Shown here in pieces: positions 1 to 64,000 of a stretch of 64,000 bases of DNA; position 1 is the first letter of the stretch, and every line of letters starts with the position of its first letter. The position numbers and the translations under genes were made by a program. Under the pieces are notes generated by a model that did not search any database, was not told where the DNA came from, and saw only the letters and a program-made list of their open reading frames with translations. This DNA is from an uncultured Gemmatimonas sp. (GTDB lineage Bacteria > Gemmatimonadota > Gemmatimonadetes > Longimicrobiales > Gaopeijiaceae), in the NCBI GenBank assembly GCA_964490285.1, contig CAZBCN010000006.1:13720-77719 (forward strand). The letters run 5' to 3'.

Positions 1-914
1 TCCGCTTCGGCTATCGGGGTCACACCGTCGTGTCGATGCCGCCCTCCTCGTCGGGAGGTGTCACGCTGGCCCTGACCGCGCATATCCTGTCCGCGTGGGA
101 TCTCGGTGACCTCCCTTGGCACGGCGAGAAGCACGTGCACCTGCTCGCGGAGGCGTGGAGGCGGGCCTACGCGGACCGCAACCACTACCTCGCCGACCCT
201 GACCACGCGAGGGTCCCGCTCGACGTGCTCACCTCCCCCGCCTACGGCGGTTGGCGGGCACGCGACATCCGCGAGGACCGGGCGAGCCGGTCCCTCGACG
301 TGGGTCCAGGACCAGGAGCCTTCGAAGGGACGCACACCACGCACGTCTCCGTCGTGGACGCGCGTGGGGGCGCCGTCTCCCTCACCACGACGCTCAACAC
401 CTGGTTCGGCAGCAAGGTGGTGGCGGAAGGGACGGGCGTGCTCCTCAACAACGAGATGGACGACTTCACCGCCAAGCCGGGCGCGCCGAACTTCTTCGGG
501 CTCGTCCAGGGCGCGGCCAACGCGATCGCGCCGGGCAAGCGCATGCTCTCGGCGATGACGCCGACGATGGTCCTGGATCCCTCGGGGCGACTGTCTCTCG
601 TCGTCGGAACCCCCGGCGGCGCCACGATCATGACCACCGCCTTCCAGGTGATCTCGAACTTGCTGGACCACCGCATGAGCCTGCCCGATGCCGTGGCCGC
701 TCCGCGCGTGCATCACCAGCACCTCCCGGACCGGATCCAGGTCGAGCCGGGCGGGGTGCCGCCCGCCGTCGCGGAAGCGCTCCGCTCCAGAGGGCACACG
801 GTCGTGGAGGGACCGGAGCACACCGGCGACGTCCAGGCGATTCGGGTGGGCGATGACGGCACGCTCGAAGGCGTCGCAGATCCCCGGCGCGGCGGGGTCG
901 CCCTCGGACGCTGA
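1..914 (+). CDS. ggt: gamma-glutamyltranspeptidase, C-terminal part (5' end lies outside the window)
   Basis: The frame of ORF 30..914 is open to the window edge. It carries GGT motifs THTTHVSVVD (small-subunit N-terminus), LNNEMDDFTAKPG and GTPGGATIMT. Confidence 0.85.
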   Translation, partial: RFGYRGHTVVSMPPSSSGGVTLALTAHILSAWDLGDLPWHGEKHVHLLAEAWRRAYADRNHYLADPDHARVPLDVLTSPAYGGWRARDIREDRASRSLDVGPGPGAFEGTHTTHVSVVDARGGAVSLTTTLNTWFGSKVVAEGTGVLLNNEMDDFTAKPGAPNFFGLVQGAANAIAPGKRMLSAMTPTMVLDPSGRLSLVVGTPGGATIMTTAFQVISNLLDHRMSLPDAVAAPRVHHQHLPDRIQVEPGGVPPAVAEALRSRGHTVVEGPEHTGDVQAIRVGDDGTLEGVADPRRGGVALGR

Positions 915-927
915 CGGAGGACGGAGC

Positions 928-2352
928 TCAGCCCCCCGTGCGCGCCTTCAGCGCATCGAGCAGCTTCCCATGGATCCCCCCGAAGCCGCCGTTCGACATG
1001 ACGAGAAGGACGTCTCCGGAACGCGCCTCGGACGCCATCGTCCGTACGATATCCGCGACCTCGGGGATGTAGTCTGCCGCGACGCCATCGGCTCGCACCC
1101 CCGCGACCAGCTCCGACGGATCCATGCCGGTGCGACGGTCGTAGCGCTCCGGGTGGAAGAGCCCCGCGAGGATCACGCGGTCGGCGGTCGCGAGAGCGGC
1201 ACGAAACGCGTCCTGGAATTCACGGCGCTGCGCCGTGTAGCTCCGTGGCTCGAAGATCGCAACCACACGCGCGCCCGCAAAACGCTGGCGGACCGCGTGG
1301 ATGGTCTCGCGCACGGCGGTCGGATGGTGCGCGAAGTCGTCGACGACCCGCACCCCTCCGACCTCGCCGCGGAGCTCCATCCGCCTGCGCACGCTCTCGA
1401 ACGAAGCGAGACCCTGGCGGATGCCCTCCCACGACGCGCCCACCGCCCGGGCCGCGGCCACGGCCGCGAGACAGTTCTTCACGTTGAAGCCACCTGTGAG
1501 CGGCGTCGCGAATCGCCCGAGCGAGGCCCCGTCATGGAGCAACGTGAACGTCGAGCCGTCCGCACCGTACTCGATGTCCTGCGCGCGCCAGCGCGGGTGG
1601 ACGCCCGTGGCGCCGCTTCCCTCGTCGAGTGCGTACGACTCCACCGGCGCGAATGAGCGGGCCGCGAGATCACGCTCGAAGTCCCCCTCCCATCCGAGGA
1701 CGAGCGCGCCCGTGCGGGGTACGAGGTTCACGAAGCGCTCGAACGCGAAACGATAGGCGATCTCGTCTCGATAGATATCGGCGTGGTCGAACTCCACGTT
1801 GGTCACCACCGCCGTGCGTGGCAGGTAGTGCCACATCTTGGGGCCCTTGTCGAAGTACGCCGTGTCGTACTCGTCGGCCTCGACCACGAAGAAACTCGAG
1901 CCGCGCAGCCGGAAGGAGCTGCCGAAGTTCTCCGCCACCCCTCCTATCAGGAACGACGGGTCGAGCCCGGCGCATTCCAGGAGCCAGGCGAGGATCGACG
2001 TCGTGGTGGTCTTTCCGTGCGTACCGGCCACGGCGAGCACGTGCCTGCCACGCAGAAACTCCTCCTTCAGCACCACGGCCGCCGAAGTGTATCGGAGGCC
2101 CCGGTCCAGCACCGCCTCCAACTCCTCATTGCCGCGACTGATCGCATTCCCCACGACCACGACATCAGGAGTCGGATCGAGGTTCGCCGGATCGAACTCT
2201 CGTGCGTAGGTGATGCCCAGCTCTTCGAGCATCGTGGACATGGGTGGGTACACGCCCTCGTCCGAACCCGTGACGGTATGTCCTTTCGCCCGCAGCAGAC
2301 CCGCCAGCGACGCCATGGCGGTCCCGGCGATGCCTATGAAGTGATAGCGCAT
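928..2352 (-). CDS. mpl: UDP-N-acetylmuramate:L-alanyl-gamma-D-glutamyl-meso-DAP ligase (murein peptide ligase)
   Basis: N-terminus [20 protein letters not shown], then [12 protein letters not shown]-loop and Mur-ligase middle and C domains. I chose the ATG at 2352 (TGATG overlap with the spmB-like stop) over the ORF-track start at 2379. Confidence 0.85.
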
Positions 2353-2894
2353 CAGCCGAAGAGCAGGCTCACGGTCCACACCGCGAGCAGCGTCGCGGCG
2401 AAGTCGGCGGTGAGGCCCGCGCCGATCGCATGGCGGGTGCGGCGAATGTTCACCGCGCCGAAGTACACCGCGACGACGTAGAACGTCGTCTCGCTCGAGC
2501 CGTACATCACCGCGGCCATCTTCACGAGTATCGAGTCCTCACCGTACGTGCGGATCATCTCGGCGACGAGCGCGGCGGAGCCCGAACCGCTCAGCGGTCG
2601 CAGGATCGCCATGGGGAGGACCTCCGCCGGGAAACCGATCAATGCCAGCACCGGGCGCAGCACGTCCGTCATGAAGTCCATCGCACCGCTGGCACGGAAC
2701 ATCCCGATCGCGAACAGGATGGCGACGAGGTAGGGGATGATGCGCACCGCGACCTGGAAGCCCTCCTTGGCACCGTCGACGAACGCCTCGTAGACGGGCA
2801 CGCGCTTGTAGAGCCCGTAGATCGGGAAGGCCACGAGCACCGCTGGAATCACGAAGACCGAGACGAGACCGATCGTTTGGCGGATGATTTCCAT
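2352..2894 (-). CDS. nucleoside-recognition-domain membrane protein, SpmB-like
   Basis: 180-aa polytopic membrane ORF. N-terminus [19 protein letters not shown]...[12 protein letters not shown] resembles spore-maturation-protein-B family proteins. Lies directly downstream of the SpmA-like gene. Confidence 0.7.
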
Positions 2895-2900
2895 GGAGCT

Positions 2901-3914
2901 TCAGACCGACCCGCTCGACGGGGGCGCGGCCGCGGCTGCCCCACCCCGATGGGGATCCGTGGCGCGGTTCCCCGGCAGGCGTCCGTAGACTCGGACGGCG
3001 ACGATGGCTACGACCAGCGAGAGCCCGGTGGTGATCAGAATGGGGAAGATCAGCTGATTGACCCCGAGTCCGAGCAGCGCAAGCAGCAGCACGGGCGGCA
3101 TGATCTGCACGCTCGCGGTGTTGATCGCGAGAAGCATGACCATGGAGTTGGTCGCCGTTTCCTTCTCGGGGTTGAGCGTCTGGAGCTCCTCCATCGCCTT
3201 GATCCCGAACGGCGTCGCCGCATTGCCGAGCCCGAAAACGTTCGCCGTCAGGTTGAGCGCGATCATGCTGAGCGCCGGGTGGTCCGGCGGGATCTCGGGG
3301 AAGAGCGGGCGGAGCACGGGCCGGACGAAGCGCACCAGCGAATGGATGATGCCTGCCTGCTCGCCGATCTTGAGGAGCCCCAGGAAGAGCGCGAGCACGC
3401 CGATCAGGCCGAGCGCGATCTCCGCGGCGGTCGTGGCGAAGTCGAGGGCCGCCTGCCCGATCGCGTTCATCTTGACGAAGCGGACGGGTTCGAACCGGAC
3501 GGCGGCTCCGATCACGCTCGTGGCTCCGGCGGCTGGAACGGCGAACTGCGTGAGCGTGCCCTGCAGCTCGCCGTCCTGGGACTGCGACACGCCTCGAATG
3601 GTGGCGAGTGGCTCGGGGAGCGATGCGCCCGCGTCGAAGCGCAACTGCCGGCCCTCGAGCGACTGGACGAGCTCTCCTGCATAGGTTGCGGCCGGCACGG
3701 CCTCCGTGCCGTAGAAGGCCCGGTACGCATTCGGCTCGAGGCGGATCTCGACGGTGACGGCCCGCGCCTCCGCGTCGTAGTCCGCCGGCACCACCACCTC
3801 GACCGGCAGGGACTCCCCGTTTCGATAGGTGCCGCGCGCGAGGTCCCCCACATCGAACCAGAGCGCGAAGACCAAGCTGGCGACGATCAGCCCGGACCAG
3901 ATGTAGTTGAGCAT
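2901..3914 (-). CDS. nucleoside-recognition-domain membrane protein, SpmA-like, with a soluble insertion of about 130 aa
   Basis: [16 protein letters not shown] start and a C-terminal [18 protein letters not shown] motif are typical of the SpmA/Gate family. A non-membrane segment sits after TM1. Confidence 0.7.
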
Positions 3915-4064
3915 CGACGCGGGACCGGGTGGGACGGCTGCAGGCGGGTGGGCTCTAACTATCGACGCGGCGCGGGGTCCCGCAAGGCGCCCGCCGCCTG
4001 CGGGACTCCATCGGATCCCGTGACCCGGTTACAATCCGTCGACCCACGGCGAGGGAGCGACAGC

Positions 4065-4898
4065 ATGGAGGAGACGGCGGACCCGGGCACGCGAGCGCAG
4101 GGGCGTGTATCGGTCTCCGGTCTCCGGTCCCGCAAGGGAGGTCAGCCGATCGTCTGCCTGACGGCCTATACGACTCCGGTCGCGCAGCGCCTCGATCCGT
4201 ACGTGGACCTCCTGCTCGTCGGCGACTCGGTAGCCATGGTCGTTTACGGCATGGGCACCACGCGAGACGTGACGCTGGAGACGATGATCGCGCATGGGGC
4301 GGCCGTCATGCGCGGCGCGAAGCGAGCATGTGTGATCGTCGATCTTCCGCGCGGCTCGTACGAGCGGAGCCCTCAGTACGCGTTCGCGTCCGCGAGCCAG
4401 GTCATGGACCGGACCGGCGCGCAGGGCGTGAAGATGGAGGGCGGCGTCGAGCTCGCCGAAACGATCCAACATCTGGTCGAGCGCGGGATCCCGGTGATGG
4501 GGCACGTGGGGCTGCTGCCCCAGCGCGTGAGCCATCGACGTGACTTCAAGATCCAGGGTCGGGACGAGGACTCCTGGCGACGCGTCTTCGAGGATGGACT
4601 CGCGGTCGCCGAGTCCGGCGCCTTCTGTATGGTGATCGAAGGCACGGTGGAGCCGCTCGCACGCGCGCTGACCGAGGCGGTCCCGATCCCGACGATCGGC
4701 ATCGGCGCCTCGCCTTCGTGCGACGGCCAGATCCTCGTCACCGACGACCTGCTCGGTCTGTTCAGCGATTTCACGCCGAAGTTCGTCAAGCGCTACGCCG
4801 AGATCGGCGAGGCGATCGAGCGCGCGGTCGCGACCTACGCCGAGGACGTCCGGGCAAGGGCGTTCCCCGGCCCCGAGCACACCTTCCGCGAGCGCTGA
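4065..4898 (+). CDS. panB: 3-methyl-2-oxobutanoate hydroxymethyltransferase
   Basis: C-terminal 277 aa of ORF 2430..4898, starting at ATG 4065. Motifs: [36 protein letters not shown]. Confidence 0.9.
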
Positions 4899-4901
4899 CG
4901 G

Positions 4902-5765
4902 ATGGTCACCGTCACCACGGTCGCCGCGCTGCGCGCGCGGATCAGGGACTGGCGCCGAGCCGGAGATTCCATCGGGCTCGTCCCGACCATGGGGGCGCTG
5001 CACGCAGGACACCTGAGCCTGATCCGTCACGTGCGCGCACTGACGACACGCACGTGCGCGACGGTCTTCGTGAACCCCACGCAATTCGCGCCGGGCGAGG
5101 ACTTCGCCAAGTATCCGCGCGATCCGAGCGGCGACGAAGCGCGGCTGCGCAGCGAGGGCGTGGATGTCCTCTTCATGCCCGATGTCTCCGAGATGTACGC
5201 CGCCGATCACTCGACGCGGGTGCGCGTCGAGGGCCTCGGTGACACGCTCGACGGCACGTTTCGCCCCGGACACTTCGAGGGCGTCGCGACCGTCGTGACC
5301 AAGCTGCTCCTCCAGGCGCTCCCCGACGTCGCCGTCTTCGGTGAGAAAGACTGGCAACAGCTGCAGGTGGTCATGCGTCTGGTCCGCGACCTCGATGTCC
5401 CCGTTCGGATCGAAGCCGCACCCACGGTGCGTGAGGCGGATGGGCTCGCGCTCTCGTCGCGCAATGCCTACCTGACGCCTGAAGAGCGAGCCATCGCGCC
5501 GGCGCTCTTCAGTATTCTCACTCGTGTCGCAGTACACGTCGCTGCGGGCGGCTCTCCTGAGCGCGAGTGTGCGAGGGCCGTGGGTGATCTCGAGCAGGCC
5601 GGCTTCGGCCGCGTCGATTACGTGACGGTGCGAGACGCCGAGACACTCGAGCCCGTGCACGACCCATCACGCCCCGCCCGGGTGCTCGCCGCCGCCTGGC
5701 TCGGACGAGCTCGACTGATCGACAACGTACCAGTTTCCCAACCCCAAACCGCCCCAAGTCCATGA
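4902..5765 (+). CDS. panC: pantoate--beta-alanine ligase
   Basis: GLVPTMGALHAGHLSL motif. Starts 3 nt after the panB stop. Confidence 0.9.
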   Translation: MVTVTTVAALRARIRDWRRAGDSIGLVPTMGALHAGHLSLIRHVRALTTRTCATVFVNPTQFAPGEDFAKYPRDPSGDEARLRSEGVDVLFMPDVSEMYAADHSTRVRVEGLGDTLDGTFRPGHFEGVATVVTKLLLQALPDVAVFGEKDWQQLQVVMRLVRDLDVPVRIEAAPTVREADGLALSSRNAYLTPEERAIAPALFSILTRVAVHVAAGGSPERECARAVGDLEQAGFGRVDYVTVRDAETLEPVHDPSRPARVLAAAWLGRARLIDNVPVSQPQTAPSP

Positions 5766-7024
5766 CGATCCCCTTCAGCACCTTCGCTTCGTCCATCCGT
5801 GTCGAGACGGCCTTCTCCGTCCTCGCCGTCGCCAAGCGCCTCAAGGCCGAGGGCAAGGACGTCGTCGAGCTCGAGATCGGCGACAGCCCCTTCGCCACCC
5901 CGACGGTCGCAGTCGACGCCGCGGCGCGGGCGGTTCGCGAGGGCCATACGCGGTACGGCCCGTCGATGGGTCTACCGGAGTATCGGTCGGCGGCGGCGAC
6001 CTACCTGAACCGCGAGTACGCGCTCGGCGTCTCCGCCGAGAACGTGATCGCCGGCCAGGGTGCGAAGATCTTCGAGCAACTGTTCTGCGAGGCGTTCCTC
6101 GACGCCGGCGACGGCGTCCTCGTCTTCAGTCCCCACTTCCCCACCTATCCTCCCAACATCGAGCGGCGCGCCGCCCGTGTGGTGCTCTCGCGGCTGGAGG
6201 CTTCGCGCGACTTCCGGCCCGATCCCGCCGAGGTGCGCCGCTTCCTGAAGGACGATCCGCGCCCTCGCGCCATCTTCCTCAACAGCCCGCACAACCCTAC
6301 CGGGGGCGTGGCCACGCTCGACGACTTCCGTGCCATCGCGGAAGCGGTGAAGGGAACCGACATCGTCATCTTCAGCGACGAACCGTACGACCGCATGGTC
6401 TGGAAGGGTCGCCACCATTCGCCCCTCGAGGTGCCGGGGATGATGGAGAGGACCGTGGCCGCCTACACCTTCTCGAAGTCGTTCAGCATGAGCGGGTGGC
6501 GGTTGGGATTCGCGGTGGGTGCACCCGCGACCATCGACATGCTCGGCAAGCTGACGAACACGACGCTCTCATGCGTGCCTCCGTTCGTGCAGATGGCCGG
6601 GGTCGCGGCCCTCGAGCACGCCCGTGACGAGCGCGACCGCACCATGCAGGAGTTCAGGAGAAAGATCGAGCTCCTGGTGGCCGCGCTCGGCCGCGTCGAG
6701 GGCATCACCTGTGCCATGCCTGGTGGGACGTTCTACGCGTTCCCCTCCGTAGCGGGTGTCTGCAACCGGCTCGGCATCACCTCGCACGGACTCGCCATGT
6801 ACCTGCTCGAGGGCGCCGACCCGAAGCGCGGTGTCGCCTGCTTGGGCGGGGAGTGCTTCGGCGAGGCGGGTGCCGGCTTCCTGCGTCTCAGCTGCGCGGA
6901 GCCGGATGACCGGCTGAGCACGGCGGTCGACTTCATCGCGGCCGCGGTGACGCGTGGGGACCGGGTGTCGGGGTATCTGGCGGGTCATCCAGAGTACCGA
7001 CTGGCCGAGCCGTACGGCGTCTAG
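5762..7024 (+). CDS. PLP-dependent aminotransferase, class I/II (aspartate aminotransferase-like)
   Basis: NSPHNPTGG and YTFSKSFSMSGWRLG (PLP-lysine) motifs. ATGA overlap with the panC stop. Confidence 0.85.
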   Translation: MTIPFSTFASSIRVETAFSVLAVAKRLKAEGKDVVELEIGDSPFATPTVAVDAAARAVREGHTRYGPSMGLPEYRSAAATYLNREYALGVSAENVIAGQGAKIFEQLFCEAFLDAGDGVLVFSPHFPTYPPNIERRAARVVLSRLEASRDFRPDPAEVRRFLKDDPRPRAIFLNSPHNPTGGVATLDDFRAIAEAVKGTDIVIFSDEPYDRMVWKGRHHSPLEVPGMMERTVAAYTFSKSFSMSGWRLGFAVGAPATIDMLGKLTNTTLSCVPPFVQMAGVAALEHARDERDRTMQEFRRKIELLVAALGRVEGITCAMPGGTFYAFPSVAGVCNRLGITSHGLAMYLLEGADPKRGVACLGGECFGEAGAGFLRLSCAEPDDRLSTAVDFIAAAVTRGDRVSGYLAGHPEYRLAEPYGV

Positions 7025-7111
7025 GCGCGCCCCATCCCCGGTGCGGCCAGGGAACCGTCGCGGGATCCGCGCACACGAAGCCGGTGCCGGACTCGCTCGT
7101 GCCGGGCGAAA

Positions 7112-7148
7112 CCCGACGCCCCGCCTGGGCGTAGGGTGGGGCGTCGGG
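7112..7148 (+). other. GC-rich hairpin: 11-bp stem CCCGACGCCCC / GGGGCGTCGGG with a 15-nt loop
   Basis: Read directly in the aminotransferase-permease spacer. No T-run follows. It covers the ORF-track ATG at 7136, which supports the later permease start at 7175. Confidence 0.3.
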
Positions 7149-7174
7149 ATGACCATCGCGACTCGCGAGGAACG

Positions 7175-9601
7175 ATGATCGAGTTCTTGGGAGAGCTGCG
7201 CTACGCCGGCAGGATGCTGCTCAAGCACCCCGGCGTTTCCGGTCTCGCGATCGTCGCGCTCGGACTGGGAATCGGGCTGCCCGCCGTGATGTTCAGCATC
7301 GTCTACGGCGGGATGCTTCGCCCGCTCCCCTTCGAGAACGGCGAGCGACTCCTCACCGTCGGATGGGTGGATCGCGAGCTCGACTCGGACGTGTTGGGGG
7401 TCCCGGCGCACGACTACTACGACTGGGTCGCGACGCAGAGCTCGTACGACCAGCTCGCCGCCTATTACGAAGGCACGGTCAACGTCCGCTGGATCGACGC
7501 GCCAGAGCGCTTCGACGGCGCGTTCGTCACGTCGAATTTTTTCAGCACGCTCGGCGTGCAACCGCAGGCCGGTAGGGTGTTCCGCGAGGAAGAAGATGAC
7601 TTCGGCTCCCCGGCCACGGTCGTCTTGTCCCACCGCATCTGGGCGGATCGCTTCGGCTCCGATCCGGCGGTGCTCGGCCAGGTCGTGACGGTGAACGGGG
7701 AGCCCGCCGAGATCATCGGTGTCATGCCGGACGGATTCCGCTTTCCCAACGTTCAGGAGATCTGGGTGCCGCTGCGCCGCGACGTGCTCGGCGTGCCGCG
7801 CGGCGAGGGCTTCCCGCTCACCGTGTTCGGGACGCTCGCCGAGGGGGTGACACGGGACGCAGCCATGCTCGAGCTGTCCGGCATCATGTCGCGCCTGGCC
7901 CTTGAGTATCCCGATACGAACGAGCGCATGGTCACGCCGGCGATGCTCCCCTTCCCCGAGCGATTCATCGGCCCAGAGGGGAAGGCGCTGCTCTACAGCA
8001 TGCTCGCCACGGTCTCGCTCGTGTTGCTGATCGCTTGCGCCAACGTGGCGAACCTGCTGCTCGCCCGTGCAGCAGTCCGCACACGTGAGGTCGGCATCCG
8101 CACCGCGATCGGAGCCAGCCGCGCGCGCGTGATCCGCCAGATGGTCCTGGAGGCCTTTGCCATCGCCGCGGTCGCGGCTCTCCTCGGTACGGGCGTCGCC
8201 TGGCTGGGCACTGAGTACTTCGCGCGAGCGATCGTGGTGTCGAATCCGCCTTTCTGGATGGTCTTCCGGCTCGATGCCCCCGTGCTGGTCTTCATCGTCT
8301 TGGGAGCGATGGTCGCCGCGCTGGTGGCGGGCGGCATCCCGGCGCTCAAGGCCTCCGGCGCGGATGTGAGCTCGGTGCTCAAGGACGAGTCGCGCGGATC
8401 GTCGAGCCTCCGCATCGGGCGGCTGAGCCGCGTGCTCGTGGTCGGGCAGATCGCGATGTCGCTGGGGCTGCTCGTGGCAGCCGGGCTCATGACCAAGAGC
8501 ATCGCCACCCTCCGAAACTACGACTACCCGTTCGAGACCGATGCGGTCTTCACGGCGCGTGTCGGGCTCTTCGAGGCGGACTTCCCGGACTCGGTCTCCC
8601 GCCATGCCTTCTATCGCGACGTCGAGGCGCGTCTCCGAGAGATCCCGGAGGTTCGCTTCGCCGCCCTCGGGACCGTGCTGCCGGGACTCGGCTCGGGAGG
8701 TGGCTTCATCGCCATCGAGGGCGCGACGTACGCCCAGGACGGCGACTACCCACGGGCGGAGTCGGGCCAGGTGAGCCCGGGATACTTCGCCACCGTCGGT
8801 GCCGAAGTCCTGCGCGGCCGCGAGTTCGACCTCCAGGACGACGCCGACGCCATGCCGGTCGCCATCGTCAACCAGAGTTTCGGCGACCGCCATTTTCCAG
8901 CCGGGAACGCCCTGGGTGCTCGATTTCGCGAGGGCAACGCGAGCAGCACCCAGCCCTGGCGAACCATCGTGGGCGTGGTCCCCGACCTGCACATGCAGGG
9001 CATGAGCGACACGCGATCCGACCAGTCGGGCTACTACGTCCCCATCGCTCAAGGCGACGCGCGCTTCATGAGTCTTCTCGCGCGGGGCCCGGCGGACCCG
9101 ATGTCGCTCAGCGCAGCGGTCCGCTCCGCCGTGGCCTCGGTGCATCCCGATACCCCGCTCTATTTCGTGCAGACGCTCCAGTCGCGCATCGACGAAGAGA
9201 CCTGGGTCTTCAACATCTTCGGGACGCTCTTCCTCGCCTTCGGCGGCGTCGCGCTCTTCCTCGCGTCGATCGGCCTCTACGGGGTGATGGCGTTCACCGT
9301 CGCACGGCGCACGCCCGAGGTCGGCATTCGCCTCGCGTTGGGCGCGACCCGGGGCCAAGTGCTCTCGCTGGTCATGCGGCAGGGGCTCGGTCAGGTCGCG
9401 CTCGGCCTCCTACTGGGCTCCGGCGTGGCCGCGCTCGCCTCTCGGGGCCTCGCGCTCGTCCTATTCCAAGTGAGCCCCTACGACCCGATCGTGTTCAGTG
9501 GGATTGCCTTCGTTCTCGCTTCGACCGGCGCGCTCGCCACGCTGATCCCGGCGAGCCGAGCGAGCAAGGCCGACCCCGCGAATGCCCTGCGGTACGACTG
9601 A
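7175..9601 (+). CDS. ABC transporter permease, duplicated FtsX/MacB-type (ADOP family)
   Basis: N-terminus MIEFLGELRYAGRMLLKHPG is typical of duplicated orphan permeases. Two MacB_PCD plus FtsX modules. C-terminus ASKADPANALRYD. Confidence 0.85.
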   Translation: MIEFLGELRYAGRMLLKHPGVSGLAIVALGLGIGLPAVMFSIVYGGMLRPLPFENGERLLTVGWVDRELDSDVLGVPAHDYYDWVATQSSYDQLAAYYEGTVNVRWIDAPERFDGAFVTSNFFSTLGVQPQAGRVFREEEDDFGSPATVVLSHRIWADRFGSDPAVLGQVVTVNGEPAEIIGVMPDGFRFPNVQEIWVPLRRDVLGVPRGEGFPLTVFGTLAEGVTRDAAMLELSGIMSRLALEYPDTNERMVTPAMLPFPERFIGPEGKALLYSMLATVSLVLLIACANVANLLLARAAVRTREVGIRTAIGASRARVIRQMVLEAFAIAAVAALLGTGVAWLGTEYFARAIVVSNPPFWMVFRLDAPVLVFIVLGAMVAALVAGGIPALKASGADVSSVLKDESRGSSSLRIGRLSRVLVVGQIAMSLGLLVAAGLMTKSIATLRNYDYPFETDAVFTARVGLFEADFPDSVSRHAFYRDVEARLREIPEVRFAALGTVLPGLGSGGGFIAIEGATYAQDGDYPRAESGQVSPGYFATVGAEVLRGREFDLQDDADAMPVAIVNQSFGDRHFPAGNALGARFREGNASSTQPWRTIVGVVPDLHMQGMSDTRSDQSGYYVPIAQGDARFMSLLARGPADPMSLSAAVRSAVASVHPDTPLYFVQTLQSRIDEETWVFNIFGTLFLAFGGVALFLASIGLYGVMAFTVARRTPEVGIRLALGATRGQVLSLVMRQGLGQVALGLLLGSGVAALASRGLALVLFQVSPYDPIVFSGIAFVLASTGALATLIPASRASKADPANALRYD

Positions 9602-9608
9602 CGATCGG

Positions 9609-9755
9609 CTAGAAGAAGGGGTCGATGATCACAAAGACCAGATAGCCTGCTATCGCCAGAAGGGTCACGACCACCGATATCTTGGTCGCGAGCGACACCT
9701 CGTCGAGAAACGACCCCTCCGATTTCTCGGGCTCCGGGCCCCCGCGTTCGTTCAT
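9609..9755 (-). CDS. possible 48-aa single-pass membrane micro-protein
   Basis: Not in the ORF track because it is under 60 aa. Sequence: MNERGGPEPEKSEGSFLDEVSLATKISVVVTLLAIAGYLVFVIIDPFF. GC3 is about 80 percent. It starts 17 nt after the upstream gene stop. No clear SD. Confidence 0.3.
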   Translation of the reverse strand: MNERGGPEPEKSEGSFLDEVSLATKISVVVTLLAIAGYLVFVIIDPFF

Positions 9756-9772
9756 GCCAGTTCGCCGGCGGC

Positions 9773-10459
9773 TCAGGCCTCCGGCCGTCCCGCGTTGATG
9801 AGCACCTCGGCGACGGTGACGTCCACCTTCGCGCCCGCCACGTTCAGCGTCGTCTTGAACGGCACCCAGAGGCTCTCGATGGGCAGGAAACCCTCCATGT
9901 CGATCTGGATCGTCAGCTCCGCGGGTCCGGCAGCAGTCGCGGCCTCTCCGACGAGCACGACCCTCCTGGGCACGAACATGGTCGTATCGACGTAGAGGCG
10001 AACCGACTTGGCGGTGAACTCCGTCGAGCCCGCGCCGCTCGGGGGCAGGATCGCCAGCACGCTCGCGTCGTCGACCGCGATCACGTGCACCGTGAAGTTT
10101 CCGATCGGCTCGGTCCCCTCGTAACGCCCGTGCTCGATCAGCCGCGGACCATAGAGGAAGACGTCTCCCAAACCGAACTCCTCCCCGGCAAGACTCAGAC
10201 TGAACCCCTGCCCGTCCGACATCTGGAGTCGGAAGACCGGATGTCCGCCGATCAGCTCCTTCTCGAAGTAGCTGAACGTCTCGACACCCATGACCAACTG
10301 GGTCAGCGTGTAGTCCTGCACACCGGCTGCCTGGCGCTCGGCGGCCGCGTACATGCCTTCCATCACCTCCGTGACGGACTGCGCTCCCGCCGGACGCGTC
10401 GCGACGAGCGCGAAAACGATCGCGGAACCGAGACTTGCGGCGATGCGACGCATGTTCAT
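9773..10459 (-). CDS. exported protein, LolA-like / outer-membrane lipoprotein-sorting fold (tentative)
   Basis: Internal start MNMRRIAASLGSAIVFALVATRPAGAQ is a signal peptide. The mostly beta composition resembles LolA-fold proteins, but the family was not verified. Confidence 0.45.
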   Translation of the reverse strand: MNMRRIAASLGSAIVFALVATRPAGAQSVTEVMEGMYAAAERQAAGVQDYTLTQLVMGVETFSYFEKELIGGHPVFRLQMSDGQGFSLSLAGEEFGLGDVFLYGPRLIEHGRYEGTEPIGNFTVHVIAVDDASVLAILPPSGAGSTEFTAKSVRLYVDTTMFVPRRVVLVGEAATAAGPAELTIQIDMEGFLPIESLWVPFKTTLNVAGAKVDVTVAEVLINAGRPEA

Positions 10460-10520
10460 CTCCTGGCGGCCCGTTCGGCCGTCTCGACTCGACGCAGCTC
10501 CGAGCCGGGCCCCGGCTCGG

Positions 10521-10979
10521 TCAGAACGACGAGCCCAGCGAGCCCGCGAGGAGCTCTTCACCGAGGTAACTCTCGACGATCTCTCGCACGACCTTTCCGA
10601 GCCCATCGAGGTCCGCGGGCTTCTGGTAGAACGCGACCGCTCCGAGTGCCATCGACCTGTCCTCGGCCTTGGGATCGGGCGAGGAGGTGAGCACGACGAC
10701 CGGGAGCTTGTCCGCGCCGCGTTTCTCCTGGATCCACCTGAGGACCTCGAATCCGTCGATCTCGGGCATGATCAGGTCGAGGATGATCAGCGACGGCATG
10801 GGATGCGAGCGACGGTCCTGGAAAGGAGGCGTCCCGGCGAGGTAGGCGATCCCCTCGCGACCGTCCCCGGCGACTCGAACGTCCAGCCCGGGAAGCGCTC
10901 GGCGGGCAGCCACCCGAACGAGGATCGCGTGCTCACGCGCGTCCTCGACGACCAACAAGGTTGGATCTGGCATCAGCAC
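10521..10979 (-). CDS. stand-alone response regulator receiver (CheY-like)
   Basis: LLVVEDA, IILDLIMPEIDG (phospho-Asp), VVVLTSS and FYQKP motifs. No output domain. Confidence 0.8.
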   Translation of the reverse strand: MLMPDPTLLVVEDAREHAILVRVAARRALPGLDVRVAGDGREGIAYLAGTPPFQDRRSHPMPSLIILDLIMPEIDGFEVLRWIQEKRGADKLPVVVLTSSPDPKAEDRSMALGAVAFYQKPADLDGLGKVVREIVESYLGEELLAGSLGSSF

Positions 10980-11174
10980 GGATGGTACCCCCGCCGGATG
11001 GACACGCTCATCGTGGGCTCCTGGGGGGTTCTCGTAAGATGAGGCGCGCCATCCCTGCGCTCAAGCATGACGTTGGAGCGAGAGCGCGGCCGGGAGCGGC
11101 CTCGCGGGGGACCTAGCGGGCGGCCGTACGACCTAGTTTATTGCGCGAGGGACCTCACTCCACGGAGGTGTAGC

Positions 11175-11714
11175 ATGGCCAAGAAGGCCGCGAAGAAGAA
11201 GCCGGCTAAGAATAGAGCTGCCAAGCCGAAGGCGAAGGCTCGGAAGAAGGCCAAGCCGACCGCGAAGAAGCGGGTTGCCGGCGTGAAGCGACGAGTGAAG
11301 GCAGCGGTGAAGCGCACAGCCGGAAAGGTGAAGTCGGCGGCGAAGAAGGCCGGCAAGAAGCTGGCGAAGCGGAAGAAGTCCGCTCCTCGCAAGGCGGCGC
11401 CCAAGAAGACCGCCGCGGCGAAGAAGCCGGCCGCGAAGCCCGCTCCGATGGTCCGCCGGGCGACGCCCGCGCCGGCTCCGGCGTCACCGCGACCTGCGCC
11501 AGCGCCGCCTCCTCCTCGGCCAGCCATGCCGGCTCCTGCTCCTCCGCGTCCGATGCCGGCGCCCGCGCCGCGGCCGCCGATGCCCGCCCCGGCCACGCCG
11601 CGACCGATGACGCCACCGACCCCACCGCGGGTCGCGCCGACTCCGTGGCCGAGGCCTACGCCTCCGTCCACTCCGCCCAGCGGCCCTGGGCCTGGCTCGA
11701 GAGACGACACCTAG
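11175..11714 (+). CDS. histone H1-like Lys/Ala-rich protein with a Pro-rich (PAPAP/RP) C-terminal half
   Basis: GGAGG lies 6 nt upstream of ATG 11175. N-terminal half is AKK/KKA repeats (MAKKAAKKKPAKNRAAKPKAKARKKAKPTAKK...). C-terminal half is PAPAPPRPMPAPAPRPPMPAPATPRPM. Confidence 0.6.
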   Translation: MAKKAAKKKPAKNRAAKPKAKARKKAKPTAKKRVAGVKRRVKAAVKRTAGKVKSAAKKAGKKLAKRKKSAPRKAAPKKTAAAKKPAAKPAPMVRRATPAPAPASPRPAPAPPPPRPAMPAPAPPRPMPAPAPRPPMPAPATPRPMTPPTPPRVAPTPWPRPTPPSTPPSGPGPGSRDDT

Positions 11715-11741
11715 CTGGGATCTTCGTGTATAGGACTGCGA

Positions 11742-11772
11742 CCGGCCCGACGACCCGAGGTCGTCGGGCCGG
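11742..11772 (+). terminator. 13-bp perfect hairpin after the H1-like gene (no U-tract)
   Basis: CCGGCCCGACGAC - CCGAG - GTCGTCGGGCCGG, read directly. Confidence 0.35.
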
Positions 11773-11810
11773 CTCGCATCCACACGGCCGCATTCCTTAG
11801 ATTCGATTCG

Positions 11811-13103
11811 ATGCTTCGTTGGATCCCCCCAGTCGTCGTGGCCGCCCTCGTCTGGGCCGCGGCCACGCCATCGCCCGGCTTGGCGCAGGTCGCCACGCGA
11901 TCGGAGGCGATCGGAGCGGGGCCAGCCGTCACGGATGACGACGGCATCGGGCGATACGTCTTCGCCGGGGTCGCGATCGACAGCTTCGCGACAGGATCGC
12001 CTTGGAAGACGCTCGCCAACGCGGTCAACGACCTCGAGGGAGTCCGGGAGGTCCTCCAGGAGCGCTACGGCTTCGAGTCCCCGGACGAATGGGTGCTCAT
12101 CAACGCGGCTGCGACGAAGGACGCCATCGAAGAGCTGCTCGACATGCTGGACGATCCGGCGACGGGTCTGCGTCCCGACGACGCGCTCGTGTTCTTCTAC
12201 GCCGGGCACGGGACTGAACGGGTCGACAGCATCGTGACCGGTGACGTCCAGCGGAGGGGCTACCTGGTGCCCCACGACGTGACGAAGTCTCTCTCCGAGG
12301 CGCGTCGGCAGTACATGGAGATCAGCGAGCTGGTGGAGGCCCTGAGCGTGCTCGGCGCCAATCACGTACTCCTGATCCTCGACTCATGCCAGAGCGGTCT
12401 CGCGCTCACCGCCGACGACGGCCTCAAGGAGGAAGCGCGGGACTTCGAGATGTCTCAGCTCATCGAGGACATGGCTCGCAATCCCAGCCGGCTCGTGGTG
12501 ACCTCCGCGCAGTCCAACCAACTCGCTGCCGACGGGGGACCCTTCGAGGGCCACTCCCTCTTCACCGGCTACCTCGTCGACGGTTTGTTGCGCGCGGCAG
12601 AGGGCGGAATTCCCGACACGCTCCAGACCGAGCGGGGCCGCCTGGTGACGAGTGAGCTCTTCGAGTACGTGCAGGAGCGAGTCGGTCGGGCCCCGGGATC
12701 GACCCAGACGCCGACCTTCGGGGCGTTCCTCGCGCGCGGCGACGCGCCACGAGGGCAGATGGTCTTCGAGTTCGCAGTGGATCCATTCGACGACGCGTAC
12801 ACCGAGGCGATGGAGTATTACCGCGACCGGTCGTACGAAGCCTTCGTCGAAGCCGCCGAGCTCGCGCTCGCGGAGGAGGACGAGGAGAACGGGCCGCGCG
12901 CGGAATATCTGCGATTCCGCATCGCGACCATCCCGAACTCGAGGAACGTAGCCGCCCAGGTGACCGCGCTTCGGCGTCTCAAGCGCTACGCCGACGAAGG
13001 AGTGACGATCCCCCTGGATGCGCTCAATCTCGACGAACTCCTGCTGATGGCAGAAGAGCTCTGCGCCAACCCCAAGCACGCCTGCCCGGCGGCGGGCGCG
13101 TGA
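11811..13103 (+). CDS. exported caspase-family (peptidase C14) protein with a helical C-terminal region
   Basis: Signal peptide ...ATPSPGLAQ. His motif FFYAGHGTE and Cys motif LLILDSCQSGLA. Confidence 0.85.
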   Translation: MLRWIPPVVVAALVWAAATPSPGLAQVATRSEAIGAGPAVTDDDGIGRYVFAGVAIDSFATGSPWKTLANAVNDLEGVREVLQERYGFESPDEWVLINAAATKDAIEELLDMLDDPATGLRPDDALVFFYAGHGTERVDSIVTGDVQRRGYLVPHDVTKSLSEARRQYMEISELVEALSVLGANHVLLILDSCQSGLALTADDGLKEEARDFEMSQLIEDMARNPSRLVVTSAQSNQLAADGGPFEGHSLFTGYLVDGLLRAAEGGIPDTLQTERGRLVTSELFEYVQERVGRAPGSTQTPTFGAFLARGDAPRGQMVFEFAVDPFDDAYTEAMEYYRDRSYEAFVEAAELALAEEDEENGPRAEYLRFRIATIPNSRNVAAQVTALRRLKRYADEGVTIPLDALNLDELLLMAEELCANPKHACPAAGA

Positions 13104-15196
13104 TTTCACTGTCGACCACGGTGAAGCACACGGCCTGGGCGTGGGTAGGTGTGTGCGTTCTCGCGGGGCCGGCGCTCGCGCAGGATCGATCGATCTTCAC
13201 GGCTCTGGATACGGGAGACCGTGTGGTCGACGTGCTGAGCGGGCCGGCACGGGGCACGCTCTCCGCGGAGGACCTCATCGCCACCGGCGGCCGCCGCGTG
13301 CAGGTCTGGCGGCTGGAAGCCAACGTCGGCGACCAACTCCAGGTCGACCTCCGCTCAGGCGACTTCGACGCCTACGTGTACGTCGTGGGACCGGGTCTGG
13401 GCGAGGGCCTCGCGGACGATGACGGGGGCGATGGTCTGAATGCGCGTGTCTGCGTCACCCTCGACGAGCCGGGCGAGTACCGGGTGGTGGCCTCCGCACT
13501 GTCGAGTGCGACCGGCGGATTCACGCTCAGCGTGAGGCAACGCCCGGGCGTGACCAACGGAACGTGCCCGGAGGACGCCGGGGCCGCGACTTCCGCGGAG
13601 GTCGACGACATCGCTGACCTACCGCTCGATGGCCGAACGCTCGACATCGGTGCTGAGGCCGAGGGTAGGTTGTCCACCGCCGACGCCACGATCCTCGGCT
13701 CCCCCGCGCAGGCGTGGGCGCTGGAAGGCGTGGCCGGTCGGAGCGTATCCGTAGACCTGCGCTCGAGCGATTTCGACGCGTATCTCATGGTGGATGGCCC
13801 CGGACTCGAGAGCTGGCTCAGCAACGACGACGGAGCCGGTCGGTGCGATTCGCGGATTACGCTCGATTTCCCGGAGACCGGCGTGTACCGGGTGGTCGCG
13901 TCGACCCTCAACGACGGCATGGGTGAATATCGGCTCATCGTATCGGAGGAGCCGGGCCCCGTGAATGAAGAGGCCTGCATCCCGCCCTCGACCACGACGA
14001 GCGGTGGCGAGGAGGCAGTCGCGACCGTGGGTGCTCTCGCCTGGGAAGAGACCCGCGAAGGCACGCTCACCGGGTCGGAAGGTGAGTACATGGGGCGCCG
14101 CATGCAGGCCTGGACCCTCGAGGCCCAAGCAGGCACCAGGGTAGTGGTCGAGGTACGCTCCTCCGACTTCGACAGTTATACGTCTTTGACCGGTCCCGGC
14201 TTCGAGAGGAATCCGCCGTTCAACGACGACGGTGGTGGCAACCTGAATTCGCGTCTCTGCGCGGAGCTTCCGCAAACCGGAACGTACCGGGTGTTCGCAG
14301 GCCCCTATTCCGGCGGCGAGGCCGGACAGATCTACTCGGTTCGCGCCTCGGTGGCGGACGCCACCAGCCTGTGCACCGAGTTCGAGATGGCGCCCGAGGC
14401 GATCGCCGCCGTGCTTCGCCGACTGCCCACCGCTGGACGGTCGATCGCTCTCGGGGGCGACGCCGAGGGCCGGCTGGATGCTGCGGTCGACTCGCGCCAC
14501 CCCGACACGAATCACCTGATCCAAGCGTGGAGCTTCGAGGGCGTAGCCGGACGCACCGTGTACGTGGACGTCGTGTCGGACGACTTCGATACCGTTCTCT
14601 ACGCGCTCGGCGCGGGCATCGAGGGCATCCTCTTCCTCGACGACGCCGACGCCGGCTGCAACACGCGCATGTCGATCACGCCCTCCGAGTCGGGTCCCAT
14701 CCTCCTCTTCCCCGGAGCGTACGCGGAGGACGGCTCGGGCGTATTCCGTGTCCGGGTCGCGAGCGAGCCCGGCCCGCTGGAGGACAACCAATGCGACTTC
14801 GGTGTGGCCGACGCCGCGGGCGTCGACGCCGGCCGGCTCGCGGGCCTCACGTCCGGCGAGGAACGTCCCGTCCAGCCGGTCACCTTGGCCGAGGGCACGC
14901 TCGGCTCGGACGATCAGCGGCTCGGCTCCGGGGAGCCGGCCCAGCCCTGGTCCCTTTCCGTGAGCGCCGGTGAGGAGCTCGAGATCACGCTCATCTCGGA
15001 AGCGTTCGACCCCGTGCTCTACGTCGACGGGGCGTCGCTCCCCGAGGCACTCATGGACGACGACAGCGCCGGCGACCTCGACTCCAGGATCACCCTGACG
15101 GTGCCCGCCGACGGAGTGCTCAGGATCGTGGCGAGCGCGTTCGCCTCCGACGCCGCGGGCGACTACGAGATACGGATCGTCCGCCGTACCCCGTAG
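13100..15196 (+). CDS. exported protein made of five PPC-like (pre-peptidase C-terminal type) beta-sandwich repeats
   Basis: GTGA overlap with the upstream caspase stop. Signal peptide ...LAGPALAQ. Five modules share W-L-E---G--v-V-L-S-DFDaYl-v-GPG----nDDg-g--nSRi---lp-tG-YRVvas------G-Y-L-V. Confidence 0.75.
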   Translation: MISLSTTVKHTAWAWVGVCVLAGPALAQDRSIFTALDTGDRVVDVLSGPARGTLSAEDLIATGGRRVQVWRLEANVGDQLQVDLRSGDFDAYVYVVGPGLGEGLADDDGGDGLNARVCVTLDEPGEYRVVASALSSATGGFTLSVRQRPGVTNGTCPEDAGAATSAEVDDIADLPLDGRTLDIGAEAEGRLSTADATILGSPAQAWALEGVAGRSVSVDLRSSDFDAYLMVDGPGLESWLSNDDGAGRCDSRITLDFPETGVYRVVASTLNDGMGEYRLIVSEEPGPVNEEACIPPSTTTSGGEEAVATVGALAWEETREGTLTGSEGEYMGRRMQAWTLEAQAGTRVVVEVRSSDFDSYTSLTGPGFERNPPFNDDGGGNLNSRLCAELPQTGTYRVFAGPYSGGEAGQIYSVRASVADATSLCTEFEMAPEAIAAVLRRLPTAGRSIALGGDAEGRLDAAVDSRHPDTNHLIQAWSFEGVAGRTVYVDVVSDDFDTVLYALGAGIEGILFLDDADAGCNTRMSITPSESGPILLFPGAYAEDGSGVFRVRVASEPGPLEDNQCDFGVADAAGVDAGRLAGLTSGEERPVQPVTLAEGTLGSDDQRLGSGEPAQPWSLSVSAGEELEITLISEAFDPVLYVDGASLPEALMDDDSAGDLDSRITLTVPADGVLRIVASAFASDAAGDYEIRIVRRTP
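13196..15193 (+). repeat. 5 tandem protein-level repeats of about 115-145 aa each (PPC-like modules)
   Basis: Repeat cores: LRSGDFDAYVYVVGPG, LRSSDFDAYLMVDGPG, VRSSDFDSYTSLTGPG, VVSDDFDTVLYALGAG, LISEAFDPVLYVDGAS. Confidence 0.7.
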
Positions 15197-15214
15197 CCGC
15201 CCCGCTCACGTCGA

Positions 15215-17005
15215 TCAACGCTGACGGAAGAAGTCCGCCACCGTCATGTTCTGGCGATCACCGCGGATCTGAGGCTCCTGCAGCTCCCTGTTCTCGCGCG
15301 AGTAGGTCGTCACGTCGGCGAAGACCTGCCGGTGCACCTGCGCCAGGGTAGTGTTCGGAGATGCCTCGGTGAGATGCTGCCCGAGGAAGTACGCGAAGAC
15401 GCTCGAGCCCCCGCCGAGCTCGGGCCCTCCGACCCATGACACCTGCATATCGGTGGAGGCACCCCACATGACGTGGCGCTGCGGCGTCTCCATCACCCGC
15501 GCGATCGCGCCGAAATCACCGAAGCCGAGCGAGAAATCGGTCAGGTTCGCCGCCTTGAGATCACTCGTGATGAAGTTGGTCGGCATGCGAACGTGCTCCG
15601 CGATCCCCGGAGCGCTCAGGTCGACCATCTTCGCGGTCGCTCCGCGCGTGACGGATCCCGAGAAACATGCGTCGACCGCAACCATCGAACGGCCCGCGTC
15701 GAGCGTCTCGATCAGGTAGCCGAGCTCCTCATCAAGGATCACCGAAGACTCGCGGTCGGCGCCATACACATAGATGGCCTGATCGCCCTCCTCGTTCTCC
15801 GGATCGAGCGAGCCCGTCACGCCGATGTTCTCGCCGATCTGGGTCCCGTGACCCGAGTAGAAGAAGAACGCCAGCCCGTTCGGGCCCGCCTGGCCCAGGT
15901 GCTGCGCGATGCCCTGCGCGATGTTCTCGCGCGTGGCGTCGGAGTCGGTGAGGGTCACGACGTTTCCGGGCTCGAAGCCGAAGTGGCTCACGAGCATATC
16001 CTGCATGATGCTGACGTCCTCGAGGACGAACGGGCCGAGGTCGGCATCCGTTCCAGGATAGTCTGCGATGCCCACCAGGAGCGCGTAGCGCCCGTTCGGG
16101 TCGCCGCCCGTGCGGAACCCCGCAAACGGGACGCGCTGTGTCGAGGTAGCGCTCAGCGTGTACGCTCCCGTCGCGCCGTCCGCGTACGAGGTGACAAATA
16201 CCGTATACGCTCCACCGGACGGGAGCGTCACCTCGACGCGGCTGTTCGTGCCCTCACTGTCGTCGTTCTCTGCGAGTACGTCGGTGCCCGCGAGGACGCC
16301 CAGGTACGTGTCGAAGTCTTCCGACGCCAAGGTCACGGTGACCTGGTCGCCCGCTCGTCCCTGGAGCGTCCAGGTGTGGTAGTGAGTCCCGTCGGCCACC
16401 GGATCGCTGGCCACGAGCTCACCGCCGGTCGCCCTCCCCGGCACGAGCACGCGCGACTCTTCACCGCCCGTGGGCAGCACGTCGACGGAGATGCCGTAGC
16501 GCCCCGTGGCGCCGCTACCATAGCTCGTCGCCATGGCCGCGTACGTTCCGGGTCCAACCGCGAGCGACAGTCCGGAGTTCGTCCCAACGAGGTCATCGTT
16601 ATAGGCGAGGATCCCGCTCGCCTGACCGGGGGGGCCGTCAGCCAGCGCGACGTACGTGTCGAACGCGTCCGAGCTCATCGCGATCATGACCTCGCTCGGT
16701 TGCGTGACCTCGAAGGTCCAGACGTCCAGGAACGCGCCATTCTCCATCTTGGCGTCGGTGGTCTCGAGGGCCCCGGCCGTCATCTGGCCGGGAGCGATGG
16801 CGGCAATGCCCTTCTGCGCCTCGCCGTTGACGAGCGTCGTGGTCGCCTGCGCCATCCGCACGGCGCTGCTCTCGCCCCCCTTCGCGGAAAGGCCGGCGAG
16901 CGACTTGGAGCCCGGCACCTTCTCGGCTTCGCAAGCAGCCAGCGTCATACATGTCAGCAGCGCGCCGACGCTCGCTACGCGCCGGCCACGATCGGTTGTC
17001 AGCAT
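15215..17005 (-). CDS. lipoprotein: two PPC-like repeats fused to a C-terminal caspase (C14) domain
   Basis: Lipobox LTCMTLAAC. Repeats MSSDAFDTYVALADG...AYNDD and ASEDFDTYLGVLAG...ENDDSEG. Caspase motifs FFFYSGHGTQ and MVAVDACFSGS. Its SD (AGGAGA) overlaps the TAG stop of the upstream gene. Confidence 0.85.
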   Translation of the reverse strand: MLTTDRGRRVASVGALLTCMTLAACEAEKVPGSKSLAGLSAKGGESSAVRMAQATTTLVNGEAQKGIAAIAPGQMTAGALETTDAKMENGAFLDVWTFEVTQPSEVMIAMSSDAFDTYVALADGPPGQASGILAYNDDLVGTNSGLSLAVGPGTYAAMATSYGSGATGRYGISVDVLPTGGEESRVLVPGRATGGELVASDPVADGTHYHTWTLQGRAGDQVTVTLASEDFDTYLGVLAGTDVLAENDDSEGTNSRVEVTLPSGGAYTVFVTSYADGATGAYTLSATSTQRVPFAGFRTGGDPNGRYALLVGIADYPGTDADLGPFVLEDVSIMQDMLVSHFGFEPGNVVTLTDSDATRENIAQGIAQHLGQAGPNGLAFFFYSGHGTQIGENIGVTGSLDPENEEGDQAIYVYGADRESSVILDEELGYLIETLDAGRSMVAVDACFSGSVTRGATAKMVDLSAPGIAEHVRMPTNFITSDLKAANLTDFSLGFGDFGAIARVMETPQRHVMWGASTDMQVSWVGGPELGGGSSVFAYFLGQHLTEASPNTTLAQVHRQVFADVTTYSRENRELQEPQIRGDRQNMTVADFFRQR

Positions 17006-17016
17006 TCTTCGATCTC

Positions 17017-19032
17017 CTAGTTGGGTTGGATGTTGATGATCACTTCACGGCTCACAGCCAGGTCGGGCTCCGAGCCGCCGGTCGAACGGGTGCGCTCCGA
17101 CTCGAACCACGGGCGCAGATCCTGCGGAGCCTCCGTGGCGAAGACCTTCAAGACCTCTTCGCCGACGTCCCCTTCCGAGAGCCGAAAGCAGCGGTCGATC
17201 TCGCGGCCGGCGTCCAGCTGCTCCCCCGCCTGACCCTGGCGGGGCCAGAGGACCTCGACCTGCCCACCCGGACGGAGGTCGACCAAGTAGACGAACGCTC
17301 GCCGTCGGCCCCGATTCGCGACCCGGAGCCAGTAGGTGTCGCCCGGGCTCAGCCGCCACTGACCCCCGCCGAGGTTCTCGGCTCGAGACGCGGCGCCCGC
17401 CCAATCCGCGGGCGAGCAGTACGCCTGGCCACCCGGAGGCTGCACGAGCTGTGGCCGGGGGGATAGCTCGACGACGATGCCGAGCTCCGCGCTTTCGAAC
17501 GTGAGGCGCCGCAGGTATCGGTTGCGCGCGTACTCCTCCACTCGGCCGATGACCTGCTGAGCCCCGGTGGCGAGCACACGGTCGTCGGCGATCACTCGCG
17601 CCTCGGGACGTCCACCCCGATCACCGATGACGACGTCGCCGCCTTCGTCGACGAGCTGCACCATGCCGGACCCCGCGAGGCGGTTCGACAGGCCGGCCCG
17701 GTCGGTCTCCCGGAGCGAGCCGTCGAGGCGAACACGGAGCACGAGGTCCCCATAGCTGCGCTGGGTCACGAACGCCCAGGCTCCGCGCACGTCCTCGGTG
17801 ATGGACCCCGTCATCGCCTCGGCGAAGGAGCGCGTTGCCGACGCCTGCGTCACCAGGAGCGCGGCCAGCTCGGCGCGTTCGCCGGGCGTCGCCGTGCCCA
17901 CGGGATGCACCGCCAGGCGCGTTCCCGGGTTGAGGCCGACCAGCGTGCCACCGGCCAAGACGACCCCTTCGGAAGTGACGGAGTCCACCACCACATACGG
18001 CATCTGCTGCGTGAGGCGATTCGAGAACAGGGAGACGTCTGCATCCCCCTCCATCTGAGGTGTCTGGTTGCTGACCTTCCCGAGCAGGCTGCGCGCGATC
18101 GTGGCGAAGAGGGCGCGGTTCGTCGTCCCGGGGCCTGCTTCTGGAAGCGCGCGGGCGATGGCGAAGCTGAGCGACCCGACCTTCGTGCGGCCATCGAGGT
18201 CGTAGGTCTCCTTCGCCATCTGGCGTGGGCTCGCGGCACTGAAGACCACGAAGGGCGCGAGATCGACCGCTCCGCGGGTCGCGGCCGGCCGCCCAACCTC
18301 GATCCCCGTCCCGCGGTCTTCCTCGGACGCTCCGCGCGCGGCAGGCGCCGTTCCCCCCACGAAGGCGGGAGGGCCGAGCGGCGCCTCCTCTCCGCGTGCA
18401 GGCAGCTCGTCGTCCACGCCCCTCGTCCCCGTTCCGGAGTAGCAGGCGTCCAGGAACACCGTCACGTTCCCGGTCCGTCCCGCGCGCGCACGGATCTGGA
18501 CGATGTACTCCCCCAGCTCGTCGTCACGGATGTGGAGCGAGCCGTCGTAACCCTCGTAGAACTCCGCAGGCGCGCCGTACGGGACGAGCACCTCGTCCAG
18601 CCCGTCGAACTCCTCGTCCTCCGCGGGATTGTCGTTCGTGATCCGGTGCCCGTGCCCGGAGTAGTGGATCACGACCACGTCGCCTCGGTCCGTGTCGCGC
18701 ACGAGCCGCTGGAGCGCCGAGCGAATGCCGTCCGCCGTGGCCTGCGAGTCGGGGAGCACGCGGATGTCTCGCGGAAGGAATCCCTGCCGCTCCAGCGCGC
18801 CCCGCACGAGGACCACGTCGTTCGCCGAGCTGAGGTCACGATACGCGAGAACCGCGCGCCCAGTCGCCGGGTTCACCGGCGGCGGGCCGTACTCCCCGAT
18901 CGCGATGATCAGGGCCCGTTTCGTGCCCTCTTGAGCCGAGGCCGCCCCCCCACCGAGCAGCATGGTCGCGCAGGCGATGGCCGTCAGGCAGACCGCCGCC
19001 GGCCGCGGGCCGCACCGCAACGGGGTCGACAT
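17017..19032 (-). CDS. exported caspase (C14) protein with a DUF4384-like C-terminal domain
   Basis: Start chosen at MSTPLRCGPRPAAVCLTAIACATMLLGGGAASAQ (ATG 19032). Caspase motifs VVIHYSGHGH and VFLDACYSGTG. C-terminus ...SPGDTYWLRVANRGRRRAFVYLVDLRPGGQVEVLWP... resembles DUF4384. Confidence 0.85.
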   Translation of the reverse strand: MSTPLRCGPRPAAVCLTAIACATMLLGGGAASAQEGTKRALIIAIGEYGPPPVNPATGRAVLAYRDLSSANDVVLVRGALERQGFLPRDIRVLPDSQATADGIRSALQRLVRDTDRGDVVVIHYSGHGHRITNDNPAEDEEFDGLDEVLVPYGAPAEFYEGYDGSLHIRDDELGEYIVQIRARAGRTGNVTVFLDACYSGTGTRGVDDELPARGEEAPLGPPAFVGGTAPAARGASEEDRGTGIEVGRPAATRGAVDLAPFVVFSAASPRQMAKETYDLDGRTKVGSLSFAIARALPEAGPGTTNRALFATIARSLLGKVSNQTPQMEGDADVSLFSNRLTQQMPYVVVDSVTSEGVVLAGGTLVGLNPGTRLAVHPVGTATPGERAELAALLVTQASATRSFAEAMTGSITEDVRGAWAFVTQRSYGDLVLRVRLDGSLRETDRAGLSNRLAGSGMVQLVDEGGDVVIGDRGGRPEARVIADDRVLATGAQQVIGRVEEYARNRYLRRLTFESAELGIVVELSPRPQLVQPPGGQAYCSPADWAGAASRAENLGGGQWRLSPGDTYWLRVANRGRRRAFVYLVDLRPGGQVEVLWPRQGQAGEQLDAGREIDRCFRLSEGDVGEEVLKVFATEAPQDLRPWFESERTRSTGGSEPDLAVSREVIINIQPN

Positions 19033-19224
19033 TCGGGTTTTGGGGGGCTTCAGAAGGGGCGGGACGAAATGAGTAGGGTTGGTGCGTCGCGATCGCAAGG
19101 CCGGCACCCGACGACTTCGGGTCGCGGGAATCGGCCGTGTGACACCGCCCACCCTGGCACGTTCCGCAGGTTCCACCCAGATTCGTTCCATAGTGGTCGT
19201 CTGCCCCAATGGAGCATCACACCC

Positions 19225-19800
19225 ATGAAGAAAGCGATCTGCCTCGCCGTGCTGGCGGGGGCGTTCGCGATGGGCGCGCCGGTCGACGCACGCGCTCAGG
19301 GTCTGCTCGCGGTAGGCGAGATGGCACCCGATTTCGAGCTGCCGGGCGCGACCCGGTACGGTGCGCTCGCCAACCCCGTGCGCCTGAGCGACTACCGCGG
19401 CGAAACGGTCGTCCTCGCGTTCTTCTTCCGCGTCAGGACCCCTGGCTGAACAGTTCAAATGACGGCGTACCGTGATCAGTACGCGAGCCTATTCAACGAC
19501 GGACAGAACGTGGTGGTGCTGGGCATCTCGAATGATTCGCAGCAAGAGCTCGGAGCCTGGCTGAAGGACGCGGACTTCCCCTTCGTCTTCGCGAGCGACG
19601 CGGCCAATAACGGCGCGACGTACACGCGATTCGGCGGGGGGCTCCGACCCAACAACATGGTCGACAGCCGTGCCGTGATCGTGGTCGGTCCCGACGGTCG
19701 GGTCGCCGCGACGATCCCGCAGTTCAACCAAGCCGACCCGATGGCGTACGAGCAGCTTGCCGAGATCGTGGACCGAGTGACCCCGGAGCCGGCCCAGTAG
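19225..19800 (+). CDS. exported Bcp/AhpC-TSA-type peroxiredoxin with an in-frame TGA (19447-19449) at the peroxidatic Cys position: candidate selenoprotein, or else a pseudogene
   Basis: ORF ending at 19449 (...VVLAFFFRVRTPG*) and ORF 19459..19800 are in the same frame. Joined, they read RTPG-[TGA]-TVQMTAYRD, matching the Bcp motif TPGCTVQ-C--RD. Signal peptide MKKAICLAVLAGAFAMGAPVDARAQ. Confidence 0.6.
19465..19484 (+). promoter_or_regulatory. candidate bacterial SECIS hairpin
   Basis: GCGUAC-CGUGAUCA-GUACGC: 6-bp stem, 8-nt loop containing GU. It starts 15 nt after the UGA, so the loop lies about 21 nt downstream. Confidence 0.4.
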
Positions 19801-19829
19801 TAGAGGGCTCTCCGGAGCACGCAACGAAA

Positions 19830-19872
19830 GAGGGCCCGGCGCGGACGTCCGCGCCGGGCCCTCGGTCTTTTT
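19830..19872. terminator. intrinsic terminator between convergent genes
   Basis: Near-perfect 15-bp palindrome GAGGGCCCGGCGCGG-ACGT-CCGCGCCGGGCCCTC followed by GGTCTTTTT. An A-run lies on the other side. Confidence 0.6.
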
Positions 19873-19887
19873 CGGCAGTCCTGGGCG

Positions 19888-20412
19888 TCAGCTCCCGAGG
19901 AGCCGCGCCGCCGCGCCGACGAGATCCTGTTCGGCGCCTACGCCCGTGTAGGCCACCCTGCCCTGGGCGTCGAGCATGACGACGATGGACGTGGTCGTGG
20001 CGTTGTATGCGCGAACGGCGGCACCCCGGTCATCCCAGAGGAACGTGTACCCCGGGTCGTGATCCTCCAGGTGGCGCTGTACCCTGCGCACCGTCTGCGC
20101 GACGCCGACCGCGACCGCCACGATGTTGACCCGTTCACCGTGGCGCGCCTGGATCTGGTCCATCTGGGGCTGGAGCCTCTCGCAGATCTCGCACCAGGTC
20201 GCCCAGAACTCGATGATCGCGGGCTTGCCCCTCGTGAAGTCGATCAAGTCGACTGCGTTGCCCTCGAGGTCTTCGAGCGCCGCGCTGGGCCCCATCGTGC
20301 CGATCGGCAGGGAGACCGATCCCTCGCCCGCCGCCTGCGCCCGCACGCCGAGGGGGAGCGCCAGCACCAGGGTCAACGCGATGCGGAGCGACGATTTCCC
20401 GAGCATGGTCAC
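19888..20412 (-). CDS. TlpA/ResA-like periplasmic thiol:disulfide oxidoreductase
   Basis: Signal peptide. IIEFWATWCEICERL is a CxxC motif in a thioredoxin fold. Confidence 0.85.
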   Translation of the reverse strand: MTMLGKSSLRIALTLVLALPLGVRAQAAGEGSVSLPIGTMGPSAALEDLEGNAVDLIDFTRGKPAIIEFWATWCEICERLQPQMDQIQARHGERVNIVAVAVGVAQTVRRVQRHLEDHDPGYTFLWDDRGAAVRAYNATTTSIVVMLDAQGRVAYTGVGAEQDLVGAAARLLGS

Positions 20413-20413
20413 C

Positions 20414-21145
20414 TCACAGGTTGTATCCGGCGGACACGAAGTAATACTCCGCCATGCCGAACATGATCAACGCGGCGATCCGCTTCACCCACACCATCCA
20501 GACACCCGACCGGGGCAGAAGCGCTAGGGTCCCGGAGAACAGGCCCACGGCCACGAGGAGCGCCGTCATTCCCAGCGAGAAGACGAACAGATAGACGAAG
20601 CCCATCAGGCCGGCCCCGGTGGCCGCGACCCAGGTGAGCACGACCGCGAAGGCCGGCGCGCCGCACGGCGCGGCGACCACGCCCGACATCGCCCCCATGA
20701 GGAACACGGCCCCGTAGGAGCCGCCCTCTGTCTGCGCCGCCCGCTGGAGCAGCTTCTGGGGCACGGGCACCGGGAGCACGTCGAGCATCACCAGCCCGAA
20801 CAGGAGCAAGAGATTCCCGATCGCGAGCCGCGCCCACGGACTCGCGCTCACGGTCCCGAAGAGCTGGCCGCTCATTCCCGCGATCGCGCCGAGAACCGCG
20901 TACAGCATGGCGAGCCCCACCGCGTAGGTGAGCGTCAGGCCGATGGTCCGAGCCTTCGACTGTTGCTCCCTCGCAGTCCCCGCGATCACCGCGCTCGTGA
21001 TGGGGATCATCGGATACACGCACGGTGTGAGGCTCGTGAGGAGGCCCGCGCCGAACATTGCACCCAATGCGAGCAATGGGCTCGAGGCCAGCGCCTCGGA
21101 CAGGCCGCCCGGCGGCTCGATCTGCAGCAGGGAGTAGAGGGTCAC
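20414..21145 (-). CDS. ccdA: cytochrome c biogenesis / thiol-reductant transfer membrane protein CcdA (DsbD core)
   Basis: LTSLTPCVYPMIPI and the second Cys motif VVAAPCGAPAF. Polytopic membrane protein. Confidence 0.9.
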   Translation of the reverse strand: MTLYSLLQIEPPGGLSEALASSPLLALGAMFGAGLLTSLTPCVYPMIPITSAVIAGTAREQQSKARTIGLTLTYAVGLAMLYAVLGAIAGMSGQLFGTVSASPWARLAIGNLLLLFGLVMLDVLPVPVPQKLLQRAAQTEGGSYGAVFLMGAMSGVVAAPCGAPAFAVVLTWVAATGAGLMGFVYLFVFSLGMTALLVAVGLFSGTLALLPRSGVWMVWVKRIAALIMFGMAEYYFVSAGYNL

Positions 21146-21243
21146 GTCGGGAAAAGTGGCGGGAAACGTCCACCGACGACACTGCCTCGGATATATTCGT
21201 TGCCCCAGCAGCCGTCCACCTCGCCCGGACTCATCCGCCGTCG

Positions 21244-21912
21244 ATGGAACACGCTACCCGCCCGCGCCCATGGCGCATCAAGACCCGCATGGCCTCCGGC
21301 CTCGTGGTCCTGATTCCCCTCGTCGTCACGCTCGCGGTCATCCGCTTCCTCTTCAATTTCACCTCCGGCATCCTGCTGCCGTTCCTCGACCCTGCGCTCG
21401 CGACTTGGCCCGCGGCGGCTCGGGCCGCTCTCTCCCTCGCCATCCTGCTGGTCACGGTCTACGTGCTGGGAGAGCTCGCGGCTCAGGCGGTGGGTCGCCG
21501 CGTGCTGGCGCTCGGGGAGCGCCTCGTGCTCAAGCTCCCCTTCGTGAAGGTCATCTACTCGGCGTCCAAGCAGGTGGTTGCGACGTTCCAGGGACAGAAG
21601 TCGCAGGCCTTCAAGTCGGTCGTCTTCGTGGAGTTCCCCCATCCGGGCCTGCGTGCCATCGGCTTCGTGACGTCCCGCATCGAGCGCGAGGACGGGTCGA
21701 TCTGGAACCTCGTGTTCATTCCGACGACCCCCAACCCCACCACCGGATTCCTCCAGCTCGTGCCCCCGGAGCGCCTGACGCAGACCAACATCACGGTCGA
21801 GGACGGCATCAAGCTCGTCATGTCACTCGGGGTGCTGACGCCCGACCAATGGAACCCGTCCCGCGCGCCGACCGTAGGGTTCCCGGGCACGCCCCTCGGG
21901 ACCCAACCGTAG
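21244..21912 (+). CDS. DUF502 family membrane protein
   Basis: ATG 21244 chosen. LVVLIPLVVTLAVIRFLFNF TM segments, then FVEFPHPGLRAIGFVT...VFIPTTPNPTTGFLQLVP. Confidence 0.8.
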   Translation: MEHATRPRPWRIKTRMASGLVVLIPLVVTLAVIRFLFNFTSGILLPFLDPALATWPAAARAALSLAILLVTVYVLGELAAQAVGRRVLALGERLVLKLPFVKVIYSASKQVVATFQGQKSQAFKSVVFVEFPHPGLRAIGFVTSRIEREDGSIWNLVFIPTTPNPTTGFLQLVPPERLTQTNITVEDGIKLVMSLGVLTPDQWNPSRAPTVGFPGTPLGTQP

Positions 21913-21924
21913 GCACGAACCCGC

Positions 21925-22596
21925 ATGGCGAAACGATCCAGGTCCAAGCTTCGGTTTCTGGCGGGATTCGGGCTCTTCTTCTCGGTGCTCTGGCTCCTGT
22001 GGGAGACGCCGGTCGTCTATCCCCTCAAGATCTTCGTCGTCCTGTTGCACGAGGTCAGTCACGCCATGGTCGCGGTCGCGACCGGGGGCTCGATCGACCG
22101 CATCACGCTCGATCCGTTTCAGGGCGGCGCGTGTCACTGCCCTGGCGGTAACGCCTTCCTCACGTTGAGCGCAGGTTACCTCGGGAGCTTGCTGTGGGGC
22201 GGGCTGATGCTCTCGGCGGCCCGCGCCAACCGGATCAAGTCCGAGTGGGTGAACGGCCTCATCGGCGCGCTGGTCATCGGCCTCACGGTGCTCTACGTGC
22301 GCAACGGCTTCGGGTTCGCGTTCGGGATCATCTTCGGGCTCGCGATGATCGTCGTGTCGCGGAAGCTCGGCGATGCGGTGAACCGGCCCCTCCTGCTCAC
22401 CCTCGGCCTCACGAGCGCGCTCTACGCGATCCTGGATATCAAGAGCGACGTGCTCGACCGCCCCGAGGTTCGCTCGGATGCGTACATGCTCGCCGAGATC
22501 ACGGGCGTGCCCACCTTGGCCTGGGGAGTCCTTTGGATCGGCGCGGCGCTCGGGTTCAGCTTCTGGCTCCTCCGTCGGGCCTACCGGGACGCCTGA
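21925..22596 (+). CDS. M50B-like integral-membrane metallopeptidase
   Basis: VVLLHEVSHAMVAVATGG is an HExxH motif within a TM helix. Multiple TM segments. Confidence 0.75.
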   Translation: MAKRSRSKLRFLAGFGLFFSVLWLLWETPVVYPLKIFVVLLHEVSHAMVAVATGGSIDRITLDPFQGGACHCPGGNAFLTLSAGYLGSLLWGGLMLSAARANRIKSEWVNGLIGALVIGLTVLYVRNGFGFAFGIIFGLAMIVVSRKLGDAVNRPLLLTLGLTSALYAILDIKSDVLDRPEVRSDAYMLAEITGVPTLAWGVLWIGAALGFSFWLLRRAYRDA

Positions 22597-22665
22597 CGAG
22601 CACCCCCTGCCGGTGGGATCGTGGCGCGCACGACCTACCATCCATCGCGCCGTGCGCCGACGGTC

Positions 22666-22695
22666 TTGCACCCGTCCGGGCACTCTGTGTATGAT
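22666..22695 (+). promoter_or_regulatory. possible sigma70-type promoter TTGCAC-18nt-TATGAT
   Basis: Read directly in the intergenic region downstream of the M50B-like gene. The -35 match is weak. Confidence 0.25.
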
Positions 22696-22699
22696 GGCC

Positions 22700-22912
22700 C
22701 CGTTCCGCCCTTTGTCGACTCCAGATAGGAGGTGATCCCTTGTCTAGTCCGAGTACTCTGTCCAGCCTGGCACGGGCAAGCGATCGCCGGAGCGGCTTCT
22801 AGAAGCCGAACCGCCTGCTGTAAGTCGCTGTTCGCGCCGTACCCGGCCATCGCGCTGGGCTGCGACAGTGCCGACGCCACCGGGAAGTCAGTCCGGTGGC
22901 GTCGCTTTTTTC
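22700..22912 (+). ncRNA. candidate structured small RNA of about 210 nt, or a micro-ORF transcript
   Basis: Intergenic, with locally lower GC. Nested long-range helices 22758-22767/22858-22868 and 22780-22790/22843-22853. Internal hairpin CGGCTT-CTAG-AAGCCG. A strong terminator follows. It contains AGGAGGTGAT (22727-22736). Confidence 0.3.
22872..22911 (+). terminator. rho-independent terminator
   Basis: 12-bp stem CGACGCCACCGG / CCGGTGGCGTCG, 9-nt loop, then C plus TTTTTT. Confidence 0.65.
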
Positions 22913-22922
22913 AGGGCGTGCT

Positions 22923-23480
22923 TCACGACTTCCACTTGATATTGCACCCCACACTGGGTAACTGACTCGCCGAGGGGACTTCTCCCGCGAGGACCGCGTC
23001 GCAAGCGGCCCGCAGATCCGCCCCCGTGACCGGCACGTCGAGGGAGGGACGACTCGAGTCGAACTGCCCTCTGTAGACGAGCCGGCGGTCGGCGTCGTAG
23101 AGGAAGAAGTCGGGCGTGCATGCAGCCGCGTATGCCCTCGCTGCTTCCTGAGACTCGTCGAAGAGGTACGGGAAGGTATAACCACGCCGAGACACCTCCT
23201 CGGCCATCTTCGCCGGGCTGTCGTCCGGGTAGCGGACGACGTCGTTCGCGCAGATCCCCACCATGGCCAGGCCCTTCGCACGATACTCGCGCCCGAAGCG
23301 CGCGAGCTCCGGGGCGATGTGTTTCACGAACGGGCAGTGGTTGGACAGGAACACGACGAGTAGCGCTCGAGCGCCGGCGAAATCCGCGAGCGAGACCGTG
23401 CGCCCCGTCGCGGGCTCGGGCAACAGGAACTCCGGAGCGACGCTTCCGAGCGGCGCCATCGTCGACGGAACGCGAACCAT
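22923..23480 (-). CDS. thioredoxin-fold (AhpC/TSA-redoxin-like) protein
   Basis: LLVVFLSNHCPFVKH single-Cys motif typical of the thioredoxin family NHCP(F/Y)V group. Confidence 0.7.
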   Translation of the reverse strand: MVRVPSTMAPLGSVAPEFLLPEPATGRTVSLADFAGARALLVVFLSNHCPFVKHIAPELARFGREYRAKGLAMVGICANDVVRYPDDSPAKMAEEVSRRGYTFPYLFDESQEAARAYAAACTPDFFLYDADRRLVYRGQFDSSRPSLDVPVTGADLRAACDAVLAGEVPSASQLPSVGCNIKWKS

Positions 23481-23577
23481 CGCATGCCCCCTGCACGGGT
23501 TCGTGGGACCTGAAGACCAACCCCCCTCGCCTCGGCGAGTGCCGCCTGCGGTTGCGCGTCGGGGTCTTCTGGGCTAT

Positions 23578-23593
23578 TCATACGAACGTATGA
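23578..23593. promoter_or_regulatory. perfect 7-2-7 palindrome TCATACG-AA-CGTATGA, candidate TetR operator
   Basis: Read directly. It overlaps the ATG (23590) of the TetR gene. Confidence 0.45.
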
Positions 23594-24258
23594 GTGAGAA
23601 GCGATCCACGGCATCCCGCGGGCGCACCAGACCCCGCGCGCCCATGGGCGCGTCGACGCGCTCGGAGCTGATCACCGCGGGCCGCCGGCTGTTCGCTCAA
23701 CGCGGCTACGACGGCGCATCGATTCGCGCGATCACGCGGGATGCGGGCGCGAACCTCGGCGCGGTCACCTACCATTTCGGCTCGAAGCGCGATCTCTACG
23801 CCGCTGTGCTCGAGGAGGGGTTGCGACCCCTCGCCGCTCGGGTCGCGGAGTCGGTCCGCTCCGGCGGACCCGCGCTGGAGCGGATGCTGCGTGTGGTCGA
23901 GGCGTACTTCGAACATCTACAGCACCACCCCGACCTCCCTCACCTGCTGCTGCAGGAAGTCGCCGCCGGAAAGCAACCGCCGCCGGTCGTCCTCGAGATC
24001 ATCCGTGGCGTGAAGGAGGCGATCGCACGTCTGCAGGTCGAAGGCGCCGCCGACGGCTCGGTGCGCCCCGGTCACCCCGTCTTGACCGCCCTCAGCGTCA
24101 TCTCGCAGCCGGTCTACCTCGCGCTCGTCGCTCCCCTGCTCCGGACCGTCGGCCCGTTCGATCTCGCCGACCCGGAGACACGCCGGGTGGCACTGGAGCA
24201 TACACTCGCCTTCGTCCGCGCAGGCCTGACGCCCGCAAAGAACGAGATCAACAGATGA
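23590..24258 (+). CDS. TetR/AcrR family transcriptional regulator
   Basis: ELITAGRRLFAQRGYDGASIRAITRDAGANLGAVTYHFGSKRDLY is a TetR HTH. Confidence 0.9.
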   Translation: MSEKRSTASRGRTRPRAPMGASTRSELITAGRRLFAQRGYDGASIRAITRDAGANLGAVTYHFGSKRDLYAAVLEEGLRPLAARVAESVRSGGPALERMLRVVEAYFEHLQHHPDLPHLLLQEVAAGKQPPPVVLEIIRGVKEAIARLQVEGAADGSVRPGHPVLTALSVISQPVYLALVAPLLRTVGPFDLADPETRRVALEHTLAFVRAGLTPAKNEINR

Positions 24259-25577
24259 AAGCAATACGGCGGAGCCGCGTCACCCTTGGATTCGTCGGCA
24301 CCTCGCTGCTGCTCCCGGCCAGTCTCGCAGCTCAGGCGCTCACCCTCGTCGAAGCGCTCGATGCGGCGCTCGCGACACACCCTGCGCTCGTGGCCGCCGA
24401 TGCCCGAGTGCTGGCGGCCGACGGAGCGGGCGATGCCGCCCGCTCGGCGCGCATGCCCGCGGCGGCCCTGACCGCGAACCTCACGCGTTTCCAGGAGCCG
24501 ATGGTGGTGGCTCCGCTCCATAGCCTCGACATCCGCACCCCGCCCCTCTTCGATCGCACGCTGGTCCAGGGGCAGCTCGGCGCCCAGTACACCCTTTTCG
24601 ACGGTGGCGTGCGCGCATCGCGGATCCGCGGCGCGGACGCGCTCCACGATGCCTCGCGAGCCGGTCGCAGCTCGGTCGAGATGCGCGTTCTCGAAGAGAC
24701 GATCGCCGCCTACACGGGTGTCATCACGGCGCGTACCATGCTCTCTGCTGCGAGAGCCCAGGTGGTAGCCCTCGCCGAGGAGAGCGCGCGCGCCCAACGC
24801 CACTTCGATGCCGGCTCGGCCGCGCGGCTCGAAGTGCTCCGGGCCGAAGCAGTCCTGCAGGAGGCTCGAGCGGAGGAAGCCGGCGCCACGGCCCGGGCCG
24901 CATTCGCGGAACGGGCGCTTGCTCGTGTCATGGGCACGGCGCCGACCGCGATCTCCGATCGGGATCTCGCAGATGTCACCTTCGCGGCCACGCCGGCGCG
25001 CGGTGATGCGCGAGCGAGTCCGCTGATTCGCCAAGCAGACCGCTCGGTGGCGGCGGCCGAGGCGCGATTCTCCGAGGAGCGTGCGGCGCGCCTCCCGACC
25101 GTGCAGGCTGGCGCCGGCCTATTGGACTTCGGCACCGCAGCCGGGGACCACGTCGTCGAGTGGCGTGCCGGCGTCGAGGTCTCTTGGCCTCTGTTCACGG
25201 GGGGCGCGCGCGGCGCCTCCGTGAGACGCGCGGCATCCGAGCTCGAGGTCGCACGCGCGGAGCTCGGCGCGGCGCGTCTCCTGGTCGAGCATGAGATCGA
25301 CGCGGCCCTGACCGCCGTGCTCGAGGCTGACGCACGCGTGCAGGCGCTCGGCGCGGCGGTCGAACAGTGGGAGGAGGTCGCACGCATCGAGGCCCTCGCG
25401 CTCCAGGCCGGCTCGGGCGAGCAACGCGACCTCCTGCGCGCCGAGGCGGGCCTCTTCCAGGCGCGAGCGGGGCAGGCCCGAGCCCGGCAGGACTCGATCC
25501 TCGCGCGGGTCCAGCAGGCTCGGGCTGAAGGAGTTCTCAATCGGGATTGGATCGACGAATCGATGGAGGATCGATGA
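24255..25577 (+). CDS. TolC-family outer-membrane efflux protein
   Basis: Signal peptide. Two OEP repeats rich in coiled Ala/Arg/Glu. ATGA overlap with the TetR stop. Confidence 0.85.
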   Translation: MKAIRRSRVTLGFVGTSLLLPASLAAQALTLVEALDAALATHPALVAADARVLAADGAGDAARSARMPAAALTANLTRFQEPMVVAPLHSLDIRTPPLFDRTLVQGQLGAQYTLFDGGVRASRIRGADALHDASRAGRSSVEMRVLEETIAAYTGVITARTMLSAARAQVVALAEESARAQRHFDAGSAARLEVLRAEAVLQEARAEEAGATARAAFAERALARVMGTAPTAISDRDLADVTFAATPARGDARASPLIRQADRSVAAAEARFSEERAARLPTVQAGAGLLDFGTAAGDHVVEWRAGVEVSWPLFTGGARGASVRRAASELEVARAELGAARLLVEHEIDAALTAVLEADARVQALGAAVEQWEEVARIEALALQAGSGEQRDLLRAEAGLFQARAGQARARQDSILARVQQARAEGVLNRDWIDESMEDR

Positions 25578-26569
25578 TGACGGTGCGTATCCGGATCGCG
25601 TTGATTCTCACGCTGGTCGCTGCGGGCGCGTGGCTCGCTCTGCGTGGTCGCGGGGGTGCTGCGGACTCGAGCGTGGTCGCGTCGGGAACCGTCGAGGCGA
25701 CCGATGCAGACCTCGGCTTCCAGATGGCCGGCCGCGTTCTGCGGATCTCCGTCGGCGAGGGCGACGCGGTGACCATCGGGGACGAGCTCGCCCGACTCGA
25801 CACGCGTGAGCTCGACGCCGCCCTGGAAGGCGCGCGCGCGCAGCTCGACGCGGCCGAGGCTCGCCTGAACGAGCTCGAGCGGGGCGCGCGCCCTCAAGAG
25901 GTGCAGACCGCGGAAGCGGCGGTGCGGTCGGCGGCCACGCGCACGGAGGAAGCCCGGCGCGAGCGGGAGCGCGCGGTGAGCCTGTTCGCCGGTGGCGCGA
26001 TCAGCCGACAGGCCCTCGACCGAGCCGAGGCGGCGCTCGAAGTCGCCACGGCCGCCCACGATCAAGCCGAGGAGCATCTCGCGCTCGTCGAGGAAGGACC
26101 GCGCACCGAGACGATCCAAGCGCAACGCGCCGCCGTCGCGCAGGCTCGCGCGAACGTCACCCGAGCGGAGGCCGTGCTCCACAACGCCGTGATCACGGCA
26201 CCGTTCGATGGGGTGGTGACGATTCGGCATCGGGAGGTCGGCGAGGCCGTCACGCCCGGCGCGCCGGTCCTCACGCTCCTCGACCCGGGCGACCGATGGG
26301 TTCGCATCTACGTGCGCGAGGACCAGATGGGACTGTTACGGCTGGGGCTCGGCGCACGGATCGTCGCCGACACCCACCCGGATCGCGTCTACACGGGCGA
26401 CGTGGTCTTCATCGGGAGTGAAGCGGAGTTCACGCCACGGAACGTCCAGACCGCGGAAGAGCGCATCAAGCTCGTCTATCCGGTGAAAGTCCGAGTCACC
26501 GGCGATCCCGACTTCGAGCTCAAGCCGGGCGTGCCCGCGGATGTGACTCTCTTGGAAGGGGGCGCGTGA
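25574..26569 (+). CDS. HlyD-family periplasmic adaptor (YbhG-like)
   Basis: ATGA overlap start. N-terminal TM segment, GTVEATDADLGF, coiled coil, ITAPFDGVV, FTPRNVQTAEERIKLVYPVKV. Confidence 0.85.
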   Translation: MMTVRIRIALILTLVAAGAWLALRGRGGAADSSVVASGTVEATDADLGFQMAGRVLRISVGEGDAVTIGDELARLDTRELDAALEGARAQLDAAEARLNELERGARPQEVQTAEAAVRSAATRTEEARRERERAVSLFAGGAISRQALDRAEAALEVATAAHDQAEEHLALVEEGPRTETIQAQRAAVAQARANVTRAEAVLHNAVITAPFDGVVTIRHREVGEAVTPGAPVLTLLDPGDRWVRIYVREDQMGLLRLGLGARIVADTHPDRVYTGDVVFIGSEAEFTPRNVQTAEERIKLVYPVKVRVTGDPDFELKPGVPADVTLLEGGA

Positions 26570-27501
26570 AGCGAGCCGCAGTCGAGGTCGAAGGACTCGT
26601 CCGCACGTTCGCATCGGTGACTGCGGTCGACGGCCTCACCTTCGACGTGGAGCGAGGCGAGCTCTTCGGCATCGTCGGGCCGGACGGAGCCGGCAAGACG
26701 ACCACGCTCCGGATGCTGGCGGGCGTCCTCCGCCCTACGTCCGGGACCGCGCGCGTCGCTGGCATCGACGTCGGCCAGGAGCCCGAGGAGGTCAAACCGC
26801 TCATCGCGTACATGGCACAGCGGTTCGGTCTCTACGAGGACCTCACCGTCGCGGAGAACCTCGACTTCTACGCGGATCTGTACCGCGTGCCCAGCGCCGT
26901 GCGCCCAGCTCGCCTCGATCGCCTCTACGCGTTCAGTCGCCTCGGAGAGTTCAAGGACCGACTGGCGGGCAAGCTGTCCGGAGGGATGAAACAGAAGCTC
27001 TCTCTCTCGTGCTGTTTGGTGCACCATCCCGAAGTCCTTCTGCTGGACGAGCCCACGTTCGGGGTGGATCCGATCTCGCGCCGGGAGCTATGGCTGATCC
27101 TCCACGAGATGGTCAGAGAGGGCGTCACCGTCCTCGTGTCGACGTCGTATCTCGACGAAGCCGAGCGCTGTGACCGCGTGCTGCTGCTCAACGAGGGCAC
27201 GGCACTCGCCCTCGACCAGCCTGTCGCATTGCAGTCTTCGCTTCCCGGATCACTTCTGGCCATCCGCGCCGATCGGCCCCGGGAGGCGCGAGATCTGCTG
27301 CGTACCTCCTCGTCCGTGGAGACCGCGACGCTCTTCGGTGACACCATTCACGTCCTCGTGGCCCCAGGCACGAACGCGCGGGACCTCACGAGCGTGATCG
27401 CGCGTGCCGGAATCCGCGTCACCGACTCACGCACGATCGAGCCATCCCTCGAGGACGTGTTCATCCACCGGGTCCGTCCCGAGATCCTGGCGCATGGATG
27501 A
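26566..27501 (+). CDS. ABC transporter ATP-binding protein (first half of a YbhF-like pair)
   Basis: Walker A GPDGAGKTT, signature LSGGMKQKL, Walker B LLLDEPT. GTGA overlap with the HlyD stop. Confidence 0.9.
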   Translation: MKRAAVEVEGLVRTFASVTAVDGLTFDVERGELFGIVGPDGAGKTTTLRMLAGVLRPTSGTARVAGIDVGQEPEEVKPLIAYMAQRFGLYEDLTVAENLDFYADLYRVPSAVRPARLDRLYAFSRLGEFKDRLAGKLSGGMKQKLSLSCCLVHHPEVLLLDEPTFGVDPISRRELWLILHEMVREGVTVLVSTSYLDEAERCDRVLLLNEGTALALDQPVALQSSLPGSLLAIRADRPREARDLLRTSSSVETATLFGDTIHVLVAPGTNARDLTSVIARAGIRVTDSRTIEPSLEDVFIHRVRPEILAHG

Positions 27502-28444
27502 CACCCTCGCGACTCCGGTGGCAGTGAAGGGTCTCACACGCCGTTTCGGAGACTTCACAGCGGTGGACGCCCTGACGTTCGACGTTCGGCCGGGCGAGAT
27601 CTTCGGCTTCCTCGGCCCGAACGGCGCCGGCAAGACGACGACCATCAAGATGCTCACCGGATTGCTCGCACCCACCGAAGGCGAGGGTCGCGTGGCGGGG
27701 CTCGATATCCGTACCGAACGACGCGCCATCAAGAGCCGGATCGGATACATGTCCCAGAGGTTCTCCCTCTACACGGACCTGACCGTGCGGGAGAACATCG
27801 ACCTCTTCGCGGGGCTCTACGGAGTCGACGGCGCGCGGCTCGAGGAGCGGCGGCGGTGGATCCTCGACATGTCCGAGCTCTCGGGCGCCGAGGCCCGCCC
27901 CACGGCCGAGCTCCCGCTCGGGTGGAAGCAGAGGCTCGCCCTCGGGTGCGCCATGGTGCACGAGCCCCCCATCCTCTTCCTCGACGAGCCGACGTCGGGC
28001 GTCGATCCCGTGGCGCGCAGGCGCTTCTGGGACCTCATCGACGGCTTGTCCGACCGCGGAACCACGGTCTTCGTTTCCACGCACTACATGGAGGAAGCGG
28101 AGTACTGCCACCGACTCGCGCTGCTCAACCGCGGCCGCTTGATCGCGCTCGACACGCCACGCGCCCTGAGAGCTCGCGTCGTGGAGCCGATCCTCGAGGT
28201 GAAGATCGATGACGCGCCCGGAGCGATCGAGGCGCTGCGCGGAGCCGACGGCGTACTCGACGCTGCGATGTTCGGGCGGACCCTGCATGTGACCGTGGGC
28301 GACGCCGCGACCGGCGCCGACGCAGTGCGGCGAGCCGTCGCCGCAGCAGGTGGCCGCGTCGAGACGGTTGCCCCCGTGGAGCCCTCGCTCGAAGACGTAT
28401 TCGTATCTCTCGTCCGCGCCGAGGGCGGCGCCGTCGTGGGCTGA
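27494..28444 (+). CDS. ABC transporter ATP-binding protein (second half of a YbhF-like pair)
   Basis: Walker A GPNGAGKTT and Walker B LFLDEPTSG. 8-nt overlap with the preceding gene. Confidence 0.9.
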   Translation: MDDTLATPVAVKGLTRRFGDFTAVDALTFDVRPGEIFGFLGPNGAGKTTTIKMLTGLLAPTEGEGRVAGLDIRTERRAIKSRIGYMSQRFSLYTDLTVRENIDLFAGLYGVDGARLEERRRWILDMSELSGAEARPTAELPLGWKQRLALGCAMVHEPPILFLDEPTSGVDPVARRRFWDLIDGLSDRGTTVFVSTHYMEEAEYCHRLALLNRGRLIALDTPRALRARVVEPILEVKIDDAPGAIEALRGADGVLDAAMFGRTLHVTVGDAATGADAVRRAVAAAGGRVETVAPVEPSLEDVFVSLVRAEGGAVVG

Positions 28445-28451
28445 GGGCGAC

Positions 28452-29573
28452 GTGGACCTCGTCCGCCTCCGCGCGATCGCCCGCAAAGAGTGGATTCAGC
28501 TCCGGCGCGACACGCGGAGCATGATCCTCGCGTTCGTCCTTCCGCTCTTCCTCCTCCTCTTCTTCGGGTATGCGATCACGTGGGACGTGAACGACATTCC
28601 CATCGCAGTGCTGGACCTCGACCGCACGCCCGAGAGCCGGTCCCTCGTCGAGGCACTCCAGTCCAGCGGCTACTTCACCGTAACCGAGTACCTGGAGTCG
28701 GCTGCCGAGATCGACATGCGTCTCGTCGGCGACGATGCACTCGGCGTGCTCTGGATTCCGGCGGGTTTCACACGCGACCTGTCGGCGCCCGGAAGACCGG
28801 CCGAGGTGCAATTCCTGCTGGACGGAAGCGACGCGAATACAGCGACGATCGCGCTCAATTACGCCGACGCGATCCTGGCGCGCTACGGCGCACGAGCCGC
28901 GCTCGCTGGCCGCAGACTCGAAGCGCCGGTGTCGCTCGAAGCGCGCACGTGGTACAACCCGAACCTCGAGAGCCGGCACATGATCGTGCCGGGTCTCATC
29001 GCGGTGATCATGTCGATCATCGCCGCCATGCTCACCGCCCTCACGATCGCACGCGAGTGGGAGCGCGGCACCATGGAGCAGCTCGCGGCCACACCGGTGA
29101 GGCGCCTCGAAGTCGTGGTCGGAAAACTCCTCCCCTACTTGGCCATCGGCCTCTTCGACGTGGCCGTCACGGTCCTCGCCGGAATGCTGATCTTCGGCAC
29201 GCCCTTGAATGGCAGCGTGCCCCTCCTGGCGGTGCTGACCCTGCTCTTCCTCGTCGGCGCGCTCGGGCTCGGCATGTTCATCTCGGCGGCCGTGAAGTCT
29301 CAGGTGCTGGCGATGCAGATCGCCATGGTGGCGACGTACCTGCCCGCCGTCCTGCTCTCAGGCTTCATGTTCGACATCGCGAGCATGCCGACCGTGCTGC
29401 GCGGAATCACGTTCCTCATTCCGGCGCGCTACTACGTCACCGTGACCCGCGGGATCTTCCTCAAGGGCGTCGGGGCGGACGTGCTCTGGCCGCAGGCGAT
29501 CTTCATGCTGATCTACGCCGGCCTGGGCCTCGCTCTCGCGACGCGAGCCTTCCGTAAGGAGCTCGAGCCATGA
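28452..29573 (+). CDS. ABC-2 type transporter permease (YbhS/YbhR-like)
   Basis: GTG 28452 chosen. RKEWIQLRRDTRSMILAFVLP start, large periplasmic loop, then 5 C-terminal TM segments. Confidence 0.85.
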   Translation: MDLVRLRAIARKEWIQLRRDTRSMILAFVLPLFLLLFFGYAITWDVNDIPIAVLDLDRTPESRSLVEALQSSGYFTVTEYLESAAEIDMRLVGDDALGVLWIPAGFTRDLSAPGRPAEVQFLLDGSDANTATIALNYADAILARYGARAALAGRRLEAPVSLEARTWYNPNLESRHMIVPGLIAVIMSIIAAMLTALTIAREWERGTMEQLAATPVRRLEVVVGKLLPYLAIGLFDVAVTVLAGMLIFGTPLNGSVPLLAVLTLLFLVGALGLGMFISAAVKSQVLAMQIAMVATYLPAVLLSGFMFDIASMPTVLRGITFLIPARYYVTVTRGIFLKGVGADVLWPQAIFMLIYAGLGLALATRAFRKELEP

Positions 29574-30712
29574 GCACCACGGGAGTTCGGCTCTCCATGT
29601 TGCGTATACGCCGCATGGTGGTCAAAGAGATCCGACAGCTCTTCCGCGACCCACGAACCAAGCGTGTCATCTTCGTTGCGCCCATCATTCAACTCGTCCT
29701 CTTCGGGTACGCGGTCAATACGGACGTCCGGAACGTGGCGATGGCGCTCGTCGACCACGACCGCACCGGCGATTCTCGCGAGCTCGTCGACGCGCTCACG
29801 GCCTCGGGCTACTTCCGGGTCGTGAGCACCTCGGACCGCTCCGCCGACCTCCGGCGGGCGCTCGACGCAGGGGACGCGCTGGTGGGTCTCGAGATTCCCG
29901 TCGGGTACGGGCGGGACCTGGCGGCGGGCCGCGCGCCGTCGGTTCAACTGCTCGTGGACGGCACCAACTCGAACACGGCGACGGTCGCACAAGGGTACGC
30001 GCTTCGCATCGTCGCCAACCTGGGATCGCGCCTGGATGCCGGAGGGCTTCCCGCAGGGGTTGCGTCGCAGCCAGCGATCGACCTGCGGGCCAGAGCCTGG
30101 TTCAACCCGTCTCTCGAGTCTCGCGTCTACAACGTGCCCGCCGTCATCGGGGTGATCGTCCTGCTCATGTGCCTCCTTCTCACCGCCCTGGCGGTGGTGC
30201 GCGAGCGGGAGGTCGGCACGCTGGAGCAGCTCCTGGTGTCGCCGCTCTCCGCGGGGGAGCTCATGCTCGGCAAGACCATCCCCGTCGCCGGCATCGCGCT
30301 CGTCCAGATGGCCCTGGTCACCACCGTAGCCATCCTCTGGTTCGATGTGCCGCTCCGAGGCCCCCTCCCCACGCTCGTCCTCGCCGCCGCGCTCTTCATC
30401 CTCGCAGGGCTCTCCCTCGGCCTCTTCATCTCGACGATCTCCGCGACGCAGCAGGAGGCCTTCCTCGCGATGTTCCTCTTCCTCCTGCCCGCGATCATCT
30501 TGTCCGGCTTCCTCTACCCGATCGACACGATGCCAGAGCTCTTCCAGCGTCTCACGCTGGCCAATCCCCTCAGACACTTCTTGGAGATCGTACGAGGGAT
30601 CTTCCTGCGGGGTGCTGGAGTCGCCGACCTCTGGGTGCAGTTCGTGGTGCTGAGCGGAATGGCCGCGACGGGGCTCGCGGTAGCGACGTGGAGGTTCCGC
30701 AGGACATTATAG
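29570..30712 (+). CDS. ABC-2 type transporter permease (YbhS/YbhR-like)
   Basis: Paralogue of the preceding gene (VKEIRQLFRDPRTKRVIFVAP). ATGA overlap. Confidence 0.85.
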   Translation: MSTTGVRLSMLRIRRMVVKEIRQLFRDPRTKRVIFVAPIIQLVLFGYAVNTDVRNVAMALVDHDRTGDSRELVDALTASGYFRVVSTSDRSADLRRALDAGDALVGLEIPVGYGRDLAAGRAPSVQLLVDGTNSNTATVAQGYALRIVANLGSRLDAGGLPAGVASQPAIDLRARAWFNPSLESRVYNVPAVIGVIVLLMCLLLTALAVVREREVGTLEQLLVSPLSAGELMLGKTIPVAGIALVQMALVTTVAILWFDVPLRGPLPTLVLAAALFILAGLSLGLFISTISATQQEAFLAMFLFLLPAIILSGFLYPIDTMPELFQRLTLANPLRHFLEIVRGIFLRGAGVADLWVQFVVLSGMAATGLAVATWRFRRTL

Positions 30713-30733
30713 GCGCCGCTCCGCACGCCTAGA

Positions 30734-31654
30734 ATGGACTCAGCGACATCCATGGCCACGAACCACCTTCGATTCCTGCGGAGGCTCTGGCATCACATCG
30801 GCCAGGTGAACCAAGGACGGCACCCGATCTATCTCGACTATCCGGTGCATCCCTCTCCCCGATACGGGTGGGGGCGACCCCTCCACCCCAGGCTCAACGA
30901 CCTCATCGCCTCGCAGAGGAGTCGATACGCAGGCATTCTCGACGAACTCGCGCCGTTCGGACGAGGGTTGAGGGCGATCCCCTTCACGACCACCGACGAG
31001 CGCGAGCCTCGTTGGACCAATGCCTACATGGCGGGGCTCGACGCCGCCACGCTGTATGCGTTCCCCAAGCTCTACTCCTCGGCACGCTACCTGGAGATCG
31101 GCTCGGGGAACTCGACCCGCTTCGTGCGTCGGTCGATTCGGGACCACGACCTCACGACGAGGATCACGTCGATCGATCCGAAGCCGCGCGGCTTCGTGGA
31201 CGAGATCTGTGACGAGGTGATCAGGACGAGCCTGGAGGAAGCGCCGCTCGAGATCTTCGACGCGCTGGAGCCGAACGACATCCTGATGCTCGATGGGTCC
31301 CACCGCTGCTATCAGAGCAGCGACGTCACGGTGGCGTTCCTCGAGCTGCTACCGAGGCTCAGACCAGGGGTGCTCGTCTTCATCCACGATATCTTCCTTC
31401 CCAGCGACTACCCCGAGGAGTGGAAGTCGCGGTTCTACTCGGAGCAGTATCTCCTGGCGGTGCTTCTCTTGGCCGACCAAGGGCGCCGATTCGAGGTCTT
31501 GTTCCCCGCGCACTTCTGCGCCACCGACCCGGAGCTGGCACCTCGTACGCTCGAGACCTGGCAGCAGATCGCGCCCGCCGATCGGGAGATCCGGGCGAGC
31601 GGCTTCTGGCTGCGGGTGAAAGAGACCGGAAACGCCGGCCTTGATAATCCTTGA
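30734..31654 (+). CDS. probable class I SAM-dependent methyltransferase
   Basis: YLEIGSGNSTRF (motif I-like) and ILMLDGSHR. Family not verified. Confidence 0.5.
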   Translation: MDSATSMATNHLRFLRRLWHHIGQVNQGRHPIYLDYPVHPSPRYGWGRPLHPRLNDLIASQRSRYAGILDELAPFGRGLRAIPFTTTDEREPRWTNAYMAGLDAATLYAFPKLYSSARYLEIGSGNSTRFVRRSIRDHDLTTRITSIDPKPRGFVDEICDEVIRTSLEEAPLEIFDALEPNDILMLDGSHRCYQSSDVTVAFLELLPRLRPGVLVFIHDIFLPSDYPEEWKSRFYSEQYLLAVLLLADQGRRFEVLFPAHFCATDPELAPRTLETWQQIAPADREIRASGFWLRVKETGNAGLDNP

Positions 31655-31669
31655 AACTTAAATGATATT
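31641..31669 (+). promoter_or_regulatory. sigma70-like promoter TTGATA-17nt-GATATT in an AT-rich patch
   Basis: Read directly. It spans the stop codon of the methyltransferase gene, 37 nt upstream of the dioxygenase ATG. Confidence 0.4.
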
Positions 31670-31705
31670 GGCACGTCATCCCCTCCCGCAATTCGGACGC
31701 ACAGG

Positions 31706-32776
31706 ATGAAGCCGCTCCTCACACAGGGTTTCCACCATATCACGATGGTGTCGACGAACGCGCCCAGAACCCTCGCGTTCTACGGCGGGCTGCTCGGGTT
31801 CGACCTCGTGAAAAAGACGGTCAACTTCGACGACCCGGGTGCCTACCACCTCTACTTCGGACGGGACGGCGGTCGCCCGGGCACGATCCTCACGTTCTTC
31901 GAGTGGGCGCACGCGCGGCGCGGGCACTGGGGCGTAGGCGGCGTGCACCATCTCGCCCTCGGGGTGGCGAGCCCCGAGGCGCAGCTCAAGTGGAAGCGTA
32001 GGCTGACCGACGCCGGCGTGGCCGTGAGCGGACCGATCGACCGTGGCTACTTCCAGAGCCTCTACTTCGCCGACCCGGACGGCCAGGTGCTCGAGATCGC
32101 GACCGCCGGTCCGGGCTACGCGATCGACGAGCCAACCGACGCGCTCGGCCGGCGGTTGGTCGTGCCGCCCGCCGAGCGCCTACCGGGTGGCCGCGACGAA
32201 GCTGCGATCGGGCGGCTCACACACCCCGAGCCGGTGCCGGACGTCACGCCCGACATGGTCCTCGACGGGATCCACCACATCACCGGCATCACCGACGACA
32301 TCGAGCGCGCCGGCGACTTCTACGAGCAGGCCCTCGGGCTCCGGATCGTCAAGAAGACGTTCAACCAGGACGACGAGCGCACCAAGCACTACTTCTGGGC
32401 CCGGTACGACGGCACAACGGTCGGGCCTCACTCGGCCCTGACGCTCTTCGGCTGGGAAGGCTCGCGCTACGTCGCGCGCCCCGGCGCAGGCCAGACGCAC
32501 CACATCGCCTTCCGGACGGAGAGCGCGGAGGAGCAGGCGGCCTGGCGCGAGCGCTTGCTCTCGCTCGGCATCGAGGTCACCACCGTGCGGGACCGCATCT
32601 ATTTCGAGAGCATCTACTTCAACGCCCCCGACGGGCTGCTCCTCGAGATCGCGACGGACGGCCCGGGCTTCGCGATCGACGAGCCGATCCACGAGCTCGG
32701 CGCTGCCTTGAAGCTGCCGTCGTGGCTGGAACCCCGACGACACGATATCGAGCAGAGCCTGGTGGCCCTCGGATGA
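31706..32776 (+). CDS. two-domain VOC/glyoxalase-family ring-cleaving dioxygenase (MhqA/MhqO-like)
   Basis: GFHHITMVSTNAPRTLAFYGGLLGF repeats in the second half as GIHHITGITDDIERAGDFYEQALGL. Confidence 0.85.
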   Translation: MKPLLTQGFHHITMVSTNAPRTLAFYGGLLGFDLVKKTVNFDDPGAYHLYFGRDGGRPGTILTFFEWAHARRGHWGVGGVHHLALGVASPEAQLKWKRRLTDAGVAVSGPIDRGYFQSLYFADPDGQVLEIATAGPGYAIDEPTDALGRRLVVPPAERLPGGRDEAAIGRLTHPEPVPDVTPDMVLDGIHHITGITDDIERAGDFYEQALGLRIVKKTFNQDDERTKHYFWARYDGTTVGPHSALTLFGWEGSRYVARPGAGQTHHIAFRTESAEEQAAWRERLLSLGIEVTTVRDRIYFESIYFNAPDGLLLEIATDGPGFAIDEPIHELGAALKLPSWLEPRRHDIEQSLVALG

Positions 32777-33432
32777 GCTCCGCGAGGCCCGGCCACCGTC
32801 TCGATTTCGACGTGGCGCACGGCTCGGCGGCCGACGGCGCCACGGTCGCCGTGCTCCTGCACGGACGCGGCAGCGACAAGAACGACCTGCAGGGGTTGCG
32901 ACCGCTCCTGCCCGCGGATTGGTCGCTCGTCACGCCACGCGCACCATTCCCCGCGGCGCCCTGGGGCTACGGACCAGGCTATGCCTGGTACCGATACGAG
33001 GAAGAGGACAGGGTCGTGACCGATACGCTCGAGGAGAGTTTGAGCCAGGTCGATGACTTCCTCGGTGCTGCGCGCAAGATCTTGGGATTTCGGCCCGGGC
33101 GAATCATCCTGGGAGGGTTCTCGCAGGGGGGCACCGTCAGCCTGGCCTATGCAATCACCCGACCCGGGGCCGTGACGGCAGTCCTGAATTTCTCAGGCTT
33201 CCTGGCGGCCTGGGTCGAACTCGACGAGTCCGGCGCCGCCCCGCCACCGACACCGATTTTCTGGGGCCACGGCACGGGCGACCCGGCCATTCCGATCGCT
33301 CTGGCGGAGAAGGGTCGGAGCCGACTGCGACGTTCCGGTGCGAAGCTCCTCGCGCGGGACTACCGCGTAGGTCACTGGATCACGGCCGAGGAAGTCGCGG
33401 ACGCCGTCGCGATGGTAGAGAGCCTCGGGTAG
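32773..33432 (+). CDS. phospholipase/carboxylesterase-family alpha/beta hydrolase (MhqD-like)
   Basis: ATGA overlap start. LHGRGSDKNDL, GGFSQGG nucleophile elbow, WGHGTGDPAIP. Confidence 0.8.
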   Translation: MSSARPGHRLDFDVAHGSAADGATVAVLLHGRGSDKNDLQGLRPLLPADWSLVTPRAPFPAAPWGYGPGYAWYRYEEEDRVVTDTLEESLSQVDDFLGAARKILGFRPGRIILGGFSQGGTVSLAYAITRPGAVTAVLNFSGFLAAWVELDESGAAPPPTPIFWGHGTGDPAIPIALAEKGRSRLRRSGAKLLARDYRVGHWITAEEVADAVAMVESLG

Positions 33433-33437
33433 CGCCC

Positions 33438-33935
33438 TTACTTCGTGGAGTCCAGTTGCTGGGGCAGCGTCGTCAGCGTCAGGATCTTGTAGCGACGGAC
33501 GCCCGCGGGGAGATTCACCGTGACCTCCTCACCCGGCTTCGAGCCGAGCAGACCTTTCCCGATGGGAGACGCGAGCGAGACCTGCCCCGCGTCGAGGTCG
33601 ATGAAGTCACCAGCGGTGATGGTGAACGTGAACTCCTCGCCCATCTCGATGTCGGTGATCGTCACCTGCGAGCCGAAGCCGACCCGGTCGTACGCCATCT
33701 GAGTGATGTCGATACGCGAGATTTCCGTCATGCGCGTGGTCAAATGGTTCAGCCGCGCCTCGACGAACGACTGTCGCTCCTTGGCCGCCTTGAATTCGGC
33801 GTTCTCCCTCAGGTCCCCGTGCTCCCTCGCAATCTTGATGCGAACGGGCAGGTCCTGGGTCAGCTCGTTCGTGAGGTTCGCGATCTCCCCTTCGATCTTG
33901 GCGCGGATCTCGTCGAGCATGGAACGGTTCGCCAT
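33438..33935 (-). CDS. greA: transcription elongation factor GreA
   Basis: AREHGDLRENAEFKAAKERQ coiled-coil motif and the C-terminal SPIGKGLLG motif. Confidence 0.9.
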   Translation of the reverse strand: MANRSMLDEIRAKIEGEIANLTNELTQDLPVRIKIAREHGDLRENAEFKAAKERQSFVEARLNHLTTRMTEISRIDITQMAYDRVGFGSQVTITDIEMGEEFTFTITAGDFIDLDAGQVSLASPIGKGLLGSKPGEEVTVNLPAGVRRYKILTLTTLPQQLDSTK

Positions 33936-33938
33936 TCC

Positions 33939-34076
33939 CTATCCCCTCGGGTCCGGGTTCTCGAGCACGGATCGCCGGCGGGCGTCCCGATCGGCCTTCA
34001 CCGCTGCGCGGATCCGCTCGTCCCTCGAGCCCAGGGTCCGGCCGTCTAGCAAGGCACCCGCCAAGGCGTTCGCCAT
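33939..34076 (-). CDS. possible 45-aa upstream ORF coupled to greA
   Basis: MANALAGALLDGRTLGSRDERIRAAVKADRDARRRSVLENPDPRG. AAGAGG lies 9 nt upstream. High GC3. Its stop is 3 nt before the greA ATG. It is the only plausible part of the 307-aa antisense ORF 33939..34862. Confidence 0.25.
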   Translation of the reverse strand: MANALAGALLDGRTLGSRDERIRAAVKADRDARRRSVLENPDPRG

Positions 34077-34150
34077 CGTGCCAAGCCTCTTTCGGGGGTA
34101 ATCTTCGTGCGCACCCGCGCGCGGTAGCTCGGCACGTTGGCGGAAGGGCC

Positions 34151-36520
34151 GTGCAGGATCAAGGGTACACCGCGATCGACCTCCATGGAGCAGCTGGCGT
34201 GACACGTATCGCGAAAGAGTTGGTGTGGCCGGAGGACGAGCCGGAGCTCGTGCCCTTCCTCCCATTCGTCTTTTCGGTGTGGGTCGACGGATCGCTTTCG
34301 GCGCCCGAGCTCGCGGCGCTCGGGCGCACGGTCGATTCGCTCGACTGGCTGCGCCCTCAGGCCCGGAACCTCCTGGCCGCGTGGCTCGATCCCGGGGCAC
34401 CGCCGACGCCCTCGGCGCTTCATTCGCTGCGCTCGCGCATTCGCGGCCGCGTCCCGATCCACGACAAAGAAGCGACACGCTCGCTGACCGGTCTCGGCCT
34501 CGCCCTTTGGCGCCAGTCGTCCGGCACCGGGCCCTGGGAGCGTCCTGAGACGCAGGCAGCACTGCGCGGCCTGGAGAAGGCGCTCGGTCTGCTCGGCGCC
34601 GAGGCGGCGCGGTCGGCGCTCGGGCTCCTACCCGCCACTGCCCCACTTGCCCGGCCCGCCTCGGGCTTCGACGTCCCGACGCTTCGCGCCTATCTCGAGC
34701 GAGACCGCGCCGAGGCTCGGGCGCGTGCGCTCGCAGCCCTGGCCGCGCCAGCGCTGCGCATCCCGCCCGGCCTCCCGACAGCCGAGTACCGCGAGCGTGT
34801 GTTGGAAGCCCTGAGATATCTCGCGGACCAGGGCCTCGGCCGACACGGGTACCCCGTCGCATATGGCGGCTCGGGTGACCCGGCCGCCGCGGTCGCGGTC
34901 TTCGAGACGCTGGCGTTCGGAGACCTGAGCGTGGTGGTGAAGCTGGGGGTGCAGTTCGGGCTCTTCGGCGGGAGCGTGCTCCAGCTCGGCACCGCCCGTC
35001 ATCACGCGGCTTACCTCCGCGCCATCGGCAGCCTCGAGCTGCCGGGCTGCTACGCGATGACCGAGACGGGACATGGATCGAACGTGCGAGATCTCGAAAC
35101 CATCGCGCGCTTCGACCCAGCGACGGACGAGTTGGTCGTCCACACTCCTCACGAGCGTGCGGCGAAGGACTACATCGGCAACGCGGCGGTGCACGGTCGG
35201 ATGGCGACCGTATTCGCGCGCTTGATCGTCGCGGACGAGGACCACGGCGTACACGCCATCCTGGTTCCGCTGCGCGACGAAAAACTCCGGGTCCTGCCCG
35301 GGATCCGCATCGAAGACTGCGGCTTGAAGGCGGGACTCAATGGCGTCGACAACGGCCGCATCTGGTTCGACCACGTGCGCGTGCCGCGCGCCAACCTGCT
35401 CGACCGATTCGGGGCGATCGACGATCGAGGCCGTTACCACAGCGATATTCCGAGCTCGGGCCGACGCTTCTTCCGGATGCTCCGAACCCTCGTGATCGGC
35501 AGGGTGAGCATCGCCGCAGCATCGGTGAGTGCCGCAAAGGTGGGCCTCACGATCGCCGTGCGATACGCCGCCTCGCGGCGTCAGTTCGGCCCCGAAGGAG
35601 CGAACGAGATCCCGATTCTCGACTATCCTCTCGTCCAGCGCGAGCTCATGCCCCGCCTAGCGACCACGCTGGGACTGCACTTCGCGATCCGCCGGCTCGA
35701 GCAGCAGCTGGCCGATGCCGAACGAGCGGACTCCGCCGAGCTCGAGGTCTCGGCAGCGGGCCTCAAGGCCTACGCCTCCGAGCACTGCGTGGTTGCCCTC
35801 CAGGCCAGTCGCGAGGTGTGTGGCGGCGCCGGCTACCTGGCGGAGAATCGCTTCGCGGCCCTCAAGGCGGACACGGACGTGTTCACGACCTTCGAAGGCG
35901 CGAACCTCGTCCTCTATCAGCTGGTGGCCAAGGGGCTCCTCTCCCGCTTCCGCGAGGAGATGGGCGACCTGACGCTCGGCGGCGCGGTACGGTATCTGGC
36001 GGAAAGAGCGGAGACCGCGCTCACCGAGCTCAACCCCCTGGTCACCCGCCGCACGGACGCCGAGCACCTGGTCGACCCGGACTTCCACCGGGCGGCTCTG
36101 GCGTACCGGGAAGCGCGGCTAGTCCGGTCCGCGGCGACGAGAATCCGCGCGCGGCTCGACGAAGGAGTCGACTCCTTCCGCGCAGTCGTGGAGTGTCAGG
36201 ACCATTTGGTGTCGCTTGCGCTCGCGCACGTCGAGCGCGTGGTCCTGGATGCGTTCGAGGAGGCCATCCTGCATGCCCCGACCCCCGGCCTCTCGGAGGT
36301 CCTCGCAGCCGCCTCGGCGCTCTTCACCCTGTCGAGCATCGAGCGCGACCGCGGTTGGTTCCTCGAATCGGGGTACCTGGAGGCTCCGAAGGCGCGGGCG
36401 ATCCGGGCCCGCGTCGGCATCCTCTGCGGGGAGCTCCGGGACCAGGCCGAGCTGCTCGTGGAGGGCTTCGGGATCCCGGACCCGGTCCTCCCCGAGATGG
36501 CCCGGATCGGCGGGCGCTGA
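34151..36520 (+). CDS. acyl-CoA oxidase/dehydrogenase (ACOX-like) with an N-terminal extension of about 200 aa
   Basis: YAMTETGHGSNVRDLET, KDYIGNAA and the C-terminal ACOX-type helical domain. Start is uncertain: GTG 34151, or GTG 34199. Confidence 0.8.
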   Translation: MQDQGYTAIDLHGAAGVTRIAKELVWPEDEPELVPFLPFVFSVWVDGSLSAPELAALGRTVDSLDWLRPQARNLLAAWLDPGAPPTPSALHSLRSRIRGRVPIHDKEATRSLTGLGLALWRQSSGTGPWERPETQAALRGLEKALGLLGAEAARSALGLLPATAPLARPASGFDVPTLRAYLERDRAEARARALAALAAPALRIPPGLPTAEYRERVLEALRYLADQGLGRHGYPVAYGGSGDPAAAVAVFETLAFGDLSVVVKLGVQFGLFGGSVLQLGTARHHAAYLRAIGSLELPGCYAMTETGHGSNVRDLETIARFDPATDELVVHTPHERAAKDYIGNAAVHGRMATVFARLIVADEDHGVHAILVPLRDEKLRVLPGIRIEDCGLKAGLNGVDNGRIWFDHVRVPRANLLDRFGAIDDRGRYHSDIPSSGRRFFRMLRTLVIGRVSIAAASVSAAKVGLTIAVRYAASRRQFGPEGANEIPILDYPLVQRELMPRLATTLGLHFAIRRLEQQLADAERADSAELEVSAAGLKAYASEHCVVALQASREVCGGAGYLAENRFAALKADTDVFTTFEGANLVLYQLVAKGLLSRFREEMGDLTLGGAVRYLAERAETALTELNPLVTRRTDAEHLVDPDFHRAALAYREARLVRSAATRIRARLDEGVDSFRAVVECQDHLVSLALAHVERVVLDAFEEAILHAPTPGLSEVLAAASALFTLSSIERDRGWFLESGYLEAPKARAIRARVGILCGELRDQAELLVEGFGIPDPVLPEMARIGGR

Positions 36521-36676
36521 AGAAAACATTTGTTTTTTGGCCACTGCCCCGGCATTTTCCTGGGGTTCGCCATGTGGGAGAGCCGGGCAAAGCGGTCCCG
36601 GCGCTCCTATATTAGGCGCACCGTGACGTCCGAAAGGCGCGGGGTAAGGCGCCCAAACCGTGTCGGAGGAATTTCC

Positions 36677-37693
36677 ATGGTTCGTAGGAGCCTGATCGCG
36701 GCAGCCCTGATCGCCGTGTCGTCCCCGGTGGCCGCCCAAGAGGAATACGCGTGGACGTCGGGTCGTCCCGACTCCGACGCCCCGATTGGCGTGCTCGGCG
36801 CGGCCACGCTCGACGCCGGCGCCCTGGAGCTCACGTACCGCTACAACCAGCAGAACTCGCGCGGCGTCTGGTTCTCGACGGACTCGCTGCCGCTCGCGAC
36901 CACTCTGCAGCTCTACACGGTCGCACCCCTGACCCTGTCGAACATCACCCACAGCGTCACCGCCTCGTACGGCGTGAGCGATCGGCTCACGCTCATGGGC
37001 ACCGCGGAGTTCTCGCTGATCGAGCGCGAGCAGATCACGAACGGCGGCGTTCTGTACATCACGGGCGTCGAGGCCCTGGGCGACGTTACCGCATCCGCCC
37101 TCTACGAGGTGTATCGCGGGGGTGCGTACCGGATGAACATGTCCCTTGGCGCGGTCCTACCGACAGGCGCGTCCCGGACGTATGCGGACACCCCGTTCGG
37201 CGCCGACCAGGCTCTACCGTACGACCAGCGGCCCAGCGGCGGCGCCTTCGCGGTCATGCCCGGTGCCAGCGCTCAGGTGCAGAACGAGGTCGCCTCGCTC
37301 GGCGCGCAGTTCAAGGCCAGGATTCACGTCGGCGAAGGGGTATCGGACTACACCCCCGGAGACCGCTACCAGGCCGATGGTTGGGCCGCGTACCGCGTCA
37401 ACAGCGTGTTGAGCGTATCGGCCGGACTCCGGTGGCAGATCTGGGGGCGGCTCGAGGGCGCGGATCCGCAGCTGCTCCCGACCCAGGACCCCGGCAACGA
37501 CAACGTCACGGGCATGGCAGGTGGTCAGCGGGCCGACATGCCGATCGGCGTGAACTTCCTCATGCCCGAGGGCTCGGTCCTCGGCGGACACAAGCTCGCC
37601 GTCGAGGCCATCTACGCGATGCACCACGACTACGAGGGCGTGCGGCTCGGACTCGACTGGGGACTCAACTTCGGCTGGACGATGCCCTTCTGA
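36677..37693 (+). CDS. outer-membrane beta-barrel protein (MetA-pathway/transporter-like, tentative)
   Basis: GGAGGA SD. Signal peptide MVRRSLIAAALIAVSSPVAAQ. Alternating beta pattern and a C-terminal ...NFGWTMPF. Confidence 0.55.
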   Translation: MVRRSLIAAALIAVSSPVAAQEEYAWTSGRPDSDAPIGVLGAATLDAGALELTYRYNQQNSRGVWFSTDSLPLATTLQLYTVAPLTLSNITHSVTASYGVSDRLTLMGTAEFSLIEREQITNGGVLYITGVEALGDVTASALYEVYRGGAYRMNMSLGAVLPTGASRTYADTPFGADQALPYDQRPSGGAFAVMPGASAQVQNEVASLGAQFKARIHVGEGVSDYTPGDRYQADGWAAYRVNSVLSVSAGLRWQIWGRLEGADPQLLPTQDPGNDNVTGMAGGQRADMPIGVNFLMPEGSVLGGHKLAVEAIYAMHHDYEGVRLGLDWGLNFGWTMPF

Positions 37694-37714
37694 GGCATTC
37701 CGCCAAGGTCGGAC

Positions 37715-37752
37715 CAGAGAGCGCCCGGGGAGACACCCCCGGGCGCTCTCTG
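37715..37752. terminator. 16-bp perfect hairpin between convergent genes
   Basis: CAGAGAGCGCCCGGGG-AGACAC-CCCCGGGCGCTCTCTG followed by CTTTCTC. Confidence 0.6.
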
Positions 37753-37757
37753 CTTTC

Positions 37758-39053
37758 TCAGCCCCGGATGCCGATCAAGTGGTACCGCTTCTTCCCCATG
37801 CGGATGAGGATGAAGCGCCCCTCGATCGCGTCTCGCATGGTGACGGCCCGCGCGACGTCGTCCACGCGGACGTTGTTCACGTAGACCCCACCGCCCTCGA
37901 TCGACCGCCGGGCATCGCCCTTGGAGCTGGCCACCCCGGTTTCGGGCAACAGGTCGACCAGGGCCTTCCCGTCGCCCCCCAGCACCTCTTTGGCGACGTC
38001 GTGCGACGGCACGTCCGCGAAGATGTCCGCGATGTCGTCGGCGCCGAGTCCTTCCACCTCACCACCGAACAAGGCACGCGTCGCCTGCTGGGCGCGGACG
38101 AGTCCGGCCTCTCCGTGCAGCCGGCGCGTCACGTCGTCCGCGAGCGCCCTCTGCGCGGAGCGCTTCTCCGGCGCCGAGGCGACGTCGTGCGCGAGCTCCG
38201 CGATGCGACCGACGTCGAGCAAGGTGAAGAACTTCAGGTACTTCACCACGTCGGCATCGTCGACGTTGATCCAGTACTGGTAGAAGCGGAACGGGGACGT
38301 CAGCGCGGCGTCGAGCCAAACGGCTCCTTCCTCCGTCTTGCCGAACTTCACGCCTGAGGCCTGCGTGATGAGCGGGAAGACCACGCCGTAGGCGCGCGCG
38401 CCCTCAACGCGACGCACGAGATCGATGCCCGACGTGATGTTTCCCCACTGGTCGCTCCCCCCCATCTGCACCGTGCACCCCTCGGATCGGTACAGCTCGA
38501 GGAAGTCGTAGGACTGGAGCAGAGCGTAGGAGAACTCCGTGAACGAGATGCCGGTCTCCTCGGTCGCCAGGCGACGCTTCACCGACTCCTTGGCGAGCAT
38601 CTGATTCACCGAAAAGTGTTTGCCGATGTCGCGCAGGAAGTCGACGAGCGACAGCCCGCCGAGCCAGTCCAGGTTGTTGCGCATGCGAGCGGGGTTGGAC
38701 TTCACCTCGAAGTCCAGGAAGTGCTCGAGCTGCGCGCGGATCGCTTCGGTATTGGCCGCAACCTGCTCTTTCGTCAGGAGCCGCCGCTCGGAGGTCTTCC
38801 CCGACGGATCGCCGATCAGGCCCGTGCCCCCACCCACGAGGGCGATCGGCGTGTGGCCGGCGCGCTGTGCGTGTACGAGCCCCATGATCGGGAGCAGGGT
38901 GCCGATATGTAGGCTGGCTCCGGTGGGATCGAACCCGATGTAGACGGTTCTCCGTGCCTCGGCGAAGTGCTCCGCGGCGCCCTCCGTCGCGTCGTGGAGC
39001 AACCCCCTCCACTGCAGCTCGTCGAGCACGGACGTCGGGATCGGTGCGCTCAC
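37758..39053 (-). CDS. tyrS: tyrosine--tRNA ligase
   Basis: GTG start 39053 (VSAPIPTSVLDELQWRGLL). GFDPTGASLHIGT is the HIGH motif and KFGKTEEG is the KMSKS-like motif. C-terminal S4 domain. Confidence 0.9.
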   Translation of the reverse strand: MSAPIPTSVLDELQWRGLLHDATEGAAEHFAEARRTVYIGFDPTGASLHIGTLLPIMGLVHAQRAGHTPIALVGGGTGLIGDPSGKTSERRLLTKEQVAANTEAIRAQLEHFLDFEVKSNPARMRNNLDWLGGLSLVDFLRDIGKHFSVNQMLAKESVKRRLATEETGISFTEFSYALLQSYDFLELYRSEGCTVQMGGSDQWGNITSGIDLVRRVEGARAYGVVFPLITQASGVKFGKTEEGAVWLDAALTSPFRFYQYWINVDDADVVKYLKFFTLLDVGRIAELAHDVASAPEKRSAQRALADDVTRRLHGEAGLVRAQQATRALFGGEVEGLGADDIADIFADVPSHDVAKEVLGGDGKALVDLLPETGVASSKGDARRSIEGGGVYVNNVRVDDVARAVTMRDAIEGRFILIRMGKKRYHLIGIRG

Positions 39054-39054
39054 G

Positions 39055-39585
39055 CTACCAGCCCTTGCGCGCCCGCAGGCCCGTGATGTGCGCGACGTGA
39101 TGCGCGCCGTGCCACCCATAGAGCTCGACGAGCGTATCGACCGTGATGTCCCCCATCTCCGGGTGATGGAGCGGGCGTGTGAACTGCTCGGGCGTGAGGG
39201 AGTCCAGCAGGACCGTCCAACGCGCGTGGATCCCCTCGAGGACCGAGAGCGACACCTCGACCGGCAGCGTCCTCGCATCCGGCAGCTCTGCCCACAGCTT
39301 CTCCTGGTAGGGGCGGACGGTCGGCTTGTCCTCGGTGATGGCGAGCTTGAACCGGATGTACGCGTTGAGGTGCGAGTCCGCCACGTGGTGCACGACCTGT
39401 CGCACCGTCCACCCGCCGTCGCGATACGGGGTGTCGAGCTGCGCGTCGCCGAGACCTGCGACGGCGGTACGCAGCTTCGAGGGGTGGATCCGGATCGCGT
39501 GCGTTCGGGCGGCCCTCTCGTCCTGTGTGAGCGGTCGCTTCACCGACGAGAATCGACCGGTGGGGTACCTCAGATCATCGGACAT
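39055..39585 (-). CDS. DinB/YfiT-family metal-dependent (thiol transferase-like) protein
   Basis: HHVADSHLNAYIRF and WHGAHHVAHI His triad motifs. Start is ATG 39585 or 39597. Confidence 0.8.
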   Translation of the reverse strand: MSDDLRYPTGRFSSVKRPLTQDERAARTHAIRIHPSKLRTAVAGLGDAQLDTPYRDGGWTVRQVVHHVADSHLNAYIRFKLAITEDKPTVRPYQEKLWAELPDARTLPVEVSLSVLEGIHARWTVLLDSLTPEQFTRPLHHPEMGDITVDTLVELYGWHGAHHVAHITGLRARKGW

Positions 39586-39664
39586 GGCTGCGTCCATGCG
39601 GGCAGTCCTCGTTGGGAGTCCTCGGTTTGCGTCGAAGCGCGAATCTTCCCACGGTTCCCCGGCC

Positions 39665-39982
39665 ATGTCCAGCCGCGCCCGCATCTACGCCGCCGTCCAG
39701 AGGATCCCCCGCGGCCGCGTGGCCACCTATGGCGCGGTCGCCACGGCCGCAGGAATTCCTGGGCACCCGCGGCAGGTGGGCTACGCGCTCGCCGCGCTCG
39801 AGGACGACTCCGACGTGCCGTGGCATCGGGTGGTCAACGCGCGCGGCCAGGTGAGCGTGCGGGCTCGGGACCCCGCGGCCGAACGGCTCCAACGCGTCCT
39901 CCTGGAGTCCGAGGGTGTGCGTTTCGATCCGCACGGGCGCATAGACCTCATGGTCTTTGCAGTCAAGCCACAACACCGATAA
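39665..39982 (+). CDS. alkyltransferase-like protein (MGMT DNA-binding fold; active-site Cys replaced by Trp)
   Basis: IYAAVQRIPRGRVATYGAVA...PWHRVVNARG, with PWHRV in place of PCHRV. Confidence 0.75.
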   Translation: MSSRARIYAAVQRIPRGRVATYGAVATAAGIPGHPRQVGYALAALEDDSDVPWHRVVNARGQVSVRARDPAAERLQRVLLESEGVRFDPHGRIDLMVFAVKPQHR

Positions 39983-39992
39983 AATCGGTTTT
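39975..39992 (+). terminator. weak hairpin ACCGAT-AAA-ATCGGT plus TTT, overlapping the stop codon
   Basis: Read directly. The stem is only 6 bp. Confidence 0.3.
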
Positions 39993-40003
39993 ACAGGTTA
40001 TTC

Positions 40004-40032
40004 TTGACCTGAACCTGAAAACGTTGTGTTAT
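40004..40032 (+). promoter_or_regulatory. possible promoter TTGACC-17nt-TGTTAT, implying a near-leaderless CGNR mRNA
   Basis: AT-rich spacer. The -10 element ends 9 nt before ATG 40042. No SD is visible. Confidence 0.3.
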
Positions 40033-40041
40033 ACGGTTATC

Positions 40042-40638
40042 ATGGCGCCCGAAGCCACTCCTGACGTCGCCCTCGGCAGCCTCGCCCTGGACTTCCTCCA
40101 CACCCTACGCCGGACCAGGCACGGGACGGTGGATCTCGTCCATACGCCCGAAGACCTGGTTGGATGGCTCACAGCCCATCCAGAGGGTGGCCTCGGCGCC
40201 GAGTCTCAGGCCCCCATCGGGGTGCCCGCCGCGCGCGCGCTATTGACCGAAGCCCGCCGTCTACGCGCAGACATCGGGGCCCTCGTGGAGGCTCACGCCC
40301 GGAGGCAGGAGCCCCCCAGCCTCGCCACGCACGGCATCCAACGCGTCCTCTCCGCCACCCACTGGTCGTGGCACCTGGAGCGAACGCCCGGCGGCCCGCG
40401 CCTCGTCGAGCGTGCGGCCGGTGACATGCCGATCTGCCTGCTCGGCCCGGTCGCACTCGCGGCCGCGCGCCTGGTGACGCGCGTGGAGCCCTCGCGGCTC
40501 CGGGCGTGCGCCTCGGCCCGGTGCGGGGCCTGGTTCGTCGACACGAGCAAGGGGGGGCGGCGGCGGTGGTGCTCGATGGCGCGCTGCGGCAATCGCGCGA
40601 AGGCGGCCACTCACCGCTCGAGGAAGCAGCCGGGTTGA
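40042..40638 (+). CDS. CGNR zinc-finger (ABATE-domain) protein
   Basis: C-terminus CASARCGAWFVDTSKGGRRRWCSMARCGNRAKAATHR. Confidence 0.8.
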   Translation: MAPEATPDVALGSLALDFLHTLRRTRHGTVDLVHTPEDLVGWLTAHPEGGLGAESQAPIGVPAARALLTEARRLRADIGALVEAHARRQEPPSLATHGIQRVLSATHWSWHLERTPGGPRLVERAAGDMPICLLGPVALAAARLVTRVEPSRLRACASARCGAWFVDTSKGGRRRWCSMARCGNRAKAATHRSRKQPG

Positions 40639-40734
40639 GGCCGATGGCGGCCGGGGCCGTCGACGAGACCGCTTGCCGCGCGGGGAGCCGACTCGTATCT
40701 CCACCGGCAGCCGCATCCCATCCAGAGGTGGTCC

Positions 40735-41388
40735 ATGCGTGATACGATCCTCCGCGTCGCCACACTCGTCTTCGCGACCGCGTCATCCCTGAGCGCACAG
40801 GCAAACCCGACCCACCTGCACATCGGATATCTGGCGGACGCCTACCCCGGTACGCCGAGCGGAGGAGGTCTTCTGGCCACGGCCGCAGCCGAGGCCGAAA
40901 TCGCCGCCGAGCATGCCGAGCTGGCGGTTGCCGCCAGGTCCAACTTCGAGGACGTGAGGCTCCATGTCGGGCACGTGCTCCACGCCCTCGACCCTACGCT
41001 CACCGCCGAAGGCCCCGGGCTCGGCTACGGCGTGAGACGGGCCGTCGCCGACGCCGCGACCCACATTGGCTTGATCACGGCGGACTCGGCTGCGTCGGAC
41101 AACGTGAAGCTACACGCGGCTCATATCTCCGCTGCGATCGCGAACGCGGTGGAGCGAGCTGACATGATGGTTTCGCTGGCCCGACAGATCGAGGCGGCCG
41201 GCTCGGGCGCCTCAGCGGATCCGCTGATCGATCAGTTGAACGCCCTCGGCGCGGCCCTCGTCCAAGGCAGGGACGCCGATGGCGACGGCCGAGCCGGAGC
41301 GCGGCCCGGCGAGGGCGGTCTGCGGCAGGCCATTCAACACATGACCCTCCTGAAGCGCGGCGAGGGACGAATCGGAGATCAACCATGA
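40735..41388 (+). CDS. exported hypothetical protein: His-containing, Ala-rich and helical
   Basis: Signal peptide ...ASSLSAQA. Repeated H-x-G/A-H segments (HLHIGYL, HVGHVLHAL, HAAHISAA). No family recognised. Confidence 0.5.
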   Translation: MRDTILRVATLVFATASSLSAQANPTHLHIGYLADAYPGTPSGGGLLATAAAEAEIAAEHAELAVAARSNFEDVRLHVGHVLHALDPTLTAEGPGLGYGVRRAVADAATHIGLITADSAASDNVKLHAAHISAAIANAVERADMMVSLARQIEAAGSGASADPLIDQLNALGAALVQGRDADGDGRAGARPGEGGLRQAIQHMTLLKRGEGRIGDQP

Positions 41389-42635
41389 ATCGAAGCTCGG
41401 GCCTCATCGTCGCGACCCTGATCGTGGCCACTGCCTGCGGCACGGAAAGCACCGCGACCGCCTACACCGGGGCGATCGTGTGGGATGGAACCGGCGCTCC
41501 AGCCGCGGCGGCAACGCTCGTGGTCGACAGCGGCCGGATCGTCGCGGTCGGCGCGGGCGTCGAACCGCCCCGCGGCGCCACCGTCGTGCCCCTCGACGGC
41601 AAGTACGTGATCCCCGGGTTGATCGAGACCCACGGCCACGTCACCGGAGCGTGGGCGCCCGAGGAGGTCACGGATCCGGTGGAGCGCGTGCGCGGCGATC
41701 TGTTGCTGTACGCGCGCTACGGAGTCACGACGGTCAACAGCCTCGGCGACGACGCGCCGACGCTCGCGGCTCGCGATGCGGCCTCCCCCAGGGACCCTCG
41801 GGCGCGCCTCCTCGCCGCCGGTCCGGTGGTGGCCGCGAACGATCCTGTGGCGGCGCGCGCCGCCGCGACGGCCAACGCCGATGCCGGCGTCGACTGGCTC
41901 AAGCTGCGTGTCGACGACAATCTGGGATCCGCCCAGAAGATGCCATGGGAGGCCGTCGCAGCCGTCATGGAGGTGGGGCGGGAGCGCGGCATCCGGGTCG
42001 CGACGCACCTCTTCTATCTGGGGGACGCGAAGAGGCTCCTCGAGCTGGGCACCGGACTCCTGGCGCATTCGGTGCGGGATACCGATGTGGACGCGGAGTT
42101 CATCGCGAGCCTTCGATCTAGTGGCGCCTGCTACGTGCCTACGCTCGTGCGCGAGGTGAGCACGTTCGTGTACGCGGAGCGCCCCACCTGGTTCGACGAC
42201 CCGTTCTTCGTCGCGTACGCCCACCGTGGCGAACTCGAAAGGGCTTCGGATCCTCGGTTCATGGCGGAGATGCGCCAGAGCGCGTCGGCGGCCGCGTATC
42301 GGGTCGCGCTCGGCCAGGCCCAGCGGAACCTGAAGGTGCTCTCGGACGAGGGGATCCCGATCGCGATGGGGACCGACGCCGGACCCGCTGTGCGTTTCCC
42401 CGGCTACTTCGAGCACATGGAGCTTCAGCTCATGGCCGACGCCGGCCTCTCTCCCGAGCAGATTCTCCGCAGCGCGACCGGCGTCGCGGCCCAATGTCTG
42501 GAACTCCCGGACGTCGGGACGCTCGAGCCTGGCAAGTGGGCGGATTTTCTGGTGCTCGGAGCCGATCCCCTTCGAGACATCCAGGCGACGCGACGTCTGG
42601 AGCGCGTCTTCATCGGAGGCAGCGAGGTTCGATGA
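41385..42635 (+). CDS. amidohydrolase-family lipoprotein
   Basis: Lipobox LIVATAC. PGLIETHGHV metal-binding motif and GTDAG. ATGA overlap. Confidence 0.8.
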   Translation: MNRSSGLIVATLIVATACGTESTATAYTGAIVWDGTGAPAAAATLVVDSGRIVAVGAGVEPPRGATVVPLDGKYVIPGLIETHGHVTGAWAPEEVTDPVERVRGDLLLYARYGVTTVNSLGDDAPTLAARDAASPRDPRARLLAAGPVVAANDPVAARAAATANADAGVDWLKLRVDDNLGSAQKMPWEAVAAVMEVGRERGIRVATHLFYLGDAKRLLELGTGLLAHSVRDTDVDAEFIASLRSSGACYVPTLVREVSTFVYAERPTWFDDPFFVAYAHRGELERASDPRFMAEMRQSASAAAYRVALGQAQRNLKVLSDEGIPIAMGTDAGPAVRFPGYFEHMELQLMADAGLSPEQILRSATGVAAQCLELPDVGTLEPGKWADFLVLGADPLRDIQATRRLERVFIGGSEVR

Positions 42636-42645
42636 AGTGCTACGT

Positions 42646-43539
42646 CTACCAGGGCCGTCGCTCGATGTTGGGCACCGGTCCGGACGTGCGCGAGGGTCGC
42701 GTGGCGCGTCGAGTAGCCATGTCGTAGCCATCGCCCGGCGCCAGAAAATAGAACGTACCATCACGACCCGTCGTGGTACGGCGGTCGTAGATGAGCGCGT
42801 ACGATTCGCCGATCACCTCGAAGAAGTCGCCCCGCACGATGATCGCCGTGTCTTCGTCGAGCCCGATCCCCAACAAGTCGGGACGGGCATCCAGCAGCTC
42901 GAGCATGTCGAAGTGCCGGTTGCGCCGGAGCACGTGCTGGTCGATCGCGACCCCACGGAGGTACCCGAACCCCTCCTGATGATCGCCCATGATGATCTCG
43001 TTGGTGTTCGTGTCGCCGCGGACGAGAAACGAACCGAGAACCGAAGCCCCCGCCGACGTGCCGCCGATGACGCCCCCGCGCTCCAGCACCCGGCGTAGCT
43101 CCTCCTCCGTCCTGGTGCCGGCGTACGCCTCGACGAGGCGAAACTGCCGCCCGCCGAAGAAGAAGACGCCTCGGGCCGTGGTCAGCGGCTCGACGAACTC
43201 CTCCGTGTCGGCGGTCGTCCGGTCGATGGTGTGCAGGACCGTCAGGTTACGCGCCCCGTGCTCTCGCCAGGCGCCGAGGCCCGCGTAGGAGTCGTCGTAC
43301 TCGTCGTCGCCCGCCGCCGTCGGGATCAACACGATGTGGGCGCTCGGCCCGCCCGCGAGATCGATGAATGCCCGGTAGATCTCCTCGGACGCCATCGCCC
43401 CACCGACCACGACCAGCGCACCGTTTTCTGGCCCGACGCGGGTCGTCTGCGCCCCGACTGGCACGCACGTCGTAGCGAGGCCCGCCAGGAGGCCGAGTGC
43501 CCGCCAACGGGGCGCCAGGTGGACTCTCTCCCTGTCCAT
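42646..43539 (-). CDS. cyanophycinase-like peptidase S51
   Basis: ATG 43539 (MDRERVHL...). Signal peptide. FFFGGRQ and GGTSAGASVLG (Ser nucleophile). Confidence 0.75.
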   Translation of the reverse strand: MDRERVHLAPRWRALGLLAGLATTCVPVGAQTTRVGPENGALVVVGGAMASEEIYRAFIDLAGGPSAHIVLIPTAAGDDEYDDSYAGLGAWREHGARNLTVLHTIDRTTADTEEFVEPLTTARGVFFFGGRQFRLVEAYAGTRTEEELRRVLERGGVIGGTSAGASVLGSFLVRGDTNTNEIIMGDHQEGFGYLRGVAIDQHVLRRNRHFDMLELLDARPDLLGIGLDEDTAIIVRGDFFEVIGESYALIYDRRTTTGRDGTFYFLAPGDGYDMATRRATRPSRTSGPVPNIERRPW

Positions 43540-43668
43540 CTCGTCCCTCCGCGGAGTCGGCGCCGGCGAACGCCGGAGCCGAAATCGAACATGGCCCTGC
43601 CGCGGCCAGGGCAGCAAGAGTGCTGTCGGCGCTCGACGCTCACTGTAGATTCGCGCGCGACCCCTTCC

Positions 43669-45222
43669 ATGAGACAGGATCCGCGGCGCATGCCCATCGA
43701 GCCCATCACCCGACGCCAACTCCTGAAGAGCTTCGGCGCGCTCGGTGGCTCGTCCCTCATGCTCGGCGCGATGGACGCCTGGGGGCTCAAGGGCCCCCCC
43801 GCGGGCCCGAAGCCGACGTGGCGCGGCGCACAGCCCAAGGCGCGCGTGGTCGTCTTGGGAGGCGGGCTCGCCGGCCTGATCGTCGGCCACGAGCTCCGAA
43901 AGCTCGACTACGACTGCCGGGTGCTCGAGGCACGAGACTGGTCCGGCGGGCTCCTCTGGACGGTGCGCCGCGGATCCGAGCACACCGAGATCGGCGGCGA
44001 GCGACAGGTCTGCGACTTCGACGAGGGCCAGTACATCAATGTGGGAGCCTGGCGCATCCCACACTCCGACCAGGGCATCCTCGGCTACTGCAAGGAGCTC
44101 GGGGTTCGGCTCGAGCTCTTCGTGAACGCCGATGACGCCAACTACTTCTACCAGGAGAACGCCGCGATCGGTCGCCTCTCCGGAAAGCGAGTTCGGCTGC
44201 GCGAGGTGAAGGCGGATCTGTGGGGCGCTACCACCGAGTTGCTCGCCAAGGCCATGAATCGCGGCGACATCGACGTCCCGTTGAGCGACGCGGACAAGGA
44301 GCTGCTCGTCCAGTTCCTCGTGCGCTCGGGGTATCTCGACAATGCCGACCAGGTGTACCGTCCACCGGCGTCGCGCGGCTCGGACGACGTGTACGACCTG
44401 TCGGAGCTGCTCCGCTCCGGCTTCGGCGCGCGTGCCCGCTCACTCAACCAGGAGACGGGCGGCCCCGCTCCGCTCTTCCAGCCCGTCGGCGGCATGCAGC
44501 AGATCGCCTTCGCGTTCCAACGCGCGCTGGGCGACAGGCTGGCGCTCGGTGCCGAGGTCCGCTCGGTCCGTCAGACCGCGGACGAGGTGCGGATCGTCTA
44601 CCGCGACGTGCGCACGGGCGAGGACCGCGAGATCGTGGCGGACTACTGCGTCTCGTGCCTGCCGATGTCGATCCTGAAGACCATCGACATCAACCTGTCG
44701 CCCCAGATGGCTCAGGCCGTGAGTGAGACCGCCCACGCCTCCATTGCCAAGATGGGCCTGCAGATGCGGCGGCGCTTCTGGGAGGAGGACGACGGAATCT
44801 TCGGCGGCCATCTCTGGGCCCCCGGCCTCCAGCTGGGCGAGTTCTCGTACCCGAGCAACGATTATTTTTCGGCGAAGGGTGTGCTGCTGGGTTACTACGG
44901 GAGCAGCCTACAAGCGGGACTCGACCGGCTGCCCGTGCGAGACCGCATCGAGCACGTGCTCACCCAAGCGAGCAAGGTGCACCCCCAGATCCGAGAGGAG
45001 TTCGAGTCCGGCTACTGCGTGTGGTGGGAGAAGGTCCCGTACAGCGCGGGGGCCTACGGCAGGAGCCCGTCGTCCGATCTGCTCGCGAGGCTCAGCGTGC
45101 CGGACGGGCGGGTCTATCTCGCTTCGGCGGGAGCGAGCACGGATCCCTCCTGGATGGAGGGGGCCGTGGAGGCCGCGTGGCGCGCCGTCGAGGGGATCCA
45201 CGGCCGGGTGTCCCGGGGCTGA
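43669..45222 (+). CDS. Tat-exported flavin amine oxidase / L-amino-acid oxidase family protein
   Basis: Tat motif TRRQLLKSFGALGG. FAD fold VVVLGGGLAGLIVGHELRK...VLEARDWSGG. Alternative start at 43690. Confidence 0.8.
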   Translation: MRQDPRRMPIEPITRRQLLKSFGALGGSSLMLGAMDAWGLKGPPAGPKPTWRGAQPKARVVVLGGGLAGLIVGHELRKLDYDCRVLEARDWSGGLLWTVRRGSEHTEIGGERQVCDFDEGQYINVGAWRIPHSDQGILGYCKELGVRLELFVNADDANYFYQENAAIGRLSGKRVRLREVKADLWGATTELLAKAMNRGDIDVPLSDADKELLVQFLVRSGYLDNADQVYRPPASRGSDDVYDLSELLRSGFGARARSLNQETGGPAPLFQPVGGMQQIAFAFQRALGDRLALGAEVRSVRQTADEVRIVYRDVRTGEDREIVADYCVSCLPMSILKTIDINLSPQMAQAVSETAHASIAKMGLQMRRRFWEEDDGIFGGHLWAPGLQLGEFSYPSNDYFSAKGVLLGYYGSSLQAGLDRLPVRDRIEHVLTQASKVHPQIREEFESGYCVWWEKVPYSAGAYGRSPSSDLLARLSVPDGRVYLASAGASTDPSWMEGAVEAAWRAVEGIHGRVSRG

Positions 45223-45235
45223 GTCGGCGCCGCAG

Positions 45236-46135
45236 CTATCGATCTCGAGCCGGCGGCCCGAACAAGGCCTTGGCCCCATCCCCGGTGATCTGCGGGCTCT
45301 GACCCAGCTCCTCGTACTCGAGCCGCTCGGCGACGCGGCGCAGTACGTCCTCGTAGGTCGCGGACGGCGTAACCTCGCCGAGCGCCTCCGCCAGGTAGCG
45401 CGTGAACATCCCTCCGTGCTCGCCGCCGGGAGAGGCGGTGGCATCGAGCGGGCCCTCGAGCGCGGCCTGATTGGGCGCCGCCGCCGCGAGCTCGAGAATG
45501 CTCGTCGCCGCGTCGGCCATGGACTCGGGATCGTACCGCTGGCGAACCACCGCAGGCTCCCTACCGCCCTCGGAGGGGACCGCACGCTCGAGCGAGCGCG
45601 TCCGCATGTTCGCGGCCCGTGTGGCGGTGCCCGAGTGGCAGCTGTCCAAGATGACCACGACGTCCGTACGGATCGTCGACAGCCAGGCGCGAAACTCGTC
45701 GTCGCGGATGTCGTTCGCGCTCGACAGCGGCAGGACATCGACCGGAGCGAGCGTCTCGTCGAGGCCGTCCGGCTCGTCGCCGTCGAGGTCGTAGACCTGG
45801 GACCCGTGCCCCGCGAAGTAGAAGATCGCGAGGTCACCAGGGGCTGCGCGGCCGGCGAGCCAGACCGTGATCGCCTCACGGATCGCCTCCTTCGTCGCCT
45901 CGCGCCCCAACAGGGCCATCGAGTTCGCCGGGTCCAGTCCCCAACGCTCGACGAGCACGTCCCTCATGACGCGCGCGTCCCGCTCGGCGCCGAGCAGGTC
46001 GCCTCCCGGCTCGTCGTCGAACTCGATGTAGTCGTTGATGCCCACGAAGACGGCATACTTCGTCTGTGCGAGCGCCGGGGGCGCGACCGACGACGCAGCG
46101 AGCACGAGGAGGAGCGGCAGGGCGCGCGGGGACAT
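45236..46135 (-). CDS. exported caspase-family (C14) protein, single domain
   Basis: Signal peptide MSPRALPLLLVLAASSVAPPALAQ. Motifs IFYFAGHGSQ and VVILDSCHSGT. Confidence 0.85.
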   Translation of the reverse strand: MSPRALPLLLVLAASSVAPPALAQTKYAVFVGINDYIEFDDEPGGDLLGAERDARVMRDVLVERWGLDPANSMALLGREATKEAIREAITVWLAGRAAPGDLAIFYFAGHGSQVYDLDGDEPDGLDETLAPVDVLPLSSANDIRDDEFRAWLSTIRTDVVVILDSCHSGTATRAANMRTRSLERAVPSEGGREPAVVRQRYDPESMADAATSILELAAAAPNQAALEGPLDATASPGGEHGGMFTRYLAEALGEVTPSATYEDVLRRVAERLEYEELGQSPQITGDGAKALFGPPARDR

Positions 46136-46186
46136 GGAGCGTGCTACCCGCGATAGGCCTGATTGGCTCGATGCCACGTGTGTGGG

Positions 46187-47518
46187 TCAGCCGGGCTTTC
46201 CGAGCGCGGCACGCACCGCCCGGCGATCCACCTTCCCGTTCGGGTTCCGGGGAAGGCCGCCCCCGACCTGGTAACTTCGCGGCAGCTTGGCCGCGCTCAG
46301 GCGGGTCCGCAGATACGCGTCGAGCTCGTCGACATCGAGTCGGTCGCCGACCGGCTCGATCCAGGCGGCGACCCTCTCTCCCCACTCGGCGTCGGCCACG
46401 CCCACCGCACAGGCGTCGGCCACCGCCGGGTGCGACCGGAGCGCCTCCTCGACCTCGACCGCATCGATGGTCACACCCCCGCTGACGATCCGATCGATGC
46501 GGCGGCCCGTCACCCAGAGGTCGCCATCCGCGTCCAGCCGGCCGAGGTCTCCCGTGTGGTGCCATCCGTCCGCATCGACGAGCGAGTCGACGTCCTCACC
46601 TACGTACCCGGAGGCCAGCGTCGTCCCGCGTACGAGGATCTCCTCGTCGATGCCTATGCACAGGTCGACTCCATGCAGCGGACGGCCCACGGTCCCGGGC
46701 TTGCGTCGCGTTGCCTCGGGCGGCGATGTCGCCACCTGAGAGGTCGCCTCCGTCAGCCCGTACGTGAGCGCGATCGGCCAGCCCGCGGCCAACGCTCTCG
46801 CGAGTAAGCCACTCGGCGTCTCCGCCCCTCCCACCAACGCGCAACGGAACGACCCCGGTGGGGGTGCGCCCGCCGACACGTCGAGGAGCCGGAGGAGTTG
46901 CGTCGGCACGACCGAAACGTGGGTCACCGGTGTCCGCACGCCGCTCGGCAGTCCCCGGCCCGTGAGAAGCCCCCAAGCCAGCGCGGCATCGAACGGACCG
47001 ACAGCCACGAGCGCGCCGCCGAGCAGGATCGACCGCGTGACGAGAGCGAGCCCCCCGACATGCGCGGGCGAGAGGGACGCCAGCCAGACGTCGCCGGCGC
47101 CGAGCGACAGGCGCTCGGCCGCCCCGCCGGCGCTCGCCCGGAGCGCGTCGAAGCCGATCGCGACACCCCGCGGTCTGCCCGCGGTGCCCGAGGTCCAGAG
47201 GATCGCCTGCGCTCCTGGGGGGGCGCGCTTCAGACCCGCCCGGGCCGCCTCCTGCTCGGGCGGAGACAGCCTGGGGCTGAGCGGCGCGGGCGTCGCGCCG
47301 ATTCTCCAGAGCGCGAGCAGCTCGACCACGCCCGCGACATCCGGGTGGAGCACGCAGGGCACGGTCTCATCCTTTCGGTGGCCGCTCGCCCGCAAGGTGC
47401 TGGCGCGCTCGTCCACGGCACGGTCGAGCTCGCGGTACGTCCACGTCCTGTCGAGCTCGATCAGCGCGAGCGCCTCGTCGTTCGCTCGCGTGGCGCCCAG
47501 GAGGTCGACGACGGTCAT
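46187..47518 (-). CDS. menE: o-succinylbenzoate--CoA ligase (AMP-dependent synthetase)
   Basis: WTSGTAGRPRGV AMP motif and the GWHHTGDLG motif. Position in the men operon, with an ATGA overlap with menA. Confidence 0.75.
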   Translation of the reverse strand: MTVVDLLGATRANDEALALIELDRTWTYRELDRAVDERASTLRASGHRKDETVPCVLHPDVAGVVELLALWRIGATPAPLSPRLSPPEQEAARAGLKRAPPGAQAILWTSGTAGRPRGVAIGFDALRASAGGAAERLSLGAGDVWLASLSPAHVGGLALVTRSILLGGALVAVGPFDAALAWGLLTGRGLPSGVRTPVTHVSVVPTQLLRLLDVSAGAPPPGSFRCALVGGAETPSGLLARALAAGWPIALTYGLTEATSQVATSPPEATRRKPGTVGRPLHGVDLCIGIDEEILVRGTTLASGYVGEDVDSLVDADGWHHTGDLGRLDADGDLWVTGRRIDRIVSGGVTIDAVEVEEALRSHPAVADACAVGVADAEWGERVAAWIEPVGDRLDVDELDAYLRTRLSAAKLPRSYQVGGGLPRNPNGKVDRRAVRAALGKPG

Positions 47519-48402
47519 CCCACCGCCAGCCCTAGGGCGAACAAAGTCCCGTAGACGGCGACCACCCGCGCGGTGGCGCCGAGCGCAGGGATCAGCGAGT
47601 GCGGTTCCGTCGCGGTCATGACGGCGCGCGCCGGCGCCCAGCAGAGCGGCGCCGCGAGCAGGGCGCCCAGTGCGGGATATGGCCAGCCCAACGTCGCGAC
47701 CCCGACCGGCGGCACGGCCATCGCGGTCGCCAGCAGGACCAGGTACTCGACCCTGGTGCCCGTCCGTCCGAGCCGGACGGCGAGCGTGCGCTTCCCTGCC
47801 GCCGCGTCCGTGTCGATGTCACGGAGGTTGTTCGCCACGAGGATCGCCGTGCTGAGAGCGCCGAGGCCGACGCCCGCCAGCACGGCGCCGGGCGGCCACG
47901 CGAGCGCCTGCACCCAATACGTGCCGCCGACGGCCACCAGGCCGAAGAAGACGAAGACGAACAGGTCTCCCAGCCCGTGGTACGCGAGCGGGTAGGGGCC
48001 GCCCGTGTAGAGGACGGCGCACGCGAGCGAAGCGAGGCCGATCCACACGATTGGCCAGCCACCGACGGCCACCAGATACACGCCCGGGAGGAAGGCCAGG
48101 AGGAGCACGGCGACCATGGCGCGCCGAACGGCGTCGGGTGCGATCAGACCCGCTTGGGTCACGCGCACGGGCCCGACGCGGTCGACGGTATCGCCGCCGC
48201 GCACGAAGTCGTAGTAGTCGTTCGCGAGGTTCGTGGCGACTTGGATCAGGATCGCCCCGACGAGGGCCGCGACTGCAGGCAACACGGCGAGCCGACCGTC
48301 ATGGCTCGCCAACCCGGTGCCCACCAGGACCGGCGCGACCGCGGCGGTGAGGGTCTTCGGCCGCGCCGCCAGGATCCAGGCTTGGACGGTGCCTATCGCC
48401 AC
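47515..48402 (-). CDS. menA: 1,4-dihydroxy-2-naphthoate polyprenyltransferase
   Basis: GTG 48402 (VAIGTVQAWILAARPKTL). UbiA motifs NLANDYYDFVRG and NNLRDIDTD. Confidence 0.85.
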   Translation of the reverse strand: MAIGTVQAWILAARPKTLTAAVAPVLVGTGLASHDGRLAVLPAVAALVGAILIQVATNLANDYYDFVRGGDTVDRVGPVRVTQAGLIAPDAVRRAMVAVLLLAFLPGVYLVAVGGWPIVWIGLASLACAVLYTGGPYPLAYHGLGDLFVFVFFGLVAVGGTYWVQALAWPPGAVLAGVGLGALSTAILVANNLRDIDTDAAAGKRTLAVRLGRTGTRVEYLVLLATAMAVPPVGVATLGWPYPALGALLAAPLCWAPARAVMTATEPHSLIPALGATARVVAVYGTLFALGLAVG

Positions 48403-49058
48403 TCTTGGACGATGCGCGTCGTCACGATCGAATCCAGCTGTGGGTAGCGCCGACGCAGGTACTCGTTCCCGAGCTGGGCGATCGAGTCCTGCTGCGGCGG
48501 GTCGTCCGTATAGCCCGGATAGAACCCGTCGATCACGTCCAGGCCGCGAACGACCCGCCCGATCGGCGGATAACCCACGACGCCGCCCGCGGGGATCTCG
48601 TCCAGCCTCTCGTTGTCCACGAGGTTGACGAAGAGCGTGTACGAGCGGGTCTCCGGCCCCGCCCGCGCGTAGCTCACCATGCCTCGGACGTTGCTCTCCA
48701 CGACGGGCTCGTCGGCGATCGGACGCTCCTCCCAGATCGAGTCGAGCACGGGGTCCCCTGAGAAGCCCCACTGGGCGACGAACCCGCTCACGACCCGGTA
48801 GAAGCGGGCCCCCGCGTAGAAGTCGTTGCTCAGCAAGTGGTACATCCGATCCACGCCGAGCGGAGACCAGGAGCGATGCAGGGCGACGTCGAACGTGCCC
48901 TCGCTCGTGACGACCTCCGCCACGAACGAGTCCGGAGCGGCGACGGCGAGTGCCTCGGGGGTCGGCTGCCAGAGCGCGGCGTTCGGCCCACATGCCGCGA
49001 CCGGCAGCGCCGCGACGCTCACGGTCACGAGCGCCCACGAGCGGAGGAGGGGCCTCAT
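48393..49058 (-). CDS. exported cyclophilin-type peptidyl-prolyl isomerase
   Basis: Signal peptide/lipobox MRPLLRSWALVTVSVAALPVAAC. Cyclophilin motifs FYRVVSGFVAQWG and MVSYARAG. Confidence 0.85.
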   Translation of the reverse strand: MRPLLRSWALVTVSVAALPVAACGPNAALWQPTPEALAVAAPDSFVAEVVTSEGTFDVALHRSWSPLGVDRMYHLLSNDFYAGARFYRVVSGFVAQWGFSGDPVLDSIWEERPIADEPVVESNVRGMVSYARAGPETRSYTLFVNLVDNERLDEIPAGGVVGYPPIGRVVRGLDVIDGFYPGYTDDPPQQDSIAQLGNEYLRRRYPQLDSIVTTRIVQEWR

Positions 49059-49068
49059 GCGCCGCGCC

Positions 49069-49908
49069 TCACCACGGGAGCCATGGATACTTCCGGAAGT
49101 CGGGCTTTCTCTTCTCGACATAGGCGTTCCTCCCCTCCTGTCCCTGCTCCGTCATGTAGAACAGGAGCGTCGCGTTCCCCGCGAGCTCCTGGAGTCCCGC
49201 CTGCCCGTCCAGGTCGGCGTTGAATGCACTCTTGAGGAGCCGGATCGCGAGCGGACTCTTGGCGAGGATCTCCTGTGCCCACTCCCACCCCTCGGCCTCG
49301 AGACGTTCGAGCTGCACGACCTTGTTCACCAGGCCCATCTCGTACGCCTCCGCCGCCGAATACTGCCGGCAGAGGTACCAGATCTCGCGAGCGCGCTTCT
49401 GCCCCACGCACCGCGCCAGGTAGGACGACCCGAAGCCCCCGTCGAACGAGCCGACGATGGGTCCGGTCTGGCCGAACACCGCGTTCTCCGCCGCGATGGT
49501 CAGGTCGCAGACTACGTGGAGCACGTGTCCGCCGCCGATCGCGTACCCCGCGACCAGGGCGATCACCGGCTTCGGCATGGAGCGCATGTAGCGCTGCAGC
49601 TCGAGCACGTTGAGCCGCGGAACGCCGCTGGCGCCGACGTAGCCGGAGTCGCCGCGGACCTTCTGGTCGCCGCCCGAGCAGAACGCCCACTTACCGTCCT
49701 TGGAGGGGCCGTTCCCGGTGAGAAGTACGACGCCCACCTCCGTGTCCTCACCGGCGTTGCGGAACGCCTCGCTCATCTCGAGCAGGGTATCCGGACGAAA
49801 CGCGTTCCTGACCTCGGGGCGATTGAACGCGATCCGCGCCACGCCATCGCACTTGTGGTAGGTGATGTCCTGATATCGCTTCACTTCCTTCCAGTCTGGC
49901 TTCTTCAT
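49069..49908 (-). CDS. menB: 1,4-dihydroxy-2-naphthoyl-CoA synthase
   Basis: [25 protein letters not shown]...[11 protein letters not shown]...[11 protein letters not shown]... Confidence 0.92.
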
Positions 49909-51701
49909 TGCGGAGCGGTCTCCATGGAAACTGTCTCGCTTTCTCGGTCGAGGGCGCCTCGCACGCTGAGCGCAACCGCCTCTGCCAGCTCCAGGCGACG
50001 TCGATGGCTCGCCGCGCGCTCGGTGCGGACCCGCAGGATCTTCGTCCCTCCCGCAGCGATCGCTTTCTCCAGCGCCTCGCCGAGGTCGCCGAGTTCGGTG
50101 TCCTCGAGCTCGAGGCCGTGCAGCGCAGCCGCGTGACGGAAGTCGAGTCCGTGCGGCGTGGCGAAGTACCTCGTGAACTGCGTCTCGTGCTCGGCCACGG
50201 GCAACGCGTGGAAGATGCCGCCGCCGTCGTTGTCCACGAGCACGAAGGTCACCGCCGCATCTGGTTCGCGACTCCAGAGCAAACCGTTCTGGTCGTGGAA
50301 GAAGGCCACGTCACCCGTCACGCAGACCGTGCGACCCCGCCCCTGCGACGCGATGCCGAATGCCGTGGACACGATTCCGTCGATGCCGCTCGCACCCCGG
50401 TTGCCGAGCACCTCGAGCCCCTCCTCTCGAGGCAGGGCCAGGGCGTCGAGGTCCCGGACGGGCATCGAGTTGGACACGAAGAGCGTGCTTCCCTCGGTCA
50501 ATGACGAGAGCACTGCACCCCAGATATCTCCCTCCAGGAGCGTCCCCCGCATGGGCGAGAGGGCTTCCAGCGCGGCGGACTCCACCCTCCGCCAGAGGTC
50601 TTCCCACTCGGGTGCCACCGTACGGGTCGCGCGCGCGGCCAACGCCCGCAGTGTGTCCGCCGGGTCGGCCTGAACGTATCGCGTCGCGGTGGCCAGGTGA
50701 TCTTTCCACCTGCCGCCGGCGTCGATGACCACCTGCGACACGCCGTTGTGGTGCAGCAACCACGAGAGCAGTGCACCGGACGTCGGCGACGCACCTATCC
50801 GCAGAACCACGCTCGGGCTCAGTCGCTCGATCGTGAGAGCGTCGCGCAGGAACAGGTCGTACGCCGCGACGCAGTATGCCCCGCCCGCTGGACCGAAGCG
50901 CGCACCCGAGAGAGGATCCGCCAGCACGGGGAAGCCCGTGCTCGCCGCGAGCTCCCGGACCGCGGGCCCGACCCTCGCCGGATCGGCGCTCGGCCCGACG
51001 ACGATCACGCCCCTCGGGCTCGCGATCTCCTCGCGCAGGGCCTCGAGCTCCGGGACGGACGGCTGGGCGCGCGCACACGTGACGGCCACGAACGGCTCGC
51101 CGTCGGGTCGCCCCCGCGCGGCCAGGGGATGCGCGGCGGAGAACGCCTGTGGAACCTCGATGGGTTCGAGGGGCTTGTCGAACGGGATGTTCACGTGCAC
51201 GGGTCCGGCGGGTCGTCCCACGGCTGCGGCGACCGCCCGACCGGCCAGTCCGCGGAAATGGCGAAGCGCGGGGCCCTCGAGCGCGGGCTCGGGTGACTCG
51301 AAGAACTCTCTCACGTAGCCGCCGAACATCCGCACCTGATCGATGGTCTGGTTCGCGTCGGCACCCCTCAGCCGCGGCGGTCGGTCAGCGGTCACCACGA
51401 TGAGCGGTACCTCGGCAGCCCACGCCTCGACGACTGCGGGATAGACGTTGGCGACGGCCGTCCCCGAAGTCGTGAGAACAACCGCCGGCGTCCCGCTCGC
51501 CTTTCCCACACCGAGGGCGAAGAACGCCGCCGACCGCTCGTCGAGGTGGACCCTCGGCCGAAATCTGCCGTCGGCCGCGAATGCCATGACGAGAGGCGTC
51601 GATCGCGACCCGGGTGCGAGCGCGACTTCCCTGACGCCCGCGCGCGCGAGCTCGTCGACGAACGCTCGGGCCCAGGCGGTGTTCGCGGCCGCGTCGCTCA
51701 T
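49905..51701 (-). CDS. menD: 2-succinyl-5-enolpyruvyl-6-hydroxy-3-cyclohexene-1-carboxylate synthase
   Basis: ATG 51701 ([37 protein letters not shown]). ThDP motif GDVAFFHD...NNDGGGIF. ATGA overlaps at both ends. Confidence 0.9.
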
Positions 51702-53077
51702 ACGCTCGTGCGCGGAGATGCCGCGCGCCGCACGCTCACATCGCCCGCGAGCGCGAGCTGAGCGCCGCTCGCCGCCAGGGCCTCGAGCATGGGCTCGAAC
51801 TTGATTGCAGTCTCTTCCCACTCCGAAGCCGGCACCGAGCCCTCCACGATCCCCGCGCCTGCGAAGAGGCGCCAGCCGGACCCCGTCGAGACGCCCATGC
51901 GGAGAGAAGGCACGAAGATGCCGTTCCCGTCGGCGTCGAAGAGGCCCACGGGTCCCGCGTACCATCCGCGCTCGAAGGGTTCCTCTTCCGCGAGGAACGC
52001 CATCGCCGCGTCCCGTGGCAGCCCACACACCGCGGGCGTGGGGTGCAGGAGCCTCAGCAGATCGAGGATTCCGATCTCGGACGGCACGCTCGCCCGGATC
52101 TCCGTCTCGAGATGCTGGATGCGATCGAGCGTCAAGACGTGCGGTTGTGGATCCGTGCGGATCTGGTGTGCCACGGTCCCGAGCCTCGCAACCATGTCAT
52201 CCAGCGCGATGCGCTGCTCCACTCGGTCCTTTTCGCTGGCGAGCAAACGAGCCGCCAATTCCGCCTGCTCGCGCGGCGTGTCGCCCCGCCGGATCGAGCC
52301 CGCCACGGCGGTCGCATGGAATACGCCGTCGCGGAGCGTCGCCACCGTCTCCGGCGCGGCCCCCACGAGCGTCGAGCCGCGCGTCGGCTCGAACAGGAAG
52401 ACGTAACTCCCCCGGTTGACCCTCCAGAGATGGGCCACGACGTCGACCGGGTCGACCGACTCCTCGAGCTCGACGTCCAACGTCCGGGCGAGCACAGCTT
52501 TGGAGATGAGGCCACGGCGGATTGCCTCGAGCGACTCTCGAACCGTTTCCTCCCACCGGGCGCGATCGGTGGCCGCCCCGCTACCGCGAACCGCGGCGCG
52601 CGCGCGCGACGCGCCCTCGCCGGCGGCGGTGAGCTCGGCCCTGAGTGCTTCGGCACGCCGACGCAGGCGCCCGAACACATCCTGACCCGATCGTGCATCG
52701 ACCATCGCCCGCACGCGAAGCCAGGCGTCCCCCTCGCCCTCGCCCTCGAGCTCGAAGACCGGGACTTGGAAGAGCCAAGCCGGGAAATCGACCCATACCC
52801 CCTCGGCCACGTGATCCGGACGAAAGGAGAAGCCTCCGTAGAAGCGCAGCCGGGGCGCCCGCGTCGTGCCCTCGGGCACGAACGGGTCCGTCGCGAGCTC
52901 GCGCGCTGCCGACGCGACCTCCTCGAAGCGGTCCCCCGCCGAATCGACGCAGCGCAGCTCGGCCGCGACGCCACGGTGGGCGATCCATCGGTCGCCCCTC
53001 GCCCAGAAGCCCCGTTCCTCACCTTCGGCGTGGCGCAGGAACGCCTCGGGCCGGAGGTCGGGCGCAGGTATGGTCAC
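51698..53077 (-). CDS. menF: isochorismate synthase
   Basis: Chorismate-binding motifs HPTPAVCGLP and GWYAGPVG. The start is uncertain: GTG 53077 chosen, and the ORF-track extension to 53464 was judged non-coding. Confidence 0.8.
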   Translation of the reverse strand: MTIPAPDLRPEAFLRHAEGEERGFWARGDRWIAHRGVAAELRCVDSAGDRFEEVASAARELATDPFVPEGTTRAPRLRFYGGFSFRPDHVAEGVWVDFPAWLFQVPVFELEGEGEGDAWLRVRAMVDARSGQDVFGRLRRRAEALRAELTAAGEGASRARAAVRGSGAATDRARWEETVRESLEAIRRGLISKAVLARTLDVELEESVDPVDVVAHLWRVNRGSYVFLFEPTRGSTLVGAAPETVATLRDGVFHATAVAGSIRRGDTPREQAELAARLLASEKDRVEQRIALDDMVARLGTVAHQIRTDPQPHVLTLDRIQHLETEIRASVPSEIGILDLLRLLHPTPAVCGLPRDAAMAFLAEEEPFERGWYAGPVGLFDADGNGIFVPSLRMGVSTGSGWRLFAGAGIVEGSVPASEWEETAIKFEPMLEALAASGAQLALAGDVSVRRAASPRTSV

Positions 53078-53225
53078 CGTCGCGAGACGGGCCCTTCCGG
53101 GGTCTCGACTCAGGGGGGGCTCCTTCAGGCAGGGGGCGGCGCAGGCCCGCCAATATAGGGGGGCGCGGGCGTTCCTGAAGGTCAGGAAGCCGGTTTCTTG
53201 GCCGTGTGCATCACCCTGGGTCAGC

Positions 53226-53636
53226 ATGGTGCTGGAACGCACCACCATCTCACTGCCGGACGACCTGATTCGGCGTTTGCGCTCGATCGCGGCCGAGGAG
53301 GGTACGTCGGTGTGGGCATTGGCGCCGCGGGCCACAGGGACACGGCCCGTCGGGCCGGGCAGGAGCGAACGGAGCCACACCCGTGGCCGGGAGGCTGATC
53401 GAGACGGCGAGCCGTGGTCTCGGCGATCCTGCTTCACCTCGAGCTCCTCCACCGGCCCCCCCACTCTCGCCCGCGCGCGGGCCGCCCAGATCGAGCTGCT
53501 CGCAGACGAACTCTCCTCAGACCCGTCGGACTCGCGCGACCCCTCCGAGCCCGAGCGCCTCCCGGTTTCGAGCTCGATCAGTCCGTGCCCGCCGAGGTGT
53601 GGGGCCCCCTTGCTGAGGGCGATCGCCGTCGACTAG
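53226..53636 (+). CDS. possible ribbon-helix-helix (CopG-like) protein with a low-complexity tail; may be degenerate
   Basis: N-terminus MVLERTTISLPDDLIRRLRSIAAEEGTS is a textbook RHH strand plus helix 1. The rest (VWALAPRATGT...) does not look like helix 2. GC3 cannot discriminate, because the antisense ORF shares the third codon position. Confidence 0.35.
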   Translation: MVLERTTISLPDDLIRRLRSIAAEEGTSVWALAPRATGTRPVGPGRSERSHTRGREADRDGEPWSRRSCFTSSSSTGPPTLARARAAQIELLADELSSDPSDSRDPSEPERLPVSSSISPCPPRCGAPLLRAIAVD

Positions 53637-53738
53637 AGTGGGAAATGCGCCCCCCTGACCGTGCTCCTGGTCTCCGAGACCGGGGTACGAAGGGCACCCT
53701 CCGGCGCTGACTGGCAACCCCCCACCAGGAGGCCCCCC

Positions 53739-56306
53739 ATGCGTCGGCACTTCAGCCGAAGCTCTCGGCTCGTCGTACCCGGCTCACTCGCGCTCCTGCT
53801 CCTCGGTTCGTGCACCGACGAGCAGGCACTTCCCACTGGCTCGGACCTCGTCGCGCCCCAGCTCGCCATCACGGGCGGCAACGGAACCCCGGGCGGGCTG
53901 GACGCCGCCACCGTGCGCGAGACCGGCCAGGTCTCGCTCTCCGTGGACGGGCTCGGGTTCCTCTCGGGGAACGTGGGGCTCATCCAGGTCCAGAAGCCGG
54001 CCGGCGCCACGGTCCGGAAGGCCTACCTGGCCACGTCGAACGCCTTCAACACCCTGGCGCGCAACATGCCGCCCGGGGACACCCATATCCTCCAGCCCAC
54101 GGGCGGCCCGACCGTCGCGACGTCCGTGGCCCACAGCGTGGTCGTGGTCAACCACATATCCTCACACAACGGCTGGGCCGACGTCACGCAGCACGTGAAG
54201 AGCCAGATCGACACCGCCCCCGCGGGTGTCGTCGACGTCAGGCTCTGGGAGACGTTCCCGGGCATTACCGAGGGCCAGATCCTCTCCGTCATCTTCGACG
54301 ATCCGTCCGTCACGACCGACAACACCATCTTGCTCTTCTTCGGGGCGATGCGAGAGAACGGCGTCGTGGACGCGCGGCTCAATGTTCAGTTCGACGATCC
54401 GATCGACCTCTCCGATCCGGCGCTCAGAATCGACATGTCGGTCGGGATCTCGCACAGCAATCAGGGCTTCGGCCTCGACGACGCCACGTACATCAGCGTG
54501 AACGGTGCGCGTATGACCTCGTGCGCCGGAGGGTACGACGACGGTGGGGCCGCCATCGGTGCGTTCATCACGGTCGGCGGCGTCGGCAACAGCATCGCGA
54601 ACCCCTCGGACCCGAACTGCCGCGCATCCTACGGGTCGTTCTACGACGACGAGCTCTACAACCTGGTGCCGTTCGTCCAACCGAGCGCGACGCAGATCCA
54701 GATCGAGCTGGGGCACGCGGAAGGGGTGCTGGACGACAACCTCTTCTTCGCGGCGTTTTCCATCGCGCAGACGCCCGCTCCCACCAACAACGCACCCACC
54801 GCGAACGCGGGTGGACCATACTCGGGGTTCGAGGGCTCACCGGTGACGTACACCGGAGCCGGCTCGTCCGACCCGGACGGCGACGCGCTCACGTACGCGT
54901 GGACCTTCGGCGACGGCGGTACGGCGACCGGTGCGGATCCGACCCACGTGTACGCCGACAACGGGGTCTACACCGTGGGGCTGACCGTCGCCGACCCCTC
55001 CTCCGCAACGGGCTCCGCGACGGCCACGGCTACGATCGCGAACGTCCGGCCGAGCCTTCCGTCCCTCGCCGGCCCGAACGCGCCGGTCGCGTCCGGAGCC
55101 GCCGTTACCGTGGGCGGAGCCTTCACCGATCCGGGCGTCCTCGACACCCACACGGTCAGCTACGACTGGGGAGACGGGACGGTGGAGCCGGGAGCCGTCA
55201 GCGAGACCAACGGTTCGGGAAGTGTGAGCGGCACGCACGTGTATGCGGCTCCCGGCACCTACGTCGTCACCGTCGTCGTGACGGACAAGGACGGGGATTC
55301 CGGATCCGCGACGTTGGAGATCGTCGTCGAGGACAGCAACGCGGCGCCGACGGCGAACGGCGGAGGCCCGTACGTCCGCCTCGAAGGGTCGATGGTGAGC
55401 TTCGACGGAACGGCCTCCGCCGACCCCGACGGGGATGCGCTCACCTACACATGGGACTTCGGCGACGGGGCGACGGGCGTGGGGGCGACGCCGAGCCACA
55501 CCTACCTCGACAATGGTGTCTACACGGTGACGCTCGTCGTCGAGGATCCGTCCGGGGCGACCGGGTCCGCTTCGACCACCGTGAGCGTCGCGAACGTGGC
55601 GCCGACCCTCGGCGGCCTCACCGGTCCGATCGATCCGACGCGGGTCGGGACCCCGGTCACGGTGGGCGGCAACTTCACGGATCCTGGCGTCATCGATACG
55701 CACTCGGTCGCGTTCGACTGGGGCGACGGGGCGACGAGCGTGGGCAGCGTCACCGGCGGCGGCGGTTCGGGCGGGGTCGGCGCCGGCCACGTGTACGCTG
55801 CGGCCGGGGTCTATACCGTGACCGTCACACTCACGGATGACGACGGGGGCGTGCACCAACTCGGTTACGAGTTCGTGGTCGTGTACGATCCGGACGCGGG
55901 CTTCGTGACCGGCGGCGGTTGGATCGACTCGCCCGCGGGTGCTTATCGGCCCGACACCGGGCTCACGGGCCGGGCCAACTTCGGTTTCGTGTCCCGCTAC
56001 AAGCAGGGCGCGTCGACTCCCAGCGGGAACACGGAATTCCAGTTCCGCGCCGGGGACCTGAACTTCAAGAGTTCGGCGTACGAGTTCCTCGTCATCACCC
56101 AGGGCGGAACCCGAGCGCAGTACAAGGGCGCCGGCACGATCAACGGCGCCGGGGCCTATCAGTTCATGATCTGGGCGACCGACGGATCGCCGGACACGTT
56201 CCGCATCAAGATCTGGAGCGAGTCCGGAGGGGTCGAGACAGTCGTCTACGACAACGGGTTCGATCAAGCGCTCGGAGGTGGCTCGATCGTCATCCACAGG
56301 AAGTAG
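53739..56306 (+). CDS. lipoprotein: unknown N-terminal domain of about 340 aa, four PKD domains, and a C-terminal beta-rich domain of about 140 aa
   Basis: AGGAGG SD. Lipobox LLLLGSC. PKD signatures GSSDPDGDALTYAWTFGDG, YDWGDG, ASADPDGDALTYTWDFGDG, FDWGDG. Confidence 0.8.
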   Translation: MRRHFSRSSRLVVPGSLALLLLGSCTDEQALPTGSDLVAPQLAITGGNGTPGGLDAATVRETGQVSLSVDGLGFLSGNVGLIQVQKPAGATVRKAYLATSNAFNTLARNMPPGDTHILQPTGGPTVATSVAHSVVVVNHISSHNGWADVTQHVKSQIDTAPAGVVDVRLWETFPGITEGQILSVIFDDPSVTTDNTILLFFGAMRENGVVDARLNVQFDDPIDLSDPALRIDMSVGISHSNQGFGLDDATYISVNGARMTSCAGGYDDGGAAIGAFITVGGVGNSIANPSDPNCRASYGSFYDDELYNLVPFVQPSATQIQIELGHAEGVLDDNLFFAAFSIAQTPAPTNNAPTANAGGPYSGFEGSPVTYTGAGSSDPDGDALTYAWTFGDGGTATGADPTHVYADNGVYTVGLTVADPSSATGSATATATIANVRPSLPSLAGPNAPVASGAAVTVGGAFTDPGVLDTHTVSYDWGDGTVEPGAVSETNGSGSVSGTHVYAAPGTYVVTVVVTDKDGDSGSATLEIVVEDSNAAPTANGGGPYVRLEGSMVSFDGTASADPDGDALTYTWDFGDGATGVGATPSHTYLDNGVYTVTLVVEDPSGATGSASTTVSVANVAPTLGGLTGPIDPTRVGTPVTVGGNFTDPGVIDTHSVAFDWGDGATSVGSVTGGGGSGGVGAGHVYAAAGVYTVTVTLTDDDGGVHQLGYEFVVVYDPDAGFVTGGGWIDSPAGAYRPDTGLTGRANFGFVSRYKQGASTPSGNTEFQFRAGDLNFKSSAYEFLVITQGGTRAQYKGAGTINGAGAYQFMIWATDGSPDTFRIKIWSESGGVETVVYDNGFDQALGGGSIVIHRK
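54783..55890 (+). repeat. four tandem PKD modules arranged as a duplicated two-module unit (A-B-A'-B')
   Basis: Modules 1 and 3 share APTANxGGPY...DPDGDALTYxWxFGDG...NGVYTV. Modules 2 and 4 share VTVGGxFTDPGVxDTHxVxxDWGDG. Confidence 0.7.
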
Positions 56307-56451
56307 CGGCTGAACCGAGTCGGGGGGGGGACGCGGCGTCGCGTTCCCCCTCCCAACGGCTCTTGGGGGGATGGCACCAATCGGTTCTGCCTTGATTCGA
56401 GGGGAGAGTGGCGCGTTCGTAACGCTGTGCCCTCCTTGCCCCTCCTTCCAT

Positions 56452-56666
56452 GACCCTGGTCGACTGGCTCCTCAATGAGGAGCTTCTGCGGATCGTGCCG
56501 TCGACTGGGGTTGGCAGACGAGGTTCGCTACTCGATCGTGCCCGTCTTGATCGGTGACGGCATTTCCTTCTTCCAAGGGCTCGAGAAGGACGTGGCGCTG
56601 CACCTGCTGGAAGCGAAGGCTTACAAGAAGTTGGCGGGTATGGTCGTCGACATCTACAAGTTGCAG
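56452..56666 (+). pseudogene. 5'-truncated, frameshifted remnant of a RibD-C/dihydrofolate-reductase-family gene
   Basis: GLADEVRYSIVPVLIGDGISFFQGLEKDVALHLLEAKAYK..GMVVDIYK matches only the last 55 aa or so of the roughly 180-aa family. The preceding TLVDWLLNE lies in another frame. GC is locally lower. Confidence 0.45.
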
Positions 56667-56752
56667 AGAGGGTATGACCGCAAGGCGCCCGTCGCGTGGA
56701 TGCTGATTCACTCCCTGATCATCGGCTCGGGCCTCTACTTCCTCGGCGGCGC

Positions 56753-57787
56753 TTGACGCGCGTACGTACGTCGGCTCTCGCGATGGCCCTCTGGGCCGCG
56801 GGCGCCGCCCTCTCGGGATGCAGCGGAACCACGAGTCCGGAGGACGAGTGGACGGGCCCTTTGCGTCCCGCCGTCTTCGTCCAATCACCGCTCCGGCTTT
56901 CGGACATCACCGAGATCATCTCGATCGGTAACCTGGCGCCCCCTGGGCACACGCTCCCTACCGAGCACGCGTACTTCTTCTTCGAGAAGGACTACGCTCC
57001 GAGCGCGCCCCTCCCGCGGCTGCCGGTCTTCGTCCCCGCTTCCGGAAGGGTGACGCGAACGATGGTGATGGACCACCCGAACAGCTTTCGGGTGGACATC
57101 CAGGTGAACCCCTGGCTGTCGTACTACATGATCCTGATCGATCTCGATCCCGCGAAATACACGCCAGGGCGGGCGGTCACCGCAGGCGAGCAGATCGGCG
57201 TGACGTTCGGGATCGCGAATACGCTCGACCTGGGTGTCATCAATCGGCGTCTGGAGCGGAAAAGCTTCGCGCGGCCGGAGCGTTACGACCACGCCGACAC
57301 CCATTGGATCGATTCGCCTTTCCGCTATTTCGCGGAGCCGGTGCGCAGCGACATCTACGCTCGGGTGAACCGCGAAGGGGCGGACAAGGACGGGACTCTG
57401 GAAGTCGACGTCGTCGGGAGCCTCGCCGGGATGTGGTACCGGGAGGACGTTCCGGTGAATACGGCCGATCGCGCGCTCCTTTCTCGCGCCATCGTCTTCG
57501 CTCCGGACGTTCGTCGTCCCACGGAGAAGCGCGTTTCGATCGGCGAGGGCTTCTCGATCCAAGGGCTCTACGGCGTCCAGGCCGGAGCGCCCGAGTTCGC
57601 GGACGTCGGGCCCGGCACCGGGCGCATCGGCTACCGTCTCGACGCGATGGACAACAGCTCGGACCCATGGCGCGGGGTCCTGGTGGTGCAGCTCGTCGAC
57701 GCGACCTCGCTCGATGTCGAGTTCTTCCCGGGCGCTACGGACCTGGCACTGGCGTTCACGGGCGACAAGACGCGGTACGTGCGATAG
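56753..57787 (+). CDS. hypothetical lipoprotein
   Basis: TTG 56753 gives MTRVRTSALAMALWAAGAALSGC, with a lipobox. ATG 56783 is the alternative. No family recognised; a degenerate M23-like barrel is only a guess. Confidence 0.55.
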   Translation: MTRVRTSALAMALWAAGAALSGCSGTTSPEDEWTGPLRPAVFVQSPLRLSDITEIISIGNLAPPGHTLPTEHAYFFFEKDYAPSAPLPRLPVFVPASGRVTRTMVMDHPNSFRVDIQVNPWLSYYMILIDLDPAKYTPGRAVTAGEQIGVTFGIANTLDLGVINRRLERKSFARPERYDHADTHWIDSPFRYFAEPVRSDIYARVNREGADKDGTLEVDVVGSLAGMWYREDVPVNTADRALLSRAIVFAPDVRRPTEKRVSIGEGFSIQGLYGVQAGAPEFADVGPGTGRIGYRLDAMDNSSDPWRGVLVVQLVDATSLDVEFFPGATDLALAFTGDKTRYVR

Positions 57788-57866
57788 GCGCCGCCATGCG
57801 CCCCCCGCACTCGGGCCTTCGCTGGTCCATGCCGCGGGGGTCCCGTGTCATGACGTCGACCCGAGC

Positions 57867-58193
57867 ATGTCTCGACGTGGAGCCATCTTGGCAGAGTCGA
57901 CACCTGTATCGCGCAGGGGGTTCGTCAAGGCGGCCGGCGGCATGGCGGGCGTCGCCGCGCTGCCCACGGACCACTGGACGCCGCCGGACTCGCCCCAGGT
58001 GTCCGCTCCAGCCGGGCCCGCGCTGACGCTCCGGAACGTCGGGGGCTACCCCGGCCTGACGCCGCGCGGCGCCGGTTGGCTGCGGTTCCTTTGGGAGAAG
58101 GCCACGACGCGCAACGATTGGACCTCGGCCGGCGTTCCTCATCCGTGGTGGGATCGGTACACGGCGCCGGTCGTGCTGAGCGGGTCGAGCTGA
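57867..58193 (+). pseudogene. 108-aa N-terminal fragment of a Tat-exported protein (apparently truncated)
   Basis: Tat signal SRRGFVKAAGGMAGVAAL. The frame stops after ...WWDRYTAPVVLSGSS, and no continuation is visible in any frame. Confidence 0.4.
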
Positions 58194-58245
58194 GGTGATC
58201 GAGACGGGACCCCAGAACGGACGAGACGAACCGCACGGGAGTGTT

Positions 58246-58420
58246 ATGTCCGACATCTACCACGCCGGAAGCCGAGACCTCCAGGATAAGCACGACAGGT
58301 TCACGGCCGACGAAAGGCGTTCATCGAGCACCTCGACATGGTCAACATCGGCGCCGCCGGGACCTTCGTGGTTCGGCGCCCCGTCCCCCGACGCCGGCTC
58401 CGCGCCGAGTTGGCGCGCAG
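58246..58420 (+). pseudogene. possible degraded pyridoxamine-5-phosphate-oxidase-family (FMN split-barrel) gene
   Basis: MSDIYHAGSRDLQDK resembles the family N-terminus (YH-GeR-lQ). AFIEHLDMVNIGAAG continues in a different frame. After that nothing is recognisable. Confidence 0.3.
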
Positions 58421-58995
58421 GCTCCCTTCGATGCCGAGGTCGTGATCTGCGAAGGGATGGAGATCGTCCGACTCCTGTCTGGACGAAGTCGGCCTGTCGA
58501 AGCGGGCCAGGTATCGGGCACTCCAACGGGCCATCGTCCTGTCGGCCGGATTCGCCCCGCAACGGGTGAATTCAGGGGCGGCCTCGGCGCCATCTTGCGG
58601 ACTCCGGTGGGCTAGCTAAGACTGTCCGCCGCCCCCCCATGGCGAACATCCCTGTAATCCTCACCTTGCGCGACGCACCCGTGCATCCGCTCGCTGCGGC
58701 TAAGTCGCGCGCAGTGGTAGCCGCATTGTTCGCTGGTGTGGCCCTCCCGCCATCGTCTGCGGCGCCGAGTGACGGACGCTTCTCGTTCGTCGACCCCTCG
58801 TGTTGGACGGTCGGCCTGAACCGGAGCACGGGGCAACGATCACGTCATCCGAGCCGACGTTTTTCAAGCCATCCAGCTCACTGTTTTTCCACCCGGGCGC
58901 GTCTCGCCGGGTCTCGTACGTGGGTCGACGTTGCCGTCAAGGCATCGGCGGCAACGGCACCGCCATTAGATAGCTCAAGTCAATAGGAGAACATC

Positions 58996-61900
58996 GTGAA
59001 GTGCACGCGTCGTTGGGCGAATGCCCTGGTCGCAATGCTGATGGTCGGCACGTTCATCAGTTGCCGAGAAGTCGAGCCGCTGGCCCCGCTGGCGGATAGA
59101 CCGAACTTCGCCATTTCAGACGCTGTGCACGGAGATGGAGTCGCGGGCTTCTACTTCCGTTCTCCCATGGTCCCCGACGTGCCGCTCCCCGGCACGTTCG
59201 ATCCTGGATTGAATCCGGAGGTCACGGTCTGTGAATGGGATGGGACGACCTGCGCCGCGCTCATCGCGCATTTCACGACCACGTCGGGCCCGGGGGCGGA
59301 GAGCGTCAGGGCCAACGGCGACCACTACCAGGTCAATTGGCACGCGAGGGACTACGATCTCGACCCTGCCAAGACCTACCGGATCGTCGTGGCCGTCGGT
59401 GGAACGGAGTTGGGCTTTGCCGATGTGGATGTCGTCGCCAACGGCCGAGAGCTAAAGAACGTGAACACCGGCGAGTTCATTCCGCTCGTCGAGGATCGCA
59501 CCCTGCCCATCAAGTTCTACATCCAAGCCGGAACGGTTGCGGCGTTCGGACCGTCGGGCGGGCACTTCGTTTTGGCGGACGGCGACGTCGAGATCACGGT
59601 TCCCGAGGGTCTCCTGCAGCAGCCACTGGGCATCACCGTGCGTCGCGCTCCGCTCGATGCGGGTGAGTACGCGGATGCCGCGCTGATGCCGGGCACGACG
59701 TACGACTTCGGGCCCGACGGTACCGTGTTCGACGCCCCAGGCATCCGCGTCACGATTCACTACGATCCGGCGAATCTCGGTGACATGACTCCCGACCAGC
59801 TGACGCTGGTGACGCAGATCGACGGACTCTGGGCTGACCTCGGCAACGTCGCCGTGGATGAGAGCGCCCGCACTGTAAGCGCAGATCTGGCGCACTTCAC
59901 GTTGGTGAACATCGCGGCGATCATCAAGCCGGTCATCACTGGTCCAGACCCGCTGAACATGGTCACAGGGCAGGTCCTCGACCTGATTGGCGAGGTCGGC
60001 TACCGTCGCGCGGCGTACTGGAGGTCCAGCGCATCCACGATCGTTTCCGTCGACACGCCGATCGGGCCGCTGAGCGGGAGGATCACGGCCAGGACGCCAG
60101 GCACGGCGAACATCTATCTCACCACCGAGGACCCGGTGGTCGCGACGGTCGTGAGGGCGGACACACTCAGGGTGAACGTCAGCGCACCGGGCATCGGTTC
60201 TCTCCACAACGTGACGGGCGGGTTCAACTTCACATGCGGCCAGGACGGAAGTGGTGTCGCGTATTGCTGGGGCCAGAACTCATTCGGTCAACTGGGTGAT
60301 CGCACCACCACGAATCGCTCGACACCTGTGCCGGTAGCTGGTAACCTGCAGTATACCACGGTTGTCGCCGGGGGCGCGCACGCGTGTGGACTCACCGTGG
60401 ATGGCAGGGCCTGGTGCTGGGGACGCAACAACTTCGGTCAGCTGGGTGACAACACGCTCATCGATCGCGCGGCGCCCGCGCCGGTCATGGGGGACTGGCG
60501 CTTCGCGCTGATCACGGCGGGTGACCGACACACGTGCGGCTTCACGCTGGTGCAGCCGACCCAACCAGCCGCTCTGCTCTGCTGGGGATCCAACGAGTGG
60601 GGCCAGTCCGGCGGTGCGCTCGGCGGAGCGGCAGCAAAGCAGCCGTTTGCCCTTCAGGTGAACCCGGCCGGCGGCGTCAGCAGTCTGGACGCGGGCCTGG
60701 GTCATACCTGCGCCGTGATTGGCGGTGCCGCCACGTGCTGGGGGCTCAACAGCAACGGTCAGCTCGGCGATGGGTCGACCACGAACTCGACCTTCGCTTA
60801 CAACCGAGTCCAGCCGCCAAGGCCGTTCCGTTCGATCAGCGCCGGACCCGCGCACACGTGCGCGATCACGACGTCCGATGAAGCCTACTGCTGGGGCCGC
60901 AACACTGCTGGCCAGCTCGGTGACAACACTACGACGGATCGAGGCCTCGCGAACCTGCCGGTCAGCGGCGTGGAACTGTGGTCTCAGATCGACGCCGGTG
61001 GATCCACCGGCACGACCTGCGCCCTCACGACTTCCGCGAGCCTGAACCCCGACAAGCTGTACTGCTGGGGCCGTAACGCGGCGGGCAATGTCGGCGACGG
61101 CACGAACATCGACCGCGCGGTGCCCGTCGAGGTGAGCAGCGGCGAAACTTTCCGCCAAGTCGGCGCCACCGGTGGGGGGCACGTATGCGCGACGGAGGTG
61201 GGCGGCGGTGGCTGGTGCTGGGGCCTCAACGCCTTCGGGCAGTTGGGGGACAACTCGCTCACCAGCCGAAATGCGCCAGTACAGGTCGGCGCGTTCACGG
61301 TGGTACCGGGCCTCCTCCCGGGGTCGCTGTCCGGGTCCGTCAAGCGGCTGTTCTTGAACACGCCGCTGCACACGGTGCGGGTATCACCCACCTATGGGTT
61401 CCCGTCGCTGACGGACGCGCAGGGGGCCTATGCGCTCGGCCCAATGATTCCGGGCCCGACGACGCTGAAGCTCGAGTTCCTGCCGGCCGGGTGCGTCGAT
61501 CCCGGCATCAACTGGACGATTCAGAGTGGTCAAAATCCCGGGCTGCTCATCCAGGTTCCGTGCTACGAGATCGCGTCGGTGGCGATCGCTCCTGCGGCGG
61601 CTACACTGCAGGTAGGGACGATCCTGACGCCAGTCGTCACCGTTCGGGACAATCAGGGCACGGTCGTGCCCGTGCAGGCGACGTTCTCCACCACGGGGCC
61701 GATCTCCGTGACACCGACCGGCCAGGTGACCGCGCAGTTCGTGGGTAGCGGCGTGTTGACGGCGACTGCCTCGCCCGCGTTCGGCCAATCGCGGATCACG
61801 GTGCAGGGCGGTTGTGCCGCGGCTCCCGTGGCCGGCTGCGTGCTGACGGGTCACGTGCCCGCGCTCGCGCCGTACCTCCGTTCCGTCGGCGCTCCCGCCG

Positions 61901-62982
61901 CGACCACGATCGAGTTCACGAACGCAGGCATCTTTGGCATCAAGGTGTTCTGGCTGGACTACAATGGAACGCCGCAGCCGTACCTCGACCTGGCCCCGGG
62001 TCAGACCCAGGGCATCGGCACATTCACGACGCATCCCTGGCTCGTGACCAATGATTTTGGGACGCCTCTCGGCGTCTACGTGAATCCTGCGACGACGCTC
62101 GCGAGGGTGATCCAAGGAGGTGTCTTACCGTCGTACACGAACGTGCGGGACAACGGCTTCCCCCTCAGCTCGGTCTGGGGCTCATCCGCGAGCGACGTGT
62201 GGGCCGTTGGATTTGGCGCCCATCCGCTACGCTACCAGGGTGGAACCTGGGGCGTGGTGAACACACCCACGACGCCGCCGCACGGGCCCCTCAACGACGT
62301 TTGGGGCACCGGCGCCAACGATGTCTATGCAGTTGGTTGGAGCGGCCGGATCATTCACTTCGATGGAGCCAACTGGAGTGCCCCCGCGCCCGGTATCCCC
62401 GACGTATTCCTGAACGGTGTGTGGGGTGCCGGCGGCCGGGTGTATGCGGTCGGCAGCGCGGGCACGATCATGGCGTACGATGGCGTGAGCTGGGCGCCGG
62501 AAGTCAGCAACACGGCGGTCCAGTTGCAAGACGTGTGGGCGGCCGACGCCAACAACGTGTGGGCAGTCGGAGACGGCGGGGTCATCGTTCGTCGTGTGGG
62601 CGGCGTTTGGGTGGAGCAGGTGGTAGGTCCGCCCACGCGAAGCTTCCGTGGCGTATGGGGCACGTCGATCAGCAACGTGTACGCGGTCGGTCAGGGCGGG
62701 ATGATCTACCGCTTCGACGGGAGCAACTGGATCGCGGAGACAAGCAACACGACCCAGACGCTGCAGGCGGTCGGCGGCACGTCGACGGGCGCCGTCGTTG
62801 CGATCGGCGCTCAGGGCACGTACCTACGCCGCACGGGCGTGGGCGGCTGGGTCCCGCAGCCGGTCCCGTCAGCGGATGTATTGGAGGGGATCTGGTTCGC
62901 CTCATCGACCGACGCGGTCGTCGTCAGCAGCATCTCGACGACAGTGCCGCAGACCGGGGCGATCCTGCGCGGACTTCCCTGA
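58996..62982 (+). CDS. 1328-aa multidomain lipoprotein: N-terminal domain, Ig-like, 7x RCC1 propeller, CarboxypepD_reg-like, Ig-like, VHL-beta-like, and a second 7-blade propeller
   Basis: AGGAGA SD and GTG start. Lipobox MVGTFISC. Seven CWG-N--GQLGD repeats. Segment LRSV...FTN...WLDYNGTPQPY...HPWL. Seven L-dVWG---n-VyAVG--G-i--fDG--W blades. Confidence 0.85.
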   Translation: MKCTRRWANALVAMLMVGTFISCREVEPLAPLADRPNFAISDAVHGDGVAGFYFRSPMVPDVPLPGTFDPGLNPEVTVCEWDGTTCAALIAHFTTTSGPGAESVRANGDHYQVNWHARDYDLDPAKTYRIVVAVGGTELGFADVDVVANGRELKNVNTGEFIPLVEDRTLPIKFYIQAGTVAAFGPSGGHFVLADGDVEITVPEGLLQQPLGITVRRAPLDAGEYADAALMPGTTYDFGPDGTVFDAPGIRVTIHYDPANLGDMTPDQLTLVTQIDGLWADLGNVAVDESARTVSADLAHFTLVNIAAIIKPVITGPDPLNMVTGQVLDLIGEVGYRRAAYWRSSASTIVSVDTPIGPLSGRITARTPGTANIYLTTEDPVVATVVRADTLRVNVSAPGIGSLHNVTGGFNFTCGQDGSGVAYCWGQNSFGQLGDRTTTNRSTPVPVAGNLQYTTVVAGGAHACGLTVDGRAWCWGRNNFGQLGDNTLIDRAAPAPVMGDWRFALITAGDRHTCGFTLVQPTQPAALLCWGSNEWGQSGGALGGAAAKQPFALQVNPAGGVSSLDAGLGHTCAVIGGAATCWGLNSNGQLGDGSTTNSTFAYNRVQPPRPFRSISAGPAHTCAITTSDEAYCWGRNTAGQLGDNTTTDRGLANLPVSGVELWSQIDAGGSTGTTCALTTSASLNPDKLYCWGRNAAGNVGDGTNIDRAVPVEVSSGETFRQVGATGGGHVCATEVGGGGWCWGLNAFGQLGDNSLTSRNAPVQVGAFTVVPGLLPGSLSGSVKRLFLNTPLHTVRVSPTYGFPSLTDAQGAYALGPMIPGPTTLKLEFLPAGCVDPGINWTIQSGQNPGLLIQVPCYEIASVAIAPAAATLQVGTILTPVVTVRDNQGTVVPVQATFSTTGPISVTPTGQVTAQFVGSGVLTATASPAFGQSRITVQGGCAAAPVAGCVLTGHVPALAPYLRSVGAPAATTIEFTNAGIFGIKVFWLDYNGTPQPYLDLAPGQTQGIGTFTTHPWLVTNDFGTPLGVYVNPATTLARVIQGGVLPSYTNVRDNGFPLSSVWGSSASDVWAVGFGAHPLRYQGGTWGVVNTPTTPPHGPLNDVWGTGANDVYAVGWSGRIIHFDGANWSAPAPGIPDVFLNGVWGAGGRVYAVGSAGTIMAYDGVSWAPEVSNTAVQLQDVWAADANNVWAVGDGGVIVRRVGGVWVEQVVGPPTRSFRGVWGTSISNVYAVGQGGMIYRFDGSNWIAETSNTTQTLQAVGGTSTGAVVAIGAQGTYLRRTGVGGWVPQPVPSADVLEGIWFASSTDAVVVSSISTTVPQTGAILRGLP
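60200..61290 (+). repeat. seven RCC1-type repeats (beta-propeller)
   Basis: YCWGQNSFGQLGD, WCWGRNNFGQLGD, LCWGSNEWGQSGG, TCWGLNSNGQLGD, YCWGRNTAGQLGD, YCWGRNAAGNVGD, WCWGLNAFGQLGD. Confidence 0.8.
62165..62979 (+). repeat. seven repeats of about 40 aa forming a second predicted propeller
   Basis: VWGSSASDVWAVG, VWGTGANDVYAVG, VWGAGGRVYAVG, VWAADANNVWAVG, VWGTSISNVYAVG, VGGTSTGAVVAIG, IWFASSTDAVVVS. Confidence 0.65.
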
Positions 62983-63006
62983 GATTCGAGCTACTGTTGC
63001 AGCCGG

Positions 63007-63042
63007 GAGCCGGAAGCCCAGGAACGCCTGGGCTTCCGGCTC
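63007..63042 (+). terminator. 16-bp perfect hairpin 24 nt after the giant gene (no U-tract)
   Basis: GAGCCGGAAGCCCAGG-AACG-CCTGGGCTTCCGGCTC. Confidence 0.5.
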
Positions 63043-63149
63043 GGCGACACCTCGACCGAGTCCGACGGTCCGCGCTACGAGCGAGGGCGCCTTCGCCACG
63101 GTGGGCGCGAGCACCGGGATCGTGACGGGCGTGGGCGGCGGCCTCACCT

Positions 63150-63560
63150 CCGTCCTCCACGGTCGGCCCGAGGGCGCTGTCCTCGGTCGACGTACCGGTC
63201 CCGCGTTCTCCCGACGGGCAAGAAGAGCGTGCCGTCGGGAGCGAAGAGGATACGCGCTCCGGACGAGGTCGTGAACGGAGTGCCGGTCGACTCGTACAGG
63301 ATCTCCAGATCGCGGAGCGCGCCGCCGTCGAAGCGCGCGCGGGCCAGCGCGACCCGGGCCTCTTCGTTCGCCGTCCTGTAGGTGAGATAGACGTAGCGGT
63401 CTCCGCAAACCGCGGATGGAGCGCGACCTCGGCTATGGGTGCTGGAGATTCGCTGTCGTATGGATCTCGGCGAGGAAGCGCTCCGCGCCCAGGACTGCGG
63501 CGAGCGCGGGCTTCAGACGTTGAGCGCGACCTTCCGGCCGTGACGGAGATCTTCAACCAG
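63150..63560 (-). pseudogene. frameshifted, truncated remnant of a PQQ-dependent sugar (glucose/sorbosone) dehydrogenase-like gene
   Basis: One frame reads ...EVALHPRFAE. The next frame reads DRYVYLTYRTANEEARVALARARFDGGALRDLEILYESTGTPFTTSSGARILFAPDGTLFLPVG and then stops. Together these match the family motif alHPdFa-n-yvY-tY ... FgPDG-Ly. Confidence 0.4.
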
Positions 63561-63717
63561 GTTCCGCCCCACACGCGCTGACAGAGCCCTCCCGACAGAG
63601 GTAGGCCCCACCCCGCGGTAGTCTCTTTCGACAACTGTCCGTACTCCCATCGGACCGCCCGCTCTGCCTCCCCGGAGGGCTCTCCCTTTGGGAGGCCCAT
63701 ACTCGGCGGGGGGACCT

Positions 63718-64000
63718 ATGTTACGGGGCAAGAAGCGGAGCGGCGGGCTGAGATTGGTACTCGGACTCCTCGCCGCGCTCACAGGCGCGTGCAAAGGGGG
63801 CGACTCCACGGGCCCACAGGTGACGACCGGGTCGATCAGGGTCGCCACGGTGACCACGGGGGTCGACCTCGACGCTGATGGATTCCAGTTCTCCGTGGAT
63901 GGCGGCGTCCCGCAGGCGATCGGAGTGAACGGCACGGTCACAGTGCCGAACGTGTCGGCCGGAAGTCATTCTATCTCACTCACGGGTTTGGCCGCGAACT
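63718..64000 (+). CDS. lipoprotein, N-terminal part (continues beyond the window)
   Basis: Not in the ORF track because it is open at the window edge. MLRGKKRSGGLRLVLGLLAALTGAC has a lipobox and is followed by beta-rich IRVATVTTGVDLDADGFQFSVDGG... Confidence 0.55.
   Translation, partial: MLRGKKRSGGLRLVLGLLAALTGACKGGDSTGPQVTTGSIRVATVTTGVDLDADGFQFSVDGGVPQAIGVNGTVTVPNVSAGSHSISLTGLAAN

What the first reader, a model, noticed from the sequence alone, without database searches (positions are those of the whole stretch)
61876..62100. Ungapped match to the human pVHL beta domain, including the hydroxyproline-pocket residues
Residues LRSVGAPAATTIEFTNAGIFGIKVFWLDYNGTPQPYLDLAPGQTQGIGTFTTHPWLVTND align without gaps to human pVHL 63-121. 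As I recall it, that segment reads [59 protein letters not shown]. About 21 of 57 positions are identical. The positions corresponding to the HIF hydroxyproline pocket are kept: W88, Y98, S111 (Thr here), H115 and W117. So are the disease hot spots S65, F76 and N78. Bacterial VHL-beta-domain proteins are annotated in databases, but I am not aware of any that has been functionally characterised. Here the module is extracytoplasmic and embedded between an Ig-like domain and a propeller. This raises the possibility of recognition of hydroxyproline or polyproline ligands, such as collagen-like or plant/algal HRGP-type substrates.
Basis: partly seen in the sequence, partly recalled or inferred. Interest (0 to 1): 0.7.

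Follow-up and report, generated by a model that had tools for sequence, protein, structure and literature searches.

The report
Bacterial VHL-beta domain in exported lipoprotein
A large exported bacterial lipoprotein carries a true relative of the ligand-binding half of the human VHL tumour suppressor, with the hydroxyproline-pocket residues kept; the domain family is already catalogued, but what it binds in bacteria is unknown.

Summary
Window 61876-62055 (+) encodes the quoted peptide inside a 1328-aa ORF (58996-62982). The recalled human pVHL sequence is correct. Ungapped identity is 20/59; no shuffle of 200,000 exceeded 13. Pfam VHL (PF01847) scores 37-42 bits (cut-off 21), phmmer against PDB gives E=4e-8, and an AlphaFold model (pLDDT 86) matches only pVHL chains (TM 0.77-0.80, rmsd 1.3-2 A). 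W88, Y98, S111 (Thr here), H115 and W117 are kept.

These residues are not special to this gene. They are the signature of a large family, presumed mostly prokaryotic (at least 1532 clusters at 50% identity; W 99%, T/S 94%, H 92%, W 90%, Y 74% in 313 copies), often in tandem arrays of up to 10.

The host protein has a lipoprotein signal, ten close Cys pairs, an RCC1 propeller and a Ycf48-like C-terminal propeller. It has no VHL alpha domain, so it is not an E3 adaptor.

I found no prolyl hydroxylase in the window, in an ortholog's context, or around 80 other VHL-domain genes, and no conserved operon. The protein is already in NCBI with PF01847 precomputed.

Verdict: a real new member of a known, uncharacterised domain family. 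Hydroxyproline binding is plausible but untested.

The parts
58986..58989 (+). Shine-Dalgarno-like GGAG, 6 nt upstream of the GTG start
   Evidence: Read directly from the sequence
58996..62982 (+). ORF of 1328 aa (stop included) encoding the multidomain lipoprotein. It is identical to the NCBI protein held as P0158.
   Evidence: GC3 0.81 supports this frame
58996..59064 (+). Signal peptide with lipobox (MKCTRRWANALVAMLMVGTFIS|C23)
   Evidence: Sequence. Ortholog P0006 has a canonical LGAC lipobox at the same place. Inference from the lipoprotein signal consensus.
59065..59889 (+). N-terminal region of unknown fold (aa 24-298), with a weak ZU5-like match
   Evidence: ZU5 16.5 bits, below the cut-off. 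Conserved in P0006, P0159 and P0089.
59890..60210 (+). Probable Big_2-type Ig-like domain (aa 299-405), sub-threshold
   Evidence: PF02368 at 20.4 bits against a cut-off of 22.8, E 5e-4
60208..61305 (+). RCC1-like beta-propeller (about aa 405-770) with one close Cys pair per blade (7 pairs)
   Evidence: PF25390 178 bits; PF00415 139 bits; Cys positions
61318..61830 (+). Two unassigned all-beta segments (aa 775-945): a weak CarboxypepD_reg-like match, then the putative 'Ig-like' flank
   Evidence: PF13620 at 14.6 bits, not significant; nothing for aa 852-945; the model has pLDDT about 25 here
61858..62130 (+). VHL beta domain (aa 955-1045; profile core aa 961-1036 = nt 61876-62103)
61951..62040 (+). 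Codons of the pocket-equivalent residues: W986 (61951-53), Y996 (61981-83), T1009 (62020-22), H1013 (62032-34), W1015 (62038-40)
   Evidence: family conservation
62143..62979 (+). C-terminal 7-bladed beta-propeller of 'xVWGxxxxDVWAVGxxG' repeats, Ycf48-like
   Evidence: pLDDT 75-90; best PDB hit Ycf48, E 8e-11, TM 0.73. Relatives occur in Myxococcota, Chloroflexota and Actinomycetota MAGs.

Best explanation
The segment is a true homolog of the pVHL beta domain (Pfam PF01847). It is one module of a 1328-aa exported lipoprotein of an uncultured, high-GC, diderm bacterium. The other modules are an RCC1-like propeller and a Ycf48-like propeller.

The domain belongs to a very large family, presumed mostly prokaryotic, in which the residues that form the human hydroxyproline pocket (W88, Y/F98, T/S111, H115, W117) are the most conserved positions. 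The surrounding peptide-contact positions vary.

I therefore read it as a ligand-binding module that uses the same pocket as pVHL. It has no alpha domain or BC-box, so it cannot recruit elongin C/cullin and is not a ubiquitin-ligase adaptor.

Shown: homology, fold, conserved pocket residues, export signals, absence of an alpha domain. Inferred: the pocket binds a ring-plus-hydroxyl ligand, most likely a (hydroxy)proline within an extended peptide of an extracellular protein. In that reading the whole protein is a multivalent surface binding or capture protein.
For: Homology: Pfam VHL scores 37-42 bits against a cut-off of 21. phmmer to human pVHL gives E 4e-8. A 77-sequence profile of these domains hits only pVHL in PDB, at E 2e-14.

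Fold: the AF2 model has pLDDT 86.2, and the top 50 Foldseek PDB hits are all pVHL, with TM 0.77-0.80 and rmsd 1.3-2 A.

Pocket: in 313 domain copies from 150 representative proteins, W88 is 99%, T111+S 94%, H115 92%, W117 90% and Y98 74%. All five fall in the 10 most conserved of 77 columns (about 1e-5 by hypergeometric count, my calculation). Human contact positions 99, 107 and 110 are variable. The three full-length orthologs keep W, T, H and W.

Export: SD site plus lipobox, and ten close Cys pairs.

Modularity: the domain occurs 1-10 times per protein. It is fused to secreted modules (CAP, PKD, Big_2, ricin lectin, MACPF) and to TIR, caspase, SAM and trypsin modules. It sits at a different position in the paralog-like P0089.

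No alpha domain: the propeller follows the beta domain directly.
Against: There is no independent evidence for hydroxyproline. I found no prolyl hydroxylase or 2OG oxygenase in the window or near ortholog P0006. A verified PHD2 probe gave no hit at E<=10 in 478 kb around 80 VHL-domain genes. There is no recurrent neighbour family.

F76 and W117 belong to pVHL's structural aromatic core (PMC3688787), so part of the conservation is structural. Y98 is Phe in the closest orthologs, and H115 is Asn in P0029.

Pocket geometry was not superposed because no coordinates are available. An aromatic cage with Thr and His would equally suit a sugar or another small ligand. The hit set was collected with this domain as query, which inflates conservation at its own residues somewhat.
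Confidence: 0.5

Rival explanations
1. The domain is a VHL-fold binding module, but the conserved aromatic/Thr/His pocket binds a non-peptide ligand such as a sugar ring of a polysaccharide or glycoprotein. In that case it acts like a lectin or carbohydrate-binding module on a surface protein.
For: Trp/Tyr/Trp platforms with hydroxyl and imidazole hydrogen-bonders are typical of carbohydrate sites (general knowledge). Tandem arrays of up to 10 copies in ~2000-aa proteins, and fusion to ricin-type lectin, PKD and Big_2 modules, resemble CBM/lectin architectures. There is no link to prolyl hydroxylases.
Against: No glycoside hydrolase or polysaccharide lyase appears among the listed partner domains. 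Partners such as TIR, caspase, SAM and the cytoplasmic retron-X accessory fit protein or peptide recognition better. The only characterised relative binds a peptide.
Confidence: 0.2
2. The domain is a structural spacer. The 'pocket' residues are kept because they stabilise this small beta-sandwich, and the domain has no ligand of its own in this protein.
For: F76 and W117 are part of pVHL's core aromatic tetrahedron. Large exported proteins often carry beta-sandwich spacers. The context is not conserved. Y98 becomes Phe in orthologs.
Against: Near-invariance of polar surface residues (T111 88% plus S 6%; H115 92%) across at least 313 copies is hard to explain by packing alone. The domain is recruited to many unrelated architectures as a discrete unit and is also a stand-alone ~120-160-aa exported protein, which is the behaviour of a functional module.
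Confidence: 0.15
3. The domain reads an endogenous hydroxyproline mark written by a bacterial prolyl hydroxylase elsewhere in the genome, making a prokaryotic counterpart of the PHD-VHL pair.
For: The Hyp-contacting T/S111 and H115 are conserved. Bacterial PHD-like enzymes exist; for example the PHD2 probe reaches PDB entry 4iw3, which I recall as Pseudomonas PPHD.
Against: No hydroxylase lies next to any of 80 VHL-domain genes, in the 64-kb window or near the ortholog. This protein is exported, whereas known bacterial PHD substrates are cytoplasmic (my knowledge).
Confidence: 0.1
4. The similarity to pVHL is chance or convergence.
For: None beyond the modest 34% identity.
Against: Shuffle test 0 of 200,000; Pfam score above the gathering cut-off; profile E 2e-14; fold match rmsd 1.3-2 A.
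Confidence: 0.01

Closest known systems
Human pVHL beta domain (residues 63-154; PDB 1LM8, 1LQB, 4AJY)
   Same: Same Pfam family. The predicted 6-7-strand beta-sandwich superposes at rmsd 1.3-2 A. W88, Y98, H115 and W117 are identical, S111 is Thr, and S65, F76 and N78 are identical.
   Different: No alpha domain or BC-box, so no elongin C/Cul2 recruitment. The domain is shorter: the human 137-150 insertion and helix H4 are absent. It is exported rather than cytoplasmic/nuclear. Peripheral HIF-contact residues differ (P99, R107, H110 become L, Q, G). No partner hydroxylase was found.
VHL-beta domain proteins from genomes and metagenomes, presumed prokaryotic (Pfam PF01847 members; e.g. the retron type X accessory protein, PMC7736814; Litorilituus EMK97_00595, PMC9002001)
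   Same: Same domain with the same signature S..F.N..W.D..G..Y..L.PG....T[FY]..HPW. The family is often exported. Its function is unknown in every case.
   Different: The architecture here (lipoprotein + RCC1 propeller + VHL + Ycf48-like propeller) is seen in only three proteins: the target, P0159 and P0006. Most relatives are small single-domain proteins or tandem arrays.
Human VHL-like protein (VHLL/VLP)
   Same: A beta-domain-only protein that lacks the alpha domain and so cannot nucleate the E3 complex (bioRxiv 10.1101/2020.06.15.152298).
   Different: It is a recent cytoplasmic retrogene copy of VHL, not an exported multidomain protein.
Ycf48/HCF136 seven-bladed propeller (PDB 2XBG, 5OJR)
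   Same: The C-terminal domain of the host protein is the closest structural match, with 7 blades, E 8e-11 and TM 0.73.
   Different: Only 17% identity. It is fused to other modules and there is no photosystem context.

Membership tests
Pfam PF01847 VHL beta domain | Score above the curated gathering threshold of the family HMM | tested here: met
   37.2 bits (whole protein) and 41.9 bits (segment) against a cut-off of 21. PF01847 is also precomputed for the identical NCBI protein P0158.
Pfam PF01847 VHL beta domain | pVHL-type beta-sandwich fold | tested here: met
   AF2 model pLDDT 86.2. All top 50 Foldseek PDB hits are pVHL, with TM 0.77-0.80 and rmsd 1.3-2 A.
Pfam PF01847 VHL beta domain | Signature residues S65, F76, N78, W88, G93, Y98, S/T111, H115, W117 | tested here: met
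   All are present in the target, and they are the most conserved columns of the family.
Hydroxyproline-reading VHL (functional class of metazoan pVHL) | Pocket geometry: the five residues form a surface pocket with the S/T111 hydroxyl and H115 imidazole positioned to hydrogen-bond the 4-OH | not testable with these tools
   Model coordinates are not exposed. Only the global rmsd and the sequence register are available.
Hydroxyproline-reading VHL (functional class of metazoan pVHL) | Hyp-dependent binding of a peptide ligand | not testable with these tools
   Needs binding assays.
Hydroxyproline-reading VHL (functional class of metazoan pVHL) | A partner prolyl 4-hydroxylase in the same genome or neighbourhood | tested here: not met
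   None in the 64-kb window, near ortholog P0006, or around 80 VHL-domain loci with a verified PHD2 probe. The rest of the genome was not available, so genome-wide absence is not shown.
pVHL orthologs (CRL2 substrate receptor) | Alpha domain with a BC-box that binds elongin C | tested here: not met
   The beta domain runs straight into the C-terminal propeller. There is no helical segment and no alignment to human residues 155-192.
Bacterial lipoproteins | N-terminal signal peptide ending in a lipobox Cys | tested here: inconclusive
   The sequence has a positively charged n-region, a hydrophobic core and FIS|C23, which is a non-canonical -3 Phe. The ortholog has a canonical LGA|C. No dedicated predictor was available.
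RCC1-like propeller proteins (PF25390/PF00415) | Multiple RCC1 repeats above threshold | tested here: met
   PF25390 178 bits (cut-off 150); PF00415 139 bits over 6 stretches.

The most novel reading that the evidence does not exclude
The large VHL-beta family found here (at least 1532 clusters at 50% identity, often exported, up to 10 copies per protein) is an ancient family of hydroxyproline or modified-proline 'reader' modules. On this reading the metazoan oxygen sensor pVHL was built by adding an alpha domain to such a module. In this protein the module would tether the cell surface to Hyp-bearing extracellular proteins such as collagen-like or plant/algal/fungal wall proteins.
Probability: 0.2. 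Interest if true: 0.75.

Novelty: new member of a known kind. Interest (0 to 1): 0.42.

Why it matters
pVHL's recognition of hydroxyproline is the core of animal oxygen sensing and the handle used by most PROTAC drugs, yet where the pocket came from is not known. This survey shows that the pocket residues are the most conserved feature of a large domain family that lacks the ubiquitin-ligase half and has no visible hydroxylase partner.

A single binding experiment on a small, well-predicted ~90-residue exported domain would settle whether Hyp recognition predates animals or the pocket was repurposed. For this gene alone the consequence is modest. It names one module of an otherwise unannotated surface protein, which JGI calls an 'RCC1 family protein' in the ortholog.

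Tried and rejected
1. The word-indexed homolog search with the segment alone found nothing. With the 77-sequence profile it found only 7 short proteins. The exhaustive HMMER search was needed.
With aa 861-1328 it returned only C-terminal-propeller relatives, none with a VHL domain, so it gave no ortholog or organism.
3. Exact look-ups of the target, P0158 and panC in the gene-position index failed. The source is an unnamed NCBI contig of 78,497 bp, so the organism is not identified. Gemmatimonadota is only a guess, from the nearest named RCC1 hits and an ADOP-like permease.
Rerun with 5 rows, it left aa 775-953 unresolved, so the 'Ig-like' flank stays unconfirmed. Pfam and PDB sequence searches on that segment were negative.
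6. The BFVD viral fold search gave only weak, unnamed hits.
7. The 'Extensin_1' co-hit is just a Pro-rich linker in P0035.
8. The context of the small VHL protein P0154 (ECF sigma/anti-sigma nearby) did not recur in other loci.
9. Literature searches for PF01847, 'VHL-like' bacteria, and VHL with TIR/caspase conflict systems found no functional study.
Full report
**1. Observation**

Window 61876-62100 (+) translates to LRSVGAPAATTIEFTNAGIFGIKVFWLDYNGTPQPYLDLAPGQTQGIGTFTTHPWLVTNDFGTPLGVYVNPATTL. It lies inside a single long ORF, 58996-62982, of 1328 aa. The reverse strand of the segment has no comparable reading, and codon-position GC (GC3 0.81) supports the + frame.

The match to pVHL is E = 3.8e-8 at 36.7 bits, and everything else in PDB is noise. 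Ungapped identity over human 63-121 is 20/59. In 200,000 shuffles of the bacterial peptide the maximum was 13.

Pfam's VHL model (PF01847) scores 37.2 bits in the full protein and 41.9 bits on the isolated segment, against a gathering cut-off of 21. With human n = target n+898, the equivalences are S65=S963, F76=F974, N78=N976, W88=W986, Y98=Y996, S111=T1009, H115=H1013 and W117=W1015.

**2. Fold**

I modelled aa 953-1046 with AlphaFold2, using a 77-sequence alignment of diverse domain copies. The model has mean pLDDT 86.2 (above 93 in the core) and six clear strands. Foldseek against PDB returned pVHL chains for all 50 top hits, with E about 5e-8, TM 0.77-0.80 normalised to the query, and rmsd 1.3-2 A over about 88 columns.

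A profile of the 77-sequence alignment finds only pVHL among all PDB sequences, at E = 2e-14. No non-animal VHL-like domain has a solved structure. Model coordinates are not exposed to me, so I could not measure pocket geometry.

**3. The family**

An exhaustive phmmer search of 1.84 billion cluster representatives found 1532 proteins at E<=1e-3 and 95 at E<=1e-10. The library carries no taxonomy. I treat the family as mostly prokaryotic because most hits are of metagenomic origin and carry bacterial-type partner domains, but this was not tested. Many proteins carry 2-10 tandem copies; P0001, of 2000 aa, has ten, confirmed by Pfam at 346 bits. Of 105 hit proteins scanned, 104 pass Pfam VHL.

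Across 313 domain copies, the conservation at human-numbered positions is:

| Position | Conservation |
|---|---|
| W88 | 99% |
| N78 | 97% |
| G93 | 92% |
| H115 | 92% |
| W117 | 90% |
| S65 | 89% |
| T111 | 88% (plus S 6%) |
| F76 | 79% |
| D90 | 77% |
| Y98 | 74% |

F/Y112 is 89% combined. The human HIF-contact positions 99, 107 and 110 are variable. All five Hyp-pocket residues are therefore among the ten most conserved of 77 columns, which is about 1e-5 by simple counting. The pocket is the family signature, not a peculiarity of this gene.

There are three caveats:
- The hits were collected with this domain as query, which inflates conservation at its own residues.
- F76 and W117 belong to pVHL's structural 'aromatic tetrahedron' (PMC3688787), so their conservation is partly structural. 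Y98, S/T111 and H115 are the diagnostic ones.
- In the two closest orthologs Y98 is Phe, and in P0029 H115 is Asn. The target's human-like 'PQPY' is not conserved even in its own lineage, and it inflates the identity to human.

**4. The host protein**

- **Start and export signals.** A GGAG lies 6 nt upstream of the GTG start. The N-terminus is a signal peptide ending FIS|C23, and ortholog P0006 has a canonical LGA|C. Apart from C3 and C23, all 20 cysteines fall in ten close pairs, including one pair in each of seven RCC1 blades. This pattern is expected for a disulfide-bonded exported protein. A TolC-like OEP gene in the window shows the organism is diderm.
- **Domains.** In order:
  - an unassigned N-terminal region with a sub-threshold ZU5 hint;
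  - a sub-threshold Big_2 domain (20.4 bits against 22.8);
  - an RCC1-like propeller (PF25390, 178 bits);
  - two unassigned beta segments;
  - the VHL beta domain;
  - a C-terminal repeat region. The repeat region folds at pLDDT 75-90 into a 7-bladed propeller closest to Ycf48, with E 8e-11 and TM 0.73.
The 'propeller' flank is confirmed. The immediately upstream 'Ig-like' flank is not: there are no Pfam or PDB hits and the model has pLDDT about 25 there.
- **No alpha domain.** Nothing resembling the pVHL alpha domain or BC-box follows the beta domain. The protein cannot be a cullin-ligase adaptor.

**5. Relatives and context**

The identical protein is already in NCBI (P0158, on a 78,497-bp contig) with PF01847 among its precomputed domains. 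Only two other proteins share the full architecture: P0159 (67%) and P0006 (66%). P0089 has the same N-terminus and RCC1 propeller, but its VHL domain sits before the propeller. P0029, P0082 and P0124 share a 'beta segment + VHL' unit. Relatives of the C-terminal propeller in 21 GTDB genomes lack VHL. The domain therefore behaves as a mobile module.

Neighbouring genes are unrelated housekeeping and surface genes: a menaquinone cluster, a four-PKD protein and an unknown 363-aa protein. The ortholog's neighbourhood is entirely different.

**6. Testing the hydroxyproline idea**

- Pfam scans of about 46 GC3-supported ORFs across the whole window found no 2OG-Fe(II) oxygenase and no collagen-like gene.
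- I verified my recalled PHD2 catalytic domain against PDB: 559 bits to EGLN1. It also reaches 4iw3, 6iuq and 6t8m.
- I then used PHD2 as a probe against all ORFs in 478 kb around 80 metagenomic VHL-domain genes, the window, and 23 other loci. There was no hit even at E<=10.
- A Pfam census of 105 neighbours of de-duplicated loci gave 140 families, none recurrent.

There is thus no genomic link to a hydroxylase and no conserved operon. This does not exclude an exogenous Hyp ligand or a distant hydroxylase gene, but it removes the one line of independent support I could test.

**7. Partner domains**

The partner domains are both secreted (CAP, PKD, Big_2, ricin-type lectin, MACPF, beta/gamma-crystallin) and cytoplasmic signalling or conflict modules (TIR x3, caspase, SAM, trypsin). 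The retron type X accessory protein has a cytoplasmic VHL domain (PMC7736814). About half of the M-starting hit proteins (66 of 132) have signal-like N-termini. A correlated Cys pair (76 of 78 copies) marks an exported subfamily. This is the behaviour of a general recognition module.

**8. Interpretation**

The firm part is that this is a bona fide VHL beta domain, exported, with the pocket residues intact and without the E3 half.

The inferred part is that the pocket binds a ligand in the pVHL manner. By analogy the ligand is most likely a (hydroxy)proline in an extended peptide, which would make the protein a multivalent surface binding protein. A sugar or other small ligand, or a mainly structural role, cannot be excluded.

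**9. Novelty**

Prokaryotic VHL beta domains are in Pfam and are mentioned in the literature as of unknown function (PMC7736814; PMC9002001 is purely in silico). I found no experimental study. This gene is a new member of a known but uncharacterised kind.

The wider result is of moderate interest and directly testable. It is that the Hyp-pocket signature defines a large family with tandem arrays and no hydroxylase linkage.

Noticed in passing
window 11811-13103 (+), 15215-17005 (-), 17017-19458 (-), 45236-46177 (-); also 13100-15196 (+): There are four caspase-domain (Peptidase_C14) genes in one 64-kb window. Three are clustered, and PPC pre-peptidase domains occur in one of the clustered genes and in an adjacent gene. 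Separately, one VHL-domain protein elsewhere (P0018) is a caspase-VHL-VHL fusion.
   Followed up: partly
P0001-P0005, P0007, P0008 (representative proteins): Giant proteins of 1700-2050 aa consist almost entirely of 5-10 tandem VHL beta domains. P0001 has 10 copies and a Pfam VHL score of 346 bits. Such arrays suggest multivalent binding to a repetitive ligand.
   Followed up: partly
Hit proteins: VHL beta domains are fused to TIR_2 (3 proteins), caspase, SAM, Trypsin_2, MACPF, CAP, ricin-type lectin and beta/gamma-crystallin domains. That is a mix of immune/conflict-type and secreted architectures.
   Followed up: no
P0089 (786 aa) versus the target: A homolog has the same N-terminal region and RCC1 propeller, but its VHL domain is inserted before the propeller (aa 305-365) rather than after it. 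This indicates domain shuffling within this protein group.
   Followed up: partly
313 aligned domain copies: A correlated cysteine pair: 78 copies have Cys at the human-126-equivalent position, and 76 of these also have a Cys within 25 residues upstream of S65. This is probably a disulfide marking an exported subfamily. The target lacks it and instead has a C940/C948 pair just upstream.
   Followed up: partly
window 60208-61305 (target aa 414-741): Each of the seven RCC1 blades carries a close Cys pair (414/424, 464/474, 514/529, 572/581, 622/632, 675/690, 731/741). This is unusual for RCC1 repeats and consistent with an extracytoplasmic, disulfide-stabilised propeller.
   Followed up: no
window 53661-56306 (+) and 56696-57787 (+): Immediately upstream on the same strand lie an 881-aa protein with four PKD domains plus Big_9, and a 363-aa protein with no Pfam match. 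The pairing is not conserved next to ortholog P0006.
   Followed up: partly
window 46187-53464 (-): A menaquinone biosynthesis cluster on the minus strand: MenF-like chorismate-binding, MenD-like TPP enzyme, MenB-like enoyl-CoA hydratase, a UbiA prenyltransferase overlapping a cyclophilin ORF, and a MenE-like AMP-binding enzyme.
   Followed up: no
window 7136-9601 (+): An 821-aa protein with duplicated MacB_PCD/FtsX domains (ADOP-like permease). From memory, this type is common in Acidobacteriota and Gemmatimonadota. The nearest named RCC1 hits of the target are Gemmatimonadaceae/Gemmatimonadota MAGs. The organism was not identified.
   Followed up: no
window 2430-4898 (+): An 822-aa ORF in which only residues 561-814 match PanB (ketopantoate hydroxymethyltransferase). 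The long N-terminal extension overlaps minus-strand ORFs with higher GC3 (2352-4028), so the mechanical start is probably too far upstream.
   Followed up: no
L022 3545-6423 (Logan SRR27026606): A small exported single-domain VHL protein (P0154, 140 aa) lies near an ECF sigma factor and an RskA-type anti-sigma gene. The association did not recur in the 105-neighbour census.
   Followed up: yes
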